A stretch of DNA of 64,000 nucleotides. Origin: Pyrinomonadaceae bacterium. Its GTDB lineage: Bacteria; Acidobacteriota; Blastocatellia; Pyrinomonadales; Pyrinomonadaceae. Below, one piece after another: positions 1 to 64,000 of this stretch (positions are counted from its first letter, which is position 1; each line of letters opens with the position of its first letter). The stretch spans positions 22,389 through 86,388 of the forward strand of contig JBGTKY010000018.1 of assembly GCA_041744395.1 (NCBI GenBank), in the 5' to 3' direction. Made by a program: the position numbers and the translations under genes. The notes under the pieces were generated by a model. The model did not search any database. It saw nothing but the letters and a program-made list of their open reading frames with translations, and had not been told where the DNA came from.

Positions 1-378
1 CCTGCCAACTACTTTCGCGGCAGCGTCAAGCCGTTGAGCATCGTCGATTCGGAAGATTGTGGGTATCAGATCATTGGCTACAATGACCTGTTCTTGACCG
101 GGCCAGATGCCGCCGAGGCAAAGGATCGGAGTGCTAATGCCAGCGGAGCGAAGTTCGACCGCTTCTTCGATCAATGCGACCCCAAGCCAATCGACACCAG
201 CTGCCGCGAGCCTTCGTGAGCATTCGACCGCTCCATGTCCGTATGCATTCGCCTTGACGACCGCGAGGACCTTAGTGTCGTCGCCAACAAACGCCTTGAT
301 CGACCGAAAATTGGCGGCAAGAGCCTCAAGATCGATATCGGCCCGCGTTGGTCGCGGTGGGAAAGCATTATCTGTCAT
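1..378 (-). CDS. alr: alanine racemase, N-terminal fragment (open at the left window edge)
   Basis: Absent from the ORF track because it runs off the edge. Reverse-strand translation from ATG at 378 gives MTDNAFPPRPTRADIDLEALAANFRSIKAFVGDDTKVLAVVKANAYGHGAVECSRRLAAAGVDWLGVALIEEAVELR..., which contains the PLP-lysine motif VVKANAYGHG. Confidence 0.8.
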   Translation of the reverse strand, partial: MTDNAFPPRPTRADIDLEALAANFRSIKAFVGDDTKVLAVVKANAYGHGAVECSRRLAAAGVDWLGVALIEEAVELRSAGISTPILCLGGIWPGQEQVIVANDLIPTIFRIDDAQRLDAAAKVVGR

Positions 379-477
379 CATGCTTTAGCTAAATCTTGTA
401 AATGCTCAATACAAATAAGTTGCAACGGTAGTCGAAGTGCTGCATTAAAAGTTGCATATCGACACCTAATGCAATTT

Positions 478-2019
478 CTAGAGTGGTATATTTCCATGTT
501 TCTTTGGCGGATTCGTATCGCGCTTGTTTTTTAGCAGCGAAAGAGCTTTGATCAGCTTTGGCCGTGTCTGAGCGGGCTCGATTACTTCATCAATAAAGCC
601 GCGCTCCGCCGCAATATACGGATTCGCAAACTTTGTTTGGAACTCCTCCGTCTTTGCCGCCCTAACAGCATCCTGGTCCGCCGCCTCTACAATGTCTTTC
701 TTGAATAGAACACCAACCGCGCCTTCGGCTCCCATTACTGCGATCTCGGCGGTCGGATAGGCAAAGTTGATATCGGTGCGAATATGCTTCGACGCCATTA
801 CACAATAAGCACCGCCATACGCTTTTCGCGTGATAACGGTTATCTTTGGGACCGTCGCTTCTGCGAACGCATACAGTAGCTTCGCTCCATTCCTAATGAT
901 GCCCAGATGCTCTTGATCAACACCCGGAAGAAATCCCGGAACGTCCTCAAACGTAATAAGCGGGATATTGAAGCAATCGCAGAATCGGACGAACCTAGCC
1001 GCCTTCACCGAAGCGTCAATATCGAGCACGCCGGCCAAGAATGCGGGTTGATTCGCAACAATGCCGACCGAATTGCCACCGAGATGGGCGAATCCGATCA
1101 CGATATTCGGTGCATAGAGTTCCTGAACCTCAAAGAAATAGGCATCGTCGACAACTTTCAGAATTATGTCCCGGATGTCATATGGCTGATTAGACGACTC
1201 GGGAATCAACGTGTTTAGTTCTTCTGAAATCCTTAACGGCGAGTCATCGGATTCAAGAAAGGGCGGAGCGTCCATGTTATTTGATGGAACAAACGACAAT
1301 AACTCACGGGTCAGGCGGAGTGCATGCTCGTCCGAGTCGGCCGCGAAATGAGCGACTCCCGACTTTGAGTTATGCGTCATCGCCCCGCCTAGCTCGTCTT
1401 TCGTAACTTCTTCATGTGTGACGGTCTTTATCACGTCCGGCCCGGTGATGAACATATACGACGTGTCCTTCACCATCACGTTAAAATCTGTAATAGCAGG
1501 CGAATATACGGCACCGCCGGCACACGGTCCCATTATGCAGCTGATTTGCGGCACGACACCGCTGGCCAGCGTGTTCCGCAGGAAAATGTCAGCATAGCCG
1601 CCGAGCGAGACAACACCTTCCTGTATTCGAGCTCCACCCGAATCGTTTAATCCGACGACCGGTGCCCCGACCTTCATTGCCAGGTCCATCGCCTTGCAGA
1701 TCTTTTGGGCATGAGTCTCAGACAGCGACCCGCCGAAGACCGTGAAATCCTGTGCGAATACGAAGACAGGTCGTCCGTCCACAAGTCCATGCCCGGTGAT
1801 CACGCCGTCACCCGGAAATTGCTGCTTGTCCAGCCCAAAGTCTTGCGAGCGATGGATGACAAACTTATCAAATTCTTCAAAAGTACCATTGTCAAGAAAG
1901 AAATCGATCCGTTCCCGGGCGGTCATCTTACCTGCCTTGCGCTGCTTTTCCGTGCGCTCGGGTCCGCCGCCGAGTTCGGCCGTTCGCGATCGCTCTTTGA
2001 GTATTTCGAGTTTGGTCAT
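478..2019 (-). CDS. acyl-CoA carboxylase carboxyltransferase subunit (propionyl-CoA carboxylase beta / methylmalonyl-CoA carboxyltransferase family)
   Basis: 513-aa ORF. Family-typical blocks: [56 protein letters not shown]. Confidence 0.85.
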
Positions 2020-2152
2020 TAGTTTGATAGGTAAATATTGTTGAAGTTAATTTTAACGGGTTCGCGATAACTTGCAAATGAGGCTTCTTCCATCGAAGTG
2101 TTTCGTTTCCTGTCAGGCTGGATTAGAATCAGGTCTGAGAGTTCAGAATCCG

Positions 2153-2971
2153 ATGTTCGAAACGATAACCAGCAAAGATAACCAGCGTCTTAAGGCGATC
2201 AGGGAAGTTCGGGACGGAAAGATCTCCGAACTGATCTTTGTCGAAGGCCGCCGACTTGTTTCCGAAGCCACCAATTCAGGAATAGAGATAGAAACGGCCG
2301 TTATTTCATCCGATTTTGCTTCTGATAGAGGCGTAGCGGCTGAGTTCAGCGAGCTCTTCAGCGATAGATCAAGGGTTATCGAGATCTCGGATAAGCTTTT
2401 CCGGAGTATCTCGGATACCCGAGCACCTCAAGGAATAGCGGTTACCGCACGCCGTCCTAATCTCGGCCGAGCAGCTATCGAAGGCCGGATACTTTCCGGT
2501 ACCGGATCGATTGTGCCGGCCGTCGTTTATCTTTACGAAGTAAGTAATCCGGCGAATCTTGGTGCGGTCGTCCGCACGATCGAGGCTGCCGGCGCAATTG
2601 GGATGATCACGTCGGCCGGGTCCGCGGACGCCTTTTCCCCGAACGCCTTGCGGGGATCGATGGGGTCGTCGTTTCGGACCCCGGTCTGGGAAAAGGTAGA
2701 TTTAGATGTAATTCTTGCGTGGGCCAAAGAGATCGGTTTGGAAACGTTCGGCGCGGCAGGTGGATCTCAGCGATCGTATTTGGATCTGCAGTGGAGCGAG
2801 CCTTCGTTGATCATATTCGGTTCGGAAGGGCACGGACTTCCGGCCAGCGTCAGCGGGGAACTTGATGAATTCTTTCAAATACCGATGCAGACGACGGTCG
2901 AAAGCCTGAACCTCGCGGTCTCGTGTGGAATCACGCTTTACGAAGCCCGCCGACAGTGCCTGACTCCTTAG
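2153..2971 (+). CDS. TrmH/SpoU-family RNA 2'-O-methyltransferase
   Basis: ORF track gives 2072..2971. I prefer the in-frame ATG at 2153 (MFETITSKDNQRLKAIREV...). SpoU knot motifs present: NPANLGAVVRT, IFGSEGHGL, ESLNLAVS. Confidence 0.8.
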   Translation: MFETITSKDNQRLKAIREVRDGKISELIFVEGRRLVSEATNSGIEIETAVISSDFASDRGVAAEFSELFSDRSRVIEISDKLFRSISDTRAPQGIAVTARRPNLGRAAIEGRILSGTGSIVPAVVYLYEVSNPANLGAVVRTIEAAGAIGMITSAGSADAFSPNALRGSMGSSFRTPVWEKVDLDVILAWAKEIGLETFGAAGGSQRSYLDLQWSEPSLIIFGSEGHGLPASVSGELDEFFQIPMQTTVESLNLAVSCGITLYEARRQCLTP

Positions 2972-4581
2972 GGCTGCGGCGATGCATTGAGGTTGCCTAT
3001 CGACGTATTTGACTCGGGACGCGGTTGGACCAGCTGTCGTGTGGCGAGATTTCGCTCCAGTTCTGCCCGTGCCCCTTCATTGGCCAATATAGCCCTCGCG
3101 ATCGCGATATCTGCTGCGAGCGTCTTCGTTTCTTTGGCGTTGGCCACGTTGAGATTACGGGACGCCAATTCAAACTGGTTGCCAGCCTCGGCGTATTTGC
3201 CGCTCAACATCAAGGCCCGGCCAAGTAAATAAAAGTCGGCAGCGTCTTGCGGAGTTGCTGCGTTGGAATTTGCGTAGGCTACCGGATCGGCATCAACGAG
3301 CCGGCGTCCGTCCTCAATGCTAGAAACCTGCGGATCACTGCTCTGTTCGATCAAGGTCGGGACCGGCTGGTTTTCGACGATCGGATTATTCTGATGCCAA
3401 ATGTAGTATCCGACGATACCTAATATTCCGCCGAGGACGAGCCACACCAAAGCTGTAAGTATAGTGGAGACAGCACTTCCCGACGTTCCGTGTGATCCAT
3501 CAGGTGATGAATCGCTCCCGAACATGGCGAAGTCGCGGTCCGACGCTGCTTCCTTGGCAGGTACAATGACACTAGACGATTTGTATTCAACCTGCTCGAT
3601 AGGATCATAATCCAGCCCTTCTACATTGATCTCGTGAACCGGAAGATCGTTCTCTGCGGCACCTGATCCAACCGTCCCGACAACTTCGGCACCTTCACCT
3701 TCCGTCAACGAAAGATCCGCAGATGTGTCTGCGGCAGCAGGACTTTCAAATGGTGAGCGGCTCGATGCAATCGTCTCCTCTTCGGAGCGAATTGAAGATG
3801 CATTATTGAACCAAGGTACGGCATTCTGCGCTCCGTTCTCAGGTTCGATCCGTACTACAACGGCGGTCAGGTTGTCCTCGGCACCGCGTTCAAAGCATAT
3901 ATCCTTCATCTGCTGGCAAAGCATTTCTAAGTTCATGCCTGTCGTCAACAGATGTTCGATCTCGTCGTCGGGAATATGCCGGGTAATACCATCCGAGCAG
4001 ATCAGGAACATGGTTCCCGGATCGACCATTATCGTTCTGACGTCTACTTCAACGGTAGATTCGGCTCCGACGGCACGGCTGATGACATTTCGGCTTGGAT
4101 GAGTCAAGGCCTGCTCCGGCGTCATCCTCCCGGCCCTAACCTCTTCTTCGACAACAGAATGATCGTCCGTTTCTCGAAAAAGGGTCCCTTCCGGATCAAC
4201 CCGGTAAACGCGAGAATCGCCCACATGTGCGATCGTAGCAATATTGCCCGAAAGATGGATCGCCGCGACGGTTGTCGCCATCGACGCAAGCTGCGGCAGG
4301 TCGCTAGCCATCTGGAAGATCGCTTCGTTCGCACGCTCGATCGCGACCTTCATTATTTCTTCCGGATCGACCGAATCGACATAATGTACAAAAGCCTCAG
4401 CGAGTATTTCCATCGCCATTTGCGACGCCACGTCGCCGGCCTGGGCTCCGCCTACGCCGTCGGCGACGGCAAAGACCCCGATCTTTTCGAGGGAGAGAAA
4501 CGAGTCCTCGTTTTGCGGCCGCTTTTCGCTTAAGCCACGGTCTGTGACCGATGCGGAAGAGAATTGAAAGTTATTTTCCAT
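2968..4581 (-). CDS. PP2C-family Ser/Thr phosphatase with TM helix and TPR-like C-terminus
   Basis: PPM motifs RPQNEDSF, FAVADGVGG, CSDGITRH. One hydrophobic helix (ILTALVWLVLGGILGIVGYYIW). C-terminal helical-repeat-like region. Last gene of the FHA-PBP-SEDS operon. Confidence 0.85.
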   Translation of the reverse strand: MENNFQFSSASVTDRGLSEKRPQNEDSFLSLEKIGVFAVADGVGGAQAGDVASQMAMEILAEAFVHYVDSVDPEEIMKVAIERANEAIFQMASDLPQLASMATTVAAIHLSGNIATIAHVGDSRVYRVDPEGTLFRETDDHSVVEEEVRAGRMTPEQALTHPSRNVISRAVGAESTVEVDVRTIMVDPGTMFLICSDGITRHIPDDEIEHLLTTGMNLEMLCQQMKDICFERGAEDNLTAVVVRIEPENGAQNAVPWFNNASSIRSEEETIASSRSPFESPAAADTSADLSLTEGEGAEVVGTVGSGAAENDLPVHEINVEGLDYDPIEQVEYKSSSVIVPAKEAASDRDFAMFGSDSSPDGSHGTSGSAVSTILTALVWLVLGGILGIVGYYIWHQNNPIVENQPVPTLIEQSSDPQVSSIEDGRRLVDADPVAYANSNAATPQDAADFYLLGRALMLSGKYAEAGNQFELASRNLNVANAKETKTLAADIAIARAILANEGARAELERNLATRQLVQPRPESNTSIGNLNASPQP

Positions 4582-4671
4582 CTCACTAAGACTCCCAAGA
4601 GCGGATCAAACAGCGTCCGTACGGCGTATCTCATCTAAAGACCTTATGATCAATAGAATAACACGGCTTAC

Positions 4672-6345
4672 CTAAGGCAAAGAGTTAATGTTTTTCGGCT
4701 CACGATCCAGGGCATTTCGGTGCGAAAAAGCCATCAACATTCCGAGCATCACAAAGCTTGTGATAAGAGAAAATCCACCGTGGCTTACAAACGGCAGCGT
4801 GATGCCTGTCATCGGTAGTGCCCGTGTGATGCCGCCGATATTTACCAAGGCCTGGAATCCGATGAATGCCGCGAGGCCGATGCAGCATAGCTTGCTGAAC
4901 ATATCTCTTGCATCCAAAGCGGTTCGGACGCCCGAACTGACCAAAACAATTAGGGCAAAGGTTACCAACAATCCGCCGAAAAGTCCAAGTTCTTCTGCGA
5001 GCGCCGCAAAGATGTAATCCGAATCAGCAACTGGAATCAACTCCGGGTATCCGAGACCCAGTCCACGTCCCGTCGTTCCGCCGGACGCAAGGCCAAACGT
5101 AGCCTGTGCAGGCTGAAACGCGAGCACGTCAAACCAAGCGTCGACATTGATCGTTCGCTGCAGGTCGGGATTCTCTTCCAGAAGCTGCGGCAGATTCGGG
5201 TCGCGTTCGACCAGCCGCTTGTAATAACTGTCATAATCCGATTTCCACCATGAAGTTTCTGGCGAAGGTGGTGAAAATCCGTCCAGCCATAGATGAAAAC
5301 GTTGTTGAATCCGATCAGGCAGAACTTGTTTGACCGGTTTTGCGACCGTCGGCAAAAGCGGGATACGTTCCTGGGTCGCGCGAGGCAGAGCGCCGACGAC
5401 AAGGATCCCGACGACAAGCAAAACGCTGCCGACCAAAACGAACCTCTGCGAAAACCGTCTTACCGCTATCAAAAAAAGCGTCGCATAAACTCCGCTGAAC
5501 ACCATCATCTGGCCGAAATCCTTCAACACAAAGAATGGAACGAAGGGAAGGACTGCCATAAAGACTAGCGGAACGACATCTTTTGCCCGAGGCAGACCCC
5601 AGTAGGTCTTCGCCAGGTTCTTATAAAGCGCGGCCAAAATCGCTGCGAATCCGACCAGAAATGGAATCTTCGACGGTTCCCAAGGTGTCATGTTTCCGAT
5701 CGATTTACCGGCGCTGGATGTAATCGCGGCAACGAATAACGGCCCCAGCGTCAGAAGTACGATAAGAAACCCATTATTCTGGAGAAATTCGAGAACCTTC
5801 TCCTTTCTCATTAAGAAAAACGCGATGATGAGGCCGAATATTCCGAGCAAAGGATTGATCGTTTTGCCGGAGAGCAGTACGCCTCCCAACGTTTCTTCAG
5901 AAGGCCGCGGCGTCTGTGTCGAAAGGTCAACAGGCGATGGTTCGGTCGGCGGCAGGCCCATCATCTGTTTTTTTTCCGCCGAGTAATTTTCCTGAATGTA
6001 GTTGAGCTGCAGCGATTTGATCTTCTCTTGCCGCGCGACCGCTTTGTCACGCCGCGATATGTATTCAGGATCGCTGAACAGACGGTATTGAACGGTCAAC
6101 CCGATCGAGAAAAGGAGTATCGCCGATGTATAGATCGTCCAATTACCGGAGAACTTGAAGGCATGCTTCAGTATGATCGGCAGAACTGCAAAAAGAACGA
6201 GCAGGCCGACATTTCTGACCGCGGTCGTCGGCGACGCTTCGTAACCGCGGATCAGCCCGCCATAGTACACCGCGTAATGCGAGATCGCCGCCGTCAGGGC
6301 GATGAGTACCAGGATGAAAACATGTGATGAGGTGCGATTCTTCAA
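4672..6345 (-). CDS. FtsW/RodA/SpoVE (SEDS) family peptidoglycan polymerase, long form
   Basis: 557-aa polytopic membrane protein. SEDS-like C-terminal blocks (GGTTGRGLGLGYP..IPVADSDYIFAALAEELG, LPFVSHGGFSL). 4-nt overlap with the upstream PBP gene. Confidence 0.85.
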   Translation of the reverse strand: MKNRTSSHVFILVLIALTAAISHYAVYYGGLIRGYEASPTTAVRNVGLLVLFAVLPIILKHAFKFSGNWTIYTSAILLFSIGLTVQYRLFSDPEYISRRDKAVARQEKIKSLQLNYIQENYSAEKKQMMGLPPTEPSPVDLSTQTPRPSEETLGGVLLSGKTINPLLGIFGLIIAFFLMRKEKVLEFLQNNGFLIVLLTLGPLFVAAITSSAGKSIGNMTPWEPSKIPFLVGFAAILAALYKNLAKTYWGLPRAKDVVPLVFMAVLPFVPFFVLKDFGQMMVFSGVYATLFLIAVRRFSQRFVLVGSVLLVVGILVVGALPRATQERIPLLPTVAKPVKQVLPDRIQQRFHLWLDGFSPPSPETSWWKSDYDSYYKRLVERDPNLPQLLEENPDLQRTINVDAWFDVLAFQPAQATFGLASGGTTGRGLGLGYPELIPVADSDYIFAALAEELGLFGGLLVTFALIVLVSSGVRTALDARDMFSKLCCIGLAAFIGFQALVNIGGITRALPMTGITLPFVSHGGFSLITSFVMLGMLMAFSHRNALDREPKNINSLP

Positions 6346-8252
6346 TTTTGCCTTTTTCTCGGCGCCGGTTTCGTCGGCTGAGCTTTCGGGCGATACTGAT
6401 CGCCCAAAAGGCCGAGTTCGCGCGCTTTTAAGATAACGTTAGCTGCAATTGGTGCGGCCGTTCGCGAACCGTATCCGCCGCCTTCTACGACGACGGCTAT
6501 CGCAAGCTGCGGACGTTCCAGGGGCGCAATACTTATAAACCAGCTGTCGGAACGCTTGTACATTACGGGAGCGTCGTAATCGACCCATTCACCCGCATCG
6601 TTACGACGTTTCTTTTTCACCGTTCGGAGTTTGCCCGTCTTTTCGTCATACAGGGCAGTCTCTTTCTCGGCCGTTCCTGTTTTGCCTCCGGTCCGGATCC
6701 CGGTCCCGGCCAGCTTGCCGGATATTACCGTGCCCGTTCCGCCGGGCTCTTCGGTGACGGTCGCCATGATCGAACGAACAGCCGCAGCCTGTGCCGGGGA
6801 TAGAACCTGGCCGAAAGCTTCGGGCTGGCGATCAAGCTCGATCCGCGGTTTCATCATCTTGCCTTCCAAGTTTCCTGCAACGGCTGTTATCAGGGCCATC
6901 TGAAGCGGCGTCATTTGTCCGGCGTATCCTTGGCCCATACCCTCGAGGCCAATGTCGAAAAGCGATATATCTGGCCCGGTGACTATCGTCGACCTCTGCG
7001 GAGCGATCGAATTAGCGATTGCCGGCGTGCTTGTGTTGAATATCGCGGGGAAGAAGCGTGGTATCAAAGCCTCGGCCGGCGTATCGACCGCGGTGATCCC
7101 CATCGATTGTGCTGTTTCGCGAATGCGTTCACGGCCCAGCGAAATGGCAAGCTGAGCAAAATACTGGTTGCTCGAAACCTTAAAGGCTTCCGTGATGTTC
7201 TTTAGCTGACATCCCCCGCTGCAGCCGCCGGATACCGTACCGCCCGGACCTCGGTCCTGCGTGGAATCAACTATCGGCAGCGAACTTCTTGTCGGCCGAA
7301 AACCTTCCGCATAGCTTGAGAAGACAGAGTTTTGTTTTCCGGCACGAAATGCGGAGATAACTGTAAATAATTTGAATGTCGAGCCCGGAATATAGAATTC
7401 GCGAGTCGATCGGTTCAGAAGCGGTTTGTCTTTTTTGTTGCCCTCAAGCTTCAGATAGCCTTCCAGATCTTGTGCTTCGGCCAGGCTGTAGGACGGGTTC
7501 GAAAACATCGCCAGCACGTCGCCGTTCTGCGGGTTTAGTACAACGATCGAGCCCTTCTTTCCGTCCAGTTGTTGCGCGATGTAAGCCTGCAGGTCGCGAT
7601 CGATCGTGACGAGCATATCCGTATTCTGTTGCTCGGGCCGCTTGATGGTCGTAAGAACTTCCCACGACTCCGGCATTGGATCGGAATCGCGAAGGAATAG
7701 AGTGCGTTCAAGTCCCGGCGTACCGCGTTCGGTACCGAGAAGGTGTGCCATTTCGCGTTCCAACGCATACGTTCGCTGAACCGATCCATCCGTCCCGACC
7801 TCGTAGTAAGCGAGCGAGCTTCCGAGTTTTCCGTTACGGTCGAGCATCCAGCCGCGAAGGTTCGCGGCCGACGTACGCCGATTCCTCAGATCCTTGTATG
7901 CGACTGACTGAAACTGCTCGTTTGCGTCGCTGGCAAAGTACGTCCAATAGACCTGAAACCCGAACACCGAGGCGGCCATAATTACGAAAACCACCTGCCA
8001 CACGCGAATGCTTCGGTTAGCAATGGTTTGGGTCAGTCTTTTGGTAACTTCACGCGGCAAGTCACGTTCGAAATTAAACTTCGGCCGCCGGAAGTTGTCG
8101 ACAAAAGTGAGCAGCAAAAATCCTATCAGAATACCGACGCAAACGATGTATAGGACCGAAAGCCCGGCAGGAGTGCGCTCAAGGATCTGCCCGCCAAGCA
8201 AATACTCGGGGCGAAGTTTGTTCCAGACTATCTGTAAAAGAAAAAAGAGCAT
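6342..8252 (-). CDS. penicillin-binding protein 2-like transpeptidase
   Basis: 636 aa with an N-terminal membrane anchor. Transpeptidase motifs STFK (SxxK), SSN (SxN), KTGT (KTG). Confidence 0.85.
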   Translation of the reverse strand: MLFFLLQIVWNKLRPEYLLGGQILERTPAGLSVLYIVCVGILIGFLLLTFVDNFRRPKFNFERDLPREVTKRLTQTIANRSIRVWQVVFVIMAASVFGFQVYWTYFASDANEQFQSVAYKDLRNRRTSAANLRGWMLDRNGKLGSSLAYYEVGTDGSVQRTYALEREMAHLLGTERGTPGLERTLFLRDSDPMPESWEVLTTIKRPEQQNTDMLVTIDRDLQAYIAQQLDGKKGSIVVLNPQNGDVLAMFSNPSYSLAEAQDLEGYLKLEGNKKDKPLLNRSTREFYIPGSTFKLFTVISAFRAGKQNSVFSSYAEGFRPTRSSLPIVDSTQDRGPGGTVSGGCSGGCQLKNITEAFKVSSNQYFAQLAISLGRERIRETAQSMGITAVDTPAEALIPRFFPAIFNTSTPAIANSIAPQRSTIVTGPDISLFDIGLEGMGQGYAGQMTPLQMALITAVAGNLEGKMMKPRIELDRQPEAFGQVLSPAQAAAVRSIMATVTEEPGGTGTVISGKLAGTGIRTGGKTGTAEKETALYDEKTGKLRTVKKKRRNDAGEWVDYDAPVMYKRSDSWFISIAPLERPQLAIAVVVEGGGYGSRTAAPIAANVILKARELGLLGDQYRPKAQPTKPAPRKRQN

Positions 8253-8258
8253 TCTAAC

Positions 8259-9284
8259 CTAGGTCTTAGTCGGCTTAGATGATTCCGCAGTATCAGTGAT
8301 CGGCTTAGCCTGCTCGCCTGGAACGGCGACCGTAATGGCCGGCTCGGTCTTTTGCGAAAGATCATTGATCACCTCAGTTTTACCGGCAAAGGTAAACTCG
8401 CCAACCTTGTATAGTCCATCCTCAGATTCGGTATCAGTTTCGGTTACTGGAGTTTCCGGAATTGATAGCAATTTAATGCTGACCTTGACCGTTCCAAGTT
8501 TGACCGCGCTACCTTCCACGATCTCGGTTGCCTTACCGTAGGAAATACGCTGTCCATCAACGAAAGTTCCGTTGGTCGAGCCCGTGTCGGCGACCATCAC
8601 CGCACCGGCGGGGTTTATCATGATCGACGCGTGATACTTCGAGACGCTAATGTCGTCGATCGAAAGATCATTCTCCTTCGTTCGCCCCACCGCGAGCCGC
8701 TGTCCGGCAACAATATTTAGCTTTCGCTCAAGCCTTTTGCCATTCACGCTGAACGAGAAAGCGATCTCACGCCCTGCAGCGACGGCGGACGGTTCAATGC
8801 TTTCAGGCAGGGAATCGACCTTGTTTCCCGGCACCGAAACATTGATCTGAGCGTCAGCCTCGTCGTCGGTGAACCTTTCGAATCCGACGAAAAGCTTTAC
8901 GCCGTCAGTAAAATAATCTGGCTTTACTTCGATCGAAAGCGGTGCCTGCGTGTAATAGTGCCGATCATTAATGTGGTCAATTGCGGCGATGAGGAATTCG
9001 GATTCGAGCTTTCTGAGTGAAACCTCAGAATCGGTGGAAAATTTGTCCCACTGCATCTTAAGCCTGATATTGTGCGGAACTATCACCCGGCCGTCCTGCA
9101 TGGACTTGGCCTCGCGGTCGAGCAACTGCTTCATACGCTCTATCAGACCGCTTGTCGCCAAACTACTTGACGGACGCCACCCGCGGCCCGTTAATCGGTC
9201 AAACGTCTCGCCAACCTTGGTCAAAATTCCCTGGATCAACCAATCCGGCGAAACGCCTTTTTTCGTAGTTGTGCGATCTGACAT
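8259..9284 (-). CDS. FhaA-like protein (DUF3662-like N-terminus + C-terminal FHA domain)
   Basis: FHA core LAVGRTKENDLSIDDISVSKYHASI...STNGTFVDGQRI. The N-terminal region resembles the FhaA N-domain (VIVPHNIRLKMQWDKF). First gene of the minus-strand operon. Confidence 0.8.
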   Translation of the reverse strand: MSDRTTTKKGVSPDWLIQGILTKVGETFDRLTGRGWRPSSSLATSGLIERMKQLLDREAKSMQDGRVIVPHNIRLKMQWDKFSTDSEVSLRKLESEFLIAAIDHINDRHYYTQAPLSIEVKPDYFTDGVKLFVGFERFTDDEADAQINVSVPGNKVDSLPESIEPSAVAAGREIAFSFSVNGKRLERKLNIVAGQRLAVGRTKENDLSIDDISVSKYHASIMINPAGAVMVADTGSTNGTFVDGQRISYGKATEIVEGSAVKLGTVKVSIKLLSIPETPVTETDTESEDGLYKVGEFTFAGKTEVINDLSQKTEPAITVAVPGEQAKPITDTAESSKPTKT

Positions 9285-9358
9285 TATGATTCGAAATCTA
9301 CTAACGTGCTGGAGTTAGTTTAGCCCACGTATCGTTGTAAATAAATCCAGCCAGCGTG

Positions 9359-9388
9359 TTGATTTTTCAGCGTTCAACAATGTATAAT
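9359..9388 (+). promoter_or_regulatory. sigma70-like promoter candidate for the pilin operon
   Basis: TTGATT (9359-9364), 18-nt spacer, perfect TATAAT (9383-9388), about 107 nt upstream of the ATG at 9495, in the divergent intergenic region. Confidence 0.35.
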
Positions 9389-9494
9389 CTTTTTGGAAGT
9401 TCTTTTCCATTCAATCTATCCTTAATTGGTGGCCTTTCTTTAAACCTAAGATTTGGGCCCAAAGCTAAAACGATAAAAATATGTTGGTGGTTCT

Positions 9495-10193
9495 ATGAAT
9501 GATTGCAGAAATAGGTCGCATTCTGGCGAGGCCGGATTCTCGATGATCGAATTGATGATGGTGGTTTTGGTCATCATTGTTCTAAGTTCGATTTCGATCT
9601 TTTACCTTACAGGCCATCGAGCACTCTACAAGCCGGACGATCAGTCGCTCCTAATAACCGACCTTTTACAGGAGGCTCGCCAAAGATCGCTGACTCAACG
9701 GGAAACCATGCGAGTTGAGGTAAATATCACCCGCGGTACCGCTCGTTTGATCGATGAGAACACCGCTGCGACGACCGACGACGACAGCGTCTTGCGTGAG
9801 ATCGCACTCTTTGATACGGCAGTCGTTAACGTTGGTCCCCGGCCGGCAAACATACTCGATAATCCGCCAGAACCGTTTCCAGTTCCGAATGGTACTTTTG
9901 TGCCGAGCGTTTATCCGACCAGCGTTGGCGACAGTGTTGGAACCTTCCGATTTATGGCTAACGGCACGGTTGTCAGCGCCGGCAACACTGGCACCGGCAA
10001 CGGAGCCGTCGTAACCGGCGCCACCATTCACATTTGGTCACCAAACGCCGCGAATCCGGCAAACTCAGATATAGCCAGGGCGATCACGATCATCGGTGCA
10101 ACCGGATCCATCAGGCTTTGGGAATACGACGTCAATCTTACGACCACTAACAAATGGAAAGACGCCCGTCGGACGGGAACCTATGGCGGATAG
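9495..10193 (+). CDS. type IV pilin-like protein, GspH/FimT-like minor pilin
   Basis: Prepilin cleavage/methylation motif G|FSMIELMMVV with Glu at +5. Followed by a GspH-type helix (LLQEARQRSLTQRETMRVEV). Confidence 0.7.
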   Translation: MNDCRNRSHSGEAGFSMIELMMVVLVIIVLSSISIFYLTGHRALYKPDDQSLLITDLLQEARQRSLTQRETMRVEVNITRGTARLIDENTAATTDDDSVLREIALFDTAVVNVGPRPANILDNPPEPFPVPNGTFVPSVYPTSVGDSVGTFRFMANGTVVSAGNTGTGNGAVVTGATIHIWSPNAANPANSDIARAITIIGATGSIRLWEYDVNLTTTNKWKDARRTGTYGG

Positions 10194-10236
10194 CAGGTCT
10201 GGCCTGAGATCTTCAGTGGACCTTGATAGGTAACAT

Positions 10237-10812
10237 ATGCGCAATAAGAGAAACAATCAACGCGGCTTTTCCTATATCGATGTGATGATCGCGATCGTGA
10301 TCATGATGGTCGGTATTCTCGCCATGCTCTCGGCATTGACGGCGAACCTTATGAGGTCGCTTGAGGCCGAGAAAAAGGTGATCGCTAAGCAGATGGCTCT
10401 TTCGACGATCGAGTCGGTTATCTCGGCAAAAGAGATTCAGCGAATAGGGGTCATTGACGGCTGGGACTCGGTTAGGAACACGAACGCGATTCCGGCCGGG
10501 GGCATATTCATGACGGGGGCCAATCCGATCCGCGAAGAAATGGGCTGGGACGGTGTTGCCGGTACGATCGACGACGCTTGTGCCGAAGGAGGTCCGTGCG
10601 TGGTCGGTGGACGCCCTGATAATAATAGCGCGGTGATCAACGGATATAGCCGCGAGATCGTGATCACCGATGTTGCTGATCCAGAACGCCCGGCTCCACA
10701 GTACCCTATTGCTCGTCGGCGGATCGATGTCCATATTAACTACTTTGTAAACCAAGCTGTCAGGCGTGAAACGGTTTCCACCATTCTTACAAAATATGAG
10801 GTGCTCGATTAA
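10237..10812 (+). CDS. PilV-like minor pilin
   Basis: N-terminus QRG|FSYIDVMIAIVIMMVGILAMLSAL. This is a prepilin-type motif, but with Asp rather than Glu at +5. Confidence 0.65.
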   Translation: MRNKRNNQRGFSYIDVMIAIVIMMVGILAMLSALTANLMRSLEAEKKVIAKQMALSTIESVISAKEIQRIGVIDGWDSVRNTNAIPAGGIFMTGANPIREEMGWDGVAGTIDDACAEGGPCVVGGRPDNNSAVINGYSREIVITDVADPERPAPQYPIARRRIDVHINYFVNQAVRRETVSTILTKYEVLD

Positions 10813-11960
10813 TGAAAATCCAAGACCAAGACATTACTGATATCTCAGTTCCTGCCAAGTCTAAGGGTGAGGAGGGGTTTACTATCGTCGAGCTTATTGT
10901 GGCGATGATTATCTTTTTGATGGTAACCGGTTCGATCTACGCTCTTCTCGAGGTCGGAAGGATCGATCGGAATAGATCAAGCCGTCGCGCTGACGTTTTA
11001 AAGAATGCTCGAGTCGCGGTCCACTTGATCGGCCGTGATGCTCTGAATGCGGGTCTCGGCTTTCACCGAGCGGGTGCCGTTACACCGGACAATTTTGTCT
11101 CCACTTTGCTTGGCGTCCCGCCGGACCTAGACACCGAACGGGATCTCTTGACTTCGGTTGTTGCGGGAAATGATCTCTATGTTAATGATATCAATATGGA
11201 TCCGTTAGTGCGCACTGATTCGGTAGCGTTTGCATATCGGGACATGGATTTCAATCCCGATCTGACAAAGCCTCTCGATCTTCAAGTGGGCAGACTTCTT
11301 ATGCTCCGTTCGGTCTCAAGTCCGAGTGGAAGCCCATCCGTTGCGCGGGTAGAAACTCAAGCAGCTGATGGAGCCACAGTCGCACGCACACATCATCTTT
11401 ATTTAGTCGAATCCGATACTACCCAGGTCGCTATTATGGCCACGAGTATTCCAAGTGCAAATAGGATCCAAGCTGCTCCTGGCGACCCTCTTGGGCTCAA
11501 CCAGCCGCTGAATGGAACGGGATCGAACGGCAGTGTCTTGCGGCAGTGCATTGATCAAAACGACGAGAATTGCACCACCTACGTTGCCACAATGAAGCGT
11601 TTTCACCTTGTTCAATACAAAGTGAAACCTGATGGGACCCTTGTCCGGATCATTTATGGCAACAACGTTGGAGGGTTCGCGGGCGATCAGATTCAAGAGC
11701 AGCCGTTGGCCTACAATGTTGAGGATTTTCAGATCGAATACGTTCTCTCGGACGGTACGGTTACGTCGACGCCAAATGCTGGTCCTGACGGCATAGTCGG
11801 CACTGCCGATGATTTTACCGAAGGATTCAATCAGATCAGGCAGATTACCGTTCGTATTCGCGTTCAAGCGAATGAGAATGACGAACAGACCGGACGCCGG
11901 GAAGGCTTGACCCTGACGGCTACATTCGCCACGCGAAACATGGAATATGACGCAGGATAA
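10812..11960 (+). CDS. PilW-like minor pilin
   Basis: EEG|FTIVELIVAMIIFLMVTGSIYALL prepilin motif. Start overlaps the previous stop (TAATG). Confidence 0.65.
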   Translation: MKIQDQDITDISVPAKSKGEEGFTIVELIVAMIIFLMVTGSIYALLEVGRIDRNRSSRRADVLKNARVAVHLIGRDALNAGLGFHRAGAVTPDNFVSTLLGVPPDLDTERDLLTSVVAGNDLYVNDINMDPLVRTDSVAFAYRDMDFNPDLTKPLDLQVGRLLMLRSVSSPSGSPSVARVETQAADGATVARTHHLYLVESDTTQVAIMATSIPSANRIQAAPGDPLGLNQPLNGTGSNGSVLRQCIDQNDENCTTYVATMKRFHLVQYKVKPDGTLVRIIYGNNVGGFAGDQIQEQPLAYNVEDFQIEYVLSDGTVTSTPNAGPDGIVGTADDFTEGFNQIRQITVRIRVQANENDEQTGRREGLTLTATFATRNMEYDAG

Positions 11961-14862
11961 TTGCGGGAGCGACTACACAATGACTAAGAAAGCACAAAAT
12001 CAGACCCACGTCGAACTTCTGACTGACCCGGCCCAAAAGGGAACGGCTATAGTAATTGCATTGCTGATAATGGTTCTTCTAATGGGCTTTGTCGCATTAG
12101 CGATCTCGCGGACGAATAGTGAGACTATCTCCGCAGCGAATGATGCCTCCGAATCTAAAGCATTTGACGCCAGCCACGCAAGTCTCGAGGTAATGACCCG
12201 TAATTTCAACAAGATCTTCGATACGAAGCTCAATCCTGATGCGGCCGACCTAACCCATGTAGAGAGTCTTGTACCGCCCGGTTTCGATAATTATACCTTC
12301 ACTCAACGCGTGCAGAAGACTGACGATACCGAATCGGTAGTGATGACAGAAGGCCAGTTTCAGGGCTTGACCGCTCTGAGAGACGGCTGGAGATTGGACG
12401 CTACAGCAGAGGAGACGATCAATGGTGTGGAGGTCTCGCTCAGTCGAAGATTCTACAATAATCGTATCCCTATCTTTCAGTTTGGCATTTTCTACGATGA
12501 CGATCTAGAGTTTCACCCGGGACCCAGATTCGACTTCGGCGGACGCGTTCATTCCAACGGCAGCCTCTTCCTAGCAGCAAATACTCGCCTGAACTTCTCG
12601 TCCAAAGTTACTGCGAGAGACCACATATTCACAGACGTTCAAAAGAACAACACCCCGTGGTCGAACTGGGGCGACCAGGTATACATCAAGGACGCATCCG
12701 GCGTTTTTCGACGGCTTGCTAATAATCAAGGAAGTGTTCTACAAAATCCTGCTAATGGTCCAGTGGTATCGACTAATCCTAATCCAACTGCCTACGCCAA
12801 TGCGGATTGGCCTACCCAACAAGCCCGCTTTCAAGGTAACCTTCTGTCGAACCAGAAGGAGTTGAAGCTTCCGCTTAAATTGAATAGTGACATCAACAAC
12901 CTGCAACTCGACCTTATTGAGCTAGTCAAGCGAAGCAAACGAGTTGGCGATCTCTGGAACGACGGTACGGGTTCGCCTACGTCACCAAACATCGTTGCTG
13001 TTACGGCCGCTAATGCGGATGACTTGGTGACATCAAGCGAGCGTTACGCCAACAAAACCGGCATCCGCGTTCACCTCGCGGACAGCAAAGCAAAACTTCC
13101 GGGCTGTGCAGCAGCTATGGGGCCTTGCGGCGTTAGGCTTGATGGTGATGCGGCGGGCCAAGGTACGGGCAACCCGGCGGGCGCACGTGGATATCAGCCG
13201 AGGCCAATGACGGGTTCGGGAACGTATCAGGCAACCCGTCTAAATGGAGATCGGTTTAGAATAGACGGACGACAGGTCTGGATAAAGATCGAGACCGTCC
13301 AATATAACGCAACGACTCAGGTCCACGAGTATGTCGATATCACCGAAGATATTTTAAGCCTGGGTGTAACGGAGCAGGCTCCTTCGGGCCTTATACTCGA
13401 CGCAAACTACACGACTGGTTCCGGCGGGACCGATGGACGCTCGATTCTAAAGCTTCAGCGATTTGCTATTCGGGGCGCAAACATTCCGCAACCGACGCTA
13501 AATCGTTACATAACGGTAAATACGTCAAACAATACAAACTATGTGGTTCCAGGAACCGTTCCGACTGGTCAAGATTGTTCATCAGTGACGCCCGATCCAC
13601 GCAATATCGAACCCTACAATGCAAATGGGATTAACTTCGATGGATCAGTACTGGCGCAACAAGCACATATGAAAACCGCCAGTCCCGCTCCTCTTGGTAT
13701 TTCAGGAGTGAACGGCTGCGTAGTTCCTTTTCCCATCAAAATGTTTGACACGCGCGAAGGACTTTGGAACGACACGACTGCGGTTTTCAATCCTACGGCC
13801 GCCGGTAACTACAGCAACAATCGCGTTCCGTGGGCAGGTGTGATGAGCCTAGTTGATATTGACATCGAGAACCTCCGACGCTTCATGGACGGGAACTTTG
13901 ATGGCGGTGGCGGACCTGCGCTAGCTACTGGGACACCCTTTGCAAGTGCGAACGGCCGTCCGCTACGTTCTACTGACATCCCGAATGCTAACGGTATTGT
14001 TTTGTATGTGTCGGATCGGAGGGGTGATTTCGATTTCGATGGTCAGTACGATATGGAGGACGTCTATGGACCGAACGACGGCATACTACAGCCAGGCGAA
14101 GATTCCAACAAAAACGGAACGCTACAGACTGACTACGATAATGAGGCCCCACGATACACGGGTGCTAACTCGAACGAAGCAGCTGATATAGCTGCCGTTC
14201 TCGACCATAAGTTCTATCGTCGCGGTATACGATTGATCAATGGTACACTTCTCCCGGGCCGTTACGACAGCGCAAATCCGGCAGAAACGAGGGGGTTCAC
14301 CGTTGCTTCCGAAAACGGCGTTTATGTACTTGGTAATTACAATGCAACCGGGGTCACATCATTCGGTACGCCGACTCCGTCTACAGACTACGTGCCGCAT
14401 AATACGGTCGACCATGTCCCGGCGTCAATCGCTGCCGACGCAATAACGATCCTTTCGAACAATTGGCAAGATGCCCGTAGCTTTACTCACGCTTTCAACC
14501 TAGGCAGTCGTCCGGCAACCATGACAACTATCCGATTCGCGATGCTGACAGGCGATACCCTATCGAGCTTGAATGCAACGCCGAATCAAGGCGGGGGTGA
14601 CCCAAGGATGAGCGGCGGAGTTCATAACTTCAAGCGATTTCTTGAGGCTTGGGCGGGTGTGCGGGTCAATTACAGCGGATCGATCATTAACTTGTTCAAT
14701 TCGCAAAATAACAGTGCACCCTTTAAATGTTGTACTCGTGTTTACGGTGCCCCGGACCGTAACTGGGTTTTCGATACTACGTTCTTGAACATCAATCGAA
14801 TTCCACCGGGAACGCCGTTTTTCCAGTCTATCCAGATAACTGGGTTTGAACGCAAAAACTGA
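11947..14862 (+). CDS. large PilX-N-terminal-domain pilus-associated protein (971 aa)
   Basis: PilX-like hydrophobic N-terminus QKGTAIVIALLIMVLLMGFVALAISRTNSE. Long Asn/Thr/Gly-rich extracellular part. DxDxDG-type acidic cluster GDFDFDGQYDMEDVYGPNDG at about 14024-14090. Overlaps the PilW-like gene by 14 nt. Alternative start at 11980. Confidence 0.6.
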   Translation: MTQDNCGSDYTMTKKAQNQTHVELLTDPAQKGTAIVIALLIMVLLMGFVALAISRTNSETISAANDASESKAFDASHASLEVMTRNFNKIFDTKLNPDAADLTHVESLVPPGFDNYTFTQRVQKTDDTESVVMTEGQFQGLTALRDGWRLDATAEETINGVEVSLSRRFYNNRIPIFQFGIFYDDDLEFHPGPRFDFGGRVHSNGSLFLAANTRLNFSSKVTARDHIFTDVQKNNTPWSNWGDQVYIKDASGVFRRLANNQGSVLQNPANGPVVSTNPNPTAYANADWPTQQARFQGNLLSNQKELKLPLKLNSDINNLQLDLIELVKRSKRVGDLWNDGTGSPTSPNIVAVTAANADDLVTSSERYANKTGIRVHLADSKAKLPGCAAAMGPCGVRLDGDAAGQGTGNPAGARGYQPRPMTGSGTYQATRLNGDRFRIDGRQVWIKIETVQYNATTQVHEYVDITEDILSLGVTEQAPSGLILDANYTTGSGGTDGRSILKLQRFAIRGANIPQPTLNRYITVNTSNNTNYVVPGTVPTGQDCSSVTPDPRNIEPYNANGINFDGSVLAQQAHMKTASPAPLGISGVNGCVVPFPIKMFDTREGLWNDTTAVFNPTAAGNYSNNRVPWAGVMSLVDIDIENLRRFMDGNFDGGGGPALATGTPFASANGRPLRSTDIPNANGIVLYVSDRRGDFDFDGQYDMEDVYGPNDGILQPGEDSNKNGTLQTDYDNEAPRYTGANSNEAADIAAVLDHKFYRRGIRLINGTLLPGRYDSANPAETRGFTVASENGVYVLGNYNATGVTSFGTPTPSTDYVPHNTVDHVPASIAADAITILSNNWQDARSFTHAFNLGSRPATMTTIRFAMLTGDTLSSLNATPNQGGGDPRMSGGVHNFKRFLEAWAGVRVNYSGSIINLFNSQNNSAPFKCCTRVYGAPDRNWVFDTTFLNINRIPPGTPFFQSIQITGFERKN

Positions 14863-14884
14863 TCGTTCTGTTCACCCCGCTGTG

Positions 14885-14923
14885 CCCGCCCGGCCTATTT
14901 TTGGTCCGTGCGGGCCTTTTTAC
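14885..14923 (+). terminator. possible intrinsic terminator after the pilin operon
   Basis: GCCCGC (14885-14890) pairs with GCGGGC (14911-14916), followed by CTTTTTA. The loop is long (20 nt), so this is only moderate. Confidence 0.35.
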
Positions 14924-15000
14924 GTCTGCCGTGTGTTTTCCGAACTTTGAACTTATAATATCGTACAAGGGACTACGAGACTTGCCTCTTCCCCGGTACA

Positions 15001-16536
15001 ATGCGTGAGCTTTCACTAAATAACAGCCGGCTCGATAAGCGATATGATGTAATGCGCGAGCTCGGGCGGGGAAGTTACGCTGAGATCTTTTTGGCCCGCG
15101 ACACCCTCGCTTCTCCCCAATCGCCGCACAGTCGCGTTGTTATAAAGGCTCTGAACGTATTTCTCCAGGACGATTTGGACCCCGATCTGGAACGTACGTT
15201 GGTCGAAAATTTTCAAAATGAGGCTATCGCCCTCGACCGCGTCCGCCACCCGAACATTATCAGCCGGCTTGGCCATGGCACGGCTCGCGACTTGGCGGGT
15301 ACTGTGTTTCATTATCTCGTTCTCGAGTATCTCGAGGGCGGCGATCTTCAGCGGGCGTGCCGTGAAAAAGCCTTCTCGGTAAAAGACGCCTTAGGCTATA
15401 TCGAACAAGTTTGCGCCGGGCTCCGACACGCACATCGCCACGGCATTATCCATCGCGACATCAAACCGCAAAATCTGCTGCTTACCGCCGACCGCTCGAC
15501 GGTCAAGATCGCTGATTTCGGCGTCGCTCGAGTTTTTCAGTCAGATGCCCCGATCACCCGCGTGGGCACTAACATTTACGCACCGCCCGAACATAGTCCA
15601 CTCCATGCAGGTCCGGATGGAGAGGCGAACGCCACAAAGCTAACGCCCGCGGCCGATGTTTATTCACTTGCAAAATCTGCATACACCTTGCTTACCGGCG
15701 AAGCTCCGCGGTTTTATGCGAACAACCCAATAACAGACCTGCCGCTCACTTGTCGCAGCGAGGATTGGGCGGAGCAGTTGGTTCGCGTGCTTAGCCGAGC
15801 GACGCTGGCTGATCCCGAACTCCGATATCAATCGGTCGATGAGTTCTGGCTCGATCTCGAATCGGTGAGGCGGATCATAGCCGACGCGGAGACCGCTACC
15901 CACGTTCGGCCGAAGCTTCAGCCCGTTCCGCAGCCGCACGTCGCTCCCGGATACACTCCGCTTGCTCCGCGTCAGCCCCGTTTTCAGACTTCGCGTGATC
16001 TGAAACTTCGCCTGCCGCTAATGCCCGGCAGCGGCCCTTCGCCGGCTCACCAGCAGATCGTTCCAACGCAGCCGGTTTACAAACCGATGGAACGCGTTGA
16101 GGATCATTGGCCGAATGCTGAGCCATTCAAACGTGAGCAAATCGAGGTCCAGATCGAACCAACCGCAAAGCAGCGTGGGCGCGGTTCTAAATTCATGCGA
16201 CGTCTTGCTTGGGCGGCGGTGTTTCTCGTGCTTTTCGCTGGAGCGTTGTTTGGGACTTCCGCCTATCTGCGGAGTCTCGGATATACGCCGGTTATAACTA
16301 ATCCGTTCGTGCCTGAAGAGCTTGCGACCGCCAACACCGACGTTAATCTTCGCTCCGGGCCGAACGCTAATACTGACCTGGTCGGATTGGTCACGCGAAA
16401 TTCGCGCGTCCGAATATTGAAAACGCAGGGGTCTTGGCATCAGGTCGAAGTGGTCCAACAAGGGCGCGAACGCACTGACGCAACGCCGACGAACAGAGGC
16501 TGGCTGAACGGCAGATTCATCGATGTCGAACAATGA
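15001..16536 (+). CDS. Hanks-type Ser/Thr protein kinase with TM helix and C-terminal SH3b-like domain
   Basis: HRDIKPQNLL catalytic loop, ADFGVAR (DFG), YAPPE (APE). TM helix LAWAAVFLVLFAGALFG. C-terminus VNLRSGPNANTDLVGLVTRNSRVRILK..WHQVE. Confidence 0.9.
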   Translation: MRELSLNNSRLDKRYDVMRELGRGSYAEIFLARDTLASPQSPHSRVVIKALNVFLQDDLDPDLERTLVENFQNEAIALDRVRHPNIISRLGHGTARDLAGTVFHYLVLEYLEGGDLQRACREKAFSVKDALGYIEQVCAGLRHAHRHGIIHRDIKPQNLLLTADRSTVKIADFGVARVFQSDAPITRVGTNIYAPPEHSPLHAGPDGEANATKLTPAADVYSLAKSAYTLLTGEAPRFYANNPITDLPLTCRSEDWAEQLVRVLSRATLADPELRYQSVDEFWLDLESVRRIIADAETATHVRPKLQPVPQPHVAPGYTPLAPRQPRFQTSRDLKLRLPLMPGSGPSPAHQQIVPTQPVYKPMERVEDHWPNAEPFKREQIEVQIEPTAKQRGRGSKFMRRLAWAAVFLVLFAGALFGTSAYLRSLGYTPVITNPFVPEELATANTDVNLRSGPNANTDLVGLVTRNSRVRILKTQGSWHQVEVVQQGRERTDATPTNRGWLNGRFIDVEQ

Positions 16537-16599
16537 CGCAGACGCGTTGGCGTGTTAGTTTATTGTGAACGGTTTCAGTCGTAGGGAAGGAGAAGTTAA

Positions 16600-17589
16600 T
16601 TGAGCGTACTCGACAAAGTAAGACGATGGATCGACGGCGAGACCGCCGAGCTGGTTCTTGAGGAAGCCGCAAGGGATGCGCAGGTAAAGCCCCGCAGCCG
16701 TTCGGAAGAATTCATTGTAAAGATCGCCCGCGCCATCGAAGGCGTTATGCAGGACGAAATGCTTCCGCTTCCGCAAGGAACCGCCATCATTCCGACCGAA
16801 TATACCATTTTCCTGAGCGAGGCCGACGACAAAGAATGGCAGGGAGCCAAGCGGCGCGGTCTCGAGCAAGGCCTCTATCACATCCTCGCCGAGCGGGCCC
16901 GCGAGATCGCCGGTCGAAAGAAACTGGAAACAAAATCGTTCGTCATTGAGCTTCGTATTGACGGTACCTTGGAACAGGGCGGCATCCGAATTAGGCATAG
17001 CTGGGAAGATTCGTCGTCAAACAAGACAGGTGTCTTGGCACGTCCGGCGGCGGCCAAAGCCCCGGCACCAAAGCCGCAGAATACTCTTGTGTCGCAGAAT
17101 TCTGCCCGGCCTTATACTCCGCCGTCGCACCAGCAGCCGCCTAACTTCACACGGCCAACGCATTCGACACCGGCCGAACCGGCCATGCCGCAGGCGTCGA
17201 TAAGACCACCGGTAATTTCGCAGGATGCGGAGGTGATGACCAATGTTCGCCCGCGCGTCGAGGAACTCTACAAACTCGAGATCTGGCTAAAGGGCGTCCG
17301 CCAAAATGTCGTTCCGATCTACAACAAAGAGATCACCGTCGGTCGCGGATCAAAGTCGAAGCCAGTGGATATTGCACTCTCGGGCGATGCCGAGATCAGT
17401 CGTCGACATATTTTGATCATCACTGATGGAGCAGGAAATTTCTGGGTGGTGAACGAGGGGCGGAATCCGGCGATGATCGCAACCTACGAATTGCCGGTCG
17501 ATCAACGCGTCCCGCTAGCTCCCGGTGCCAGTCTTGCGGTATGCAGTTACATTTTGCGGGTCCAGCCTAAGGCGCCGGCAACCAATTAA
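16600..17589 (+). CDS. second FhaA-like protein (DUF3662-like + FHA)
   Basis: TTG start per the ORF track. N-domain AIIPTEYTIFLSEADDKEW. Pro-rich linker. FHA core ITVGRGSKSKPVDIALSGDAEISRRHILI..NEGRNP. Confidence 0.8.
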   Translation: MSVLDKVRRWIDGETAELVLEEAARDAQVKPRSRSEEFIVKIARAIEGVMQDEMLPLPQGTAIIPTEYTIFLSEADDKEWQGAKRRGLEQGLYHILAERAREIAGRKKLETKSFVIELRIDGTLEQGGIRIRHSWEDSSSNKTGVLARPAAAKAPAPKPQNTLVSQNSARPYTPPSHQQPPNFTRPTHSTPAEPAMPQASIRPPVISQDAEVMTNVRPRVEELYKLEIWLKGVRQNVVPIYNKEITVGRGSKSKPVDIALSGDAEISRRHILIITDGAGNFWVVNEGRNPAMIATYELPVDQRVPLAPGASLAVCSYILRVQPKAPATN

Positions 17590-18067
17590 CAGAAACATCG
17601 AAAGGAAACTCGCAGTTCGCGATTATCTCTAGAAGCTCCTGTTTTGCGTTTTCGACTTCAAGCAAAACATCAGCCGAATACGCGTATCTCGCTGCGTTTA
17701 TTCGGAATTCATCCTCGTCAAGAATTATCGGAACGCCGGTTGGCCACATCAAAATATCAACATCAAGGTCAACATACGATAGAGCGCCTTCTTCAAGAAT
17801 TGGCGGCATTCCGACATTGCAATACCAATTCCTTAACTGTCCATCAGGTTCGTGAAAGCGAAAAACGTTGTACCACCTATCGGGCCAGAAATACTCATAA
17901 GACAGCGTGCCCTTTTCGATCCTGCCAAGGTCCGGATGGTCAACTGTTTCGTCAAATTTCCCGAGAAAGGTATAAAGGGAAGTCGTTTGCTCGATAAGGT
18001 CAGCTTTCCAGGTGCGGCGAACCGAACCATCGTACTTCAACGACCTTATCGGTACCCTCGCGCTCAA
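17567..18067 (-). CDS. DUF402-domain protein
   Basis: 166 aa. SLKYDGSVRRTWKA...YFWPDRWYNVFRF..NWYCNVGMP...YVDLDVDI is the typical DUF402 pattern. Its 3' end overlaps the convergent FHA gene by 23 nt. Confidence 0.75.
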   Translation of the reverse strand: MSARVPIRSLKYDGSVRRTWKADLIEQTTSLYTFLGKFDETVDHPDLGRIEKGTLSYEYFWPDRWYNVFRFHEPDGQLRNWYCNVGMPPILEEGALSYVDLDVDILMWPTGVPIILDEDEFRINAARYAYSADVLLEVENAKQELLEIIANCEFPFDVSVNWLPAP

Positions 18068-18522
18068 TTGTCCTCAGGTGCCGGCGAACGGACGACCATG
18101 ACCGAGCATGGAGCGTGGTGAACGACGGATTGCGAAACCGACCCGAGCAGCAATCGCTCCCAGCGGCTGTAGCCGTGCGATCCAACAATTATGAGGTCGG
18201 AACCGATCTCTTCTGCCGTTTCGACGATCCTGCTTTCCGGCGAACCAAAAAGAACCTCGCTGGTCACCGTGAGGTTTTTGCAAATGCCGCGAAGCTTTTC
18301 GCATGTTTCCTCAAGTATCTTCGCAGCGTGTTCCCGAGCGGTCTTTTCCATTTCGGTCGTGTCCGGAAGGTAACCGCCATAAATATCGATCGCCATCGGA
18401 AGCGCCATATCGACGACCGAAATTATCTTGATCTCGTCGCCCGGGTCGAACGTAAATTTGTTAAGGAAATCGACGGCTGCGTCGCTCTGTTGAGAACCGT
18501 CGGTCGCAAGCAAAACTTTCAT
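18064..18522 (-). CDS. universal stress protein (UspA family)
   Basis: MKVLLATDGSQQSDAAV... and the C-terminal ATP-binding-type motif IIVGSHGYSRWERLLLGSVSQSVVHHAPCSVMVV. Confidence 0.85.
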   Translation of the reverse strand: MKVLLATDGSQQSDAAVDFLNKFTFDPGDEIKIISVVDMALPMAIDIYGGYLPDTTEMEKTAREHAAKILEETCEKLRGICKNLTVTSEVLFGSPESRIVETAEEIGSDLIIVGSHGYSRWERLLLGSVSQSVVHHAPCSVMVVRSPAPEDN

Positions 18523-18602
18523 CTTTTTGTCCTCCGCATCTTGATCGAAATGAATGGTGCCTAATTCTATGCCGAATCTTGTCCTTGCGACAACTTGACG
18601 CC

Positions 18603-19037
18603 CTAGTCCGGGTCGGTACCGTGATAAAAATGTTTCAACTTTGTGAGAAGGTCAAAGAGGACTAGCCGCTCGGTTTCGGTCAGTTCGACCAGGATCTCTT
18701 CTTCTATCTCGAGCCACTGGGATTCGACCTCGCGTCGCAGGCTTCGGCCCCGATCAGTCAAAAATATGCGTGTCGACCGAGCGTCGTCAGCGACTCGCTC
18801 ACGCCGGACAAGGTTCATATCCTGCAGTCCGTTGATGATCTTGTTAACGGTCGGCGCGGCAAGCCCGAGATCTTTCGCCAGGTCAACCTGCCGCCGGTCG
18901 TCCTGTTTCCAAAGTTCGAAAAGGATAGACAGCTGGCCGCCGTGGATCCCGATATCGCCCAGCCGGCGTTCGAGGTGATTTTTGTGTGCCGTCGCGACGC
19001 GTGAAAGCTGGTAGGCGACCGTCTCGTTAAATTTCAT
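18603..19037 (-). CDS. MarR-family transcriptional regulator
   Basis: Winged-helix region LAKDLGLAAPTVNKIINGLQDMNLVRRERVADDARSTRIFLTDRG. I prefer the ATG at 19037 (MKFNETVAYQL) over the TTG at 19070 in the track. Confidence 0.85.
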   Translation of the reverse strand: MKFNETVAYQLSRVATAHKNHLERRLGDIGIHGGQLSILFELWKQDDRRQVDLAKDLGLAAPTVNKIINGLQDMNLVRRERVADDARSTRIFLTDRGRSLRREVESQWLEIEEEILVELTETERLVLFDLLTKLKHFYHGTDPD

Positions 19038-19070
19038 TTTGCCAACAAACTTAATGGTTAAAGCAAACAA

Positions 19071-19141
19071 TTAGCAAGCAATTATATGTTGGTTAGCACG
19101 CTAAGTAAATATAGTTAGCGGGCTAATCAACTAAGATTAGC
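19071..19141. promoter_or_regulatory. phased operator-like sites in the marR / 19181 divergent region
   Basis: TTAGC half-sites begin at 19071, 19093, 19115 and 19137, exactly 22 bp apart. The two central ones are perfect palindromes: TTAGCACGCTAA (19093-19104) and TTAGCGGGCTAA (19115-19126). Confidence 0.45.
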
Positions 19142-19180
19142 ATGATACTTGAAATTAATAAACTGGTGTAGAATTTAATA

Positions 19181-19561
19181 ATGCAGCGATCAGAACAGCT
19201 TAAGCATGCAAGAAATGTCTTGCTCAAACTTCACAAAACTTTGCTTGACCATGAACGTGCGATCTACGAGGGGATCAATGGCCCGAAAGGCCCCGGCGAG
19301 TTCTTGGGCATATTGCTCGAGGATCCGGATTTCGCCTGGCTGCGAAAGTTTTCGACACTGATCGTTGATATCGATGAGATGTTTGCCCAAAAAAACGGCT
19401 ATTCCGAGGAGATGGTCGAGGTGCACCTGGTGAAATTGCGGGAACTGATCGAAATGAAAGATGAGGACGAAACGTTTCGTGCGAAGTACCAGGCCGCTCT
19501 ACAGCAGGACCTGGATGCTGCAACACACCAAGGCGAACTCCACGCCCTGTTTAACCATTAA
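19181..19561 (+). CDS. hypothetical protein (126 aa), divergent from marR
   Basis: Clean ORF with ATG start and helical, charged composition. I recognise no family. Confidence 0.55.
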   Translation: MQRSEQLKHARNVLLKLHKTLLDHERAIYEGINGPKGPGEFLGILLEDPDFAWLRKFSTLIVDIDEMFAQKNGYSEEMVEVHLVKLRELIEMKDEDETFRAKYQAALQQDLDAATHQGELHALFNH

Positions 19562-19564
19562 TAA

Positions 19565-19595
19565 AAGGCCCGACGCTTAAGATGCCCCGGGCCTT
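19565..19595. terminator. bidirectional hairpin terminator between convergent genes
   Basis: AAGGCCCG (19565-19572) pairs with CGGGCCTT (19588-19595). The minus-strand reading is followed by TTTATTAA. The plus-strand U-tract is weak. Confidence 0.45.
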
Positions 19596-19619
19596 CAATC
19601 TGCTTAAACTGTTTACTGC

Positions 19620-20267
19620 TTAACGGCCGCTCCTCTTCCAATCAGCAAGGAATGATTCGAGCCCCTTATCCGTCAGCGGGTGATGCACGAGCTGCTTGAT
19701 CACCTTGAACGGGATCGTCGCAACATCCGCTCTCGCAAAAGCGCAATCCACGATGTGCATCGGATGGCGAATCGATGCCGCAAGCACCTGCGTATCAAAA
19801 TCGTAATTGTCGTATATCTGTACAATGTCTGCGATGAGCTGCATTCCATTCGTGGAAATATCGTCGAGACGGCCGATGAATGGCGAGATATATGTTGCAC
19901 CTGCCTTTGCGGCAAGGATCGCCTGAGCAGCCGAAAAACACAGCGTTACATTAACCTTCGTTCCTTCGGACGCAAAGATCCGCGTCGCTTTTAGGCCATC
20001 GATCGTCAGCGGACATTTGACAACAACATTCTTCGCGATCTTGGCGAGTTCCCGGCCTTCTTTGAGCATTCCATCGACGTCAATGGCCGTCACCTCGGCC
20101 GACACATCGCCGTCGACCATCTCGCATATCTTTGCGATATGTTCCTTGAAGTCGACATCGCCTTCTTTTGCAACGAGCGACGGATTCGTCGTTACACCGT
20201 CGATCATGCCGATCTCATTTGCTTCGCGAATCTCTTCTAAATTTGCTGTATCTATAAAAAATTTCAT
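19620..20267 (-). CDS. fsa: fructose-6-phosphate aldolase / transaldolase (TalC-FSA subfamily)
   Basis: [36 protein letters not shown]... from the ATG at 20267. The track ORF extends 10 codons further upstream. Confidence 0.9.
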
Positions 20268-20352
20268 ATTGTATTGAACCTGAATCTGCGGTAACAACTA
20301 TTCTAATTCACAATGTTCGCCGAACAAAACGGGCCGATGTAAGTGCCGTCGA

Positions 20353-21117
20353 TCAAGCGTCCGAAGCCATGATCGGATTCGACAATGTCCCGATTCCCTC
20401 TATAGTTACGTTGCAAACGTCACCCTCCTCCATCTTCGATACTCCCGACGGCGTTCCAGTCGCGATCACGTCGCCCGGCATAAGCGTCATTTGCCGCGAA
20501 ATAAAGCGGATGAGAAACGGTATCGAAAAGACCATCTGCGATGTTCTGCCGTCTTGGCGAACTTTACCGTTGACCGAACATGTTACTCGAACATCCGAAA
20601 CGTCTAGGTCGGTTTCGACAACTGGCCCGATAGGGCAAAACGTATCGAACGATTTTCCTCTTGTGAACTGGACATCGGCACGCTGAATATCCCTTGCGGT
20701 CACATCGTTTAGACACGAATAGCCGAGAATGTACTTTAATGGATCTTCATCATTAGTGATGTCCTTTGCACGGTGCCCGACGACGACTGCAAGCTCGCCT
20801 TCGTGTTCAACCTGCCCGGACTGTTCCGGAATGACGATCGCATCGCCGTTTCCGATGATCGCCGACGGAGCTTTTAGGAAAAGCAGCGGCGATTTCGGCA
20901 CTTCGTTCCCGAGTTCGGCGGCGTGCTCAGCATAATTTCGGCCGACGCAGACGATCTTCGATGGCGCTACGGGCGTCAGCATCGTCACTTCGTCGGTGTA
21001 CCAAAGAAAGTCCGTCTTCTGCAATTCACCATCGCATACCCAGACCTCATCACCTTCCAATATCCCGACGCCGACCTGACCGTCTTTAAGGAATCTGCAT
21101 ATCTTCATTTGATTCAA
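20353..21117 (-). CDS. fumarylacetoacetate hydrolase (FAH) family protein
   Basis: 254 aa. FAH-fold blocks KIVCVGRNYAEHAAE, EGELAVVVG, GYSCLNDVTARDIQ, GDVIATGTPSGV. Confidence 0.85.
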   Translation of the reverse strand: MNQMKICRFLKDGQVGVGILEGDEVWVCDGELQKTDFLWYTDEVTMLTPVAPSKIVCVGRNYAEHAAELGNEVPKSPLLFLKAPSAIIGNGDAIVIPEQSGQVEHEGELAVVVGHRAKDITNDEDPLKYILGYSCLNDVTARDIQRADVQFTRGKSFDTFCPIGPVVETDLDVSDVRVTCSVNGKVRQDGRTSQMVFSIPFLIRFISRQMTLMPGDVIATGTPSGVSKMEEGDVCNVTIEGIGTLSNPIMASDA

Positions 21118-21135
21118 TAGGTTTGGCGATAATAG

Positions 21136-22254
21136 TTAAGGTACGGTCTCATTGATGACCTCGCTTGGTGGGCTTACATTCTTAAATCTGTCGGTCGCAG
21201 TGATGTAGTAATAGTAAGTCGTACCTGACGCAACGCGGCTGTCCAAAAAGGTCGTCGTCGTCAAAAGCTCCAGAGTAAGGCTTTCCCAGTTTGCTAATGG
21301 CGTGTCTGGGTCGGTCGAACGGTAAATCGTGTAACCGACCACATCAGTTTCCGGATTTGCCGGGAAGAAGATGGATATCGTCGTCGGTGTTGCCGCCAGT
21401 GTGATCGCCTCGGGCGCGCTTGGAGCGAAAGTATCTTTCGGCGAAACGGTGACGATAGCCGACTCGAAACTCTCAAGCGGCGTGCCGCCCGTGCCGGCCG
21501 AGATCGCGCTGACAAAGTAAAAGTAATCTTTTTCGAATTCGAAGGTCTGATCGGCAAAATTTGTGTCGATTACCGGTTCGGGATTTAGGAGTTTCGCGGC
21601 CTCGGTCTTTGAACCGGATCGGTAAACGTTGTAGCCGAGGATGTTGGCCGGCGTCGAACCGTCGATGTTGGCTGTCGGAGCCTGCCAGGTTAGGTGAATA
21701 GCATCCTGCCGGACCGAAGCTGCGAGCTCGCTCGGCACACTCGCGACTCGTGCGGTCGGCTCGTACAAAAAGAAATTCGAAAAGGCAGCTCTCTGTCCAG
21801 CACTATTCACATACCGGATCGCGTAACGCAGACGGACCGGTTGTCCGGCGAACTGCAGCGTATCGCGATAGGTGAGCGTCTTTAACCCAAAATCGGAATC
21901 TTGGATCGGAATTGAAGCGATAACGATGCTTCGCGACGCAAAGTCCACTTCGGCGATCGATTGCGGTGCCGTGAGCGGTTCGGCCAGCCGATAGACATCG
22001 ATCCTGGCGATATTGAGCAGGCTGCTGTCGGAGGCGTTGCGGGCCGGCATTTGCCAGGACAAGATCACCTCCGATCCGCGTTGAAATCCGGTGATCTCGG
22101 CCCGCTGATCCACCCGTTCGCGCGGCGGCAATGGAGCTCCGCGTTTTCCACATGCGGAAAAGGCGACGCCAATTGCGAAAACAACGAGAGCGGCCGCTAT
22201 CGTCGTCATCGGACGCCCGGTCGGGCCGGAAAGGAATTGTGAAAATAAAGCCAT
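21136..22254 (-). CDS. lipoprotein with fibronectin-type-III-like repeats
   Basis: Signal peptide plus lipobox (GVAFSAC). The remainder is beta-rich with repeated ..L.W..P..N.DGS...GY.VYRS.. units. Confidence 0.55.
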   Translation of the reverse strand: MALFSQFLSGPTGRPMTTIAAALVVFAIGVAFSACGKRGAPLPPRERVDQRAEITGFQRGSEVILSWQMPARNASDSSLLNIARIDVYRLAEPLTAPQSIAEVDFASRSIVIASIPIQDSDFGLKTLTYRDTLQFAGQPVRLRYAIRYVNSAGQRAAFSNFFLYEPTARVASVPSELAASVRQDAIHLTWQAPTANIDGSTPANILGYNVYRSGSKTEAAKLLNPEPVIDTNFADQTFEFEKDYFYFVSAISAGTGGTPLESFESAIVTVSPKDTFAPSAPEAITLAATPTTISIFFPANPETDVVGYTIYRSTDPDTPLANWESLTLELLTTTTFLDSRVASGTTYYYYITATDRFKNVSPPSEVINETVP

Positions 22255-22262
22255 CGTTCAGA

Positions 22263-23666
22263 TCAAAGAACGTATTGCCGAAGGTCCTGGTCCTGAATCA
22301 ATGCACCGAGCTTTTCTTCTATATAAGCGGCGTTGATCACTTGAAGTTTTTCTTCAAGTTCGTCACCCAAAAAGCTGATCTCTTCAAGTAGTTTCTCAAG
22401 TAACGTATGCAGCCGGCGAGCACCAATGTTCTCGGTGCTTCGGTTGATCTCGGCGGTCATTTCGGCAAGCCGGGATATTGCATCCTCGGTAAACTCAAGC
22501 TGAATTCCTTCTGTTCCCAATAGAGCCTGATACTGCTTAATTAGCGAATTCTTCGGCTGTGTGAGTATCCGCTTAAGGTCGTCGATCGTCAGCGATTCGA
22601 GTTCGACCCGGATCGGGAAACGCCCCTGCAATTCCGGAATAAGATCGGACGGTTTAGAAACATGAAACGCACCGGCGGCGATGAACAGGATATGATCGGT
22701 GCTCACCATGCCGAATTTTGTGTTGACGTTTGTCCCTTCAACGATGGGCAAAAGGTCTCGCTGAACTCCTTCACGTGATACATCAGGATTTCCGCCCGAT
22801 TCGCGCCCAGCGACCTTATCCAACTCATCAAGGAATATGATCCCCGAATTCTGCACCTTATCTAGCGCTGTCCGCGAGATATGATCCATATCAATAAGGC
22901 TTTCTTGCTGTTCGCGGAGCACATAAGTTCGTGCGTCAGCGACCCGCATTTTCCGCCGGACCGTTTTGGACGGAAATAGATTGCCAAACATGTCCTTTAG
23001 GTTGACCCCCATATCGTCCATGCCCTGGCCACCGATGAAATCGATGGTCGTATTCGGCCGGTCCTGCGTGTCGAGTTCGATCATCCGCTCGTCCAGATCG
23101 CCGCGCCGAAGTTGATCGCGCAGCTTTTCACGCGTTCGCGTATACGAGCTTTCCGACGGGCCGTCCGGCCGATTCGGGTCGTTGTTAAATCCGATATCGG
23201 TCGGCGGCAAGAGGATATCAAGGATGATCTCCTCTGAATTTTCCTCAGCCCGGCCGCGAACCTCTTCATACGAGGCCTGTTTCGTCATGTCCACGGCAAC
23301 GTCCATCAGCTCGCGGATCATACTTTCGACATCGCGGCCAACGTAGCCGACCTCAGTGAATTTTGACGCTTCGATCTTAATGAACGGCGAATCTGCGACA
23401 CGGGCGAGCCGACGAGCGATCTCGGTCTTGCCGACACCGGTCGAACCGATCATCAGGATGTTCTTCGGCAAGACGTCCTGGGCGATCTCTGTCGGAAGCT
23501 TTTGACGACGAATTCGATTGCGAAGCGCGACGGCGACGGCACGCTTGGCGTCTTTTTGTCCGACGACATAGCGGTCGAGTTCTTCGACGATCTGACGCGG
23601 TGTCAGGTCATCGAGTTTAAGTTTTACCGCGGCCTCGGCTGTTTCGCCGCCCAAATGAATTGCCAT
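22263..23666 (-). CDS. hslU: ATP-dependent protease ATPase subunit HslU
   Basis: LTPRQIVEELDRYVVGQKDAKRAVAVALRNR, Walker A GSTGVGKTEIARRLA, IFLDELDK, C-terminal ENIGARRLHT. Confidence 0.95.
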   Translation of the reverse strand: MAIHLGGETAEAAVKLKLDDLTPRQIVEELDRYVVGQKDAKRAVAVALRNRIRRQKLPTEIAQDVLPKNILMIGSTGVGKTEIARRLARVADSPFIKIEASKFTEVGYVGRDVESMIRELMDVAVDMTKQASYEEVRGRAEENSEEIILDILLPPTDIGFNNDPNRPDGPSESSYTRTREKLRDQLRRGDLDERMIELDTQDRPNTTIDFIGGQGMDDMGVNLKDMFGNLFPSKTVRRKMRVADARTYVLREQQESLIDMDHISRTALDKVQNSGIIFLDELDKVAGRESGGNPDVSREGVQRDLLPIVEGTNVNTKFGMVSTDHILFIAAGAFHVSKPSDLIPELQGRFPIRVELESLTIDDLKRILTQPKNSLIKQYQALLGTEGIQLEFTEDAISRLAEMTAEINRSTENIGARRLHTLLEKLLEEISFLGDELEEKLQVINAAYIEEKLGALIQDQDLRQYVL

Positions 23667-23678
23667 TGATCCGTGTCT

Positions 23679-24230
23679 CTAAAGTTCTTCGATAATGATG
23701 TCTGAATTAGTATAAATGCAGATCTCGCTCGCGATCTTGAGCGATTCGGATGCGACCGAAGACGCACCGAGGTCCGTGTGTTTCATCAACGCCCGGGCAG
23801 CCGCCATCGCGTACATGCTACCCGAACCGACCGACAGCAACCCGTCATCGGACGATATCACGTCGCCTTTGCCGGAGATCAGGAATGCATCTTTTTTGTC
23901 TGCGACAATGAGCAAGGCTTCCAGATGCCTGAGATATTTGTCGGTCCGCCAATCCTTGCTTAGCTCGATGGCCGCTCGTTCAAGCTGCCCCTGAAATTCG
24001 CCAAGTTTGGTCTCAAATCGGCTCAGCAAAGAGAATGCATCCGCGGTCGCTCCGGCAAATCCGGCCAGGATGTCGCCATTCGCCAGCCGACGCACCTTAC
24101 GCGCGCTTCCTTTGATGACGGTGTCGCCCAGCGTGACCTGACCGTCGCCGGCCATCGCAGTTTTGCCGTTCCTCTGGACCAACAAAACGGTCGTTGACCG
24201 AATTTTGGGATTCGACTCGCTTGTACTCAT
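23679..24230 (-). CDS. hslV: ATP-dependent protease subunit HslV
   Basis: TTVLLVQRNGKTAMAGDGQVTLGDTVIKGSARKVRRL with catalytic Thr after propeptide removal. Directly upstream of hslU. Confidence 0.95.
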   Translation of the reverse strand: MSTSESNPKIRSTTVLLVQRNGKTAMAGDGQVTLGDTVIKGSARKVRRLANGDILAGFAGATADAFSLLSRFETKLGEFQGQLERAAIELSKDWRTDKYLRHLEALLIVADKKDAFLISGKGDVISSDDGLLSVGSGSMYAMAAARALMKHTDLGASSVASESLKIASEICIYTNSDIIIEEL

Positions 24231-24307
24231 AAAACAAAATGATATGTTTTTAATTTCAAATGCTCAAATTGACAGCGTTCCGAAATTGTTTGAACATTAA
24301 GTAGTTT

Positions 24308-25030
24308 ATGTCGAAACGACCGCTGATCGGGATCACAACGAGATCGGAACTCGAAACGCGACGTTTTTATCTTGGCCGCGATTATTCTGAGGCTATTGCT
24401 GGGCTCGGCGGTGTGCCCGTGCTTATCCCGTTGATCGATGAGGCGGATTACATCGCAAGGCTCGTCGCCGGTCTGGATGGCATCTTGCTTCCGGGAAGCG
24501 ATACTGACCCGGACCCCGCATATTACGGCGAAGACCCGCACCCGAAGCTGAAGCGAGTCGTTCCCGAAAAAGATCGGACCGACCTTCTTGTTTTGGCCGA
24601 GGCCGAAAAGCTAAATTTGCCGGTGTTCGGCATTTGCTTTGGGCTTCAGATTTTGAACGTTTCACGCGGCGGCAGCCTGATCCAGGACATCGGTTCGCAA
24701 GTAGAGTTAGCCATCAAGCACGACCAGGGTATGCCGCTCGAGCGTGCTTCGCATGCGATAAAAGTTGAGGGAAGCGGTATCATAAGCAAAGCCGCCGAAG
24801 GTATGACCGATCTACGGGTGAATTCGCATCACCATCAGGCGGTTGGCCGCGTAGGCAGCGACCTGACCGCGGTCGCATGGGCGAACGATACCGTGATCGA
24901 GGCAGTAGAGGATTCGCGGCCGGGCCGGTGGGTCGTAGGTGTGCAATGGCATCCCGAGCTCTCGTGGCGGACAGATATGCTCTCGCGGAGTCTCCTTGAG
25001 CAATTTATTTCGGCGTGCCCCGGAAAATAA
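24308..25030 (+). CDS. gamma-glutamyl-gamma-aminobutyrate hydrolase family protein (peptidase C26, class I GATase fold)
   Basis: Nucleophile elbow GICFGLQ. HHQAV and VQWHPE motifs. Confidence 0.85.
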   Translation: MSKRPLIGITTRSELETRRFYLGRDYSEAIAGLGGVPVLIPLIDEADYIARLVAGLDGILLPGSDTDPDPAYYGEDPHPKLKRVVPEKDRTDLLVLAEAEKLNLPVFGICFGLQILNVSRGGSLIQDIGSQVELAIKHDQGMPLERASHAIKVEGSGIISKAAEGMTDLRVNSHHHQAVGRVGSDLTAVAWANDTVIEAVEDSRPGRWVVGVQWHPELSWRTDMLSRSLLEQFISACPGK

Positions 25031-25150
25031 CTTAAAGTAGAACATAAGCGACGCATTAAAAGTAGTGATATCAGAGTGTTGCGAGTAGACTTAAACTGAT
25101 TTCTAGACGTCGGCAACCGACACTTAAAGTGGCTTCGAGGTAGATTTTCG

Positions 25151-25531
25151 ATGAATAATCCGTTTTTGATCGGTTTGGCGGCCTGGTTCTTTCCCGGAGC
25201 CGGGCATTTTATGCAGGGGCGAATGCTCCGCGGCGTGATCTTGTCTGTTTCAATATGGACGATGTTCATAATCGCCGTACTTAGCGGCGGGGCATACTAT
25301 CCGGGATTTAGTTTCGATGAGGGACAGCTTCTTTATTTATTGAATGCCTTCGCGCGAATGGGCAACGGCCTTGGGGCCGGGGTCAGTTTCTTGCTCTCGG
25401 TCGAACCCCAGCCGAACATCGCGGCCCTCGCGACGTTTGAATACGGTGGGAAATTGCTTGAAACTGCCGGTTTGCTGAACTATCTGGCGATAATCGACGC
25501 GATGGACATCTACTACGGGAGGAAGAAATGA
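25151..25531 (+). CDS. small integral membrane protein
   Basis: 126 aa. LAAWFFPGAGHFMQGR N-terminus followed by several hydrophobic helices. Confidence 0.55.
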   Translation: MNNPFLIGLAAWFFPGAGHFMQGRMLRGVILSVSIWTMFIIAVLSGGAYYPGFSFDEGQLLYLLNAFARMGNGLGAGVSFLLSVEPQPNIAALATFEYGGKLLETAGLLNYLAIIDAMDIYYGRKK

Positions 25532-25698
25532 TCCATTTCCTTTATCTGGTCACCTTTGCCCTGTTCATTTCCGTTGTATTTAGCATATTCATCGACGGAA
25601 CGGTGGCGGAGCGCGTCAAGTATGGCATCAAGACCTTCGTCCAGTTTGTCGGCATCAGTCTCGTGCTTGCCTGGATCCTGTATTTCATCCCGTGGTAG
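25528..25698 (+). CDS. unlisted 56-aa two-helix membrane protein
   Basis: Below the 60-aa cutoff of the ORF track. The ATG at 25528 overlaps the preceding stop (ATGA). Translation: MIHFLYLVTFALFISVVFSIFIDGTVAERVKYGIKTFVQFVGISLVLAWILYFIPW, stop TAG at 25696-25698. Confidence 0.45.
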   Translation: MIHFLYLVTFALFISVVFSIFIDGTVAERVKYGIKTFVQFVGISLVLAWILYFIPW

Positions 25699-25741
25699 AC
25701 CGAATTCTTAAGAACCTGTTCGGGCCTCAAAGGAATCGCTA

Positions 25742-26503
25742 ATGCCGATCGTCGAAACCGAAGGCCTGGTCCTCAAAAGCTACAACCTCTCCGAAGCCGA
25801 CCGGATCATCGTCATCCTGACCCGCGACCACGGGCTGATACGCGGCGTGGCCAAAGGCGTTAAGCGGCTAAAGAGCCGATTTGGCAGCTCGCTGGAACCG
25901 TTTTCCGAAGTAAATCTCGAATATTTTCAGCGCGACGATCGCGAACTTGTAACACTGCAGACCGTCGAACTCCGGCGTTCCTCATTCGCTGCCGCGAGCG
26001 ACCCTGAGTTCCTCCGCGTTTTCTCGTATCTCGTTGATCTGCTCACCTCTTTCGTCCCGCCTCAGGATCCGAACGAAAAGATCTTTCGCATGTTTCGAGC
26101 GTGTATCGATGCGGCAACGGAGCGGCCGGAAGAAATGGCGTCGGTTCGGCTCTACTTTGAGCTCTGGATATTGCGGCTGGGTGGCTATCTGCCCGATTGG
26201 ACCCGATGCGTAAGCTGCAAAAGGGAATTGATCGACGCCGAATCAGCGAACCTCGATTCGGATTTCGGCCTGCTTTGCTTAAACTGTTCTAAACGCGGCG
26301 GCGACCGTGCGGTCTCGGCCGCAATGCGCGGGCATTATTTTCAAATACAGAAGCTGCCGCCGCTGCAGTACGTTGCGTTTGCTGAATCTCATCCCGAAAT
26401 GGTCCGTGATCTCTCGACCATGCTCGGCCGCCTTATCGCTCGGTCGCTCGAGAGCGGAGGCGCGATCAATCGATCGCTGCAGACGGGATTCACCGGAAAA
26501 TAG
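25742..26503 (+). CDS. recO: DNA repair protein RecO
   Basis: MPIVETEGLVLKSYNLSEADRIIVILTRDHGLIRGVAKG (OB-fold N-terminus). Cys4 zinc motif CVSC...CLNC. Confidence 0.9.
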   Translation: MPIVETEGLVLKSYNLSEADRIIVILTRDHGLIRGVAKGVKRLKSRFGSSLEPFSEVNLEYFQRDDRELVTLQTVELRRSSFAAASDPEFLRVFSYLVDLLTSFVPPQDPNEKIFRMFRACIDAATERPEEMASVRLYFELWILRLGGYLPDWTRCVSCKRELIDAESANLDSDFGLLCLNCSKRGGDRAVSAAMRGHYFQIQKLPPLQYVAFAESHPEMVRDLSTMLGRLIARSLESGGAINRSLQTGFTGK

Positions 26504-28816
26504 ATGCGAATAAGCTGGATAATTACACGATATATTGCGGGTGCGGTCGTGCCGTACTTCATATTCTCGTGGCTTTTGCTCAGCGTGATCCTCTTCGTTC
26601 AACAGGCAAGCCGCTTTTCTGACATTTTTTTCGGTATCAACATTCCGCCGAGCCTGGTTTGGCAGCTTGGCGCGGCACTCATCCCGAATGTCATCGCGTT
26701 CACATGCCCGATGGCCGTCCTCGTCGGCGTGATCATCGGTCTCTCGAAAATGCAGGGCGACAATGAACTCATAGCGATCCGTGCGGCGGGCGTCGGTAGC
26801 CCGAGCATCATGTTGCCTGTCGTCGTGTTGGGCCTCGCACTTTCTGCATTCGCGTTTTTGGTCAACATCTTTGGCGTGCCGGCGGCTGCCTCGGTGGTCC
26901 GGGCCGTCGCGATCCGTGCGGCGATCTACAAGCTCGAATCGCCTATCGAACCGGGCCTATTTAACACTGAGGTCGCTGGCCTGACCATATACGTTAATAA
27001 GGGCGACCTCGAGACCGGCGAATGGCAGAACATATTCATCCATTCGAAAGACGCGTCAGACAGTTCCGTGCGTCTGATAACGAGTAGAAACGGCAGGATA
27101 GATTCCGACGACGAAGTTTCTGAACTGGTGCTCGAAAACGCACGTTCCATCCAACTTCGCGAGGAGCCGGGAACCGGTCCGATCGTGTCCGAAAAGATCG
27201 GCGAAATTCGGTTCGGTATCAAGACCCGCCGGGGCGAACTGGTCGAACGGCTGAGCGTCACTGAGGTTACGCCCGAAGAACTGGGCCTGGGCGAACTCGC
27301 CCGCTATGCCAAAGGACAAACGGGAAAAGAAAAGACCGAAGCCGAAATTCTTTTTCAACGGCGAATTGTCTTATCCGTTACACCCCTGATCTTCTGCGTC
27401 CTCGGCGCGTCGCTGGTTCTGCGGTTCAACCGCGGGGGCAGGGGATTCGGTGCGTTTTTGGCGGTTGTATCGCTCATCGGCTTCTATTTGCTGGCCTTTC
27501 TGGGCGAACAGCTCGCCCGCACAGGCCGGCTTTCGGTGCTTGTGTCGGCGGCGGTTCCGCTTGGGGCGAGCATTGCGGTCATAGTTTGGTTCAATTGGGG
27601 AAGCCGGTATTTTAGTTTCGGCGGTGTATTCGAAAGGGTTGCCCGCCGGATCCCCGCCTTTGGCCAAAAAGCCGAAAAGGTCGATCGCCGAAATTACCTG
27701 ATGGACCTGACGACCGGCCTTCGGGATTTTGATCTTGCGATCAATTTGGTCAAACATTTCGTCGGGACGGTGATATTCCTCGCCTCTATCTTTCTGATCT
27801 TTACAGCGTTCGAACTCTGGCGTTTCGCCGGCAGCAGGGAAGGCGGCATCGCCATGCTCGGGCTGTATTTGCTTTATCTTTTGCCGTTTATCTATCTCCA
27901 GCTCGCGCCGTCAGCCGCTATGATCGCGCTGCTCGTGACCTACACGATCAAGTCACGTCAAAATGAGATAGTTACCTGGACGGCAGCAGGGCAAAGCGTT
28001 TACCGTCTATTAGTTCCGGCATTTATCTTAATGTTTTGCCTTGGATTATTAAATTGGCAGATCGAGGAGGGTCTGGCCGCCGGAGCGAATATCGTCCAAG
28101 AAACCGTTCGCAAAGATCTGCGAAATACCGGACCAGCCCGTACCCAAAGCGGCGTCCACTGGGTCGCGACCCGCGAATGGCTCGTAAGCTTCGAACGTAA
28201 CAGGGTTGCGTCTGATAATGACAAAGCCGACGGCATCCGCTGTGACCCCGCTTGTGAACTCCGAAACGTCTCTATTTATCAATTCGATAAGGAAAGACAA
28301 GGTTTGCAAACCCTGTACCGCATTCCCGCGGCAAATTGGAGTGTCGGCAACATAACTGCGGCTACCGCCGGCCAGGTCTATCAGATCACGGAAAACAGCG
28401 TCTCGATGAAGGAACTCCCGGCCGGTGAGACGATCGAGAGCCCCGATCTCTTTATCCGTGAACGCAAAAAACCGAACCAGCTTACCATCGCGGAAACCCG
28501 CGAACGTTTGCAAAACACGTCGTCCGACGTCGAACGCCGAATGTTCGCTGTCTCGCTCGAGAAAAAATACGTAACGCTGATCCTGCCCTTTGTCGTCGCA
28601 CTCTTTACGGCACCGTTCGCCATCTCGCTAGGCCGAAAAGGGAAGGTGGCGTCGGTTGGATACGCGGTCGGGCTTTGGTTAGTGTTCATGGGTGTTTCCG
28701 CCGCCTTCGAGCAGTTTGGCCTTAACGGAGCGATCGCGCCATGGCTGGCGGTCTGGGCGCCGATGCTCATCTTCACCGCCGCCGGGCTCTTCCTCCTGTC
28801 ACGCGTCCGGACCTGA
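26504..28816 (+). CDS. fused LptF/LptG-family (YjgP/YjgQ) LPS export permease
   Basis: 770 aa, about twice the usual length. Two tandem permease modules, each with an N-terminal helix bundle (ITRYIAGAVVPYF... and LVKHFVGTVIFLASIFL...), a periplasmic beta-jellyroll-like insert, and C-terminal helices. The ATG directly abuts the recO stop. Confidence 0.8.
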   Translation: MRISWIITRYIAGAVVPYFIFSWLLLSVILFVQQASRFSDIFFGINIPPSLVWQLGAALIPNVIAFTCPMAVLVGVIIGLSKMQGDNELIAIRAAGVGSPSIMLPVVVLGLALSAFAFLVNIFGVPAAASVVRAVAIRAAIYKLESPIEPGLFNTEVAGLTIYVNKGDLETGEWQNIFIHSKDASDSSVRLITSRNGRIDSDDEVSELVLENARSIQLREEPGTGPIVSEKIGEIRFGIKTRRGELVERLSVTEVTPEELGLGELARYAKGQTGKEKTEAEILFQRRIVLSVTPLIFCVLGASLVLRFNRGGRGFGAFLAVVSLIGFYLLAFLGEQLARTGRLSVLVSAAVPLGASIAVIVWFNWGSRYFSFGGVFERVARRIPAFGQKAEKVDRRNYLMDLTTGLRDFDLAINLVKHFVGTVIFLASIFLIFTAFELWRFAGSREGGIAMLGLYLLYLLPFIYLQLAPSAAMIALLVTYTIKSRQNEIVTWTAAGQSVYRLLVPAFILMFCLGLLNWQIEEGLAAGANIVQETVRKDLRNTGPARTQSGVHWVATREWLVSFERNRVASDNDKADGIRCDPACELRNVSIYQFDKERQGLQTLYRIPAANWSVGNITAATAGQVYQITENSVSMKELPAGETIESPDLFIRERKKPNQLTIAETRERLQNTSSDVERRMFAVSLEKKYVTLILPFVVALFTAPFAISLGRKGKVASVGYAVGLWLVFMGVSAAFEQFGLNGAIAPWLAVWAPMLIFTAAGLFLLSRVRT

Positions 28817-28872
28817 TAGATCCTTAGGTTTGCGACATTGCGAATGAGCTTTCAGCGAGATCTTGCTTTCCT

Positions 28873-29145
28873 TTAGGGGCGACGTTCGTCGTCGATCTTC
28901 GGCTCCACAAACTCGATCGTGTCCGCCGGCTTGATGCCGAACTCGGTCAGCAGCCGATAGGCCCGAACGATCCGCCCTCCGCGCCGCCCGTATTTCCTCA
29001 TCGGATACGCATTCGCTTCGCCGGCCTTCGCGGGCTTCAGCGCCAGCCGCCCATTGACCGCATCAAACATTATCACCACAGCCTCAGGCGACCCGATCCG
29101 CTCATGGGACACGCGGCTCATCATTATCGATCCGGCCCTGTTCAT
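28873..29145 (-). CDS. hypothetical protein
   Basis: Track ORF is 28873..29202. The internal ATG at 29145 (MNRAGSIMMSRVSHERIG...) seems more plausible. No family recognised. Confidence 0.4.
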   Translation of the reverse strand: MNRAGSIMMSRVSHERIGSPEAVVIMFDAVNGRLALKPAKAGEANAYPMRKYGRRGGRIVRAYRLLTEFGIKPADTIEFVEPKIDDERRP

Positions 29146-29359
29146 CGTCACATAAACCCCGACCAATGCGCCGCCACATCCCCACGCGGCAAAACCGCCC
29201 ACTGAACATTTACAAAACGTCCGTTCTCATTCATGCAACAAACATATCACAGGTGAAACATCGTTGCAAGGTTATTCATTTGAGTGTTTCTAAGCTTAAA
29301 CACGATCGGTGTCTAAACATGGATTTCATCGATCGTATCTGTGTTATTATGTTGTGGAA

Positions 29360-29695
29360 ATGGCGATCGTAACTGACAGATTTAATGAAGTAATTTCAGT
29401 AAACGAGGCTGGCGTCTGGCGGGTCGCCGGGACCCGTGTATCCGTTGATACTGTCGTCAACTTATTCAACGACGGAGCCTCTCCGGAAGAGATCGCTATT
29501 CGCTTCGACACGCTCGACCTAAAAAAGATTTATTCCTTGATCACATACTATCTCCATAACCGCGAGCGAGTAGATAAATATCTGGCCGACAGTGAAAAAG
29601 AAAAACGTCGGATCCTTCGCGGGCTCGACAAGAACAAGCCCCGGGCCGAATTCCGCCAAACGCTCCTCAACCGGCGAATAAACCAAACCAAATGA
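29360..29695 (+). CDS. DUF433-domain protein (antitoxin-like partner)
   Basis: From the ATG at 29360 (MAIVTDRF...). AGTRVSVDTVVNLFNDGASPEEIAIRFDTLDLKKIYSLITYYL matches the DUF433 pattern. ATGA overlap with the next gene. Confidence 0.75.
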   Translation: MAIVTDRFNEVISVNEAGVWRVAGTRVSVDTVVNLFNDGASPEEIAIRFDTLDLKKIYSLITYYLHNRERVDKYLADSEKEKRRILRGLDKNKPRAEFRQTLLNRRINQTK

Positions 29696-30042
29696 TCCGG
29701 TTTCTGACCGACGAAGACTTCGATGGCCGGATCGTTCGAGGTCTGCAACGGCGTGTGCCTGACATCGATATTGCGCGGTGCCAGGACGTAGGATTGCGGA
29801 CGCTTCACGATCGTCAGCTATTGGATTTCGCTGCCAAAAATGACCGCGTCTTGCTAACGCACGACATCCGTACCATGTCGGCGTTCGCGGCTGAGCGGAT
29901 AGCACGCTCACAGAAAATGCCGGGCATCATTCTGGTTCCGCAAGACGTTCCAATACGTCAGGTGATCGAGGAAATAGAGCTGATAGCTCTATGTGCAGAA
30001 CCCGAAGATCTGATCGATCAGATCAAAAGAATTCCGCTTTAG
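29692..30042 (+). CDS. DUF5615-family PIN-like protein (toxin-like partner)
   Basis: MIRFLTDEDFDGRIVRGLQRRVPDIDIARCQDVGL...RVLLTHD, the typical DUF5615/Mut7-C-like N-terminus. Confidence 0.75.
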   Translation: MIRFLTDEDFDGRIVRGLQRRVPDIDIARCQDVGLRTLHDRQLLDFAAKNDRVLLTHDIRTMSAFAAERIARSQKMPGIILVPQDVPIRQVIEEIELIALCAEPEDLIDQIKRIPL

Positions 30043-30059
30043 CAAATTGAGTATCGCTC

Positions 30060-31493
30060 ATGATCCGTATTCCCGATCAAAATGTTTCGATCGTAATGGC
30101 TGAGCGGCATCTAGGAAAACTATCGATGCCTGATCTTGCGGTCAGGGCGTTGGAGCTCGGTTATGACTCGAGGAGCCTAAGAATGCTCGCGGCGACGTTA
30201 CCGAGCGAACCCTCGTCCGTTATCGATGACCTATACCGACGATCCGTAAACGAACTAGGTTGGGGCGAGATACGTTCGGATGACTATCTTATCGAGTATG
30301 ATAAGTTCGTTGCTCGTGGAATTTTAGCGGATCGTATCGATGCGATATCTGGATCGAAAGACTTGCACCGGATACTCTATGAAACGGACCACGATCCGCT
30401 ACTGCATGCGTCGCATGAGATCGATGAAATGATCTTCTCGCAAGAGTACGAAAAGAAGTCGGGTGAAAAAGGATATTTCTTCAGATCGACCAATGAGATA
30501 AACAGTTTTATAAAAGGAGCTTGTTCCGACCTTCTCGATCGTGCCCAGGGAAAAGTTGCAGAGTTACCTGAGACCACGTTCGAAGAAGCTGAATCCTATC
30601 TGGAAGAATTTTTAGGAAAGTGCGGACTGCCGAAAGAGTTGGTATGGCTATGTTTGCTTGATAGTCTGATGTTTGCTTTGCCGTTGATTTCCTTTATAGC
30701 ATTTATGAGCGGGACCGGCCGGATCGGCACGCTAGAATGGGGGAGTTGGAAAGGTAAGGTGGTATCGCTGCTCGGTCCTTTTCGCAGTTTTAACTCTCCG
30801 ATCGATGCTATCTGGGTTTTTGGCTTGATAGTGGGATTTATTGTCATTGTTCGGTTTGGTAAACCACGTGTCGAGAGCAATCTTTTCGCTTGCGGGATAG
30901 TATTCCTAGTGATTTCATTCGTCGCTCCGACCACTCTCTTTACTGTTGTTTTCGCTGACATTCGGGTTATCCTTCCGGGTCTGGTTCTGCTTGCTTTGTC
31001 ATTTAGTGCAAGTGAATTGCCCAAGTGGAAATATGCTTTTCTGCTTCCAATGATCTGCATAATTCTTGCCCGGCAGGCTTCGATAGCGCATGGCTGGATC
31101 CAGGTTGCTTCGGATGTCGAACAACAGCGCCAACTTCTGGAGAAAGTAGAGCCTGAGTCGAGAATCTATCCAATGTTCATTCATCGTGAAGGGCAACCTT
31201 TTGAGCGCTTCGAACATTCGATGGAGTTCGTAGCTCTATATGCAACTGTTCAGAGACATTCAGTTCTACCGACTCTTTATGCGATCAAAGGGCAGCAACC
31301 ATTGAACTTTCGCAACCCCGAACAACAGTCGATGCTAAAAGGTGATCTTGACTCGAAAAAGCCAAGATGCTCGCTTGATAACTACGATTATGTTTGGGCC
31401 TATGGAGTAGACCAGAAAACAATAACCACGCTGAACTTTTGCGCGGATTTGATCGCAACGCATTCCAAAGCAACAGTATGGAAACTGCGATAA
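30060..31493 (+). CDS. hypothetical membrane protein (soluble ~190-aa N-domain + multiple TM helices)
   Basis: 477-aa ORF, visibly AT-richer than neighbours, with at least 5 hydrophobic helices between residues ~195 and 340. No family recognised. Confidence 0.5.
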   Translation: MIRIPDQNVSIVMAERHLGKLSMPDLAVRALELGYDSRSLRMLAATLPSEPSSVIDDLYRRSVNELGWGEIRSDDYLIEYDKFVARGILADRIDAISGSKDLHRILYETDHDPLLHASHEIDEMIFSQEYEKKSGEKGYFFRSTNEINSFIKGACSDLLDRAQGKVAELPETTFEEAESYLEEFLGKCGLPKELVWLCLLDSLMFALPLISFIAFMSGTGRIGTLEWGSWKGKVVSLLGPFRSFNSPIDAIWVFGLIVGFIVIVRFGKPRVESNLFACGIVFLVISFVAPTTLFTVVFADIRVILPGLVLLALSFSASELPKWKYAFLLPMICIILARQASIAHGWIQVASDVEQQRQLLEKVEPESRIYPMFIHREGQPFERFEHSMEFVALYATVQRHSVLPTLYAIKGQQPLNFRNPEQQSMLKGDLDSKKPRCSLDNYDYVWAYGVDQKTITTLNFCADLIATHSKATVWKLR

Positions 31494-31547
31494 AGTAACG
31501 ACTTTAGCTTGAGAAATTCAAAGGCAACAATATCGGTACCGAAAGTG

Positions 31548-31574
31548 AAAAGGCCCCGCAAATGCGAGGCCTTT
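31548..31574. terminator. bidirectional hairpin between convergent genes
   Basis: AAAGGCC-C-CGCA-AA-TGCG-A-GGCCTTT. The minus-strand reading is followed by TTTTCACTTTC. Confidence 0.45.
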
Positions 31575-31600
31575 CCGTTATTCTATTCACTATCGGCCAA

Positions 31601-32995
<1,395 letters not shown>

Positions 32996-33008
32996 TGAAT
33001 CGTTCTGC

Positions 33009-34163
33009 TTAAACTGTCGCCGCTTCGCTGAGTGCACTTCGCAGGGCCTCGACCTTGTCGGTCTTTTCCCACGAGAAACCATCACGGCCGAAGTGGCCAA
33101 AACGTGAGGTTTCCTTGAAGATCGGCTTGCGAAGGTCAAGGGTTTCGATGATGCCTTTCGGTGTGAGCGAGAAGATCTTGCGAACTGCTTCAGCAAGCTT
33201 GACCTCGTCGACCTGGCCCGTTCGGTGTGTATCTATATATACCGAAACCGGTTCGGCAACGCCGATCGCGTACGCGAGCTGGACCGTACATTTATCAGCA
33301 AGGCCCGACGCAACGATGTTCTTGGCGATGTAGCGAGCCATGTAAGTTGCTGAGCGGTCAACCTTTGTCGGATCTTTGCCTGAGAAGGCACCGCCGCCGT
33401 GCGGAGCATATCCGCCGTATGTGTCAACGATGATCTTGCGTCCAGTCAGGCCCGCGTCGCCCATCGGGCCGCCAACTACAAAGCGTCCGGTCGGGTTGAT
33501 GTGAAATTTGGTGTTTTCGTCAAGAAGTTCGGCAGGGATCGTGGACTTTATGACACGATTCAGGATATCTTCGCGGAGCAATTCGGTCGTAACGTCATCC
33601 GAATGCTGCGATGAGATAACGACTGCGTCTACTCGCAGCGGCTTGCCATCCTTATATTCCACCGTAACCTGCGATTTCCCGTCTGGCCGCAAATAGGGAA
33701 GTTCCTCACTGCGGCGAACCTCGGAGAGCTTCATCGTCAGATCGTGAGCAAGCTTGATCGGCAGCGGCATCAGCTCCGGCGTTTCATTACACGCAAAGCC
33801 GAACATCAAGCCCTGATCGCCCGCACCGCCCGTATCAACACCCTGAGCGATGTCAGGCGACTGCGTGCCAACGGCATCGACAACCGAACACGTATTCGAA
33901 TCATACCCGAACGAGGCATCGTTATATCCGATCTCATGGATCGTATCGCGTACGATCTGTTTATAATTCACCCGGGCGTCCGTCGTGATCTCACCGGCGA
34001 TGACCGCTAAACCCGTGGTGACAAGGGTTTCACATGCAACACGTGCCATCGGATCCTGCGAAAGGATCGCGTCCAGCACCGCATCTGATATTTGGTCAGC
34101 AATTTTGTCCGGGTGGCCTTCTGTGACCGACTCGGACGTAAAAAGAAAGTTTCCGTTACTCAA
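33009..34163 (-). CDS. metK: S-adenosylmethionine synthetase
   Basis: [55 protein letters not shown] start 8 nt downstream of TAGGAGT. Confidence 0.95.
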
Positions 34164-34220
34164 TTTGCGACTCCTATTTGCTTAGTATTAAAGACATCTG
34201 TAGCTGATAACAAAACGACA

Positions 34221-34249
34221 ATCTTATCTTTTTTCCACAACGGTGTCAA
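34221..34249 (-). promoter_or_regulatory. sigma70-like promoter candidate for metK
   Basis: On the minus strand: TTGACA (34249-34244), 17-nt spacer, TAAGAT (34226-34221). It lies about 58 nt upstream of the TTG start. Confidence 0.35.
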
Positions 34250-34402
34250 AATGAGAAGAGGGCGTTAAGGGAAGTTGAGGCGTGGTGTGATGAGAAAAAG
34301 TAGGTGCTAACGCATCTTATGCGTTGCGTCTGATAATAGAGATTATGTAATCGCTTGGATGGGAAGTGGCCAAATGGCTGCTTAAGGAGACTGACGGCCA
34401 CA

Positions 34403-35242
34403 CTATGTCCCTTTAACATTCTCGAACACCCTTTTCAAGACCTTCAGGACCATAGCCCGATTGTTGTCAGTTGGAATACTGAAATCAATCGTCAAATTAA
34501 AATCGGAGGACGAGAACGAATACGTCGCCGAACCATTTTCACTCTCGCCTTTTTTCGTTACCGATGCCGCTTTCACATTATGTTTAGGTGTCGACGAGGA
34601 TTTGCCAACCGTCTTGCCGGACGACAGGCCGTCTAAATACTTGTGCATCGCCGCCTCGTCAAACTGACGAGCGACCGCAAGTAGGGCTGACTTTGTGTTT
34701 ATTTTAGAAGCATGACATTTTCCGCGGATTACTTTTGGTAAACCGGCGATCGTCATGAGCTCGGTGACGGAAGATCGGCTTTTGCTGATCTTTTGGGCGA
34801 TCTGTTCCTGGGTGTAACCAAATTTTTCGGCGAGAGCGGCCAGTCCGTCGGCTTCTTCCCAGACGTTTAAGTCTTTTCGCTGAAGGTTCTCGATCAGGGC
34901 GATCTCAGCAACGCCATTTTCGTCGAGATCCATTTCTATGCATGGAACCTCAGTTAATCCTGCTAGTTTTGCTGACCGCCAACGCCGTTCACCAGCAATG
35001 ATCATCCATTTTCCAGCCCCGGCGATGGGTTTGACCAAAAGCGGCTCGAGGACGCCTTTCTCCTTGATGGACGCCGACAATTCGGAAAGATCACCGATCT
35101 CGCGTCGAGGTTGTTCGGGATTTGGCTCGATCAGATCGATATTGATCTTACGGCCGATCGTACTTATTGGAGCTGCGATGGTATCGACGTAATGGGCATC
35201 ATGCCGCATTTGCACGCCGACCGGAAGTCCTCTTTTCGACAC
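34403..35242 (-). CDS. parB: ParB/Spo0J-family partition protein
   Basis: IDLIEPNPEQPRREI, GVLEPLLVKP, IIAGERRWRSAKLAGL, and an HTH region (QEQIAQKISKSRSSVTELM). The start is uncertain: the ORF overlaps parA by 44 nt. Confidence 0.85.
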   Translation of the reverse strand: MSKRGLPVGVQMRHDAHYVDTIAAPISTIGRKINIDLIEPNPEQPRREIGDLSELSASIKEKGVLEPLLVKPIAGAGKWMIIAGERRWRSAKLAGLTEVPCIEMDLDENGVAEIALIENLQRKDLNVWEEADGLAALAEKFGYTQEQIAQKISKSRSSVTELMTIAGLPKVIRGKCHASKINTKSALLAVARQFDEAAMHKYLDGLSSGKTVGKSSSTPKHNVKAASVTKKGESENGSATYSFSSSDFNLTIDFSIPTDNNRAMVLKVLKRVFENVKGT

Positions 35243-35990
35243 GTTTTAATACCTCCTTTGCAAGACTTTCGTATTCGACCGCACCCGAGGAGCGCGGCGC
35301 ATACTCAAAGATCGCCTTTTTGTGGGCCGGTGATTCTTCCAACCGAACGCTGCGGGTTATTGTGGTTTTGAAAGTCTTGTCGCCAAACACCTTTCGTATA
35401 TGGTTTTCCACATCTTTCGAAAGTGCTGTCCGCTTGTCCACCAGCGTAACCAGAACGCCTAGAAGTTCTAGCTCGGGGTTAGGCCGCGACCTCACCTTCT
35501 CTATCGTTTCTAATAGGTCGTCAGTTCCCTCCAATGCGAAATACGAGCTTTGGATCGGAATAAGAACATGCTGAGCAGCAACCAGAGCGTTTACGGTTAT
35601 CATCCCTAGGGTAGGCGGCGTATCGATTATTACTATGTCATAATCCCCGATTATCGGCTTCAGCCGGTCGCGCAGCCGATATGCGGCGTCGAAATCCCCG
35701 AGCAGCTTCGCCTCAAGTTTCGCTAAATTTATCCTTGCCGGAATTAGATGTAACTTCTCAAGCGATGTTTCGTAAATTAGAGAAGATAAAGGTTTATCTA
35801 ATTCCGTAAAGAGTTCAAATGAACCGTCCTCAACCCTTTCTGGAGCTATAAAGGATAGCGTCGTATTACTTTGCGGATCGAGGTCGATCATCAGTACGCG
35901 TTTCTTTTTCGCGGCGCAGGCGGCCGCAAGGTTGATCGCGGTAGTGGTCTTTCCAACCCCGCCTTTTTGATTAGCGATTGTGATGATCAT
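35199..35990 (-). CDS. parA: ParA/Soj-family partition ATPase
   Basis: Deviant Walker A: MIITIANQKGGVGKTTTAINLAAA. Also DLDPQSN and IIDTPP. Confidence 0.9.
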   Translation of the reverse strand: MIITIANQKGGVGKTTTAINLAAACAAKKKRVLMIDLDPQSNTTLSFIAPERVEDGSFELFTELDKPLSSLIYETSLEKLHLIPARINLAKLEAKLLGDFDAAYRLRDRLKPIIGDYDIVIIDTPPTLGMITVNALVAAQHVLIPIQSSYFALEGTDDLLETIEKVRSRPNPELELLGVLVTLVDKRTALSKDVENHIRKVFGDKTFKTTITRSVRLEESPAHKKAIFEYAPRSSGAVEYESLAKEVLKRVEKRTSGRRANAA

Positions 35991-36009
35991 TAATTTAATC
36001 GTGGAAACC

Positions 36010-36498
36010 CTATCCGATCACTTCGGGCCAGTCTTCGGGCGCGGGACCCAGTTCATCCGGTTCCGGCCCTTGGTCCTCTTTCGCAGATCTCGCCGACAGG
36101 TCGAGCACTTCCCTTCGAACAAAAATGGGGCAATCGAGTCGAAGCGCCAACGCAATGGCGTCCGATGGTCTGGAGTCTATAACGACGAGGCTCCCGTTAG
36201 AATTCGTCAGCTCGATCGTGGCGTAAAACGTGTTTTCGAGGAGTTCGGTAACGATCACGCGTGAGGCTGCAAGGCCGCATTCCATTATCACATTTCGCAG
36301 AAGGTCGTGCGTCATCGGTCGTTGCGGAACGATCTTTTCGATCTCAAGGGCGATCGCATTGGCTTCGAACGCACCGACCCAGATCGGCAAAACCGTCTCT
36401 GAATCGATGCCTTTGAGTACCACTATCGGCGAATTCGTGTTCGGGTCCATGATCAGGGCCCCGATACGCATTTCGACCAGTTGCATTTCTTCGGACAC
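36010..36498 (-). CDS. bifunctional nuclease (BFN/DUF151) family protein
   Basis: VVLKGIDSETVLPIWVGAFEANAIALEIEKIVPQRPMTHDLL is the characteristic DUF151 block. Confidence 0.8.
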   Translation of the reverse strand: MSEEMQLVEMRIGALIMDPNTNSPIVVLKGIDSETVLPIWVGAFEANAIALEIEKIVPQRPMTHDLLRNVIMECGLAASRVIVTELLENTFYATIELTNSNGSLVVIDSRPSDAIALALRLDCPIFVRREVLDLSARSAKEDQGPEPDELGPAPEDWPEVIG

Positions 36499-37826
36499 TA
36501 AGCAACCACCTCTCCAAACAATGAATTCGTTTTGATCTCGTTCACCTTTATGTTGACGATGGTTCCAAGCATATCACTTGTACCGGCGAAATTCACAACG
36601 CGATGACAAGTCGAATGCCCGGTCAGATCCTCACCGGATTTGGTGGAAAGCCTCTCGGCCAGGACACTAACTTCACGCCCTAAATATGCATTCATGCGCT
36701 TCATCTGCAAACTGCGCTGAACATTTTCCAATTCGAGGAAACGCTCCGTCTTCACTCTCAAAGGTACGTCATCCTCCATCTCGTATGCCGGAGTTCCCGG
36801 CCTCGGAGAGTATCGGAAGATGTAAGCCGCATCGTATTCACAATACTCAGCAAGCTTGACGGTCTCAATAAAATCCTCATCGGTCTCGCCGGGAAATCCG
36901 ACAATTATGTCTGTGGTAATCGAAATATCGCGATTCGAAGAACGCACCTTATCGATTCGTTTTCTATAGCTTTCGACAGTGTGAAGCCGTTTCATCGCTT
37001 GCAGGACGCGATCGCTGCCGGATTGGACAGGCAAATGCACCCAGTTGCAAAGGTTCTCATTTTCATCGATCGCGTCAACGATGTCCGGATGAAAATCACG
37101 CGGGAAGGAGGTATTGAACTTGATCCGCTCGATCCCGGTCGCGGCTACGGCTCGTAAAAGCCGTGAAAAAGGCGTAGCTCCGACAAAACCTTCTAGGCCA
37201 GAGTCAGTCTTCGGCCTGTAGCTGTTCACATTCTGGCCGATCAGATGCACCTCTTTAACCCCATCACGGCGAAGTTCCAGCACCTGCCGAATGATCTCCG
37301 ATGCAGGCAGACTCGTTTCCCTTCCTCGAGAAAACGGAACGATGCAATACGTGCAAAACTTATTACAACCTTCGATTATCGGAACAAACGCGACGTATCG
37401 CGAGTGCCGTTGATCATCAGCGACGATCCAATCATAATCTACTTCACGTTCGCCCAGATCGGCGTGGCCGGGACCATTTTCCAAAACGTTGTGGATCGCT
37501 TCCGACACACGTCCGACCGCGCGCGTACCCAACACAAAATCGACGCCCTCGATCTTCTGGAAGAGGCTTTCGCCTTCCAATTGTGCAACGCAACCCATGA
37601 TGCCAATAACAGGCTTTTCGCGTTCCGAATGCCTTATTCTGCCAACCTTGGAGTAAAGCTTCTGTTCGGCCTTTTCACGCACGGAGCAAGTGTTTATAAG
37701 GATAATATCGGCATTTTCCTGATTGCTGGTGATTGAAAAACCTTGGGCTGCAAGCGTGCTCGCGACACGTTCCGAATCCGAAACGTTCATTTGACACCCA
37801 TAAGTTTCAAGGTAGACTTTCTTCAT
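36498..37826 (-). CDS. miaB: tRNA (N6-isopentenyl-A37) methylthiotransferase MiaB
   Basis: MKKVYLETYGCQMNVSDSE (UPF0004 domain), radical-SAM CNKFCTYCIVP, C-terminal TRAM domain. Confidence 0.9.
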   Translation of the reverse strand: MKKVYLETYGCQMNVSDSERVASTLAAQGFSITSNQENADIILINTCSVREKAEQKLYSKVGRIRHSEREKPVIGIMGCVAQLEGESLFQKIEGVDFVLGTRAVGRVSEAIHNVLENGPGHADLGEREVDYDWIVADDQRHSRYVAFVPIIEGCNKFCTYCIVPFSRGRETSLPASEIIRQVLELRRDGVKEVHLIGQNVNSYRPKTDSGLEGFVGATPFSRLLRAVAATGIERIKFNTSFPRDFHPDIVDAIDENENLCNWVHLPVQSGSDRVLQAMKRLHTVESYRKRIDKVRSSNRDISITTDIIVGFPGETDEDFIETVKLAEYCEYDAAYIFRYSPRPGTPAYEMEDDVPLRVKTERFLELENVQRSLQMKRMNAYLGREVSVLAERLSTKSGEDLTGHSTCHRVVNFAGTSDMLGTIVNIKVNEIKTNSLFGEVVA

Positions 37827-37840
37827 GCAGCTTGCTCAAA

Positions 37841-40800
37841 ATGGAGACCCCAAAGCTCAAAAAAAACGACTTCGTCCATCTGCATTTGCACTCGGATTAT
37901 AGCCTTTTGCAAAGCACAATCCAACTTAAGCCTTTGGCCAAGCGGGCTGCGGAACTTGAGATGGCGGCGTGCGCTCTGACCGACAAGGGGAATATGTTCG
38001 GGGCTATCTCGTTCTACAAAGAACTGAAGTCTGCCGGCGTCAAACCGATCATCGGCTACGAAGCCAATTTCGTCAGCGGTAGCCGCGAAGAGCGGTCGTC
38101 GTCGGTGGCTTCGGGCGAACGGGCGTTCTATCCGTTTGTCCTGCTCGCAGCCGACATGGCCGGATATCAGAACCTCGTCGACATCTCATCGCGAGCGTAT
38201 ACTGAAGGGCTCTATCATACCCGGGCGAGGGTCGATCTAGAACTTTTGGCCGGACGTTCTTCGGGATTGATCGCCTTGTCAGGCGGTTGGGCAGGCCCGA
38301 TCGCCCATTATCTCCAACAAGGCGCCGACGATAAAGCTGCTGCGGCGGCATCGCAATTCCGCGAAATCTTCGGGCCGGAAAGGTTCTTTTTGGAGATCGA
38401 ACATCACGACGTCAGCTTCGGCGCCGAGCTGAACAAAAAGATCGCCGATCTCGCCAAACGCCTTGATATTGGCCTCGTCGCGACAAACAACGTCCACTAC
38501 CTAAGCCAAGACGACGCCCGGGCGCACGAAGTTCTGATGTGCATCGGCGAAGGCCGCACGCTGAATGATCCTGCCCGTCCAACGTTGTCCGATCCCAGTT
38601 ATTACATGCGATCGGCCGCCGAGATGTGGGAGATCTTCGGCAGCGAATACCCTGCGGCTCTTGAGAATACGCTCAAGATCGCAGAGATGTGCGACCTCAA
38701 ACTCTCCATTGGCGACGCGGAACTCATTCTGCCGGAGTTTCCCATTCCCGTCGATTCCGGCTGCACAAACATCGACGAATATTTCCGCCTCATTGCTAAC
38801 GAAGGCCTCGTCGGTCGAAAAACCGCCGTCTTGGATCCGATGCTCGAACGCGGCCAGCTGAATCATCCGATCGAAGCATATCAAGAGCGGCTGGACCTGG
38901 AAATAAAAATCATTGAAGGAATGGGCTACTCCGGCTACTTCCTTATTGTCTGGGATTTCATTCGTTACGCCATCGAAAAGAACATTCCGGTCGGTCCCGG
39001 ACGCGGATCTGCCGCCGGCTCGCTCGTTGCTTATTCGATGGGAATCACCGACATCGATCCGCTACAATACGATCTTTTCTTCGAGCGTTTCCTTAACCCC
39101 GAACGTGTTTCGATGCCCGATATCGACATTGACTTCTGCATCCGCGGCCGCGGTGAGGTCATCAGCCACGTATCTGAGCTTTACGGGCGCGAATCTGTTT
39201 GCCAGATCATCACTTTCATGACGATGGCGTCGAAGGCGGCGATCAAGGACGTCGGCAGAGTGCTGAACATGCCGCTCCGCGATGTGGAAAAGGTCGCGAA
39301 GATGATCCCGCCGCCATTCCGCGGGCGAAACATCAGCATCTCGCAGGCGCTCGAACAAGTGCCTGAGCTTAAGGCCGCCGTCGACACGCAGCCGGAAGTT
39401 AAAGACCTGATAGAGCTCGCCCTTCGGCTCGAAGGCTGTTCGCGAAACACCTCCGTCCACGCTGCTGGCGTGGTCATCGCACCAAAGCCGCTTCACCAGA
39501 TCGTCCCCGTCGCCGTCTCGCAAAAGTACGAACTTACGAGCCAGTATCCGATGGGCGACCTCGAGAAGGTCGGGATGCTGAAGATGGACTTCCTCGGCCT
39601 CACGACGCTTACGATCATCGCCGACTGCCTGGCGACGCTACGCGAAAAAGAAAGCGTCGAGATCGATTGGACCAAGATCCCGCTGACCGACGAAAAGACG
39701 ATGCAGCTCTTTGGCGAGGGCAAGACCGACGCCGTCTTCCAGTTCGAATCGTCGGGCATGCAGGAGATCTGCCGCCGCCTCAAACCAAAAGAGCTCGAGG
39801 ACCTTTCCGCCCTGAACGCGCTGTATCGTCCCGGTCCTCTCGATGGCGGCATGGTCGAGGAATTCATCCTCCGTCACAAAGGCGAGAAAGAGGTCCAGTA
39901 CCTGATCCCCGAGATGGAGGACATCCTTCGCAACACCTACGGCGTGCTCGTCTATCAGGAACAGATCATGCAGCTCGCGCAAAAGCTCGCCGGTTATTCG
40001 CTTGGCGAAGCCGACCTGATGAGGCGGGCGATGGGCAAAAAGAATAAGGCCGAAATGGACGTCCATGAGCGCAAGTTCATCGACGGTGCGATCGAACGCG
40101 GTGTCGCGAAACGCCAGGCGAAAGAGATCTTCGACCTGATGGCGAAATTTGCCGATTACGGCTTCAACCGCAGCCACAGTATTGCCTACGCCTACCTCGC
40201 GTTTCAGACCGCGTATCTGAAGGCGCATCATCCCGCGCATTTCTACGCAGCCGTTCTTTCCCATGAAGCCGACGACAGCGCAAAGGTCTATAAATATTCC
40301 AACGAGCTTCGGTCGATGGGTCTTGAGCTGCTTCCGCCTGACGTAAACGAAAGCGACGAAGGCTTCACGCCCGCAGGCAGATCGGTCCGCTTCGGTCTGA
40401 GTGCGATAAAGGGCATGGGCATGGCGACGGCGCTTGCAATAATCGGCGCCCGGGGCGAAGGCCGCTTCAAATCGATCTACGATCTCGTCTCGCGGATCGG
40501 CCACGGTGCGATAAATCGGCGCAGCCTCGAATCGCTGATCGCCGCCGGTGCACTCGACACGATGCGGCCCGACGGCGTCGAAACGAACAAATGGCGGGCA
40601 CAGCTTTTTGCCGCCATCGACGACGCCTTATCCTATGGCCAGAGCGTCTGGAGCGACCGCGAACGCGGCCAGAGCGGTCTATTTGCCGTCGCCGCTGAAT
40701 CGTCCGAGCCCGACAACGACCGCCTGCCGGACGTGCCGCCGTGGACACAGGCAGAGATCGCCGCAAAGGAAAAGGCGACGGTCGGCTTTTACCTTTCCGT

Positions 40801-41374
40801 CCATCCGCTGGACGAATACAAAACCATTCTCGAGGGCCTTCGCGTTACGGCGATCGCCGATCACCCTGACATCTCCGCCGGACGCCAGATCGTCGTCGCG
40901 GGCGTCGTCTCGGCGCTTCAGGTCCGCTGGAGCAAGAAAGGTAACCGCTACGCGCAGTTTCGCATCGAGGACCAATCGACCGGATTAAAATGCCTGATGT
41001 GGGCCGAAGCCTACGGCAAATTCGCCGATGTTATCGAAAACGATGCCCTGCTGATCATCGAAGGCAAAGTGGAATCGGCCGACGGCCAGGAAGTGACGGT
41101 CATGGTTTCCGAGGTCCGCTCGCTTGCCGATTCGGTCTCGCGGCACGCACGCTCGGTTGTCATCGACGTTCCCGGCAGCGACGCCGAAGAATCATTTCTG
41201 CAGGAGCTGTGTTCGGTTCTGAACCAGAATTCCGGCCGCTGCGAGGTCTTCCTTCGGCTGATTGTCGGCGGCGTCAGTGCGAAGCTTATCTCCAATCCGC
41301 TTCGTGTCCAGGGTTCGCGGCAGCTGGAGAACCAGTTGAAAAAACTGGGATGTTCTGTAAAGTGGGAACTGTAA
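37841..41374 (+). CDS. dnaE: DNA polymerase III alpha subunit
   Basis: From the ATG at 37841: [25 protein letters not shown] (PHP domain). Polymerase core ([16 protein letters not shown]), OB fold. The 108-nt upstream extension in the track overlaps miaB and is rejected. Confidence 0.95.
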
Positions 41375-41382
41375 CTAATCTC

Positions 41383-42225
41383 ATGGAACAACAAACACAG
41401 ATCGCATTTGACCGCGTACTGAACGCTCGCCACCCGGATCGGCCGTACACGCTTGATATTTTTAGCACGGTGTTTACAGACTTCGTCGAGATCCACGGCG
41501 ACCGGCGTTATGCCGACGACTCGGCGATGGTTTGCGGCTTCGCCCGGCTTGGGTCAAAAGAAGTTGCGGTCATCGGCCAGCAGAAAGGCCGCGATACTAA
41601 GCAGCGTCAGGTACGGAATTTCGGCATGCCTAAGCCCGAAGGTTACCGCAAGGCGCTTCGCCTTATGAAACTCGCCGCAAAGTTCGGCCGGCCGATCATC
41701 ACTTTCATCGACACGCCCGGTGCCTACCCAGGCATCGACGCAGAAGAGCGCGGCCAGGCCGAAGCGATCGCCTACAATCTGCGGGAGATGTCCGGGCTTC
41801 GCGTTCCGATCATCGTTGTCGTCATCGGCGAAGGCGGTTCCGGCGGTGCGCTTGCCATCGGAATCGGCGACCGCGTGATGATGATGGAGAATTCGGTCTA
41901 TTCGGTAATCTCGCCCGAAGGCTGCGCAGCGATCCTTTGGAAAGACGCCGCGAAGGCGAACACTGCCGCCGATTGCCTGCGTCTCACCGCCGAGGACCTC
42001 AAAGGCTTCGGTTTGATCGATGAGATAATTCCCGAACCCAAATCCTGGGCGATCGCTGCCGAAAGTGGCGACGATGCAAAAGAAAGGTCGGCCGCCTTTG
42101 AACAGATCTCCGCCACGCTCGCGACCGCCATCCAACGCGCGCTCCGCGACCTCGAATCCCAAACCGGCGACCAACTAGTAAAATCCCGCTTCCAAAAATT
42201 CCGAAAAATGGGCACCTGGCTCTAA
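41383..42225 (+). CDS. accA: acetyl-CoA carboxylase carboxyltransferase alpha subunit
   Basis: From the ATG at 41383: [25 protein letters not shown]..., then [38 protein letters not shown] and [10 protein letters not shown]. The upstream part of the track ORF (40990-) overlaps dnaE. Confidence 0.95.
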
Positions 42226-42264
42226 GCCAGTAAGGCAACATTGCTATTCCGGGCGGCTTGGCTA

Positions 42265-42852
42265 TTACTGATTCTGAAAATAGAGATACCAGTTCTCGCT
42301 AATTTCTCTATACATCGGCTCTTTCCCGAAATTTTCCCTTATGTCGCCATCAAGAGATTGACGCAGAGTATGAGGTGTATCAGTCGAAAATAAATAGCCT
42401 TTGCTGGATCCGCCAGTAAGCAAACCCTCACTCGACGCGATCAAGAAGATCTGTCCGTTCTTGGGATACTGTAGCAATCCCCGGGAAAGCTTCAGTCTAT
42501 AGAAAAGATCACGATACTTATCCCATCTCGCCTGTGACATTCCAAGCTCAGAATCTGGACGCGGCCAGCTCGCGTTGTCATCAAGCCAAATGAAGTCATT
42601 GTCGATCCTAACAACCTTGGGATCAGCCTGAGCCATTTCGATAAGGGCCTCAAACTCTTTCCTATTTGCATTAAATAGACCTTCTAATTCAGCATCGGTT
42701 GGATGAATATCGGAGGAACCGCCGCAACTTAAAATAAAGGGTATTAAAAGTAAACATGCAACGAATGAATACCGACGAAAACTGTCACTTAGATCTGGGT
42801 ACGGCCCTCGATACTGCAATTCTGTCACATTCATATATTGAACGTATTCCAA
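42265..42852 (-). CDS. hypothetical lipoprotein
   Basis: Lipobox LLIPFILSCGG. No family recognised. AT-richer than flanking housekeeping genes. Confidence 0.5.
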   Translation of the reverse strand: MEYVQYMNVTELQYRGPYPDLSDSFRRYSFVACLLLIPFILSCGGSSDIHPTDAELEGLFNANRKEFEALIEMAQADPKVVRIDNDFIWLDDNASWPRPDSELGMSQARWDKYRDLFYRLKLSRGLLQYPKNGQIFLIASSEGLLTGGSSKGYLFSTDTPHTLRQSLDGDIRENFGKEPMYREISENWYLYFQNQ

Positions 42853-43125
42853 ACGGGTGTGAATGGTGGAAAGCTATCAGGTCGGAGATACCCGTGTCAA
42901 TAATTTGACCAGCAGCAATTGGGGAAATTTAGACACGGCGGATGGTCTTCGGGCTATGCCCCACGATGTGCGGAAAGGCTATGTCTTTCCGACAGCCCGC
43001 CCAAATCTCGCGGCTACGCCGCCGCTTCGGTAGCGCGCTCAGGGAGTAAAACGGGGGGTAGAGCCGCTTTCATTTATTGCATCGCACGGAAAAGTAAACT
43101 TTTCCGCAAATAGAGCGGCATGCCG

Positions 43126-43275
43126 CCGGTGATCCAAGTCAGAACCGCGGGCGTGTGCCTGTGGCGAGGACTCACGACGTATTCCCCGCCGCAGTCGAAA
43201 CCCGCAACACCTACCCAACCCTCGAAGACGGTGACATCCGTCTAGCCTGCATCGCGAGATGTAGGAAAGATAAAC
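43126..43275 (+). repeat. copy 1 of a ~150-nt conserved intergenic element (candidate plus-strand structured RNA)
   Basis: Aligns over its full length with 43857-44007 and 45534-45683. Hairpins at 43226-43243 (AGACGG/UGACAU/CCGUCU) and 43246-43265 (CCUGCAUC-GCGA-GAUGUAGG). Confidence 0.85.
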
Positions 43276-43281
43276 TCGACC

Positions 43282-43791
43282 TTACCTTTTTTTATCAGAT
43301 ATTAAATAACTTTCATTGAAAATGAATTCCATTCGGAAAGGAAGATTTCCGTTGCCGAGAAAGAAGCTGCGAACCTCAAGCGTTCCTACGGTTTTGTCTT
43401 TCAAGTAGCGAGTGGAGTAGAGCTGTGAAGTCGGGGGCGAAATCGAAAAGCCTTCGGAACTCAGTTGTTTGCGAAATTCCTCAGCCAGAGCCTTCTCGAG
43501 ATCCCACGTCGAATATCCTTCGTTGACCTTGCCTATTTCGACCATCCATCGGCGCGTAAGAAACACCCGTCCGTCGATCGCAGTCCATTCTTCAACACCG
43601 CCCCCGGCTTCGACAACGTCGATTCGGTCACGGGCAATTCGGCTCAACAAGTCGGGCTTCCCATCAGACTCGAGCAAGCCAGCGAGTTCACGAATGAAAA
43701 TACTCGAACCGGGCGGAGCCGAAATCGTTTGTCCGTGCAATGCTACCGCTTGAGTCGAAATCAAAATTGCGAGTAGAAGATACTTCTTCAT
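43282..43791 (-). CDS. hypothetical secreted protein
   Basis: Signal peptide MKKYLLLAILISTQAVALHGQ. No family recognised. Confidence 0.55.
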   Translation of the reverse strand: MKKYLLLAILISTQAVALHGQTISAPPGSSIFIRELAGLLESDGKPDLLSRIARDRIDVVEAGGGVEEWTAIDGRVFLTRRWMVEIGKVNEGYSTWDLEKALAEEFRKQLSSEGFSISPPTSQLYSTRYLKDKTVGTLEVRSFFLGNGNLPFRMEFIFNESYLISDKKR

Positions 43792-43856
43792 AGGTTAAAT
43801 ACAATCGAGGTCAGGCCTTAGTTTTTGCAGTTTTGTCCCTTCTGCGATCTAATATG

Positions 43857-44007
43857 CCGACGATTTAAGTCAGAACCGCGGGCGTGTGCCCTTGGCGCGG
43901 ACTCACGACACATTCCCCTGCCGCAGTCGAAACCCGCGACAATTACCCAACCGTCGAAGACGGTGACATCTGTCTAGCCCGCATCGGGAGTTGCGGGGAC
44001 GAAGATT
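43857..44007 (+). repeat. copy 2 of the ~150-nt element
   Basis: Same order and orientation, with one extra T (43919). Hairpins at 43958-43975 (AGACGG/UGACAU/CUGUCU, one G-U) and 43978-43997 (CCCGCAUC-GGGA-GUUGCGGG). Confidence 0.85.
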
Positions 44008-44015
44008 TCGAGCGA

Positions 44016-45374
44016 CTATCTGATGCGCTCCATAATCACGCTTACCTTGCCAGAATCGAACAGATCGCGAACTACGAAGCCTTCCTTCGCCAATTCGTTC
44101 ATCTTATTCACGGCTTTCTTTGACGACGGTGTGAGATCGATATACACCCTGCCCTCGGTTTCTTCTTCAATCCGATCAAACTCAAAACTTAGTATTCTGA
44201 ATTCCGCGTTTTTTCCTTTTCCCTCCAAATTCTGCTCGAAGATCAGAGTACTTCGGATTCCTTTCTCGTTCGGATAAGTGGTTTGATAGACTGCACCTTT
44301 CACCTGCAGCTTAGCTAATTCTTTATCGAAATTTCTTTTGTCCGCTCGAATCCAAACATACGAAACTGGAATTGATCTAGTCTCATTGTTTCTGTACATA
44401 ACCGCTATACCGTTATTCGTCATTGCCAGTCTGTATCCAAGCTTTGCAAAGTCATTTACCTTCTTTTGAACATTGTTAGTTCCCCAGCCTGATCTTACAA
44501 TCTGCACATCCGGCTTGTCTTTCAATATGTCATCTTTGCCTTTCACCCGTTCGAGAAGAATTTCAAATTGTGAAATTGCTCTAACCGGATAGAAGCCGTC
44601 GGCAAGCTTTTCGTCGACCTCCGATGCCATCTCGATACTTGGTTTGGCTCCCCAGCCCGGTGAGCTTCCGATCACCACCTGTTCAAAATGTCTTTTCGAA
44701 TTTAGTTCTTTCTCAATCAAAAACAGGTCCTTGTATGCACACTTTTCGCCGAAAGCCGGGTCCTCCTGATAAAGAGGCTCACACGAATGGCTGATAAGCG
44801 AATGTTCTACCACTCGAAACCTTTCACTTTTGCCTTCTTCCAGTTTTGCCGCCAAACCACTTTTGACAAAATGCGTCGGGCTTGTGGTCTCGAACCAACT
44901 ATATTCATAATGCGCCTCATCAAATCGAACCATTGCGATAGGCGTTCCGGGGAGAGAAGATAGTGCCCTGTAACCTTGTCTCGCAAATTTATTTATCTCT
45001 TTGATAAAGCTATTTCGCTCTGACCTTACCATACGTTCGTACTCACCGAACTTCCATTTAATTCTTCCTTCATAACTCGGAGAAAATACCAAGACATAGG
45101 CTGGAGTTTCAGCACTGATGTCTGAAGTGGACTTCGGATTACGCTCGAATTCTTTGTTTGCTTTCGAACTCTGCTGACTTTGCGAGTACCCATTGTCGCC
45201 AGCAACTGTCCTCACGAGTAGCAAATTAGTACTGGCCGTTCCCTGCGAGCTAGTCTGAGCGACGGCGTCAAAAGAAAAGACACATCCCAAGACCGCCAAA
45301 AGCAACAACACAGACAGCCTATCCCAAAATAAGCGAAAACCGCCCAACCTGCTTAGCATCGCACATCGAACCAT
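44016..45374 (-). CDS. hypothetical secreted protein with three internal DUF4177-like repeats
   Basis: I prefer the ATG at 45374 (MVRCAMLSRLGGFRLFWDRLSVLLLLAVLGCVFSFDAVAQT). Repeated blocks: INKFARQGYRAL..IAMVRF, VNDFAKLGYRLAMTNNGIAVMYR, MNELAKEGFVVRDLFDSGKVSVIMER. Confidence 0.55.
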   Translation of the reverse strand: MVRCAMLSRLGGFRLFWDRLSVLLLLAVLGCVFSFDAVAQTSSQGTASTNLLLVRTVAGDNGYSQSQQSSKANKEFERNPKSTSDISAETPAYVLVFSPSYEGRIKWKFGEYERMVRSERNSFIKEINKFARQGYRALSSLPGTPIAMVRFDEAHYEYSWFETTSPTHFVKSGLAAKLEEGKSERFRVVEHSLISHSCEPLYQEDPAFGEKCAYKDLFLIEKELNSKRHFEQVVIGSSPGWGAKPSIEMASEVDEKLADGFYPVRAISQFEILLERVKGKDDILKDKPDVQIVRSGWGTNNVQKKVNDFAKLGYRLAMTNNGIAVMYRNNETRSIPVSYVWIRADKRNFDKELAKLQVKGAVYQTTYPNEKGIRSTLIFEQNLEGKGKNAEFRILSFEFDRIEEETEGRVYIDLTPSSKKAVNKMNELAKEGFVVRDLFDSGKVSVIMERIR

Positions 45375-45533
45375 AGAACATTCACCTCTGCTTAATCTTA
45401 CACGAAGGCCTGAATTGTTTTTGATTGTAAGAGCTACTCGAACCTTTGAGACTTTATACCCCGAAAACGTTGCAGTTCGAGTCCTAGAAAGAGTCAAGCT
45501 GCGTTACGGCAATCGCTTCTGCATTCTAGTACA

Positions 45534-45683
45534 CCGGTGATCTAAGTCAGAACCGCGGGGGTGAGCGCGTGGCGAGGACTCACGACACACTCCCAACCGC
45601 AGTCGAAACCCGCAACAATCACCCAACCGTCGAAGACAGTGACATCTGTCTAGCCCGCATCGCGAGATGTGGGAACGATAAAC
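45534..45683 (+). repeat. copy 3 of the ~150-nt element
   Basis: 131 of 150 positions identical to copy 1 by hand alignment. Hairpins at 45634-45651 (AGACAG/UGACAU/CUGUCU) and 45654-45673 (CCCGCAUC-GCGA-GAUGUGGG). Similarity to copy 2 extends a further ~16 nt upstream (45518-). Confidence 0.85.
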
Positions 45684-45736
45684 AACCAACCTGAAACGTC
45701 AACGACGGAGACATACGCCACCATCTTCAACCGTTG

Positions 45737-46237
45737 TTAATTTTCCGGCCGCTCGTTCTTGCAAGATTCGATGCACGGGTAAAAAATCCGTTGCTCCTTC
45801 AGCTCACATACGTTCTTGTGGAGTTCAAGATCGACAGCGCATTCGCCCACAAACAGATCTAAATCTGTCGAGACAATAAATTCAGTGAAGAAAGTTTGCT
45901 GAAAATAAATCTCTACCGTACCCAGTCCTTGGGTTTTTCTCCCCGTTATTAAGATCAAATTTTCCGGTTGCTTAGAGAAGACCGTATTTGGCCTGTAACG
46001 GGTAAGATAAGCATTCAAGTTGTGTAGTCGACGTTTACTGAGAGACTCATCACTTTCGAGTAAGCCGAGTCTTGCAATTGCGACAACCTTATCACCTGAT
46101 TTTGCCCGACTCAGAAGAACGTCCAGGATCGCACCGTTCGATCCGCAACTCGTTTGGGCCGGCACGCTCACACTTGCGACCGCACAAAATGAAAGAAAGG
46201 CAATAAAGGAAACTATTCTCATTGTTGAAGCAGTCAT
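45737..46237 (-). CDS. hypothetical secreted Cys-containing protein
   Basis: Signal peptide MRIVSFIAFLSFCAVASVSVPAQ. No family recognised. Confidence 0.5.
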   Translation of the reverse strand: MTASTMRIVSFIAFLSFCAVASVSVPAQTSCGSNGAILDVLLSRAKSGDKVVAIARLGLLESDESLSKRRLHNLNAYLTRYRPNTVFSKQPENLILITGRKTQGLGTVEIYFQQTFFTEFIVSTDLDLFVGECAVDLELHKNVCELKEQRIFYPCIESCKNERPEN

Positions 46238-46794
46238 AACTCATGGAGGCTCTTCAGCTGCTTGCTGCCATGATGTGCGGCGAAGTTTACTTCGAAGTTG
46301 TCATAAAAAAATCTTCGAGCTTGCACGCGATCCGCGTTCGGCCGCAAGCAGATTGAAAAAAGTTCGAGCCAATTTCTTTGCGATCAATTGGTCAAATATC
46401 TCTCTCACGCGAATGCAACTATCGCACGGGGCGGCGGGGATCGGAATGTTGGATGTGAAGCATCGGGGCAGTTGGAATGAATGGAATGAAATGCGGCGTT
46501 TGGAAAGGGAGATAGCGACGGAGATCGGCGCAAGATCTCGGGTCGGACCGTGAGGGTGATGATCGCGTGGTTTGTCTTGCGGCACGGAGCAGGATCATGA
46601 CATGCCTGACCGTTTGGCCCGAGATGGATAGAACCTGCGGCACCGATATTTCTCAGCACGCTATCACGCAAAGCATTCTCACCAATTTGCCAATATCAGC
46701 CACGCGACAAATTTCGAAATACACGCCGTCAGCCTCGATCATACCCCTAGGAGCTAACCTTTGAGTACCCGCGATCCCGCGATCAGCCAAGCAC

Positions 46795-46825
46795 AAAAAA
46801 GCCTGGCTGGTATTCCCGGGCTTTT
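46795..46825 (-). terminator. intrinsic terminator downstream of ssb
   Basis: AGCCTGG (46800-46806) pairs with CCGGGCT (46816-46822). On the minus strand the stem is followed by TTTTTTG. It lies about 50 nt after the ssb stop. Confidence 0.5.
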
Positions 46826-46873
46826 CGGCGAAAGCTGCCGGCTAAAGGCGGAACTCCAAACTAAGAATTCGAA

Positions 46874-47329
46874 CTAGAACGGAATGTCGTCTTCGGAGGT
46901 CGTCTGTGGCGCCGAAGCCGCGCCTGACGACGATGGCTTGCTCGCTGCCGGGCCGGCGAATTCCTGTTCGCCCTCGTTCGACTGCGAAGGAGCGCCGTCT
47001 CCGCGCGATCCGATAAACCGCATGTCGGTGCCGTGAACGTTCAACGTCTGGCGGGTATTGCCGTCGCGGTCGGTCCATTCCTCAAGCGAAACACGGCCTT
47101 CGATGTAGACCTGACGGCCTTTGGCCAAGAATTTAGAAGCATTTTCGGCCTGTTTGCCCCACAACGTAACGCGAAACCATGTCGGGACATCCTGAAATTC
47201 GCCCGATTTATCTTTCTTTCGTTCATTCGTCGCCATCGAAAAATCGCAGACGGCATCGCCTCCCGGCGTATATCGAAGTTCTGGGTCTCGGCCAAGGTTT
47301 CCAACTAGAATTATTTTGTTAAACGACAT
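46874..47329 (-). CDS. ssb: single-stranded DNA-binding protein
   Basis: MSFNKIILVGNLGRDPELRYTPGGDAVCDFSMATN OB-fold. Gly/Ser/Pro-rich tail ending in the acidic tip DDIPF. Confidence 0.95.
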   Translation of the reverse strand: MSFNKIILVGNLGRDPELRYTPGGDAVCDFSMATNERKKDKSGEFQDVPTWFRVTLWGKQAENASKFLAKGRQVYIEGRVSLEEWTDRDGNTRQTLNVHGTDMRFIGSRGDGAPSQSNEGEQEFAGPAASKPSSSGAASAPQTTSEDDIPF

Positions 47330-47464
47330 TTTGTAGAGCTATCTCCCTTAGTAGAATGTAATTTCGGCAAACTTTCTCGGATGTTACATTCATCTATCTA
47401 TAGCGGTCAAGTTGAGCGTGTTAGAATCTTCCTTTTGGGTGCGATGCCCGCCGTATTTGCGTAG

Positions 47465-48598
47465 ATGAACCTGACCGGATCTCGAAATTTCAGACGGATG
47501 AATGTCGTTGCCGCATTGCTGGCGGCGATTTTGGCTTGTTTTGCCAGCGTTTCCGCACAGAACGGCGTTGGTGAACCGGTCGCCTTCGTTAAATGCACCG
47601 AAGCGGCTTCAGGCGGCGTGGCTGTAGGCCCTTACGTCACCGCCGGCGGCCGCGTGATCGCTTCGGACACCGGCGGCGTGCTGCGAGCGATGGACGATTC
47701 GAATTTCGAGACCATCTGGAAGGCTGAGCTCGGCGGCGAGATCGCCTCGAACGTCGCATTTCACGGCGAATTTGCCTATCTCGTGAACAATTCGAGCTCC
47801 GACGACGATAAGACCGTCGGAACCTCCATGCTGCGTTCAGTGAACATCAACACGGGCCTGACGTCGCGCTCGCTTTCAATTCCCTTTTCGACGCGGTTTA
47901 CGCTCTATCCATCGGGGGACGGCGTGATCGCTGTCGGTGCAAGCGGCACGGCCGCGATGTACGACGTTGGGTTAAGCCAGACGATTTGGGAGTCGCGTTC
48001 GCCCGTCGCCTTCGGAACGGTCAGCGATTCCGCTAAAAGCCTGATCATCACGGCGAGGGAAGGCGGCGCCGTTCTATTTCTGGACGCACGAAGCGGGGCG
48101 ACGATTGCCGATCTGAGGTCCGATTCGGCACTGACCGCGGCAACTATCGTCGATGCCGATACAGCGTTCATCGGCGACGAGCGCGGCAACGTAAGCAAGA
48201 TCGATCTGCCCGGCGGACAAGCGGCATGGACTTTCAAGACAGGCGGCGGCGTCTCGTTTCTCCGCGAGCTGTACGGCAGCCTCTACGTCGCGTCAAACGA
48301 TAACTTTTTCTACCGAATTTCGGCACAAAGCGGTAGAGTCATCTGGCGAAAACGAATGCCCGGCCGCATGATCATCCCCCCGCTTTTATTGGCTGAAAGG
48401 GCTTTTTTGCCGGTCGTTGGAGAGAATTCGGTGACCGTGGTCGAAACTGAAAAAGGTAAGGTCATCGGCCGCATGACGCTTCGGGATGAACAGTTCCCTG
48501 CGTCGTCGATCTTTGCGGCTGCGGATGGCACGGTCTCGGTGCCTGTCGCAGGCGGTTTCGTCGTATTCAGCAGCGCTGCCTGTTCGACCAAAAAATAA
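47465..48598 (+). CDS. PQQ-like beta-propeller repeat protein (BamB-like fold), secreted
   Basis: Signal peptide MNVVAALLAAILACFASVSAQ. Repeated ..G.V.A.D..G...W.. blades. Alternative start at 47498. Confidence 0.7.
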   Translation: MNLTGSRNFRRMNVVAALLAAILACFASVSAQNGVGEPVAFVKCTEAASGGVAVGPYVTAGGRVIASDTGGVLRAMDDSNFETIWKAELGGEIASNVAFHGEFAYLVNNSSSDDDKTVGTSMLRSVNINTGLTSRSLSIPFSTRFTLYPSGDGVIAVGASGTAAMYDVGLSQTIWESRSPVAFGTVSDSAKSLIITAREGGAVLFLDARSGATIADLRSDSALTAATIVDADTAFIGDERGNVSKIDLPGGQAAWTFKTGGGVSFLRELYGSLYVASNDNFFYRISAQSGRVIWRKRMPGRMIIPPLLLAERAFLPVVGENSVTVVETEKGKVIGRMTLRDEQFPASSIFAAADGTVSVPVAGGFVVFSSAACSTKK

Positions 48599-48628
48599 AA
48601 ATGCGGCACATCGAGCATGCCGCATTTC
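48590..48628. terminator. bidirectional intrinsic terminator
   Basis: Perfect 8-bp stem ATGCGGCA (48601-48608) / TGCCGCAT (48618-48625). Flanked by AAAAATAAAA on the left and TTT on the right. Sits between convergent genes. Confidence 0.55.
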
Positions 48629-48647
48629 GTTACAATTTCAATTCCTT

Positions 48648-48878
48648 TTAGTGAGATACCGAATATTCATGCATGATCGCATAAATCTCGTCTTTGATCA
48701 TTAATTTCTTTTTCTTAAGTGTGGATTCTTCGACTTGTTCGTCATCGCTTGGATAGGTAAGTCCTGCAAGTTCGTTCAATCGTTGTTCGTAATTCTGATG
48801 CTGGTGTACCAGATCTCTGAAAGTCGGGTTGATCTTTATCAATTCGTCACGCACCGGGTCCGAGGTTGACATGTCCAT
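48648..48878 (-). CDS. DUF465 (YdcH-like) family protein
   Basis: From the ATG at 48878: MDMSTSDPVRDELIKINPTFRDLVHQHQNYEQRLNEL...LKKKKLMIKDEIYAIM. The upstream part of the track ORF is not protein-like. Confidence 0.7.
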   Translation of the reverse strand: MDMSTSDPVRDELIKINPTFRDLVHQHQNYEQRLNELAGLTYPSDDEQVEESTLKKKKLMIKDEIYAIMHEYSVSH

Positions 48879-48996
48879 ATCGTTCTTGTCCTCACTTTTC
48901 AAATAAACTGCACCCGTGCTAAATGCACCGTGCACCAGCCTTGGGTGTAACCCTATGTTAAACAAAAGCGGAGCAGATTTCAAGGAATGTTTACAG

Positions 48997-49485
48997 TTAA
49001 GCAACCTTCGGCGGCGAAAGCCTTAGCCGCATCAGATGGGCGTCTTCGGTGGGGTGAGTATAGAAGTTTCGCCGTCGTCCGTCGATGAAGAACCCGAACG
49101 ATTCATAGAAGCCAATAGCGGCCAAATTTGAGGCTCGAACGTCCAACCAGATGTTGTTTGCCCTCGTCTTTCGCGCAAGCTCAATGAATTCGGCCATTAG
49201 CAACGCCCCCCCGCCCCGCCGCCGGAGCTCGGCCTTTATCCCGATGTTGTAGAGCTCGGCATCACGATCGGAGACTATTCCAGGCACAATTCTGCCGACG
49301 AGGAATCCGGCGCATTCGTCTGTCGGCGATTCGAGCCGGAGCATGATCGATAATGGCATTGCGGTCTCATCACGATAGTCAGCCTCGGACCAGTGGCTCA
49401 GGCCGCTGTCGTGAGCGATCTTCGTTATTGTTGGGACGTCCTCGGTCCGCAGCTGCCGAACGATGAAATTAACTTGCGGGGTCAT
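48997..49485 (-). CDS. rimI: ribosomal-protein-alanine N-acetyltransferase (GNAT)
   Basis: GNAT motif A (IGIKAELRRRGGGALLM). Immediately downstream of tsaB with a 4-nt overlap, which is the classical tsaB-rimI arrangement. Confidence 0.8.
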   Translation of the reverse strand: MTPQVNFIVRQLRTEDVPTITKIAHDSGLSHWSEADYRDETAMPLSIMLRLESPTDECAGFLVGRIVPGIVSDRDAELYNIGIKAELRRRGGGALLMAEFIELARKTRANNIWLDVRASNLAAIGFYESFGFFIDGRRRNFYTHPTEDAHLMRLRLSPPKVA

Positions 49486-50144
49486 ATCAGCTGCCGTTGG
49501 CGGGCCGGATTGTGAAGATACTGGGGCACAAGTTCTTCGTTGCCGTGACCCATGGTAACCGCTCGGCCGATCAGGAATGCGAGGTTGCGGCCGGAGTCAA
49601 TGATAGTCTTGTCGATCGATCCTGCGGCCGGACCTAATGATTCGTATAGATCGTGATGGAGTAAAACGAAATCGACATCAGCCGAACAAACAAGGTCTTC
49701 AATTACATTTCTTTCCATAACGATCGATTGCTCGATCTGGCGCAATGTTGACCCATTAACATCAAAAACGCCATATACCAGATCGTGACGACCGGTCGGC
49801 ACGGCAACCATTACTTTTCCGGAAGCAGAAAATGCCATTGCTTGCAGTACCGAAATGCTCCTTTGTTCAATACCCAGCGATCGGGCAAGCCCGAGTGCGG
49901 TTGCCGCGCCGATGCGGATTCCCGTGAAACTTCCGGGACCGTTTGAATAGGCGATAATATCGATCTCGGAAAGGTCCTTGCCGACATCTGTCAGCATCTC
50001 TGCAATATTTGGAATCAGATCTTCGGCCCGGGACACCGACGATTCGCCGCAAACGTTTTCAAGTTCGACTTCCCCAGCCAGCAAACTTAGGCTGCCACCA
50101 GCAACTCCTGACTCAATGGCAAGTATCAGTTTGTCGTCGTTCAT
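49482..50144 (-). CDS. tsaB: tRNA t6A37 biosynthesis protein TsaB
   Basis: ILAIESGVAGGSLSLL..., IIAYSNGPGSFTGIRIGAATALGLA (YeaZ/M22-like). Confidence 0.9.
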   Translation of the reverse strand: MNDDKLILAIESGVAGGSLSLLAGEVELENVCGESSVSRAEDLIPNIAEMLTDVGKDLSEIDIIAYSNGPGSFTGIRIGAATALGLARSLGIEQRSISVLQAMAFSASGKVMVAVPTGRHDLVYGVFDVNGSTLRQIEQSIVMERNVIEDLVCSADVDFVLLHHDLYESLGPAAGSIDKTIIDSGRNLAFLIGRAVTMGHGNEELVPQYLHNPARQRQLI

Positions 50145-51127
50145 TTCTTTCTGGATCGGCGAAAAATATCCCTAAACCGGGCAATTGATGGACCAATTCG
50201 TTTGATTATGCTTCCGAACTGGGCCGACAATCTTGAACTGTCGTCGAAAGGCGTTTCGGTATCTATTGAGGATTGTATCGGATTTGGCGGGATCCGTTTA
50301 CGGATCTGTTGCAAAAGGAATCGCGGATCCCTGTAAGCAACGCGGAGCGGCCTTAAACGCACATCAGAGGCCCATTCTTTCTCTACACACTGCGTTAGCC
50401 ACTTGGGGATACGCTTGGCTTCGTCTGCAAAAGGCAGGTCATTTAACGGCAGATCAAGATATCTGTGTGCGAGGCCGATCGTTGTGATGACCCAGCCGCG
50501 ACGGGTCTCACACACGCAGCCAAGGCATTTGTCCCAATCAAACGTCGAAGGGCGGTTGGCGACAGCATAATAGATGTCCCACAGCCGTTCCTTGTACTCT
50601 CCGCCATCGGTCAGCCAGTGGACACAAAGGATCCGCAAGTGGTCCTCAGCACAAGGATAGCGGACAGTTACGCCGTTGATCTCGGATGATTCCGATCTTT
50701 CGTAAAGTTGGGGCCAACTAAGGCTGTCGAGATGGCGAAGCTCCCGATGCAGATCAACCCCGCCGGACGGAAATTCCGGAGAGGCGATCAGTGCTCCGGC
50801 ACACCCATGATCGATGGCCGAAACGCATATATCCACATCAGCATACTCTCGAATGATCGAATTCGGATAAACTTGGGCCGCTACCCAGCCTTTTATCGTC
50901 AGCGTTTGAATTCGCTTGTCTGTAAAAAATGAAACGAAATCAGATAATCGGCGCTCTAGAATTTTCGCATTCAATGCAGGCCAGCGATCTATATTGCTCG
51001 GGACAATCGTATCTTCCATTGAAAAAAGCGGGACGAGCCCGCTTATCTTCCTTAAAAAATGATAGAAAGTAAATCCTGCTATTGTAGTACGCAAACCGAA
51101 CCTATACAGGCCGTTGCAGTCGGACAC
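50141..51127 (-). CDS. NTP_transf_5-type (uncharacterised) nucleotidyltransferase family protein
   Basis: Blocks KGWVAAQVYPNSIIREYADVDICV and VRYPCAEDHLRILCVHWL are typical of this family. Its stop overlaps the tsaB ATG (ATGA). The start is uncertain: 51127 overlaps the upstream gene by 49 nt, and the alternative ATG at 51019 does not. Confidence 0.65.
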   Translation of the reverse strand: MSDCNGLYRFGLRTTIAGFTFYHFLRKISGLVPLFSMEDTIVPSNIDRWPALNAKILERRLSDFVSFFTDKRIQTLTIKGWVAAQVYPNSIIREYADVDICVSAIDHGCAGALIASPEFPSGGVDLHRELRHLDSLSWPQLYERSESSEINGVTVRYPCAEDHLRILCVHWLTDGGEYKERLWDIYYAVANRPSTFDWDKCLGCVCETRRGWVITTIGLAHRYLDLPLNDLPFADEAKRIPKWLTQCVEKEWASDVRLRPLRVAYRDPRFLLQQIRKRIPPNPIQSSIDTETPFDDSSRLSAQFGSIIKRIGPSIARFRDIFRRSRKK

Positions 51128-51558
51128 CCAGGAGCCGCACAGTCAGCGACCAAGGCACAGGCACAGGAAAGGTTCGCTAATGCACTCTGCGGAGCAGCCA
51201 GTGACGCAACGATCGGAAGTGCCACCATCGCTCCGAGCCCGATCTTCTTGATCACATCGCGACGCGATTGGCCTGAGAACGTTGGCGAAATAGCCGTTTC
51301 CATTAAGTTATTTTCATTAAGCTGATCGATAGCCAGCCAAACTAGATCCTGAGAAACAGGGGTATTAGAACTGGCTTCCACGATCGATGCAATGTCTGAG
51401 ACCGAATTAACGCCATCACATGACCTCCAGACCAGTCCGGCAGTTTTATTAAGGCAATGGGCTTTGTTTGCTTCCATGTCATAGACAAGCACCTCGTCAG
51501 GAACTTCCTGGATCACCAGGCCGTTCTTTCGAGCAATAGGATTCTGCGAATTAATCAT
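51079..51558 (-). CDS. PqqD-like (RRE-type) protein fused to a twin-arginine-like hydrophobic segment and a 6-Cys tail
   Basis: I prefer the ATG at 51558, 4 nt after GGAGGAG. The PqqD pattern is LVIQEVPDEVLVYDMEANKAHCLNKTAGLVWRSCDGVNSVSDIASIV...DLVWLAIDQL. This is followed by SRRDVIKKIGLGAMVALPIVASLAAPQSALA (51175-51267) and NLSCACALVADCAAPGCPTATACIGSVCVLQ (51079-51174). Confidence 0.65.
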   Translation of the reverse strand: MINSQNPIARKNGLVIQEVPDEVLVYDMEANKAHCLNKTAGLVWRSCDGVNSVSDIASIVEASSNTPVSQDLVWLAIDQLNENNLMETAISPTFSGQSRRDVIKKIGLGAMVALPIVASLAAPQSALANLSCACALVADCAAPGCPTATACIGSVCVLQ

Positions 51559-51597
51559 TTTCTCCTCCATACTGTTGGCGAAAGTAAGACTCGTCAA

Positions 51598-52434
51598 CTA
51601 GTCATGATCTTTTAGATCTTCAATAAATTTAATAAGTACCGGTGCGAATTGCTTGGCGTCATATCGCATACCTTTTAGGATTATGGCATGTGCCAACGAG
51701 CTTTTCAACAATTTTAGTGCAAAATCCGCATTACTTGTCATAGAAATTGCATGAGGAATTGTTTCCATTATCCCATTTCCAACTGAAAGCCGCTCCGGCT
51801 CCCACCGAGCAGATTCTACATACTTTGTGAATACAACGTAGTTTATAGGTGTTGGATCTTTCCCAACGGTTGCCCCTAAGTCTTCTGGTGGGACACGAAA
51901 TAAACCCTTTAACGTGCGAACTGAAAGGTCACGAGGAAAAGGATGGCAAAATCCATCCACATCAATGATTGCATACTCATCAGAATAATATTCGGCTCCG
52001 CGAGTGACCAGTTCAGCTATCAGCGTAGTTTTTCCATCATAACTGTTACCGGGAAACATTATTCCACTGTTTTTCCATCGTACGACCCCGGCATGTATAA
52101 AAAGCTTGTCAAGGGCGAATTCCGCAATTTTTATCCTCACTCTGCTACTGAGCTCTCCAAATAAGAAGTTCTTATCAGGGGTGTGCCGTAGGTGAGCCCC
52201 ACTCTCAAAAATGTCGAAGCTTTGATCTGGGTTTGCCTTTATCGCAAATTTAAACCTAGCGTGTTGGGCAGAATCAACGAATCTCATATGTCCGACCAAC
52301 GCTCGTCGTAAAAACTGAGTAGCGTCGGTCAAAGTATCTAATGAATCGCTTTCGAGACTTATCGAAACCCCAAAGGACTCAAACGCTACTCGATTTTCAA
52401 ACATATTGTAGCTTTTCGGCTCGAGATCACTCAT
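51598..52434 (-). CDS. HPr-kinase-like (HprK-related) P-loop protein
   Basis: LFIHAGVVRWKNSGIMFPGNSYDGKTTLIAELVTRGAEYYSDEYAII matches the HprK C-terminal domain P-loop pattern. Strongly AT-rich gene. Confidence 0.65.
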   Translation of the reverse strand: MSDLEPKSYNMFENRVAFESFGVSISLESDSLDTLTDATQFLRRALVGHMRFVDSAQHARFKFAIKANPDQSFDIFESGAHLRHTPDKNFLFGELSSRVRIKIAEFALDKLFIHAGVVRWKNSGIMFPGNSYDGKTTLIAELVTRGAEYYSDEYAIIDVDGFCHPFPRDLSVRTLKGLFRVPPEDLGATVGKDPTPINYVVFTKYVESARWEPERLSVGNGIMETIPHAISMTSNADFALKLLKSSLAHAIILKGMRYDAKQFAPVLIKFIEDLKDHD

Positions 52435-52486
52435 CAGAAGTTGGCTATACTAAAATTAATATTTTTAATGTGACACAGATTGACGT

Positions 52487-53623
52487 TTAATGGACGATAC
52501 CTCTTAAATGAGGACATCTGAGCAGTAAACCACCCGAACTACCTGTTAATATTGCAATGTGAACGGTTAGATAGTTAGGGCCTAGCAAAAGAATGAAAAG
52601 TGCAGAAAGGGCAACACAAATCATGACAATAATATAAACTAAGGCCACATATGAATGGCTTTTTCCGGATATCGTTAGTCTTTGATAAATATGGCCTCGG
52701 TGTGCACGCCAAACTCTTTCCCGTCCGACTAGACGTCTGCAAAAAGTGAAAACTGTATCGAAAACGAATAGCCATATCATCGATAGCGCCAGCCACGGCA
52801 GAATCCCGTGGTCGATTGCCCCCGTTCGAGCAACTAACAAGGGCAGCGCAGAAATTACAAACCCGACGTACGCACTTCCCACGTCGCCCATAAAGATCTT
52901 GGCCGGCTGCCAGTTGTGAAACAAAAACCCCAAGCAGCTTCCCGCTATCGCAAGGCCAAATAACGCTGTAGGCTGATCGCCCACTATCAACGCTACCATC
53001 AACCACCCTACTGCGCTGACAACCGCCTGGCCCCCCGCAATACCGTCGATCCCGTCCATGAAATTAAAGGCGTTAATAATCCATACTATCCATAGAAAGG
53101 AAATTGCAAGCCCCCAAACCCCCAAATCAAGTGATTCAAATCCAAACGGCAAGGAAACTGACTCAAAGTAGCCGACCTCAACGATGACAGTGAGCGCAGC
53201 GATCGAGTGAAAGAAAAATCGAATAAGAACATTTACAGAATAAAGGTCATCCAGCCAGCTGATCGCCGCGATCAGAATACCACCCACTAGAAAACTCCAC
53301 GCGAAGAACTGGGGGAAAAACACACATACGACGATATAAGCAACCACCGTCAATACGACGATCACAAGCCCGCCTCCCCTCGGTGTCGGCTGATCATGAG
53401 AGCTTCGGTCATTCGGAACGTCCAGGAAACCGCGCCTCAGGCTCCAGCGTCGGAAAAATTCGACGCCAGAGTACGATGCGGCTAAGGAGATTACGAAGAT
53501 CAACAGGTAAAGCACGATTATCGAACGCTCAAAGTATCTTTCGATAGGCCTCAACAGCCGTTTCGAGGGAATATTTTTCTTCGGCCACGTGACGCGCACG
53601 CATGCCCATTGCCCGCAGTTCAT
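52487..53623 (-). CDS. MraY/WecA-family polyprenyl-phosphate N-acetylhexosamine-1-phosphate transferase
   Basis: Polytopic membrane protein. Motifs DVPNDRSSH, DDLYS, NAFNFMDGIDGIAGG. The start is uncertain: ATG 53623 overlaps the upstream GT by 95 nt, and TTG at 53554 is an alternative. Confidence 0.85.
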   Translation of the reverse strand: MNCGQWACVRVTWPKKNIPSKRLLRPIERYFERSIIVLYLLIFVISLAASYSGVEFFRRWSLRRGFLDVPNDRSSHDQPTPRGGGLVIVVLTVVAYIVVCVFFPQFFAWSFLVGGILIAAISWLDDLYSVNVLIRFFFHSIAALTVIVEVGYFESVSLPFGFESLDLGVWGLAISFLWIVWIINAFNFMDGIDGIAGGQAVVSAVGWLMVALIVGDQPTALFGLAIAGSCLGFLFHNWQPAKIFMGDVGSAYVGFVISALPLLVARTGAIDHGILPWLALSMIWLFVFDTVFTFCRRLVGRERVWRAHRGHIYQRLTISGKSHSYVALVYIIVMICVALSALFILLLGPNYLTVHIAILTGSSGGLLLRCPHLRGIVH

Positions 53624-54761
53624 CGGGCTGACCGATTAATTGCTGTATTGCCGCCACGATTTCTTCTGGCCGATTGGGAGGCACAGTTCTGCCAACATCA
53701 TCATCTTTGATGACAAGATCGAGCTCGGAACCTTCTTCAGTGATTCCAATTATCGGTTTACCGGCTGCCAAAATGTTATAGGTTCGGCTGGGCATTGAAA
53801 CACCTTTCATTCCCGAGACCAACGAAACTAAAGCGACATCGCAGCCATTGAGAAAATTGTTCTGATCAGACCGCGGTCGCGGATCTAGCAACGTTACATT
53901 GGTCAATGCGAGTTGATTTACTGAATTCTCTAGCCATCGCCTTTTTGCTCCGGTACCGAGAAAAACAAATTGCACATTTTCGGAATCTCTCATCAGTTCA
54001 GCCGCCCGAACTATACTTTCAATGTCATTCGGATGACCCATATTTCCCGCATACAACAAAACAAACCAGTCCGAAATGCCTAATTCACGGAGTAACGCAT
54101 TTGAGGATCGTGGCTCCGGGGTGACCGTTTCGAGTTCGGCCCAGTTCGGAATGTTGACAATCGGAATATCCAGCCCCTCGGTTTTTCTTTCTAATAGCTG
54201 CTGCATATCGCGCCCAACAACTATGATCTGCGCAGCATGCTTGTAAAGCCACCGATTAATGTGCCCTATAAACTGAGCAAGTACTGAATCCTTATGAGTT
54301 TTACCTACAGCAATAAGAATTTCTGGGTAATTATCATGTACAAGTAGAGAATAAGACGCGCCGCGAACCAGTGAGCTTATGGCGGCGACGAACGGAAGAA
54401 TAGGTGGCGTCGTAACAACTAGCACCTGATCACCAGCCCGGAATCGCCGAACTGAAGTAAAAAGCATCGTCGTCGCAAGGGTCATCATATTGATTACGCG
54501 AAATAAGACGATATTCTTATCAAGTGTTGTGCTCGCAGTCCGAAAGATCTCGACGCCATTGTGAAGTTCACGCTTTGGAGCTTTTGTGCCTCTCCGCGAA
54601 TAATTTGGCTGCCCGCAAAGTGCGCGGACTTGCAGATCGCCGACGAGCCCTTCTGCGATTTTGGTCATGTAATAGCCCGTCGAGGTTTCCTCAGGATAAT
54701 AAAGTTCCGAAACAACCCACACACGCGATGTTTCGCTTTTCTTTTCTGATTCGGCCGACAT
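53529..54761 (-). CDS. glycosyltransferase family 4 (WbuB/WcaI-like)
   Basis: VWVVSELYYPEETSTGYYMTKIAEGL N-terminus. C-terminal GT-B nucleotide-sugar domain (LLYAGNMG.., PSRTYNILAAGKPIIG). Confidence 0.85.
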   Translation of the reverse strand: MSAESEKKSETSRVWVVSELYYPEETSTGYYMTKIAEGLVGDLQVRALCGQPNYSRRGTKAPKRELHNGVEIFRTASTTLDKNIVLFRVINMMTLATTMLFTSVRRFRAGDQVLVVTTPPILPFVAAISSLVRGASYSLLVHDNYPEILIAVGKTHKDSVLAQFIGHINRWLYKHAAQIIVVGRDMQQLLERKTEGLDIPIVNIPNWAELETVTPEPRSSNALLRELGISDWFVLLYAGNMGHPNDIESIVRAAELMRDSENVQFVFLGTGAKRRWLENSVNQLALTNVTLLDPRPRSDQNNFLNGCDVALVSLVSGMKGVSMPSRTYNILAAGKPIIGITEEGSELDLVIKDDDVGRTVPPNRPEEIVAAIQQLIGQPDELRAMGMRARHVAEEKYSLETAVEAYRKIL

Positions 54762-54773
54762 TAATGTAATACG

Positions 54774-55955
54774 TTAACTGTTCGAAAGTGCTTTTTCGAG
54801 TACCGCGGCAGTTGCCGCTTCGACACTCGGATCCATCAGCCATTCCTGAGCAAAAGCTCTTGCCGACAATGACATGGACCGATACTCATTCTCGCCCATT
54901 TCAATACAATCGACCAAGACCTTCCGCCACTCGTCAACATGGTCCAACGGTATATTCCAGCCAAGACCTTTCTCTTCAAGTTCTTCCCATACGGTTCGAT
55001 CACTTATTATTAACGGGCAGCCGGCAGCCATTGCCTCAACAAAAACATATCCAAAATTCTCACCGAGTGTCGGCAAAACGAAAAAATGAGCATCCGCAAG
55101 GTGACCTAAAACGTCACGATTCACCATCGCTCCGAGAATATTTACTCGGATATTCGGTGAAAGGCCGGCGATCAAACGGTTGCACTCCGCCCAATAATGC
55201 TCATCCTCCAGCGGGCCGATGATATCAAGGTGGATTTCTCCAGTCGTCACGCCAATTAGAGCCTCAAGCAAAAATGCCAAATTTTTCTTTCTGGTGACGC
55301 GCGAAACAAAAGACAATTGTACTTTACCTTCTGTTTTTGGTGGTTTCGAGGAGAAAGTAAAATCGGGCAAGATCGATCTAGGTGGTAGGTCGGGAGCGGT
55401 CATGATCTGAGCTTTTCGGCCGAAGATCTGTTCGATCTCTTGCTTCTCGGCCTCAAATGAAGCCTTCCAAAGAATCCGATCGTAGAGTCCCGTAGCCTTC
55501 GCTCCGGCGATAAATGCCTTTTTCTTTAGGGGTTTTAAGTTGATAGCTGCGGGCGTAAGTTCCCCACACGGTGCCAGGATAGTGGGAATTTGAGAGAACC
55601 GGCTCGATTTTTTGAGCAAAAGATACTTAATCGCAAGCGTGCAAAAAAAACTGTTCAGGAAAACGGCATCAGGCTTTATATCGTTGAGAAGATAGCCAAG
55701 GTTTTTACGGTTAACCCCCGAGTCTGGAACGTAATAGACCATCGCCGATCCGATTGGATTCCATTCGTTAGTTTGGACCTCGGTATAAGGCCTCTTGTCA
55801 TTTCTGCCGTCGTAGTTTCTAGTGACTATAAAAAAATCATACCTGTCCGAGAACCTTTCGACAAGATTAACCACGGTCCACATTCCGCCGCCGCTGCGAA
55901 AACCGGGCAAATAATAGTCACAGAAAACAAGGATCCTTTTATTCATCCAGCCCAC
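54774..55955 (-). CDS. glycosyltransferase (GT-B fold, family 1/4)
   Basis: ILVFCDYYLPGFRSGG N-terminus. E-x7-E region ENFGYVFVEAMAAGCPLIISD. Confidence 0.8.
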   Translation of the reverse strand: MGWMNKRILVFCDYYLPGFRSGGGMWTVVNLVERFSDRYDFFIVTRNYDGRNDKRPYTEVQTNEWNPIGSAMVYYVPDSGVNRKNLGYLLNDIKPDAVFLNSFFCTLAIKYLLLKKSSRFSQIPTILAPCGELTPAAINLKPLKKKAFIAGAKATGLYDRILWKASFEAEKQEIEQIFGRKAQIMTAPDLPPRSILPDFTFSSKPPKTEGKVQLSFVSRVTRKKNLAFLLEALIGVTTGEIHLDIIGPLEDEHYWAECNRLIAGLSPNIRVNILGAMVNRDVLGHLADAHFFVLPTLGENFGYVFVEAMAAGCPLIISDRTVWEELEEKGLGWNIPLDHVDEWRKVLVDCIEMGENEYRSMSLSARAFAQEWLMDPSVEAATAAVLEKALSNS

Positions 55956-55961
55956 TATCGC

Positions 55962-57062
55962 TTAAGATCCATATCGACGTTGATTTGTGAATCCCAGCAA
56001 GATCTTGCTTACGGCTTGTGCGACGTTAGTTGCCAGATATTCCGGTGGCGGCGTCCAATCAGCAGGCTGCGAGATCGCAAGTTCTACCGATCTGAGAATG
56101 GATTCAGCAGTGGCTCCGCTCAGAATATTGCTACCGCACTCAACTGTTTCCGGTCGTTCCGTAACGTCCCTTACTGTGATATTTGGTATTCCGAAAATGC
56201 AACATTCTTCCTGAACTGTTCCGCTGTCAGTAAGAACTGCGAGTGAATTCTTCTCAAGTTTAACGAAGTCGAAAAAACCCATCGCATCTACGAGCACAAG
56301 CCTGTTTGGATCTACATCGATATCAAACTCGATGAGTCTTGAGGCCGTCCGCGGGTGAACACTTATCAGTACCTTTTTGTCAAAATGCGCGGAAACCTGT
56401 GAAAAGCCGTTCAGAATGCTTTCAAGACGATCCGGAATATCGACATTTTCTGCTCTATGGAGAGTCGAAAGAAAGTACTCAAATTCGCGGAGCCTGTGTT
56501 TCTCCAAAATCTTGCTCGAATCGATTTGGTCCCCGAAACCATCCAGTACCTCCTTTATAGGATTTCCTGTCACAAAAATGCGCTCGCGTTCGATTCCCTC
56601 CCGCACCAGATTTTCCTTACTGCGGCGTGTATACGGAAGCAACACTTGGCTAGAATGGTCGATGATTCGGCGGTTTATTTCTTCGGGAACCCGTTCGTCA
56701 TAACAACGGTTTCCAGCTTCCATGTGAAACACGGGAATCCCACGCCGGGCAGCAGGAATTGCGGACAGGGCACTGTTGGTATCACCAAGTATTAGGATCT
56801 TATCAGGCTTATATTCTTCAAGAACGGCATCTATCTTCGATAATATCTGGCCTATCTGATCGCCAAATGATTCCGAGCGAATTCCTAGGTGGACGTCGGG
56901 GGTTCGAACGCCGAGGTCACGAATAAAGACATCGCTTAGACTCTCATGGTAGTTCTGGCCGGTATGAACCGTTATATGGTCACAATGCTGATCTAGGATC
57001 TTTAGGATCAAGCTAAGCCTAATTATTTCAGGCCGCGTTCCGAAGATCGTCATTAATTTCAT
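55962..57062 (-). CDS. UDP-N-acetylglucosamine 2-epimerase family (WecB/FnlC/Cap5G-like, non-hydrolysing)
   Basis: MKLMTIFGTRPEIIRLSLI, ILGDTNS, HMEAGNR, TDSGTVQEE. Confidence 0.9.
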   Translation of the reverse strand: MKLMTIFGTRPEIIRLSLILKILDQHCDHITVHTGQNYHESLSDVFIRDLGVRTPDVHLGIRSESFGDQIGQILSKIDAVLEEYKPDKILILGDTNSALSAIPAARRGIPVFHMEAGNRCYDERVPEEINRRIIDHSSQVLLPYTRRSKENLVREGIERERIFVTGNPIKEVLDGFGDQIDSSKILEKHRLREFEYFLSTLHRAENVDIPDRLESILNGFSQVSAHFDKKVLISVHPRTASRLIEFDIDVDPNRLVLVDAMGFFDFVKLEKNSLAVLTDSGTVQEECCIFGIPNITVRDVTERPETVECGSNILSGATAESILRSVELAISQPADWTPPPEYLATNVAQAVSKILLGFTNQRRYGS

Positions 57063-57079
57063 AATTGAAGATACGGGGC

Positions 57080-58126
57080 TTATCCCTTTTCGATAAATCG
57101 TTCGATGTCGCCGCCTGCCGAGGCCAAAAGTTCCTTCAGTTCGCTTATAGAAACATTATCGTTTTTCGAAGAATACTCGGATTCTAAGGGTACGATCGAG
57201 TCTTCCGCCCCACGTAGCTCAGGAAGCACCGGGAGAATCACATAGTAATCACCCCGTTCGATAGTTCGAAAGCATTCTTCTTCCGACACCATTATTTCGT
57301 GTATTTTTTCACCTGGGCGAATTCCGGTGTATTCGATTGGCAGATCACTATCACCCATAAGTGCCATTGCCACATCCGTAATTTTGGCCGAAGCCACCTT
57401 GGGAACATAGGTTTCGCCGGCTCTGCCTTCGGATACAGCTGCGAACACTGTATCAACGGCTCGGTCTAGACTTAAAAGGAATCGGGTCATCTCCGGCAAA
57501 GTCACGGTCAACGATTTTCCGTTTCGTATCTGTTCAACAAAAAGCGGCACAATGGAACCGCGCGAGGCGATCACATTGCCATACCGAACGCACATGATCT
57601 TAGTCTGAGGGCAATTTCGGTTCGCTTCGATCAGAACACGTTCCTGCAATGCCTTTGTCATCCCCATTACATTAATAGGTTTACAGGCCTTGTCCGTAGA
57701 AATCCCTACCACTGTTTCGACCAGAAGGTCGTGTTCTCTAATTGCCCGGACGACATTCTGCGCTCCAACGATGTTGGTCAGTACCGCCTCATATGGATAG
57801 TATTCGCACGACGGAACTTGTTTAAGTGCTGCCGCATGGAAGATTACGTCCGCATTTCGCATCGCAGAGAGAATTGCCGGATAATCGCGCACGTCGCCGA
57901 TACGGAAATCGAGGATGTCGTCAGCCGCCTTGTAGATAACGTCATCAGTCGCGGTCGTACGATCCATGAAATCGAGCCGCATGTAATGCTGCTTTGCTTC
58001 ATCCCGAGAGAAAACGGTGATCGATGCCGGAAGTCCTGCCTCGCCGGAAAGCAATCTCCGGACAAGCGTCTGTCCTAATGAACCCGTCCCGCCGGTGACA
58101 AGTATACGTTTGCCTTCGAGTACCAT
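57080..58126 (-). CDS. UDP-GlcNAc 4,6-dehydratase/epimerase of the CapE/FnlA type (short CapD-like SDR)
   Basis: ILVTGGTGSLGQTLVRRLL Rossmann motif. FSRDEAKQ. The active-site region reads NVMGMTKALQ, i.e. M-x-x-x-K rather than Y-x-x-x-K, as I recall for CapE/FnlA. Confidence 0.75.
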   Translation of the reverse strand: MVLEGKRILVTGGTGSLGQTLVRRLLSGEAGLPASITVFSRDEAKQHYMRLDFMDRTTATDDVIYKAADDILDFRIGDVRDYPAILSAMRNADVIFHAAALKQVPSCEYYPYEAVLTNIVGAQNVVRAIREHDLLVETVVGISTDKACKPINVMGMTKALQERVLIEANRNCPQTKIMCVRYGNVIASRGSIVPLFVEQIRNGKSLTVTLPEMTRFLLSLDRAVDTVFAAVSEGRAGETYVPKVASAKITDVAMALMGDSDLPIEYTGIRPGEKIHEIMVSEEECFRTIERGDYYVILPVLPELRGAEDSIVPLESEYSSKNDNVSISELKELLASAGGDIERFIEKG

Positions 58127-59007
58127 TAGGTGTTTCTAAAACTGTCGTACGGCGTCGGATCTTTTGCCATTCTTTTGATCATCTCATCCCACGGATGCGG
58201 TCTGAAACCGGTTGCTTGTTCAAACCTGCTGCCGTCAAGGCTGCGGTCGATCTTGAAATCTTCATCCCGCGTGATCGTGATATCTGCGTCGTAATATTTA
58301 CCTACCAAAGTAAGTAGATCAAACTTATTGATCGGCTCGGCAGCGACGTGGTGTAACCCACTAAGTTTTTTGCGATCACTGATCAAACTAGCAATTATAT
58401 CTGCGAAGACGATAGTTGGAAAGCCGGAATATATCGCGTTTGTGAATCCCATGATGGTTTTGCCGCGGTTAGAGAGAAACCATTCGATCAAGCTGTGCGA
58501 AGATTCGAGTTCCCTGCCGATAATCGAACTGCGGATAGTCATGCAATTCGGTCCGATCAACTCGCCTAGGTTTTTGCTTTTGCCGTAAAGATCGGTTGCG
58601 TTCGGCCCGTCGTCTTCGTTGTAAAGCCCCATGACGCCGTCGAAAACACAGTCTGTACTCACCGATATCGTTCGAAAGCCGTATTTTGATCCCAACTCGG
58701 CCAAGCGATGCGGAAAAATGGCATTTATTTCGAGAGTAGTAATGACATCCGTGGCCGACGGCAACTGTTTAATGACGCCGACCGCGTTTATCACGACATT
58801 TGGCCGAATTTCAGCGATCGCAGCTTCGACAGATACCTTTTCGCGTACGTCAACATCCTCAATGATGTTGGAACGGTCGAAAATGCCGTATTTTTCAATA
58901 GAGGAATACTCTCCGCGGATCGTCGCCGAAACCTCGAACCGCGGGCTGAGTCGCTGATATAGTTTATGGCCCAGCATTCCGGTTGCACCGAAAATGAGAA
59001 TCTTCAT
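58126..59007 (-). CDS. RmlD-like SDR reductase (FnlB-type role plausible)
   Basis: MKILIFGATGMLGHKLYQRL. Length and blocks resemble the dTDP-4-dehydrorhamnose reductase family. 1-nt overlap with the next gene. Confidence 0.7.
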   Translation of the reverse strand: MKILIFGATGMLGHKLYQRLSPRFEVSATIRGEYSSIEKYGIFDRSNIIEDVDVREKVSVEAAIAEIRPNVVINAVGVIKQLPSATDVITTLEINAIFPHRLAELGSKYGFRTISVSTDCVFDGVMGLYNEDDGPNATDLYGKSKNLGELIGPNCMTIRSSIIGRELESSHSLIEWFLSNRGKTIMGFTNAIYSGFPTIVFADIIASLISDRKKLSGLHHVAAEPINKFDLLTLVGKYYDADITITRDEDFKIDRSLDGSRFEQATGFRPHPWDEMIKRMAKDPTPYDSFRNT

Positions 59008-59444
59008 TCTTTTGGAAGAGAACGTGAATAACTTTCAAAACAACGGCTATAATTATGAAAGCAAGCTAACAGTCCGAGGAAATTAGCTTGCATCTAGTTT
59101 TTAATCCGTTCTTATAAGAACACCATTGGCCATTCGGTAAGGAATCAATTACTAATGCGACGCCATGCGCTTGGAGATTGGCAAGGACTAAAAGTCCCCT
59201 TTGGAAAAAATCTGTATAGAAGATGCCGGCGGTTTTCCGCCGCTACTCCCGGCTCCTTGCGAAGAAGTTCTAACGTTCATTAAAAACAAAAATATCAAAT
59301 TTGACGAAATGAGTATTGTGACTTCAGAACGCATTGTCTTTCCATAGTGCCTCCATTTCCGCGCAAATGCCCAATCGCACTCTGGTTAGACCCCAGAATT
59401 CGGCGATAAACACATTTTGGGGGCGTTTCCTTACATTAAACAGA

Positions 59445-60257
59445 TTATTCTAGAGTTGAATCTAATGCAAGAAGAATGGAATTTGAAAAAAAATGCACCG
59501 ACGGATCAGAATGTGGATCCGGCGGGTTACGCTGGAAACCAAGGCTCTCGATGATCGGGACAATTTCGTTCGAATGGCGCCCGTGTCGTTCGTGGATCTC
59601 CATGATTACATACCGGCATTGGGTGAGCTTCTGATGCGATGGGTTTAGGAAGACATCATATTCCGCCTCTTCAACATCGATCTTGCATATATCGATAACT
59701 TCGTCTTTGAAATAATTGTTGCAGAAATGATCCAACGTTAATCCTTGTATTTTAAAGGTCTTTAAGTTTGATGACTTGCTCTTCGAATAGATATTGTCCG
59801 ATACACTGCCACTTCCAAGTGATAGTTCAAGAACGGTGCTTTCGCCGCACAATGCGGCGTTTAGCGGAATGACTTCGCAATTGAGGTTTCTGGTTAAGTT
59901 GAAATGCAGTCGCGTATAGGTTCTCGGATTAAACTCAACGCTGACAACTTTTTTCATTGCGACGCCGCAACTCGCGAGCAATAGCGGAAAGCCGCCGTTA
60001 TTCGCTCCGAGATCCAAGACATTCGCGGGGCCGGGCAAATTCATTTTCGGTAAATATCGGCGATACATTTGAGAGGTTAGTACGTCACGGGCTCCGTTGG
60101 CGTCGCCGCCTTCATGATCAGTCAATATCTCGAGACTTTTATAGCGATAGACCTGAAGGTTCTCACGTCGAAAAAATATCCTCGATATTGCAAGCCATAT
60201 ACGGTTATCAAATGCCCAAACTTCGCGCAAACCTCTAATTTTATTCTGCAAACTCAT
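59445..60257 (-). CDS. FkbM-family methyltransferase
   Basis: VLDLGANNGGFPLLLA SAM motif I. CKIDVEEAEYDVF block typical of FkbM. Confidence 0.8.
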   Translation of the reverse strand: MSLQNKIRGLREVWAFDNRIWLAISRIFFRRENLQVYRYKSLEILTDHEGGDANGARDVLTSQMYRRYLPKMNLPGPANVLDLGANNGGFPLLLASCGVAMKKVVSVEFNPRTYTRLHFNLTRNLNCEVIPLNAALCGESTVLELSLGSGSVSDNIYSKSKSSNLKTFKIQGLTLDHFCNNYFKDEVIDICKIDVEEAEYDVFLNPSHQKLTQCRYVIMEIHERHGRHSNEIVPIIESLGFQRNPPDPHSDPSVHFFSNSILLALDSTLE

Positions 60258-60267
60258 TCGAATATCG

Positions 60268-61404
60268 CTACACTGAAATGACTTCTAATTCACTAGTTTC
60301 AGTACTGTTAATTTTATAGGCAAAGACCTTCAAACTTTTCCAAGCCGAATCGACCGAGATGCCGTTCATGCAGGGATTATCAGTCAGCGGACATTCTGGC
60401 AACCGACAACCAGCGCATTCGACGGAGTGGAAAACGACCATGTGCGAACTTCCGAGCGGATACCACTGCCCTGGATTGTTGCGTTCACCGTACAGGGCAA
60501 AACACGGTGTGCCAACGGCCGCTGCAAGATGGGTAGTTCCGGTATCAAGGCCAATGTAAAATTCGCATATCGAAAGCAAAGCACCAGACTCTGGGACAGT
60601 AAATTTCCCGGCAGCATTTATCCCTGTCTTCCAAGCGGCGATCATTTCTTGTCCGAGATCGAATTCTGCTTTTCCGCCAACAACTACGATCTCGCAATTC
60701 TCTTCGGAAATTAATCTCCGTCCAATTTCAATGAATCTGATCAACGGCCAGTCATTAGCATGGGTTTTACAGCCCGGTGCAATTGCGACTAAACGCGCCT
60801 TCGGTTTTGCCCTTTCGCCGGCGAGCCAAGCTAATATTGGTTCAAGAAACTCATGTGAAAACGTGAGTAGCGGCTGCCGAAGGTCTTTTTCCGGCACGCC
60901 CTCAATGCCGTCGAGTTCTAGCCGATTCAATTTGCGATCGGCTTCGTGTTCGGTCAGCGATGGATGTCCGTACGCATCTGACGGATACAATTCATCTTTC
61001 GAAAATGCATGGAATCCGAAAAGATTGCGGATTCCAGAAAAACGAAAGAATAACTTATCTCGTCGGACAGAACGTGACGGGCGTTCGCTTATGACTAAAT
61101 ATACGACTCCGTCAAACTTTTCTTTCCGGATTCTCCACCAGAGGTTTAAAAAGCCTTGTATCTTTCCGGAACTCCTCGTTTCGCTCGAGTAATCCAGGTG
61201 TCGGTCAATAAGTTCAGACGGTATTACCTCAGAGGCTTTAACTACATTCCCTGTTTGAACATTTTGCAAAAGTACGATCTCGGCGCCCCGGAAATGCCTT
61301 CGGATGGCTCGCAAGGCCGGAATTGCAACGATCGTGTCACCCAAAGAACCGAAAAGATAGACAAGGATCTTTTGTTGCTGTAGTTTCTCTAATCGAGATC
61401 GCAT
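60268..61404 (-). CDS. glycosyltransferase family 9 (heptosyltransferase-like)
   Basis: ILVYLFGSLGDTIVAIPALRAIRRHF, and GLDTGTTHLAAAVGTPCFALYG. Confidence 0.85.
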   Translation of the reverse strand: MRSRLEKLQQQKILVYLFGSLGDTIVAIPALRAIRRHFRGAEIVLLQNVQTGNVVKASEVIPSELIDRHLDYSSETRSSGKIQGFLNLWWRIRKEKFDGVVYLVISERPSRSVRRDKLFFRFSGIRNLFGFHAFSKDELYPSDAYGHPSLTEHEADRKLNRLELDGIEGVPEKDLRQPLLTFSHEFLEPILAWLAGERAKPKARLVAIAPGCKTHANDWPLIRFIEIGRRLISEENCEIVVVGGKAEFDLGQEMIAAWKTGINAAGKFTVPESGALLSICEFYIGLDTGTTHLAAAVGTPCFALYGERNNPGQWYPLGSSHMVVFHSVECAGCRLPECPLTDNPCMNGISVDSAWKSLKVFAYKINSTETSELEVISV

Positions 61405-61416
61405 TACTGTCAGATA

Positions 61417-62373
61417 TTACTGAATCGCGGCTCTTAGCATTGTATCAGAAATCGGCGTTGTGCCGACATTCATGACTACTAGACCAGCGGCTAAATTCGC
61501 AATCTCAGCTGCCTCAAAGAAATCCATTCCGCTTGCTAAAGCAAGCGACATTGTCGCGATCACCGTATCGCCGGCACCGGTCACGTCAAAAACTTTACGT
61601 GCCGTGGCCGATATATGCTTATGCTCCCGTCCTTTTTGTAAAAGCATCATTCCTTCGGCGCCGAGGGTGATCAAAAGGGCATCGAGTTTCAGGTCTCTTA
61701 TTAGAATTGCGCCGGCCTGGTCTGCTAGATCGGGCGCTGCTGGATCGATCGCAGTCGCCTCGGCGGCTTCATGCTTGTTTGGCGTCAAGAGTGTTGCTCC
61801 GGTGTATTTAGAATAGTCCTTTCCCTTAGGGTCAACGAGGACTGGCTTACCTTTGCTCTTAGCATGAGCTATCAAGGATTCGGTGAGTTCCAAAGTAAGA
61901 AAGCCTTTCGCGTAATCGGAGATTACTAAAACGTCGATCGATCCAAGTAAAGGAATGATCTGGTCAAGGAGAGACGCTACCTCAGCCGGATCGATTTCGG
62001 ACGTAGTCTCCTGATCTAGGCGAACCAATTGCTGGTTATGTGCAGCTATCCGTGTTTTTACCGTCGTTTCGCGGGTATCGAGAGCAACGACGTGGCAAGC
62101 GATGAGCGGATTCTCTTCTATTATTCCCTTAAGTATTTTGGCTTCGGTGTCTTTGCCGGTGATTCCGACGAGGATGGCGGACGCACCTAGACCGGCAATG
62201 TTAGCGGCGACGTTTGCGGCTCCACCGGCGGCGACACTGGTGCGGGCGAGTTTGACGACAGGGACCGGTGCTTCGGGCGAGATGCGTGTGACATTGCCCC
62301 ACCAGTAACGGTCGAGCATCACGTCGCCGATGACGGCGATCTTTAGGTTAGCGAACGTATCTGGCAGTCGCAT
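61417..62373 (-). CDS. D-glycero-beta-D-manno-heptose-7-phosphate kinase (RfaE domain I type, stand-alone)
   Basis: KIAVIGDVMLDRYWWGNVTRISPEAPVPVV. PfkB signature DVTGAGDTVIATMSLALASG. Confidence 0.85.
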   Translation of the reverse strand: MRLPDTFANLKIAVIGDVMLDRYWWGNVTRISPEAPVPVVKLARTSVAAGGAANVAANIAGLGASAILVGITGKDTEAKILKGIIEENPLIACHVVALDTRETTVKTRIAAHNQQLVRLDQETTSEIDPAEVASLLDQIIPLLGSIDVLVISDYAKGFLTLELTESLIAHAKSKGKPVLVDPKGKDYSKYTGATLLTPNKHEAAEATAIDPAAPDLADQAGAILIRDLKLDALLITLGAEGMMLLQKGREHKHISATARKVFDVTGAGDTVIATMSLALASGMDFFEAAEIANLAAGLVVMNVGTTPISDTMLRAAIQ

Positions 62374-62549
62374 TATTTTTCGGTTCGCACCAATGCCGAT
62401 CGGCGCGAGTCGCTTCTTTTTCGCCTATCTTGCTACTTGCTTTAGCGAGTGGTGCAATAAAGTTGACTCTTGGCTTTAACCGAAACGTTGGGTTTGCATA
62501 ATGCCGTCTGCGATGCTATTTCGGTCGACTTGCTGACGCTAGTGGCAAC

Positions 62550-63590
62550 TTATGGTACGGATTCCATTCCACTCTCGGCAACCCAGACATCTAGCAACTC
62601 GCACCAGATATGCGCGACGGTGATGTGGGCTTCCTGTATTCGAGCGGTGCGTTTCGAAGGCACCATCAGGCACGCGTCGGAAAGCGAAGCCAGCTTCTTT
62701 CCGCCTTCGCCGGTCATGCCGATCACACGACATCCGGCCTTGCGTGCTTCCATTGCGGCGGCAATTACATTCGGAGAGTTTCCGCTTGTGCTTATCGCGA
62801 TCAAACAGTCGCCAACATTTGCCAAAGCTTCGACCTGCCGAGCGAAGATCCGATCGAATGAGTAGTCATTCGCCAGTGCTGTAAGTGCTGATGTATCAGT
62901 CGTCAAAGCGATGGCAGGTAAAGCTTTACGTTCAGTTTCATAACGACCGACAAACTCGGCCGCGATATGTTGGGCATCAGCCGCGCTTCCGCCGTTTCCG
63001 CAAATTAGAATTTTCTTTCCCGACGAAACTGTATCAATAATGATCTCTGCGCATTGTTGAATCGAATCGCATGATTCGGACCAGAGTCGCTCAATGACCG
63101 AAATGTGCTGCTTCAATGAGTCCTCGGCGGAGCCATTCAATATTTTTGGGGCCTCTGAACGCTCACTGACCATCTTTTCGATGATCGACGAACTCGAATG
63201 GCCTTCGATCAACGGAAGCGAGTGGACTTCCCCGCCGTTAGCGAGCACAAAGTCAGATCCAATTATCTCATCGGTCTTCCAGTCACCACCCTTGACCAGC
63301 ACGTCGGGCCTTATCTTACGTATTAATGTTTCTGGAGTAAGCTCCTCAAAAATAATCACTTCATCAACTGATCTCAATGCAAGCAGAACCCTACGACGAT
63401 CTTCCTGGCCGACCAATGGGCGTTTCGCACCTTTGATCTTTCGAACAGAATCATCACTGTTTATGCCAACGACCAGACGCGTTCCCAGCGAACTGGCACG
63501 GGCCAGTAGATCGACGTGGCCGGCATGAATAATATCAAAACATCCGTTTGTAAAAACCAATTCAGCCATACAGTTTTTCCCTACTATCAC
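62550..63590 (-). CDS. fusion protein: heptose-1-phosphate adenylyltransferase (RfaE domain II type) + phosphoheptose isomerase (GmhA, SIS domain)
   Basis: N-half: LVFTNGCFDIIHAGHVDLLARASSLG...VLVKGGDW (cytidylyltransferase fold, HxGH). C-half: ILICGNGGSAADAQHIAAEFVGRY...AISTSGNSPNVI...EAHITVAHIWCELLD (GmhA). Alternative start at 63569. Confidence 0.8.
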   Translation of the reverse strand: MIVGKNCMAELVFTNGCFDIIHAGHVDLLARASSLGTRLVVGINSDDSVRKIKGAKRPLVGQEDRRRVLLALRSVDEVIIFEELTPETLIRKIRPDVLVKGGDWKTDEIIGSDFVLANGGEVHSLPLIEGHSSSSIIEKMVSERSEAPKILNGSAEDSLKQHISVIERLWSESCDSIQQCAEIIIDTVSSGKKILICGNGGSAADAQHIAAEFVGRYETERKALPAIALTTDTSALTALANDYSFDRIFARQVEALANVGDCLIAISTSGNSPNVIAAAMEARKAGCRVIGMTGEGGKKLASLSDACLMVPSKRTARIQEAHITVAHIWCELLDVWVAESGMESVP

Positions 63591-63625
63591 GCCAAATTAA
63601 TGAAGCCGACTCGCTTCGACAAAAA

Positions 63626-64000
63626 TTAACCTTTTCTCGCGATCATTAGCCGTTGCGATCGAATATCGTCAGCAAACTCGGGAACCATATCAGCCAGTCT
63701 CTCGAACTTAATTTCGTCAAACCCATTCTTCGTCACGATATCAGAATGTTGCTGTTCTGTTCGGCCGAAACAGTGTAGCCCATAATCGTATTTGATCTTA
63801 TCCTTTAGCGAAGTGCCGGCCTTCCATTCCGCCTCAGTCGACCATATCTCGTCCGTCAACTGAATATGCAGTATTAATCTGCCTTGTGGTTTAAGTTTCT
63901 TTCGACAAGCCTGCAAAACACCGGCAAACGTCTCATCTGTCAAATGCTGGATGACGGCAAAACTGTAGACTGCGTCGATCTGTCCATCCGGTATTAAGTC
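63626..64000 (-). CDS. class I SAM-dependent methyltransferase, C-terminal part (open at the right window edge)
   Basis: The frame continues upstream of the track ORF to the window end: DLIPDGQIDAVYSFAVIQHLTDETFAGVLQACRKKLKPQGRLILH (post-motif I/II region). Confidence 0.7.
   Translation of the reverse strand, partial: DLIPDGQIDAVYSFAVIQHLTDETFAGVLQACRKKLKPQGRLILHIQLTDEIWSTEAEWKAGTSLKDKIKYDYGLHCFGRTEQQHSDIVTKNGFDEIKFERLADMVPEFADDIRSQRLMIARKG

Follow-up and report, generated by a model that had tools for sequence, protein, structure and literature searches.

The 64-kb stretch of DNA analysed here (hereafter called the window) contains four minus-strand genes and three copies of an intergenic repeat, which together make up an island between the core genes accA and ssb (Table 1). 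The locus is a low-GC, lineage-specific insertion in the chromosome of a soil-dwelling member of the Blastocatellia (Acidobacteriota). In 39 Blastocatellia/Acidobacteriota relatives, accA and ssb adjoin, with gaps mostly of 0.05-0.9 kb and one of 2.3 kb, and the island interrupts this adjacency. The GC contents of its genes range from 0.435 to 0.486; the value for the window is 0.516, and the flanking genes have 0.56-0.58. The ssb gene is 100% identical to a Logan contig from SRR28170462.

An initial reading of the DNA by itself (hereafter called the sequence-only reading) had described the four ORFs as mutually unrelated, with signal-peptide or lipobox N-termini. We found them at the coordinates that it had given, with N-termini that are hydrophobic or lipobox-like, and BLASTP detected no relationship between them; no DNA similarity was found either between the gene-and-repeat units outside the repeat itself. 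No family match was obtained for g1, g2 and g4 in Pfam, NCBIfam, PHROGs or PADLOC. The protein collection contains the exact g3 product, and another MAG encodes a twin that is 90% identical; at least 80 homologues of g3 were found, and g2 has just 6 homologues (49-57% identity) among 5.8 billion proteins. The AlphaFold2 model of g3 (pLDDT 85) matched no PDB fold, and the model of g2 (pLDDT 82) gave no significant fold match. As for a likeness of the cargo to toxin-immunity genes, there was neither a family match nor, with the g2 and g3 models, a fold match. Homologues of g3 adjoin RHS-repeat proteins in two of four retrieved contexts; they are directly downstream of such proteins in loci L126 and L127, not in L128-L130. 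Elsewhere, homologues of g2 and g3 sit in other contexts, and the loci adjoining them harbour no copy of the repeat, indicating that the latter was not inherited with the genes.

Pfam analysis of 30 ORFs of the window revealed core or housekeeping genes and ORFans, without any Phage_integrase domain. No recombinase, transposase or integrase was identified among them, and a search of the non-coding parts of the island detected no remnant.

Table 1. Features of the accA-ssb region, numbered from the first nucleotide of the window
Feature	Position	Strand	Remarks
accA, left boundary core gene	40990..42225	+	Pfam ACCA, E = 5.6e-119
Lineage-specific island between accA and ssb	42226..46873	.	4.65 kb; four genes and three repeats
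g1, last island gene, lipoprotein-like ORFan	42265..42852	-	Lipobox ILSC; without repeat downstream
Repeat copy 1	43105..43281	.	Touches g2 stop codon; extra palindrome GCGGCATGCCGC at 43115-43126
Conserved 5' core, copy 1	43136..43205	.	Contains the invariant 16-mer and 17-mer
Invariant 16-mer AAGTCAGAACCGCGGG	43136-43151 (copy 1); 43867-43882 (copy 2); 45544-45559 (copy 3)		
Invariant 17-mer CCGCAGTCGAAACCCGC	43189-43205 (copy 1); 43921-43937 (copy 2); 45597-45613 (copy 3)		
Twin hairpins, copy 1	43226..43265	+	A 43226-43243, B 43246-43265
g2, putative third cassette gene, 169-aa predicted exported ORFan	43282..43791	-	ORF and N-terminus
Repeat copy 2	43836..44013	.	End 2 nt from g3 stop codon; extra T at 43919
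Twin hairpins, copy 2	43958..43997	+	A 43958-43975, B 43978-43997
g3, putative second cassette gene, 452-aa predicted exported protein	44016..45374	-	ORF and N-terminus
Repeat copy 3	45513..45683	.	~171 nt; start 53 nt past g4 stop codon
Sigma-70-like site CTGACT-16-TAGAAT	45523..45550	-	Distal end of copy 3, facing g3; consensus scan
Twin hairpins, copy 3	45634..45673	+	A 45634-45651, B 45654-45673
g4, putative first cassette gene, 166-aa ORFan	45737..46237	-	Signal-peptide-like N-terminus
ssb, right boundary core gene	46874..47329	-	Pfam SSB, E = 2.1e-34

The repeat and its anchoring to stop codons

The three copies, all on one strand, had been delimited at 43126-43275, 43857-44007 and 45534-45683, which our analyses confirmed. 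The length of ~150 nt assigned to the element was too short, as homology runs further left, reaching 43836 (copy 2), 45513 (copy 3) and ~43105 (copy 1, where it is split by the extra palindrome); the element is thus ~170 nt long. On the right side, copies 1 and 2 share homology as far as the stop codons that end the adjacent genes. Identity between copies is ~76-87%. The 131 matches over 150 positions previously counted between copies 1 and 3 agree with our value of 87% over 150 nt, and the extra T reported in copy 2 was found at its claimed position. These similarities are far above chance, with E values of ~1e-53 in nhmmer and ~1e-47 with a covariance model. Two blocks, the 16-mer and the 17-mer, are invariant, each occurring exactly three times in 64 kb even when up to three mismatches are allowed. 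The relatedness of the copies varies along their length: copy 3 resembles copy 2 at the left end and copy 1 at the right end, with a star-like similarity pattern in the core. The GC content of the repeats is 0.57-0.60, compared with 0.435-0.486 for the island genes.

The sequence-only reading overlooked one regularity: the minus-strand gene to the right of each copy ends in a stop codon to which that copy is anchored. The distances between stop codon and repeat are 0-2 nt for copy 1 and g2, 2 nt for copy 2 and g3, and 53 nt for copy 3 and g4, while those from the copies to the next start codon vary (~46, ~140 and ~250 nt). Three co-oriented copies are thus found within 2.6 kb, each at the 3' end of a co-oriented ORF.

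We searched for further copies in several types of sequences. None was found in the rest of the window using nhmmer, a covariance model or scans with the 16-mer and 17-mer, nor in the 1.2-1.4 Mb collected from 80 related accA loci using nhmmer and covariance model R1. A pattern scan of genome contigs yielded no matches, and the 36 matches of a metagenome pattern scan were all attributable to chance, their similarity being confined to the pattern blocks. Scans of viral sequences revealed no genuine copy, and distant BLAST searches against plasmids and phages no copy at all. At the protein level, the plus-frame translation had no match, the minus-frame translation retrieved low-complexity junk only, and an exact look-up of the small ORFs was negative. 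We consider the element as non-coding, as had been proposed, because the 1-nt indel breaks both open frames and because translated searches found nothing; a coding remnant was rejected on the same grounds. A tRNA or tmRNA origin of the repeat was tested and rejected. A dif/Xer site at the terminus was also discarded, as there is no GC-skew switch and just a weak resemblance.

Among intergenic repeats of 100-200 nt, the commonest class is that of non-autonomous mobile elements. Three chance insertions of such an element, be it a MITE, a REP/BIME-like sequence or an IS200/IS605-derived hairpin element, into a dispensable island would account for hairpins that are strand-specific (see below) and for an intergenic placement often seen just after stop codons. 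This scenario appears very improbable to us. Inverted repeats of at least 10 nt are not shared by the copies, by which MITE-type ends were rejected, and their flanks show neither target-site duplications nor a common target motif. They are co-oriented within 2.6 kb, with none in the other ~60 kb, there is no transposase or RAYT-like gene in the window, and the related genomes searched contain no copies. The REP/BIME sequences of enterobacteria are short, GC-rich hairpin repeats located just after stop codons between co-directional genes, and the repeat described here shares with them its hairpins and this placement. However, REPs are found genome-wide by the hundreds and in both orientations, as opposed to three co-oriented copies in one island, and a 100-nt non-palindromic conserved part is specific to our repeat in this comparison.

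Twin hairpins and possible roles in expression

The 3' part of each copy forms two adjacent hairpins, A and B, which the sequence-only reading had described exactly. In hairpin A, one pair is G-C, G-U and A-U in copies 1, 2 and 3, respectively; in hairpin B, one pair is U-A or C-G and another G-U or G-C, with GCGA, GGGA and GCGA loops. As plus-strand RNA, the twin hairpins of copies 1, 2 and 3 have folding energies of -21.3, -18.4 and -21.4 kcal/mol (z -5.0, -2.0 and -5.0; -4.96 for copy 1), compared with -13.9, -14.7 and -15.2 kcal/mol as minus-strand RNA (z ~ -2; -1.87 for copy 1). They represent the only part of the element that folds better than shuffled sequence. Of the plus-strand structure initially claimed, we could confirm the 3' twin hairpin, which is clearly stabler when read from the plus strand. 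On neither strand did the 5' 100 nt fold better than shuffles, and the folds predicted for them differ among copies. For the whole element, z values are between -0.4 and -2.35, and the minimum-energy folds differ between copies.

We considered the possibility that every copy encodes a structured sRNA of ~140-170 nt on the plus strand, antisense to its neighbours and ending in the twin hairpins, which would target the 3' end of the right-hand gene or act in trans. The much greater stability of the hairpins as plus-strand RNA fits this proposal, as do the three wobble pairs and the GNRA loops, which read correctly on the plus strand only, and the start of the invariant core a few nucleotides past a weak -10-like sequence (TAATAT/TAGTAC) in copies 2 and 3. 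The element is also non-coding, and the claim that it matches no known RNA family was borne out: Rfam searches yielded no match at the gathering threshold over 64 kb, Acido-1 and Acido-Lenti-1 included, and none at E values up to 10 over the three copies, so that an sRNA would belong to a new family.

Several observations nevertheless make this sRNA hypothesis unlikely in our view. The compensatory changes invoked in its favour do include two pairs changed on both sides, but with three sequences the covariation is not significant (113 of 500 shuffles score equally), and a minus-strand alternative obtains the same covariation score as the plus-strand model for these three sequences. The strand argument comes down to three wobble positions, with a chance probability of roughly p = 0.125-0.25, and it is equally valid for single-stranded DNA of the bottom strand. 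No fold of the 5' 100 nt is conserved or unusually stable, and the helix tentatively proposed there between GGCGAGGA and UCCCCGCC is broken in copy 3. A consensus scan detected no plus-strand promoter or terminator at the copies, hairpin B is not followed by a U-tract in copies 2 and 3, and no homologue was found in the 1.2-1.4 Mb of related genomes or in the other searches. Finally, independent RNA genes would not account for the position of the copies next to the stop codons of unrelated ORFs within an inserted island; by this link to co-oriented ORFs, the repeat looks like the border of a cassette and not like an antisense RNA gene standing on its own.

The QUAD/SIB repeats of Escherichia coli (Sib/Ibs type I toxin-antitoxin) are also intergenic repeats of ~150 nt, recognised at first as repeats and only afterwards shown to encode RNAs. 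The present repeat differs in that it harbours no conserved small hydrophobic ORF on either strand, by which a type I toxin-antitoxin locus was rejected, and in that its copies alternate with unrelated protein genes, to which they are anchored.

Could the repeat serve solely the expression of the minus-strand genes in cis, devoid of any role in recombination? It would then combine intercistronic terminator, processing or stabiliser hairpins with a promoter or operator and would have spread from one intergenic region to another by local duplication or gene conversion. The location of the copies straight after stop codons and their co-orientation with the genes are consistent with this idea, and the palindromes could serve as hairpins or operators. 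A canonical terminator is present after ssb and none after g2-g4, suggesting that the twin hairpins may substitute for it. In addition, copies 3 and 2 harbour a -35/-10-like site directed towards the next gene (Table 1; CTGACT-16-TAGATC in copy 2), and the homology between copies stops just past its second hexamer. In copy 1 the spacing is disrupted by the insertion. These sigma-70-like sites are weak matches to the consensus, and their number in the region does not exceed shuffle expectation; a sigma-54 promoter was rejected by inspection. We hold a solely cis-acting role to be distinctly unlikely, since it provides no mechanism by which a single 170-nt sequence could come to lie behind three unrelated genes unless these were duplicated, and does not explain the invariant 16-17-nt blocks. 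Moreover, read in the mRNA sense, the hairpins contain A-C mismatches and are less stable, and the next start codon downstream lies at varying distances.

A candidate cassette array

We then compared the locus with known gene arrays. In common with integron cassette arrays, especially the CALINs (integrase-less clusters of attC sites) of sedentary chromosomal integrons, it consists of co-oriented single-gene units in which the ORF is followed at once by a conserved repeat. The identity among its repeats (~76-87%) is like that in chromosomal arrays, and integron arrays also resemble the locus in their ORFan, often exported cargo, in a composition unlike that of the host core and in hairpins that are stabler on the strand complementary to the ORFs. 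A classical integron array without integrase, with the repeats as attC sites, would have this typical layout, with cassettes of 0.7-1.7 kb, and a conserved ACCCAAC motif, which reads GTTGGGT in gene orientation, agrees with one R-box consensus. Yet in copies 1 and 3 neither strand offers an inverted partner for this motif within 40-160 nt, and no L boxes were identified. As single-stranded DNA, the 100-nt part is no stabler than shuffles (z -0.65 to +0.64) and adopts copy-specific folds, and two short, separate hairpins are present instead of one long imperfect hairpin. The missing inverted partner and L boxes, together with the single-stranded DNA fold test, led us to reject classical attC sites. 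The repeat thus differs from attC, which is defined by R''/R' and L''/L' inverted repeats and a single long bottom-strand hairpin; it is longer (~170 nt) than typical attC sites and contains long invariant non-palindromic blocks. A complete integron has an intI tyrosine recombinase with adjoining attI and Pc; none of these was found at this locus within the window. We regard an integrase-less classical integron as extremely improbable, even though Acidobacteria possess chromosomal integrons with taxon-specific attC types (PMC8352920).

The rAID-1 (recombinase-associated acquired interbacterial defence) clusters of Bacteroidales are of low GC content, with small, co-directional genes and repetitive intergenic sequences, and were described as 'reminiscent of integrons' (bioRxiv 10.1101/471110). 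The locus shares with them a low-GC array of four co-directional genes with three intergenic repeats, and a cargo without known function, some homologues of g3 adjoining RHS-repeat proteins. In contrast, no XerD-like recombinase heads the array, and none is present in or beside the island; the phylum is different, and an immunity function of the cargo would be putative.

Our preferred explanation, to which we give somewhat less than an even chance, is that the locus is a head-to-tail array of cassettes, each made of an ORF and a 3' junction module, of integron-like or rAID-1-like nature. We favour it because the copies are tied to the stop codon of the upstream ORF while the distance to the next start varies, because they have the same orientation as the four co-directional, mutually unrelated genes, and because they are confined to the island that breaks the accA-ssb adjacency and absent elsewhere in the 64 kb. 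The higher GC content of the modules relative to the genes, the absence of the repeat next to g2 and g3 homologues elsewhere and the different similarities between copies at the two ends of the module point in the same direction. So do the significant stability of the twin hairpins, which is higher on the strand complementary to the ORFs, like the attC bottom strand, the sigma-70-like site located distally in copies 3 and 2, just before the point where homology stops, and the existence of rAID-1 arrays as a published analogue.

The array would comprise three units (g4-copy 3, g3-copy 2 and g2-copy 1) followed by a fourth gene, g1, stacked in an accA-ssb insertion hotspot. The modules may represent the sequences through which unrelated genes were joined, either by a recombinase encoded elsewhere and acting on the module or by homologous exchange between modules. 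The substrate of such a recombinase might be the twin hairpins, extruded as in attC from the bottom (plus) strand. The module may also punctuate expression, with the twin hairpins after the stop codon marking the transcript end or serving as a stabiliser or a barrier, and with the outward sigma-70-like promoter at its distal end driving the next gene.

Some features do not fit the cassette array. The 30 ORFs analysed include no recombinase, transposase or integrase, no remnant was detected in the non-coding parts of the island, the module lacks an attC architecture, there are just three copies, and neither a second array nor a further copy turned up in any search. The punctuation role is at odds with the weaker hairpins on the gene-sense strand, which argue against a terminator or stabiliser in the mRNA, and with the absence of a canonical U-tract after them. 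Similarly, the weak consensus match of the sigma-70-like site and its disrupted spacing in copy 1 argue against the promoter role.

More speculatively, Blastocatellia might have a gene-capture system distinct from integrons, a proposal that we regard as rather doubtful in this full form. An unlinked, non-IntI recombinase would recognise a non-attC site consisting of the twin hairpins (bottom strand) and the invariant 16-17-nt blocks. The ~170-nt module would be a 3' tag on genes for predicted exported proteins, and the cassettes would be stacked in hotspots such as accA-ssb.

To our knowledge, integrons are the sole well-understood system in which promoter-poor single-gene cassettes are stacked via a folded single-stranded site, and rAID-1 arrays hint that other recombinases do similar cassette stacking. 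The present analysis is based on one locus in one MAG, and its practical value at present is that of a lead. Should the repeat instead specify a plus-strand RNA, it would define a novel family of acidobacterial sRNAs associated with genes for secreted proteins. If the cassette array is genuine, it would provide a third, unrelated junction sequence, in Acidobacteriota, and imply that repeat-punctuated cassette arrays arose more than once. Acidobacteriota are abundant in soil and have very few characterised mobile elements; in that case the module would represent a searchable signature for accessory exported-protein genes in soil metagenomes.

An island of unrelated genes between accA and ssb

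The region between accA and ssb contains four genes, g1 to g4, and three copies of a ~170-nt repeat, hereafter called the module and numbered from left to right on the plus strand. All four are minus-strand genes, and each copy sits just 3' of one, a regularity that the sequence-only reading had missed. Because each copy directly follows one minus-strand gene, the repeating unit is an 'ORF plus 3' module' oriented with the gene, and the locus constitutes a head-to-tail array of three such units and a fourth gene. The spacing between a copy and the next start codon is variable (~46, ~140 and ~250 nt). The four proteins are mutually unrelated, as reported earlier, and the units have no other DNA similarity. 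A purely cis-regulatory element devoid of any recombination role would have no means of spreading behind unrelated genes, and we regard this explanation as improbable.

Coordinates of the array, its surroundings and related loci
Feature	Position	Strand	Remarks
parB and parA	34403-35990		adjoin genes for a MiaB-like radical-SAM enzyme, dnaE and ssb
Overlap of the called accA ORF with the dnaE 3' end	40990-41374		385 nt
Island	42226-46873		between accA (plus) and ssb (minus)
g1	42265-42852	minus	last gene, no copy behind
Spacer, copy 1 to g1 start	42853-43104		252 nt, non-coding, GC 0.54
Copy 1	from ~43105		extends to the g2 stop codon (43282)
Palindrome in copy 1	43115-43126		12 nt
g2	43282-43791	minus	
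Copy 2	from 43836		ends 2 nt from the g3 stop codon (44016)
Extra T in copy 2	43919		
g3	44016-45374	minus	
Copy 3	from 45513		starts 53 nt past the g4 stop codon (45737)
g4	45737-46237	minus	
Stretch between g4 and ssb	46238-46873		636 nt, upstream end of the array
L054, 21-nt tandem repeats	7095-7339		~10 copies
L054, 38-nt repeats	8116-8153; 8763-8800		89% identity
L054, lipoprotein-like gene	8206-8760		between the 38-nt repeats
L048, accA-ssb gap	11296-11600		
RHS-linked g3 homologues	L126:2-5520; L127:4675-9171		unrelated metagenome contigs
Tandem g3-family paralogues	L128:10001-12534		291-kb contig

The best AccA matches (74-76% identity) come from MAGs labelled Blastocatellia, Pyrinomonadaceae or Chloracidobacterium, which places the window in an acidobacterium of the class Blastocatellia. 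The gene order dnaE-accA-ssb-PQQ protein-GNAT-tsaB is kept in 39 related loci, where accA and ssb are adjacent; most of the gaps measure 0.05-0.9 kb, and one reaches 2.3 kb. As the two genes are separated by 4,648 nt in the window, the four genes and three repeats are an insertion, specific to this lineage, within a core region. The GC contents are 0.435-0.486 for the island genes, 0.57-0.60 for the modules and 0.56-0.58 for the flanking core genes. An assembly artefact is unlikely, since positions 46265-47394 match a Logan contig from run SRR28170462 at 100% identity and a 90% identical g3 is encoded in a second NCBI MAG. Among 30 ORFs of the window that were scanned, none codes for a recombinase or a transposase, in line with the earlier remark that no transposase or integrase is nearby, and the neighbouring genes include parA, parB, dnaE, accA, ssb and those for a MiaB-like enzyme and glycosyltransferases. 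The non-coding parts of the island show no recognisable gene remnant, and no tRNA was found in the window.

Several features of the surroundings were recorded. The spacer after copy 1 is far longer than those that follow copies 2 and 3, and searches with it gave no similarity. Between g4 and ssb, where one would expect an attI-like site or a promoter, the stretch has no convincing ORF, no Pfam or Rfam match and no similarity to the accA-ssb spacers of the relatives. The ORF called accA codes for 411 residues, but homology to the AccA of most relatives starts at residue 130-139, and the true start is therefore probably near 41380-41400. The vicinity of parA and parB to the MiaB-like enzyme, dnaE and ssb genes indicates that the window may be origin-proximal core chromosome. 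The plus-strand GC skew is negative throughout 36-52 kb.

In another Blastocatellia genome, that of Chloracidobacterium sp. UBA3360 (L054, DEQS01000093.1), the accA-ssb gap harbours 2.3 kb of different accessory genes, including a lipoprotein-like gene between two palindromic, terminator-like repeats. From these contents, the gap has the look of a hotspot that repeatedly takes up genes for small exported proteins with hairpin repeats on their flanks. The L054 gap also contains 21-nt tandem units overlapping low-complexity ORFs. That of an uncultured Chloracidobacterium MAG (L048) harbours two inverted repeats, one of 63 nt whose arms lie 91 nt apart and another of 32 nt, 91% complementary, whose arms are separated by 10 nt.

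Conservation and structure of the module

The three copies lie where they had been described, all in one orientation, with 87% identity between copies 1 and 3 over 150 nt, and the extra T of copy 2 is present. The reported length of 150 nt was too short, as homology reaches beyond it on both sides, to the right as far as the adjacent genes' stop codons for copies 1 and 2. Over 171 nt, pairwise identities are 76, 78 and 84%. The invariant blocks AAGTCAGAACCGCGGG and CCGCAGTCGAAACCCGC occur exactly three times each in the window with three mismatches allowed, and unfiltered searches of the 64 kb with a profile HMM and a covariance model yielded these three copies only (E-values ~1e-53 with nhmmer and ~1e-47 with the covariance model). 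The leftward homology of copy 1 is interrupted by a perfect palindrome, GCGGCATGCCGC, present in this copy alone and flagged by our scan as a small hairpin resembling a minus-strand terminator. The module is non-coding, as proposed: both mostly open frames are broken by the copy 2 indel and have no homologues.

Two adjacent hairpins are found in the 3' 50 nt of all copies, hairpin A with 6 bp and an invariant TGACAT loop, and hairpin B with 8 bp and a G-N-G-A loop. All base-pair changes listed in the sequence-only reading are present; their compensatory character has weak statistical support, as 113 of 500 column shuffles of the three sequences equal the double-change count. As plus-strand RNA the twin hairpins of copies 1-3 have energies of -21.3, -18.4 and -21.4 kcal/mol (z -5.0, -2.0 and -5.0), versus -13.9, -14.7 and -15.2 kcal/mol as minus-strand RNA (z about -2). 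The asymmetry is smaller with DNA parameters, in the same direction. The proposed plus-strand preference holds for hairpin stability and rests on three wobble positions. A plus-strand small RNA gene would best account for this asymmetry and for the GNRA loops, but would leave unexplained the anchoring to stop codons, the confinement to the island, the lack of both promoter and terminator and the unstructured 5' two-thirds; we consider it unlikely.

No convincing fold was found for the 100-120 nt outside the hairpins, which are nevertheless the best conserved part by sequence and contain the 16-nt and 17-nt invariant blocks, loose direct repeats of one another. This combination suggests recognition by sequence rather than fold. 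Whole-element folds have z values of -0.4 to -2.35, with minimum-energy folds unlike between copies, and the 100-nt part as single-stranded DNA gives -0.65 to +0.64. The previously suggested helix GGCGAGGA/UCCCCGCC is disrupted in copy 3. A long minus-strand RNAalifold hairpin relies on many G-U pairs of a G+U-rich strand, and copy 3 lacks some of its pairs as well.

A sigma-70-like CTGACT-16-TAGAAT at the distal end of copy 3 points toward the next gene. In copy 2 its second hexamer reads TAGATC, and the spacing is disrupted in copy 1; homology between copies stops just past this site. It fits a putative outward promoter, with a weak consensus match. Copies 2 and 3 are similar at the left end and copies 1 and 3 at the right, with a star-like core, which is compatible with, but does not prove, exchange within the module.

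Searches for relatives of the module and its genes

No Rfam match was obtained at the gathering threshold for the 64 kb, or at E up to 10 for the locus, in line with the sequence-only reading, which had recognised no known RNA family. Pattern scans gave no match in 185,579 species genomes and 36 matches in JGI metagenomes, all chance. No relative was found in viral contigs, phages or plasmids or on contigs with g2 or g3 homologues, and searches of protein space with two translated frames gave nothing useful. No copy was found in 1.2-1.4 Mb around accA in 80 related genomes; within the sequences searched, the proposed family consists of three copies at one locus.

The g1-g4 products have signal-peptide or lipobox-like N-termini, as noted before, and no match in Pfam, NCBIfam, PHROGs or PADLOC except one weak Pfam repeat match. 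We collected 6 homologues of g2 among 5.8 billion proteins, and the g3 family comprises at least 80 acidobacterial proteins. Their AlphaFold2 models are confident (pLDDT 85 for g3 and 82 for g2), without significant fold match in the PDB. A g3 homologue immediately follows the gene for an RHS-repeat protein in two of the four contexts retrieved, and not in the others, which hints at a possible link to polymorphic toxin loci or an immunity-type role. In L126 the g3 homologue is followed by a gene for an eCIS_core/DUF4157-domain protein. In L128, the g3-family protein P0050 and a neighbouring 416-aa paralogue are encoded in tandem, 24 nt apart.

The module as a possible cassette junction

The modules differ from their own genes in composition and did not accompany the homologues of these genes in other contexts. 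Our preferred reading, a tentative one at somewhat short of an even chance, is that the module is a cassette junction. The array layout is the same as in an integron CALIN, and the module hairpins are more stable on the strand opposite to that of the ORFs, a parallel to attC, whose bottom strand is the recombinogenic one. Compared with the attC definition (PMC8352920), the module has only one conserved R-box-like heptamer (ACCCAAC; GTTGGGT on the gene strand), with no inverted partner, and no single long hairpin, and we give a true attC site hardly any credence. A MITE by the usual criteria was also rejected: the copies share no terminal inverted repeats and show neither target duplication nor a common target. 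A dispersed mobile element appears very unlikely.

That the module is specifically a recombination site is rather doubtful, and a non-integron cassette-capture system is likewise a minor prospect. Repeat-punctuated cassette arrays are known as a kind of system; what is new at this single locus is a junction sequence without a relative in the collections searched, which fails the defining test of attC and has no linked recombinase in the window. As a cassette junction, the module would be the element via which unrelated genes became assembled, and it may additionally punctuate their expression.

Follow-up and report, generated by a model that had tools for sequence, protein, structure and literature searches.

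In the window, which is the whole 64,000-nucleotide stretch of DNA that was analysed, a block of minus-strand genes was found in the order K, RRE-tail fusion gene, N, tsaB and rimI. The genes and the features within them are as follows.

51598..52434, minus strand: K, a PEPCK/HprK-fold P-loop kinase-like protein of 278 aa
About 52024-52050, minus strand: Walker A motif GNSYDGKTT of K
51680..51708, minus strand: sigma-70-like promoter match TTGAAA-17-CATAAT with extended TG (consensus scan of this locus)
51562-51568, minus strand: GGAGGAG Shine-Dalgarno sequence of the fusion gene (read from the sequence)
51079-51558, minus strand: RRE-tail fusion gene, the middle gene
51304..51558, minus strand: RRE / PqqD-like domain, residues 1-85 (PF05402)
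51268..51303, minus strand: linker, residues 86-97, variable apart from F94-x-G96
51244..51267, minus strand: twin-arginine n-region SRRDVIKK, residues 98-105
51190..51243, minus strand: hydrophobic core IGLGAMVALPIVASLAAP, residues 106-123
51175..51189, minus strand: c-region QSALA, with a predicted signal peptidase I site after A128
51082..51174, minus strand: predicted mature six-Cys peptide NLSCACALVADCAAPGCPTATACIGSVCVLQ, residues 129-159
51020..51044, minus strand: intrinsic-terminator-like hairpin AAGCGGGCTCGTCCCGCTT and T-run (consensus scan; hairpin 51026-51044)
50141..51019, minus strand: N, a PF14907 (NTP_transf_5) nucleotidyltransferase of 292 aa
49482..50144, minus strand: tsaB (TIGR03725, 95.9 bits against a cut-off of 69.3)
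48997..49485, minus strand: rimI-like GNAT gene (TIGR01575, E 7e-23), which closes the conserved block

The three minus-strand reading frames named in the original prediction were present where it had placed them, except for the start of N (see below). The ATG of tsaB overlaps the stop codon of N (ATGA), as had been noticed before, and tsaB is translationally coupled to N; the same overlap recurs in 34/65 orthologous loci. Synteny with the rimI-like GNAT gene was kept in 64/84 loci, and the locus is bounded by an LPS/heptose/FucNAc-type cluster on one side and by tsaB on the other. In agreement with the earlier statement that a radical-SAM enzyme, lasso cyclase, leader protease and transporter are missing, no lasso cyclase (C), B2 protease, separate precursor gene or ABC exporter was found at the locus, and no radical SAM/SPASM partners were found near the triad.

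K had been called HprK-like from its sequence, an assignment that was upheld at the level of the fold although the profile scores were sub-threshold. A Pfam search with K gave zero matches and TIGR04352 was matched at 43 bits (E 2e-11) against a cut-off of 200, but a Foldseek search with the AF2 model (pLDDT 92.5) returned ATP-PEPCK (E 2e-6) and HprK/P 1kkl (E 8e-5). The motifs HAG..S..GK[TS]T..GAEYYSDEYA..HPFPR were invariant across 33 K orthologues, the Walker A GK[TS]T among them. The gene had also been described as strongly AT-rich, but the bias proved to be mild (41-45% GC compared with about 48-52% nearby). The sigma-70-like promoter match falls in the 3'-terminal part of K and precedes the fusion gene by about 120 nt.

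The GGAGGAG lies 3 nt before ATG 51558, confirming the strong Shine-Dalgarno sequence reported for this start, and a conserved upstream 'MEEKM' reading in orthologous loci corresponds to the same bases. Because the Met of an internal 'METAIS' is not conserved, the fusion is one open reading frame without an internal start codon. The protein scored above the gathering cut-off of PF05402 (25.9 bits against 23.4), and its N-terminal domain has the secondary structure beta 14-19, 22-27 and 32-37, alpha 38-46, 53-64 and 70-82. The best PDB matches of this domain (AF2 pLDDT about 80) were the lasso B1 RREs 5v1v/5v1u (TMt 0.72) and 6jx3. Judged by the model, the domain is a lasso-B1-like RRE, and its identification as PqqD-like stands. 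The beta3 segment KAHCLN, which is the peptide-binding edge strand, was invariant and is the best-conserved part of the domain (top-residue frequency 0.91). The domain is acidic, with about 12 D/E versus 5 K/R in residues 1-90.

The segments that follow, SRRDVIKK, the hydrophobic core, the ALA site and the six-Cys tail, all read as they had been described. The mean top-residue frequency was 0.48 over residues 86-93 versus 0.84 over residues 94-105. The arginine pair was present in 120/120 canonical proteins, 126/130 cluster representatives and 103/103 long-tailed proteins, and lysine never took its place; TIGR01409 fell just under its cut-off on this segment (14.3 bits, cut-off 16.7). This segment lies inside the chain, 97 residues from the N-terminus, an unusual position for a Tat signal. 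The hydrophobic core has a constant length of 18 residues, a mean Kyte-Doolittle value of 2.05 and a top-residue frequency of 0.86; P115, A118, S119, L120 and P123 were invariant. AF2 placed a strand at residues 117-121, with a confidence of 48-67 over the C-terminal half of the protein. A126 and A128 were conserved in at least 90% of sequences. Counted from the predicted cleavage, P123 occupies position -6 and these two alanines -3 and -1, and AP is 8 residues away from the first Cys in 184/185 sequences. A simple membrane anchor had been named as the outcome that would speak against the original prediction; as the arginine pair is invariant, the 18-residue core fixed and the Pro -6 and Ala -3/-1 positions kept, the segment instead looks like a cleavable Tat-type signal.

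Loss of the extension, or of its cysteines, in orthologues would also have counted against the prediction. The orthologues keep the extension, and the six Cys columns were invariant or nearly so and conserved in spacing; the non-Cys positions of the tail were variable (top-residue frequency 0.48). A Ser directly precedes the first Cys in 185/192 sequences and the tails end in C-A-P or similar. The aligned tails lack a conserved terminal Ser, the residue that known lasso-type kinases phosphorylate (PMC8498205). The cysteine count was even in 119/120 canonical proteins and in 344/353 proteins overall, and these even counts point to disulfides rather than thioethers in the tail. Across the family the tails carry 6 to 20 cysteines, and certain paralogue tails are Dicty_CTDC extracellular Cys repeats. 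Tandem copies of the gene with differing cores were also found, three in L073 and two each in L036 and L045.

N scored 48.7 bits against PF14907 (cut-off 31.2), and KG, D-x-D and D-x-H were invariant in 69 orthologues, so that the catalytic carboxylates are kept. An NTP_transf_5 gene had been placed at 50141-51127; the family was correct but the start was not, as the orthologues are about 292 aa long and the hairpin at 51026-51044 lies between the genes, which makes ATG 51019 the start rather than GTG 51127. The terminator-like hairpin abuts this start codon. An equivalent hairpin and T-run was present 3' of the fusion gene in 58/70 loci, compared with 1.5-18% after other operon genes.

The order K, RRE-tail, N, tsaB, rimI was found in at least 320 Blastocatellia species. 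The full-length fusion architecture gave 1860 word-indexed matches and recurs in 320 species genomes, 867 clusters at 50% identity matched the fusion protein with E<=1e-30, and the family as a whole amounts to thousands of such clusters. This recurrence is far from chance, and the fusion gene is conserved across a whole class of soil Acidobacteria. From the pattern of sequence conservation, all three genes are clearly under purifying selection over at least 320 species, with their catalytic motifs intact.

K adjoins the fusion gene co-directionally in 76/84 loci, and most of the remainder are cut by contig ends. K and a fusion gene with an 8-Cys tail stand in a second, convergent order in at least 10 loci, where the LPS cluster and tsaB are missing; of the 52 metagenomic copies with enough flank, only 7 had a convergent K. 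N pairs with K in the canonical locus and in L098/L099, the latter without tsaB and with a MauE/DoxX-thioredoxin fusion between N and K. K is missing from the 8-Cys subclade L005/L011/L019/L031 and N from L068, and neither gene was found within 8-10 kb of most long-tailed paralogues. Thiol-disulfide oxidoreductase-type genes (DUF1223, MauE/DoxX-thioredoxin) recur close to fusion genes, 8 type II loci have a Peptidase_M50B gene in the vicinity of the fusion gene, sigma-54 two-component genes adjoin some paralogues, and one paralogue, P0260, has a 170-aa non-Cys ectodomain.

The reading that we tentatively favour, and which seems quite possible, is that the fusion protein is a cis-RRE precursor that would be modified in the cytoplasm by K and N, exported and cleaved; the locus seems to represent a type of modified, secreted peptide system not yet described. 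The N-terminal RRE would act as a cytoplasmic dock bringing K and, where present, N to the chain, and might bind its own leader/signal segment. K and N would then modify a hydroxyl residue in the C-terminal part, the near-invariant Ser before Cys1 or a C-P-S-T-T motif being the candidate sites, and the likeliest chemistry, as in the lasso-pathway homologues, would be phosphorylation, after which a sugar or nucleotide would be added to the phosphate. S-R-R-x-[VA]-[IL]-K and the 18-residue core would serve as the Tat-type signal while the RRE remains cytoplasmic, signal peptidase I would cleave after A-x-A, and, beyond the cytoplasm, a peptide of roughly 31 residues would fold with three disulfides. 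Support for a core fused in cis to its recognition element came from the tandem genes with variable cores and from the terminator conserved after the fusion gene. K, for its part, sits beside the fusion gene in two independent orders, which speaks for a direct relation between kinase and substrate. The suggestion of a 'self-contained' system with K and N as tailoring enzymes fared less well: the pairing of K in two orders fits it, but K or N is lost in some lineages and most long-tailed paralogues have neither. Part of the synteny could be housekeeping-operon inertia, since N is translationally coupled to tsaB. The lack of the C-terminal Ser on which lasso-type kinases act also weighs against the favoured reading, as do the internal position of the twin-arginine segment, its sub-threshold TIGR01409 score and the low AF2 confidence over the C-terminal half.

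An unlikely though serious alternative is that the protein stays uncleaved as a bitopic signalling protein, with a signal-anchor, an extracytoplasmic Cys-rich sensor or ligand knob and a cytoplasmic RRE output domain that binds K, and may be released by intramembrane proteolysis. Anti-sigma and ToxR-like proteins have the same N-in, C-out topology with a single hydrophobic span, site-2-protease substrates typically have a helix-breaking residue such as the invariant Pro115 in that span, and the M50B and sigma-54 neighbours and the large P0260 ectodomain would fit. However, a plain anchor has no need of the conserved Pro -6, Ala -3/-1 and fixed 8 residues to Cys1; the core is moderately hydrophobic and short to span a membrane stably, the canonical ectodomain amounts to only about 31 residues, the acidic RRE excludes ToxR-type DNA binding and the nearby M50B gene may simply reflect lineage synteny. 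We consider it distinctly unlikely that the RRE is instead a built-in chaperone that binds its own signal core in cis without any peptide chemistry, K and N merely regulating release or being irrelevant and the products being ordinary disulfide-rich secreted mini-proteins. To our knowledge no RRE chaperones its own export signal, and the two K orders argue against this idea. It does have on its side that RRE beta3 and the signal core are the two best-conserved segments, that the strand modelled at 117-121 would have to pair with another strand, that many paralogues do without a neighbouring K or N and that the oxidoreductase genes recur in the neighbourhood.

It is improbable that K and N are unrelated to the fusion protein, as envelope-glycan or tRNA-modification accessory genes adjacent by descent. 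The position between the LPS/heptose/FucNAc-type cluster and tsaB, the conserved ATGA coupling, the terminator between the fusion gene and N and the dispensability of K or N would be expected if this were so, but K lies beside divergent fusion genes in the convergent order, away from any LPS cluster or tsaB, N lies beside K without tsaB in L098/L099, and K, PqqD and N together are a combination known from lasso clusters. That same trio (K, a B1-like RRE and N), with the B2 protease and C cyclase absent, might be the remnant of a decayed lasso-peptide cluster without present function; this is effectively refuted by the conservation data, given the selection on three genes with intact motifs and a fusion family expanded to thousands of clusters.

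Lasso clusters such as those of paeninodin and pseudomycoidin share three protein types with the locus: an HPr-kinase-like kinase (K), a discrete PqqD-type RRE (B1) and a PF14907-type nucleotidyltransferase (N). There, too, the kinase adjoins the RRE gene, and the B1 RREs are the nearest structural relatives of the RRE described here. The enzymes act on a ribosomal peptide, K and N homologues phosphorylating the lasso precursor and adding hexose to the phosphate (PMC8498205). In contrast, the present locus is without cyclase, B2 protease, separate precursor gene or ABC exporter; its RRE and presumed substrate form one chain, with a twin-arginine signal as leader and, as core, a disulfide-type Cys-rich peptide lacking the terminal Ser; and the locus has been passed on vertically among housekeeping genes, whereas lasso clusters are sporadic. 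Bufferins (MNIO-modified DUF2282 / BUF_6/12Cys) are likewise Cys-rich RiPP precursors in which a general secretion signal, cut by signal peptidase, replaces a dedicated exporter, with an RRE-containing partner and, in some clusters, a DoxX-type protein (PMC11626156), comparable to the MauE/DoxX fusion in L098. Their N-terminal Sec signal, separate RRE protein (DUF2063) and thiooxazole-forming MNIO are all absent here, where an internal, Tat-like signal shares one chain with the RRE. The SynChlorMet cassette also has an HprK-like/PqqD-like pair (ScmC and ScmD), and there is weak sequence kinship: the RRE matches TIGR04248 ScmD with E 0.003 (1e-7 for a paralogue) and K orthologues match PF27840 ScmC, but the scores are far under the family cut-offs and there are no radical SAM/SPASM partners nearby.

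Tat chaperones of the TorD/DmsD/NapD type hold a twin-arginine leader until cytoplasmic maturation ends. Here, by contrast, the binding module would be an RRE that precedes the signal in the same chain, and we know of no sequence or fold relation of the RRE to TorD- or NapD-type chaperones. The methylamine dehydrogenase small subunit, which carries a Tat leader and is small and very rich in disulfides, depends on MauE/MauD. In borosins (omphalotin-type) a modifying domain and the core peptide lie in one polypeptide, so that the core is joined to a piece of the machinery that makes it, as proposed here; the fused part is a catalytic methyltransferase in borosins, whereas here it is solely the recognition domain.

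The window carries five minus-strand genes in the same direction, encoding K (the HprK-like P-loop protein), the fusion protein (a PqqD-like RRE followed by a twin-arginine segment, a hydrophobic core and a cysteine tail), N (a nucleotidyltransferase), TsaB and a RimI-like GNAT protein:

51598-52434, minus strand: K, 278-aa P-loop protein
51079-51558, minus strand: fusion gene, long-tailed PqqD-like protein of 159 aa
51020-51044: hairpin and T-run between the fusion gene and N
49482-50144, minus strand: tsaB
48997-49485, minus strand: rimI-like GNAT gene

The original prediction of a gene triad whose middle member bears a fused tail was confirmed, and was strengthened by conservation, with two corrections. 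The start of N, previously placed at GTG 51127, was moved to ATG 51019, the orthologous products being about 292 aa; and K, described as strongly AT-rich, proved only mildly so (41-45% GC against about 48-52% nearby). The horizontal acquisition of K that AT-richness had suggested was rejected, as the GC dip is small and the synteny vertical. A small precursor ORF hidden in the intergenic gaps was likewise dismissed, since these are only 5-120 nt long or are occupied by the terminator, and an anti-phage defence system was discarded when PADLOC returned no matches.

Residues 1-85 of the fusion protein scored 25.9 bits against PF05402, above the gathering score of 23.4, and precomputed matches to this profile were present on nearly all homologues. 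In the AF2 model this region forms three beta strands (14-19, 22-27 and 32-37) and three helices (38-46, 53-64 and 70-82), for which the best PDB matches in Foldseek were the lasso B1 proteins TbiB1 (5v1v/5v1u, TM 0.72 on target) and 6jx3, with the RRE domains of CteB, SkfB, TigE and ThcOx next. Profile and fold thus both bear out the PqqD-like assignment. The mean top-residue frequency was 0.91 for the RRE sheet, and its third strand, K32-A-H-C-L-N37, was invariant or nearly so in alignments of homologues. AF2 also placed a beta strand at residues 117-121, within the signal segment, which as modelled would fit docking onto the RRE sheet; this strand and the invariant beta3 are indirect pointers that hint at leader peptide binding along beta3. 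A mutual-information/APC covariation analysis of the RRE against the signal segment (325 sequences, Neff about 160) gave no contact signal, subfamily phylogeny being dominant. A ToxR-like DNA-binding role was rejected because the RRE is acidic.

The segment S-R-R-x-[VA]-[IL]-K-[KT], or more fully SRR[EDQ][VA][IL]K[KT], fits the Tat consensus at 6 of 7 positions. The arginine pair was present in 349 of 353 proteins (120/120 canonical proteins, 126/130 cluster representatives and 103/103 long-tailed proteins), with KR or KK in its place in only four cluster representatives. TIGR01409 aligned over its full length but at 14.3 bits (E 0.04) fell below its cut-off of 16.7, and the motif is not N-terminal: it begins at residue 98, and having a folded 85-residue domain and 97 residues in all ahead of a Tat-like motif is unusual. 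The hydrophobic core was always 18 residues long, with a mean Kyte-Doolittle hydropathy of 2.05; P123 was invariant, and A126 and A128 were kept in at least 90% of sequences, which puts Pro at position -6 and Ala at positions -3 and -1. Invariant or near-invariant residues comprised F94, G96, S98, R99, R100, K104, G107, P115, A118-S-L120, P123, A126, A128 and S131, and mean top-residue frequencies were 0.86 for the core and 0.84 for the F-x-G-x-SRR...KK segment against 0.48 for the linker. The Tat-like segment, hydrophobic core and AxA site read from the single sequence are conserved among its homologues. Taken together, the invariant arginines, the moderate hydrophobicity of the core and the Pro and Ala positions are more in keeping with a Tat-type signal that is cleaved than with a simple membrane anchor; export is predicted. 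A separate Tat peptide made from an internal start was ruled out, as Leu replaces the Met in 'METAIS' in most aligned sequences, leaving no separate downstream ORF.

The conservation extends into the tail. Its six canonical cysteines were invariant or nearly so, most commonly spaced C-1-C-5-C-(5 or 7)-C-5-C-5-C, the first of them lay 8 residues from A-P in 184/185 sequences, and Ser directly preceded Cys1 in 185/192. The C-terminal half is fairly conserved (C-P-S-T-T-N-C-N-G-x-G-x-C-A-P); over the tail as a whole, the non-Cys positions had a mean top-residue frequency of 0.48. The C-terminal extension and the cysteine spacing, for which conservation among homologues had been proposed as a check, were thus both retained. 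An even number of cysteines was found in 119/120 canonical, 126/130 representative and 99/103 long-tailed proteins; even parity is the pattern of all-disulfide domains. Many homologues are 200-250 aa long and combine the same RRE, arginine pair and core with tails of 60-116 residues containing 8-20 Cys. Some paralogue tails consist of Dicty_CTDC extracellular Cys repeats, others join an extra Cys module to the canonical C-P-S-T-x-N-C-N module, and a single paralogous protein (P0260) had a tail without Cys. At one locus (L070:5989-7571) the tail is frameshifted after the first Cys, with an IS200/IS605-type (REP-associated tyrosine) transposase-like ORF just downstream, and N is split.

A word-indexed search with the fusion protein returned 1860 homologues, the best 120 of which were all about 160 aa and 59-83% identical, with query coverage of 92-99% except for one at 81% and one at 88%. 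HMMER against 1.84 billion cluster representatives gave 7637 matches at E<=1e-3, of which 867 reached E<=1e-30. When one genome per species was scanned, 320 relatives emerged, and all 80 of those listed were Blastocatellia (Pyrinomonadaceae, Chloracidobacterium and other Acidobacteriota). The fusion gene also occurs in tandem, as three copies at L073 and as pairs at L036, L045, L087, L089, L103, L147 and L159. Blastocatellia are soil bacteria that abound yet have been little studied, and the universality of the family among them, together with its diversification into thousands of sequence clusters, suggests that it may be a major unrecognised part of their envelope or extracellular biology.

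For K, the sequence-profile search gave no Pfam match and no PDB sequence match. Its score against TIGR04352 (HprK-related kinase A) was 43 bits, below the curated cut-off of 200, and only 1 of 33 orthologues matched PF07475 (Hpr_kinase_C; E 0.006). The match came from the fold: the AF2 model was confident (pLDDT 92.5), and Foldseek aligned it with ATP-dependent PEPCK (E 2e-6) and HprK/P (1kkl, E 8e-5), both at probability 1.00. The motif HAG...S..GK[TS]T...GAEYYSDEYA...HPFPR was invariant in the 33 orthologues; with its PEPCK-like fold, Walker A and following acidic motif (SDEY), K belongs by these features to the HprK/PEPCK-fold P-loop superfamily. The HprK-like assignment of the original prediction therefore stands for fold and motifs but misses the curated sequence cut-offs, and the model and alignments place K as a kinase-like protein of its own family within the HprK/PEPCK fold, with weak links to ScmC. 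By analogy with lasso kinases, K would act on Ser of a peptide or protein; the HprK-like kinase family also includes phosphorylases. N scored 48.7 bits against PF14907 (gathering score 31.2) and its KG, D-x-D and D-x-H motifs were invariant among 69 orthologues, so that the assignment to NTP_transf_5 held with the catalytic motifs kept.

The order K, fusion gene, N, tsaB, rimI was recovered at 84 loci (K at 76, N at 70, tsaB at 66 and rimI at 64), absences falling mostly at contig ends. The stop of N overlaps the start of tsaB (ATGA) in 34/65 loci and lies within 20 nt of it in 55/65. The wider neighbourhood (DUF465, PQQ_2 propeller, ssb, accA, dnaE) is also conserved, and the canonical locus is a vertically inherited chromosomal one, not a mobile cluster. 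Upstream of the triad, at 52487-63590 in the window, lies an LPS/O-antigen-type cluster (WecA-like GT4, two GT1s, UDP-GlcNAc 2-epimerase, Polysacc_synt_2 and RmlD-like genes, FkbM methyltransferase, GT9 heptosyltransferase, PfkB, and SIS/cytidylyltransferase ADP-heptose genes) in which the epimerase, Polysacc_synt_2 and RmlD-like genes form a UDP-L-FucNAc-type route; the cluster contained neither a radical SAM enzyme nor an ABC exporter, and no lasso cyclase or protease. The WecA-like gene adjoins K in 58/84 loci and is absent from Chloracidobacterium-type loci.

Two further arrangements bear on whether K and N belong with the fusion protein. A metagenome scan revealed 8-Cys members (type II; L103:1144-7013, also L130, L159 and L167) in the order DUF1223 (with a CSSC motif), a two-span membrane protein of 90-110 aa (in 15 loci), the fusion gene, K on the opposite strand, a small ORF of 90-140 aa ('LPIGARLLVRSRTDW'), Peptidase_M50B and YkuD, an L,D-transpeptidase; K is convergent with the adjoining fusion gene in this order at at least 10 loci. 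In the other (L098 and L099), N and K flank a MauE/DoxX protein containing two thioredoxin domains, the three standing in a row 5-8 kb from a fusion gene, among transposases. The occurrence of K beside the fusion gene in two independent orders, and of N beside K in two, argues for associations that reflect function rather than inherited adjacency. The 494-aa MauE/DoxX protein of this third arrangement (L098:13295-17079, L099:4444-7860), which carries thioredoxin/AhpC-TSA domains with CGPC and CGFC motifs, may be a dedicated disulfide-handling partner; at L099 the N gene is divided between two ORFs.

A hairpin (-13 to -26 kcal/mol) with a T-run within about 70 nt of the fusion-gene stop was found in 58/70 loci, the sequences varying by locus, against 14/76 after K, 9/70 after N, 1/66 after tsaB, 3/64 after rimI and 3/58 after the WecA-like gene. 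A terminator right after a gene is a layout often met in abundantly expressed precursor genes; this is a pattern match and not proof. In the window the T-run reaches right up to the start codon of N, and N-tsaB-rimI must therefore rely on read-through. The 3' end of K contains a good sigma-70-like promoter match (10/12, extended TG) at 51680-51708, which with the downstream terminator could define the fusion gene as a separate short transcript.

A single ORF that encodes an RRE, a leader-like signal and a variable core, with K and N on either side, corresponds to the gene-level part of the general definition of a RiPP. RiPP pathways usually keep precursor, recognition element and exporter separate, and here all three functions are apparently joined in one chain. 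Of the systems compared, the SynChlorMet cassette, which pairs ScmC and ScmD with two radical SAM/SPASM proteins, was not matched, as the RRE scored 17.7 bits against TIGR04248 (ScmD; cut-off 100) with no adjacent radical SAM gene, and none of the hallmarks of bufferins (an MNIO (DUF692), a DUF2063 partner and a DUF2282 precursor with a Sec signal) occurred in any neighbourhood examined. Bufferins do show that the precursor of a RiPP may rely on a general signal peptide in place of a dedicated exporter (PMC11626156). In the searchable literature we found no natural Tat-led RiPP or RRE-fused precursor, RiPP and twin-arginine co-occurring only in engineered or unrelated cases, and no match for a PqqD-type cysteine-rich protein of Acidobacteria. 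The parts are known, but their arrangement is undescribed: the RRE lies in cis, the Tat-like leader is internal, the core is of the disulfide type, and cyclase, protease and exporter are all lacking. It defines a family that is very large, in a bacterial class that has received little study.

The best-supported model, a tentative one, takes the fusion protein for a precursor that has its recognition element built in and is modified by K and N, exported by Tat, cleaved and folded by disulfides. In the cytoplasm, K and N would bind at or close to the RRE and modify the chain; the twin-arginine signal would carry the tail across the membrane, and signal peptidase would free about 31 residues, in which three disulfides would then form; Tat and signal peptidase would thus stand in for a dedicated protease and transporter. 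The chemistry would be that of the lasso homologues, whose kinase phosphorylates Ser before a transferase adds hexose onto the phosphate (PMC8498205). Lasso kinases require a C-terminal Ser (PMC8498205), which is absent from these tails, so the target would be another residue: Ser131, C-P-S-T-T or Ser98 of S-R-R. If the model is confirmed, RiPP genome mining gains a new design rule, to look for a signal and a variable tail downstream of an RRE, Tat export of a modified peptide gains a natural example, and HprK-like kinases and PF14907 transferases gain a role beyond lasso peptides.

Several observations pull against parts of this model. An 8-Cys subclade (L005, L011, L019 and L031) retains N but lacks both K and the WecA-like gene, and N is missing from L068, which counts against an obligate role for either. 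The peptide-modification system originally proposed is partly supported: its RRE/Tat-like/six-Cys fusion is conserved, and the kinase and nucleotidyltransferase are not constant. These losses would suit K and N being unrelated to the fusion protein, which is improbable given their recurrence in independent gene orders. An RRE that is purely a cis chaperone of the signal, without peptide chemistry, is considered quite unlikely. An uncleaved signalling membrane protein is unlikely too; the conserved Pro and Ala positions favour cleavage. Lasso clusters need B2, C and a short precursor gene, and neither a B2 protease (transglutaminase-like) nor a C cyclase (asparagine-synthetase-like) was found among the Pfam-annotated neighbours in the window and at L001-L004, the sole Asn_synthase (L003) having GATase domains and lying in the glycan cluster. 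That the genes are the decayed remnant of a lasso cluster is barely credible in view of their conservation.

A bolder extension of the precursor model, possible but doubtful, makes the family the founding case of a large, undescribed class of natural products or secreted mini-proteins in which the substrate bears its own RRE. The RRE would be a receptor in cis for the Tat signal until K and N act, modification of the Ser of S-R-R or the Ser before Cys1 would gate Tat export, and one K/N pair could act in trans on many Cys-rich paralogues that are scattered and hypervariable. None of five long-tailed paralogues on long contigs had K or N within 8-10 kb. Two orphan long-tailed loci (L086:11976-17895 and L087:5068-12709) lie beside the same set of genes, encoding a BNR-repeat protein, a dCache histidine kinase, a sigma-54 activator and a single-domain response regulator, which hints at regulated expression of these copies.

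In four related Chloracidobacterium-type genomes a lone phage terminase large-subunit-like ORF (630-880 aa; Terminase_6N and Terminase_6C) sits exactly between the fusion-gene terminator and N (L027:6924-9569, L035:6871-9390, L037:7217-9100 and L062:6964-8937), with no other phage genes evident within the stretch read around it. Elsewhere in the window, ORFs on opposite strands overlap at 31562-32881 (358 aa on the plus strand, 426 aa on the minus) and at 37733-41374 (1213 aa on the plus strand, 288 aa on the minus), and in each pair at least one is probably spurious.
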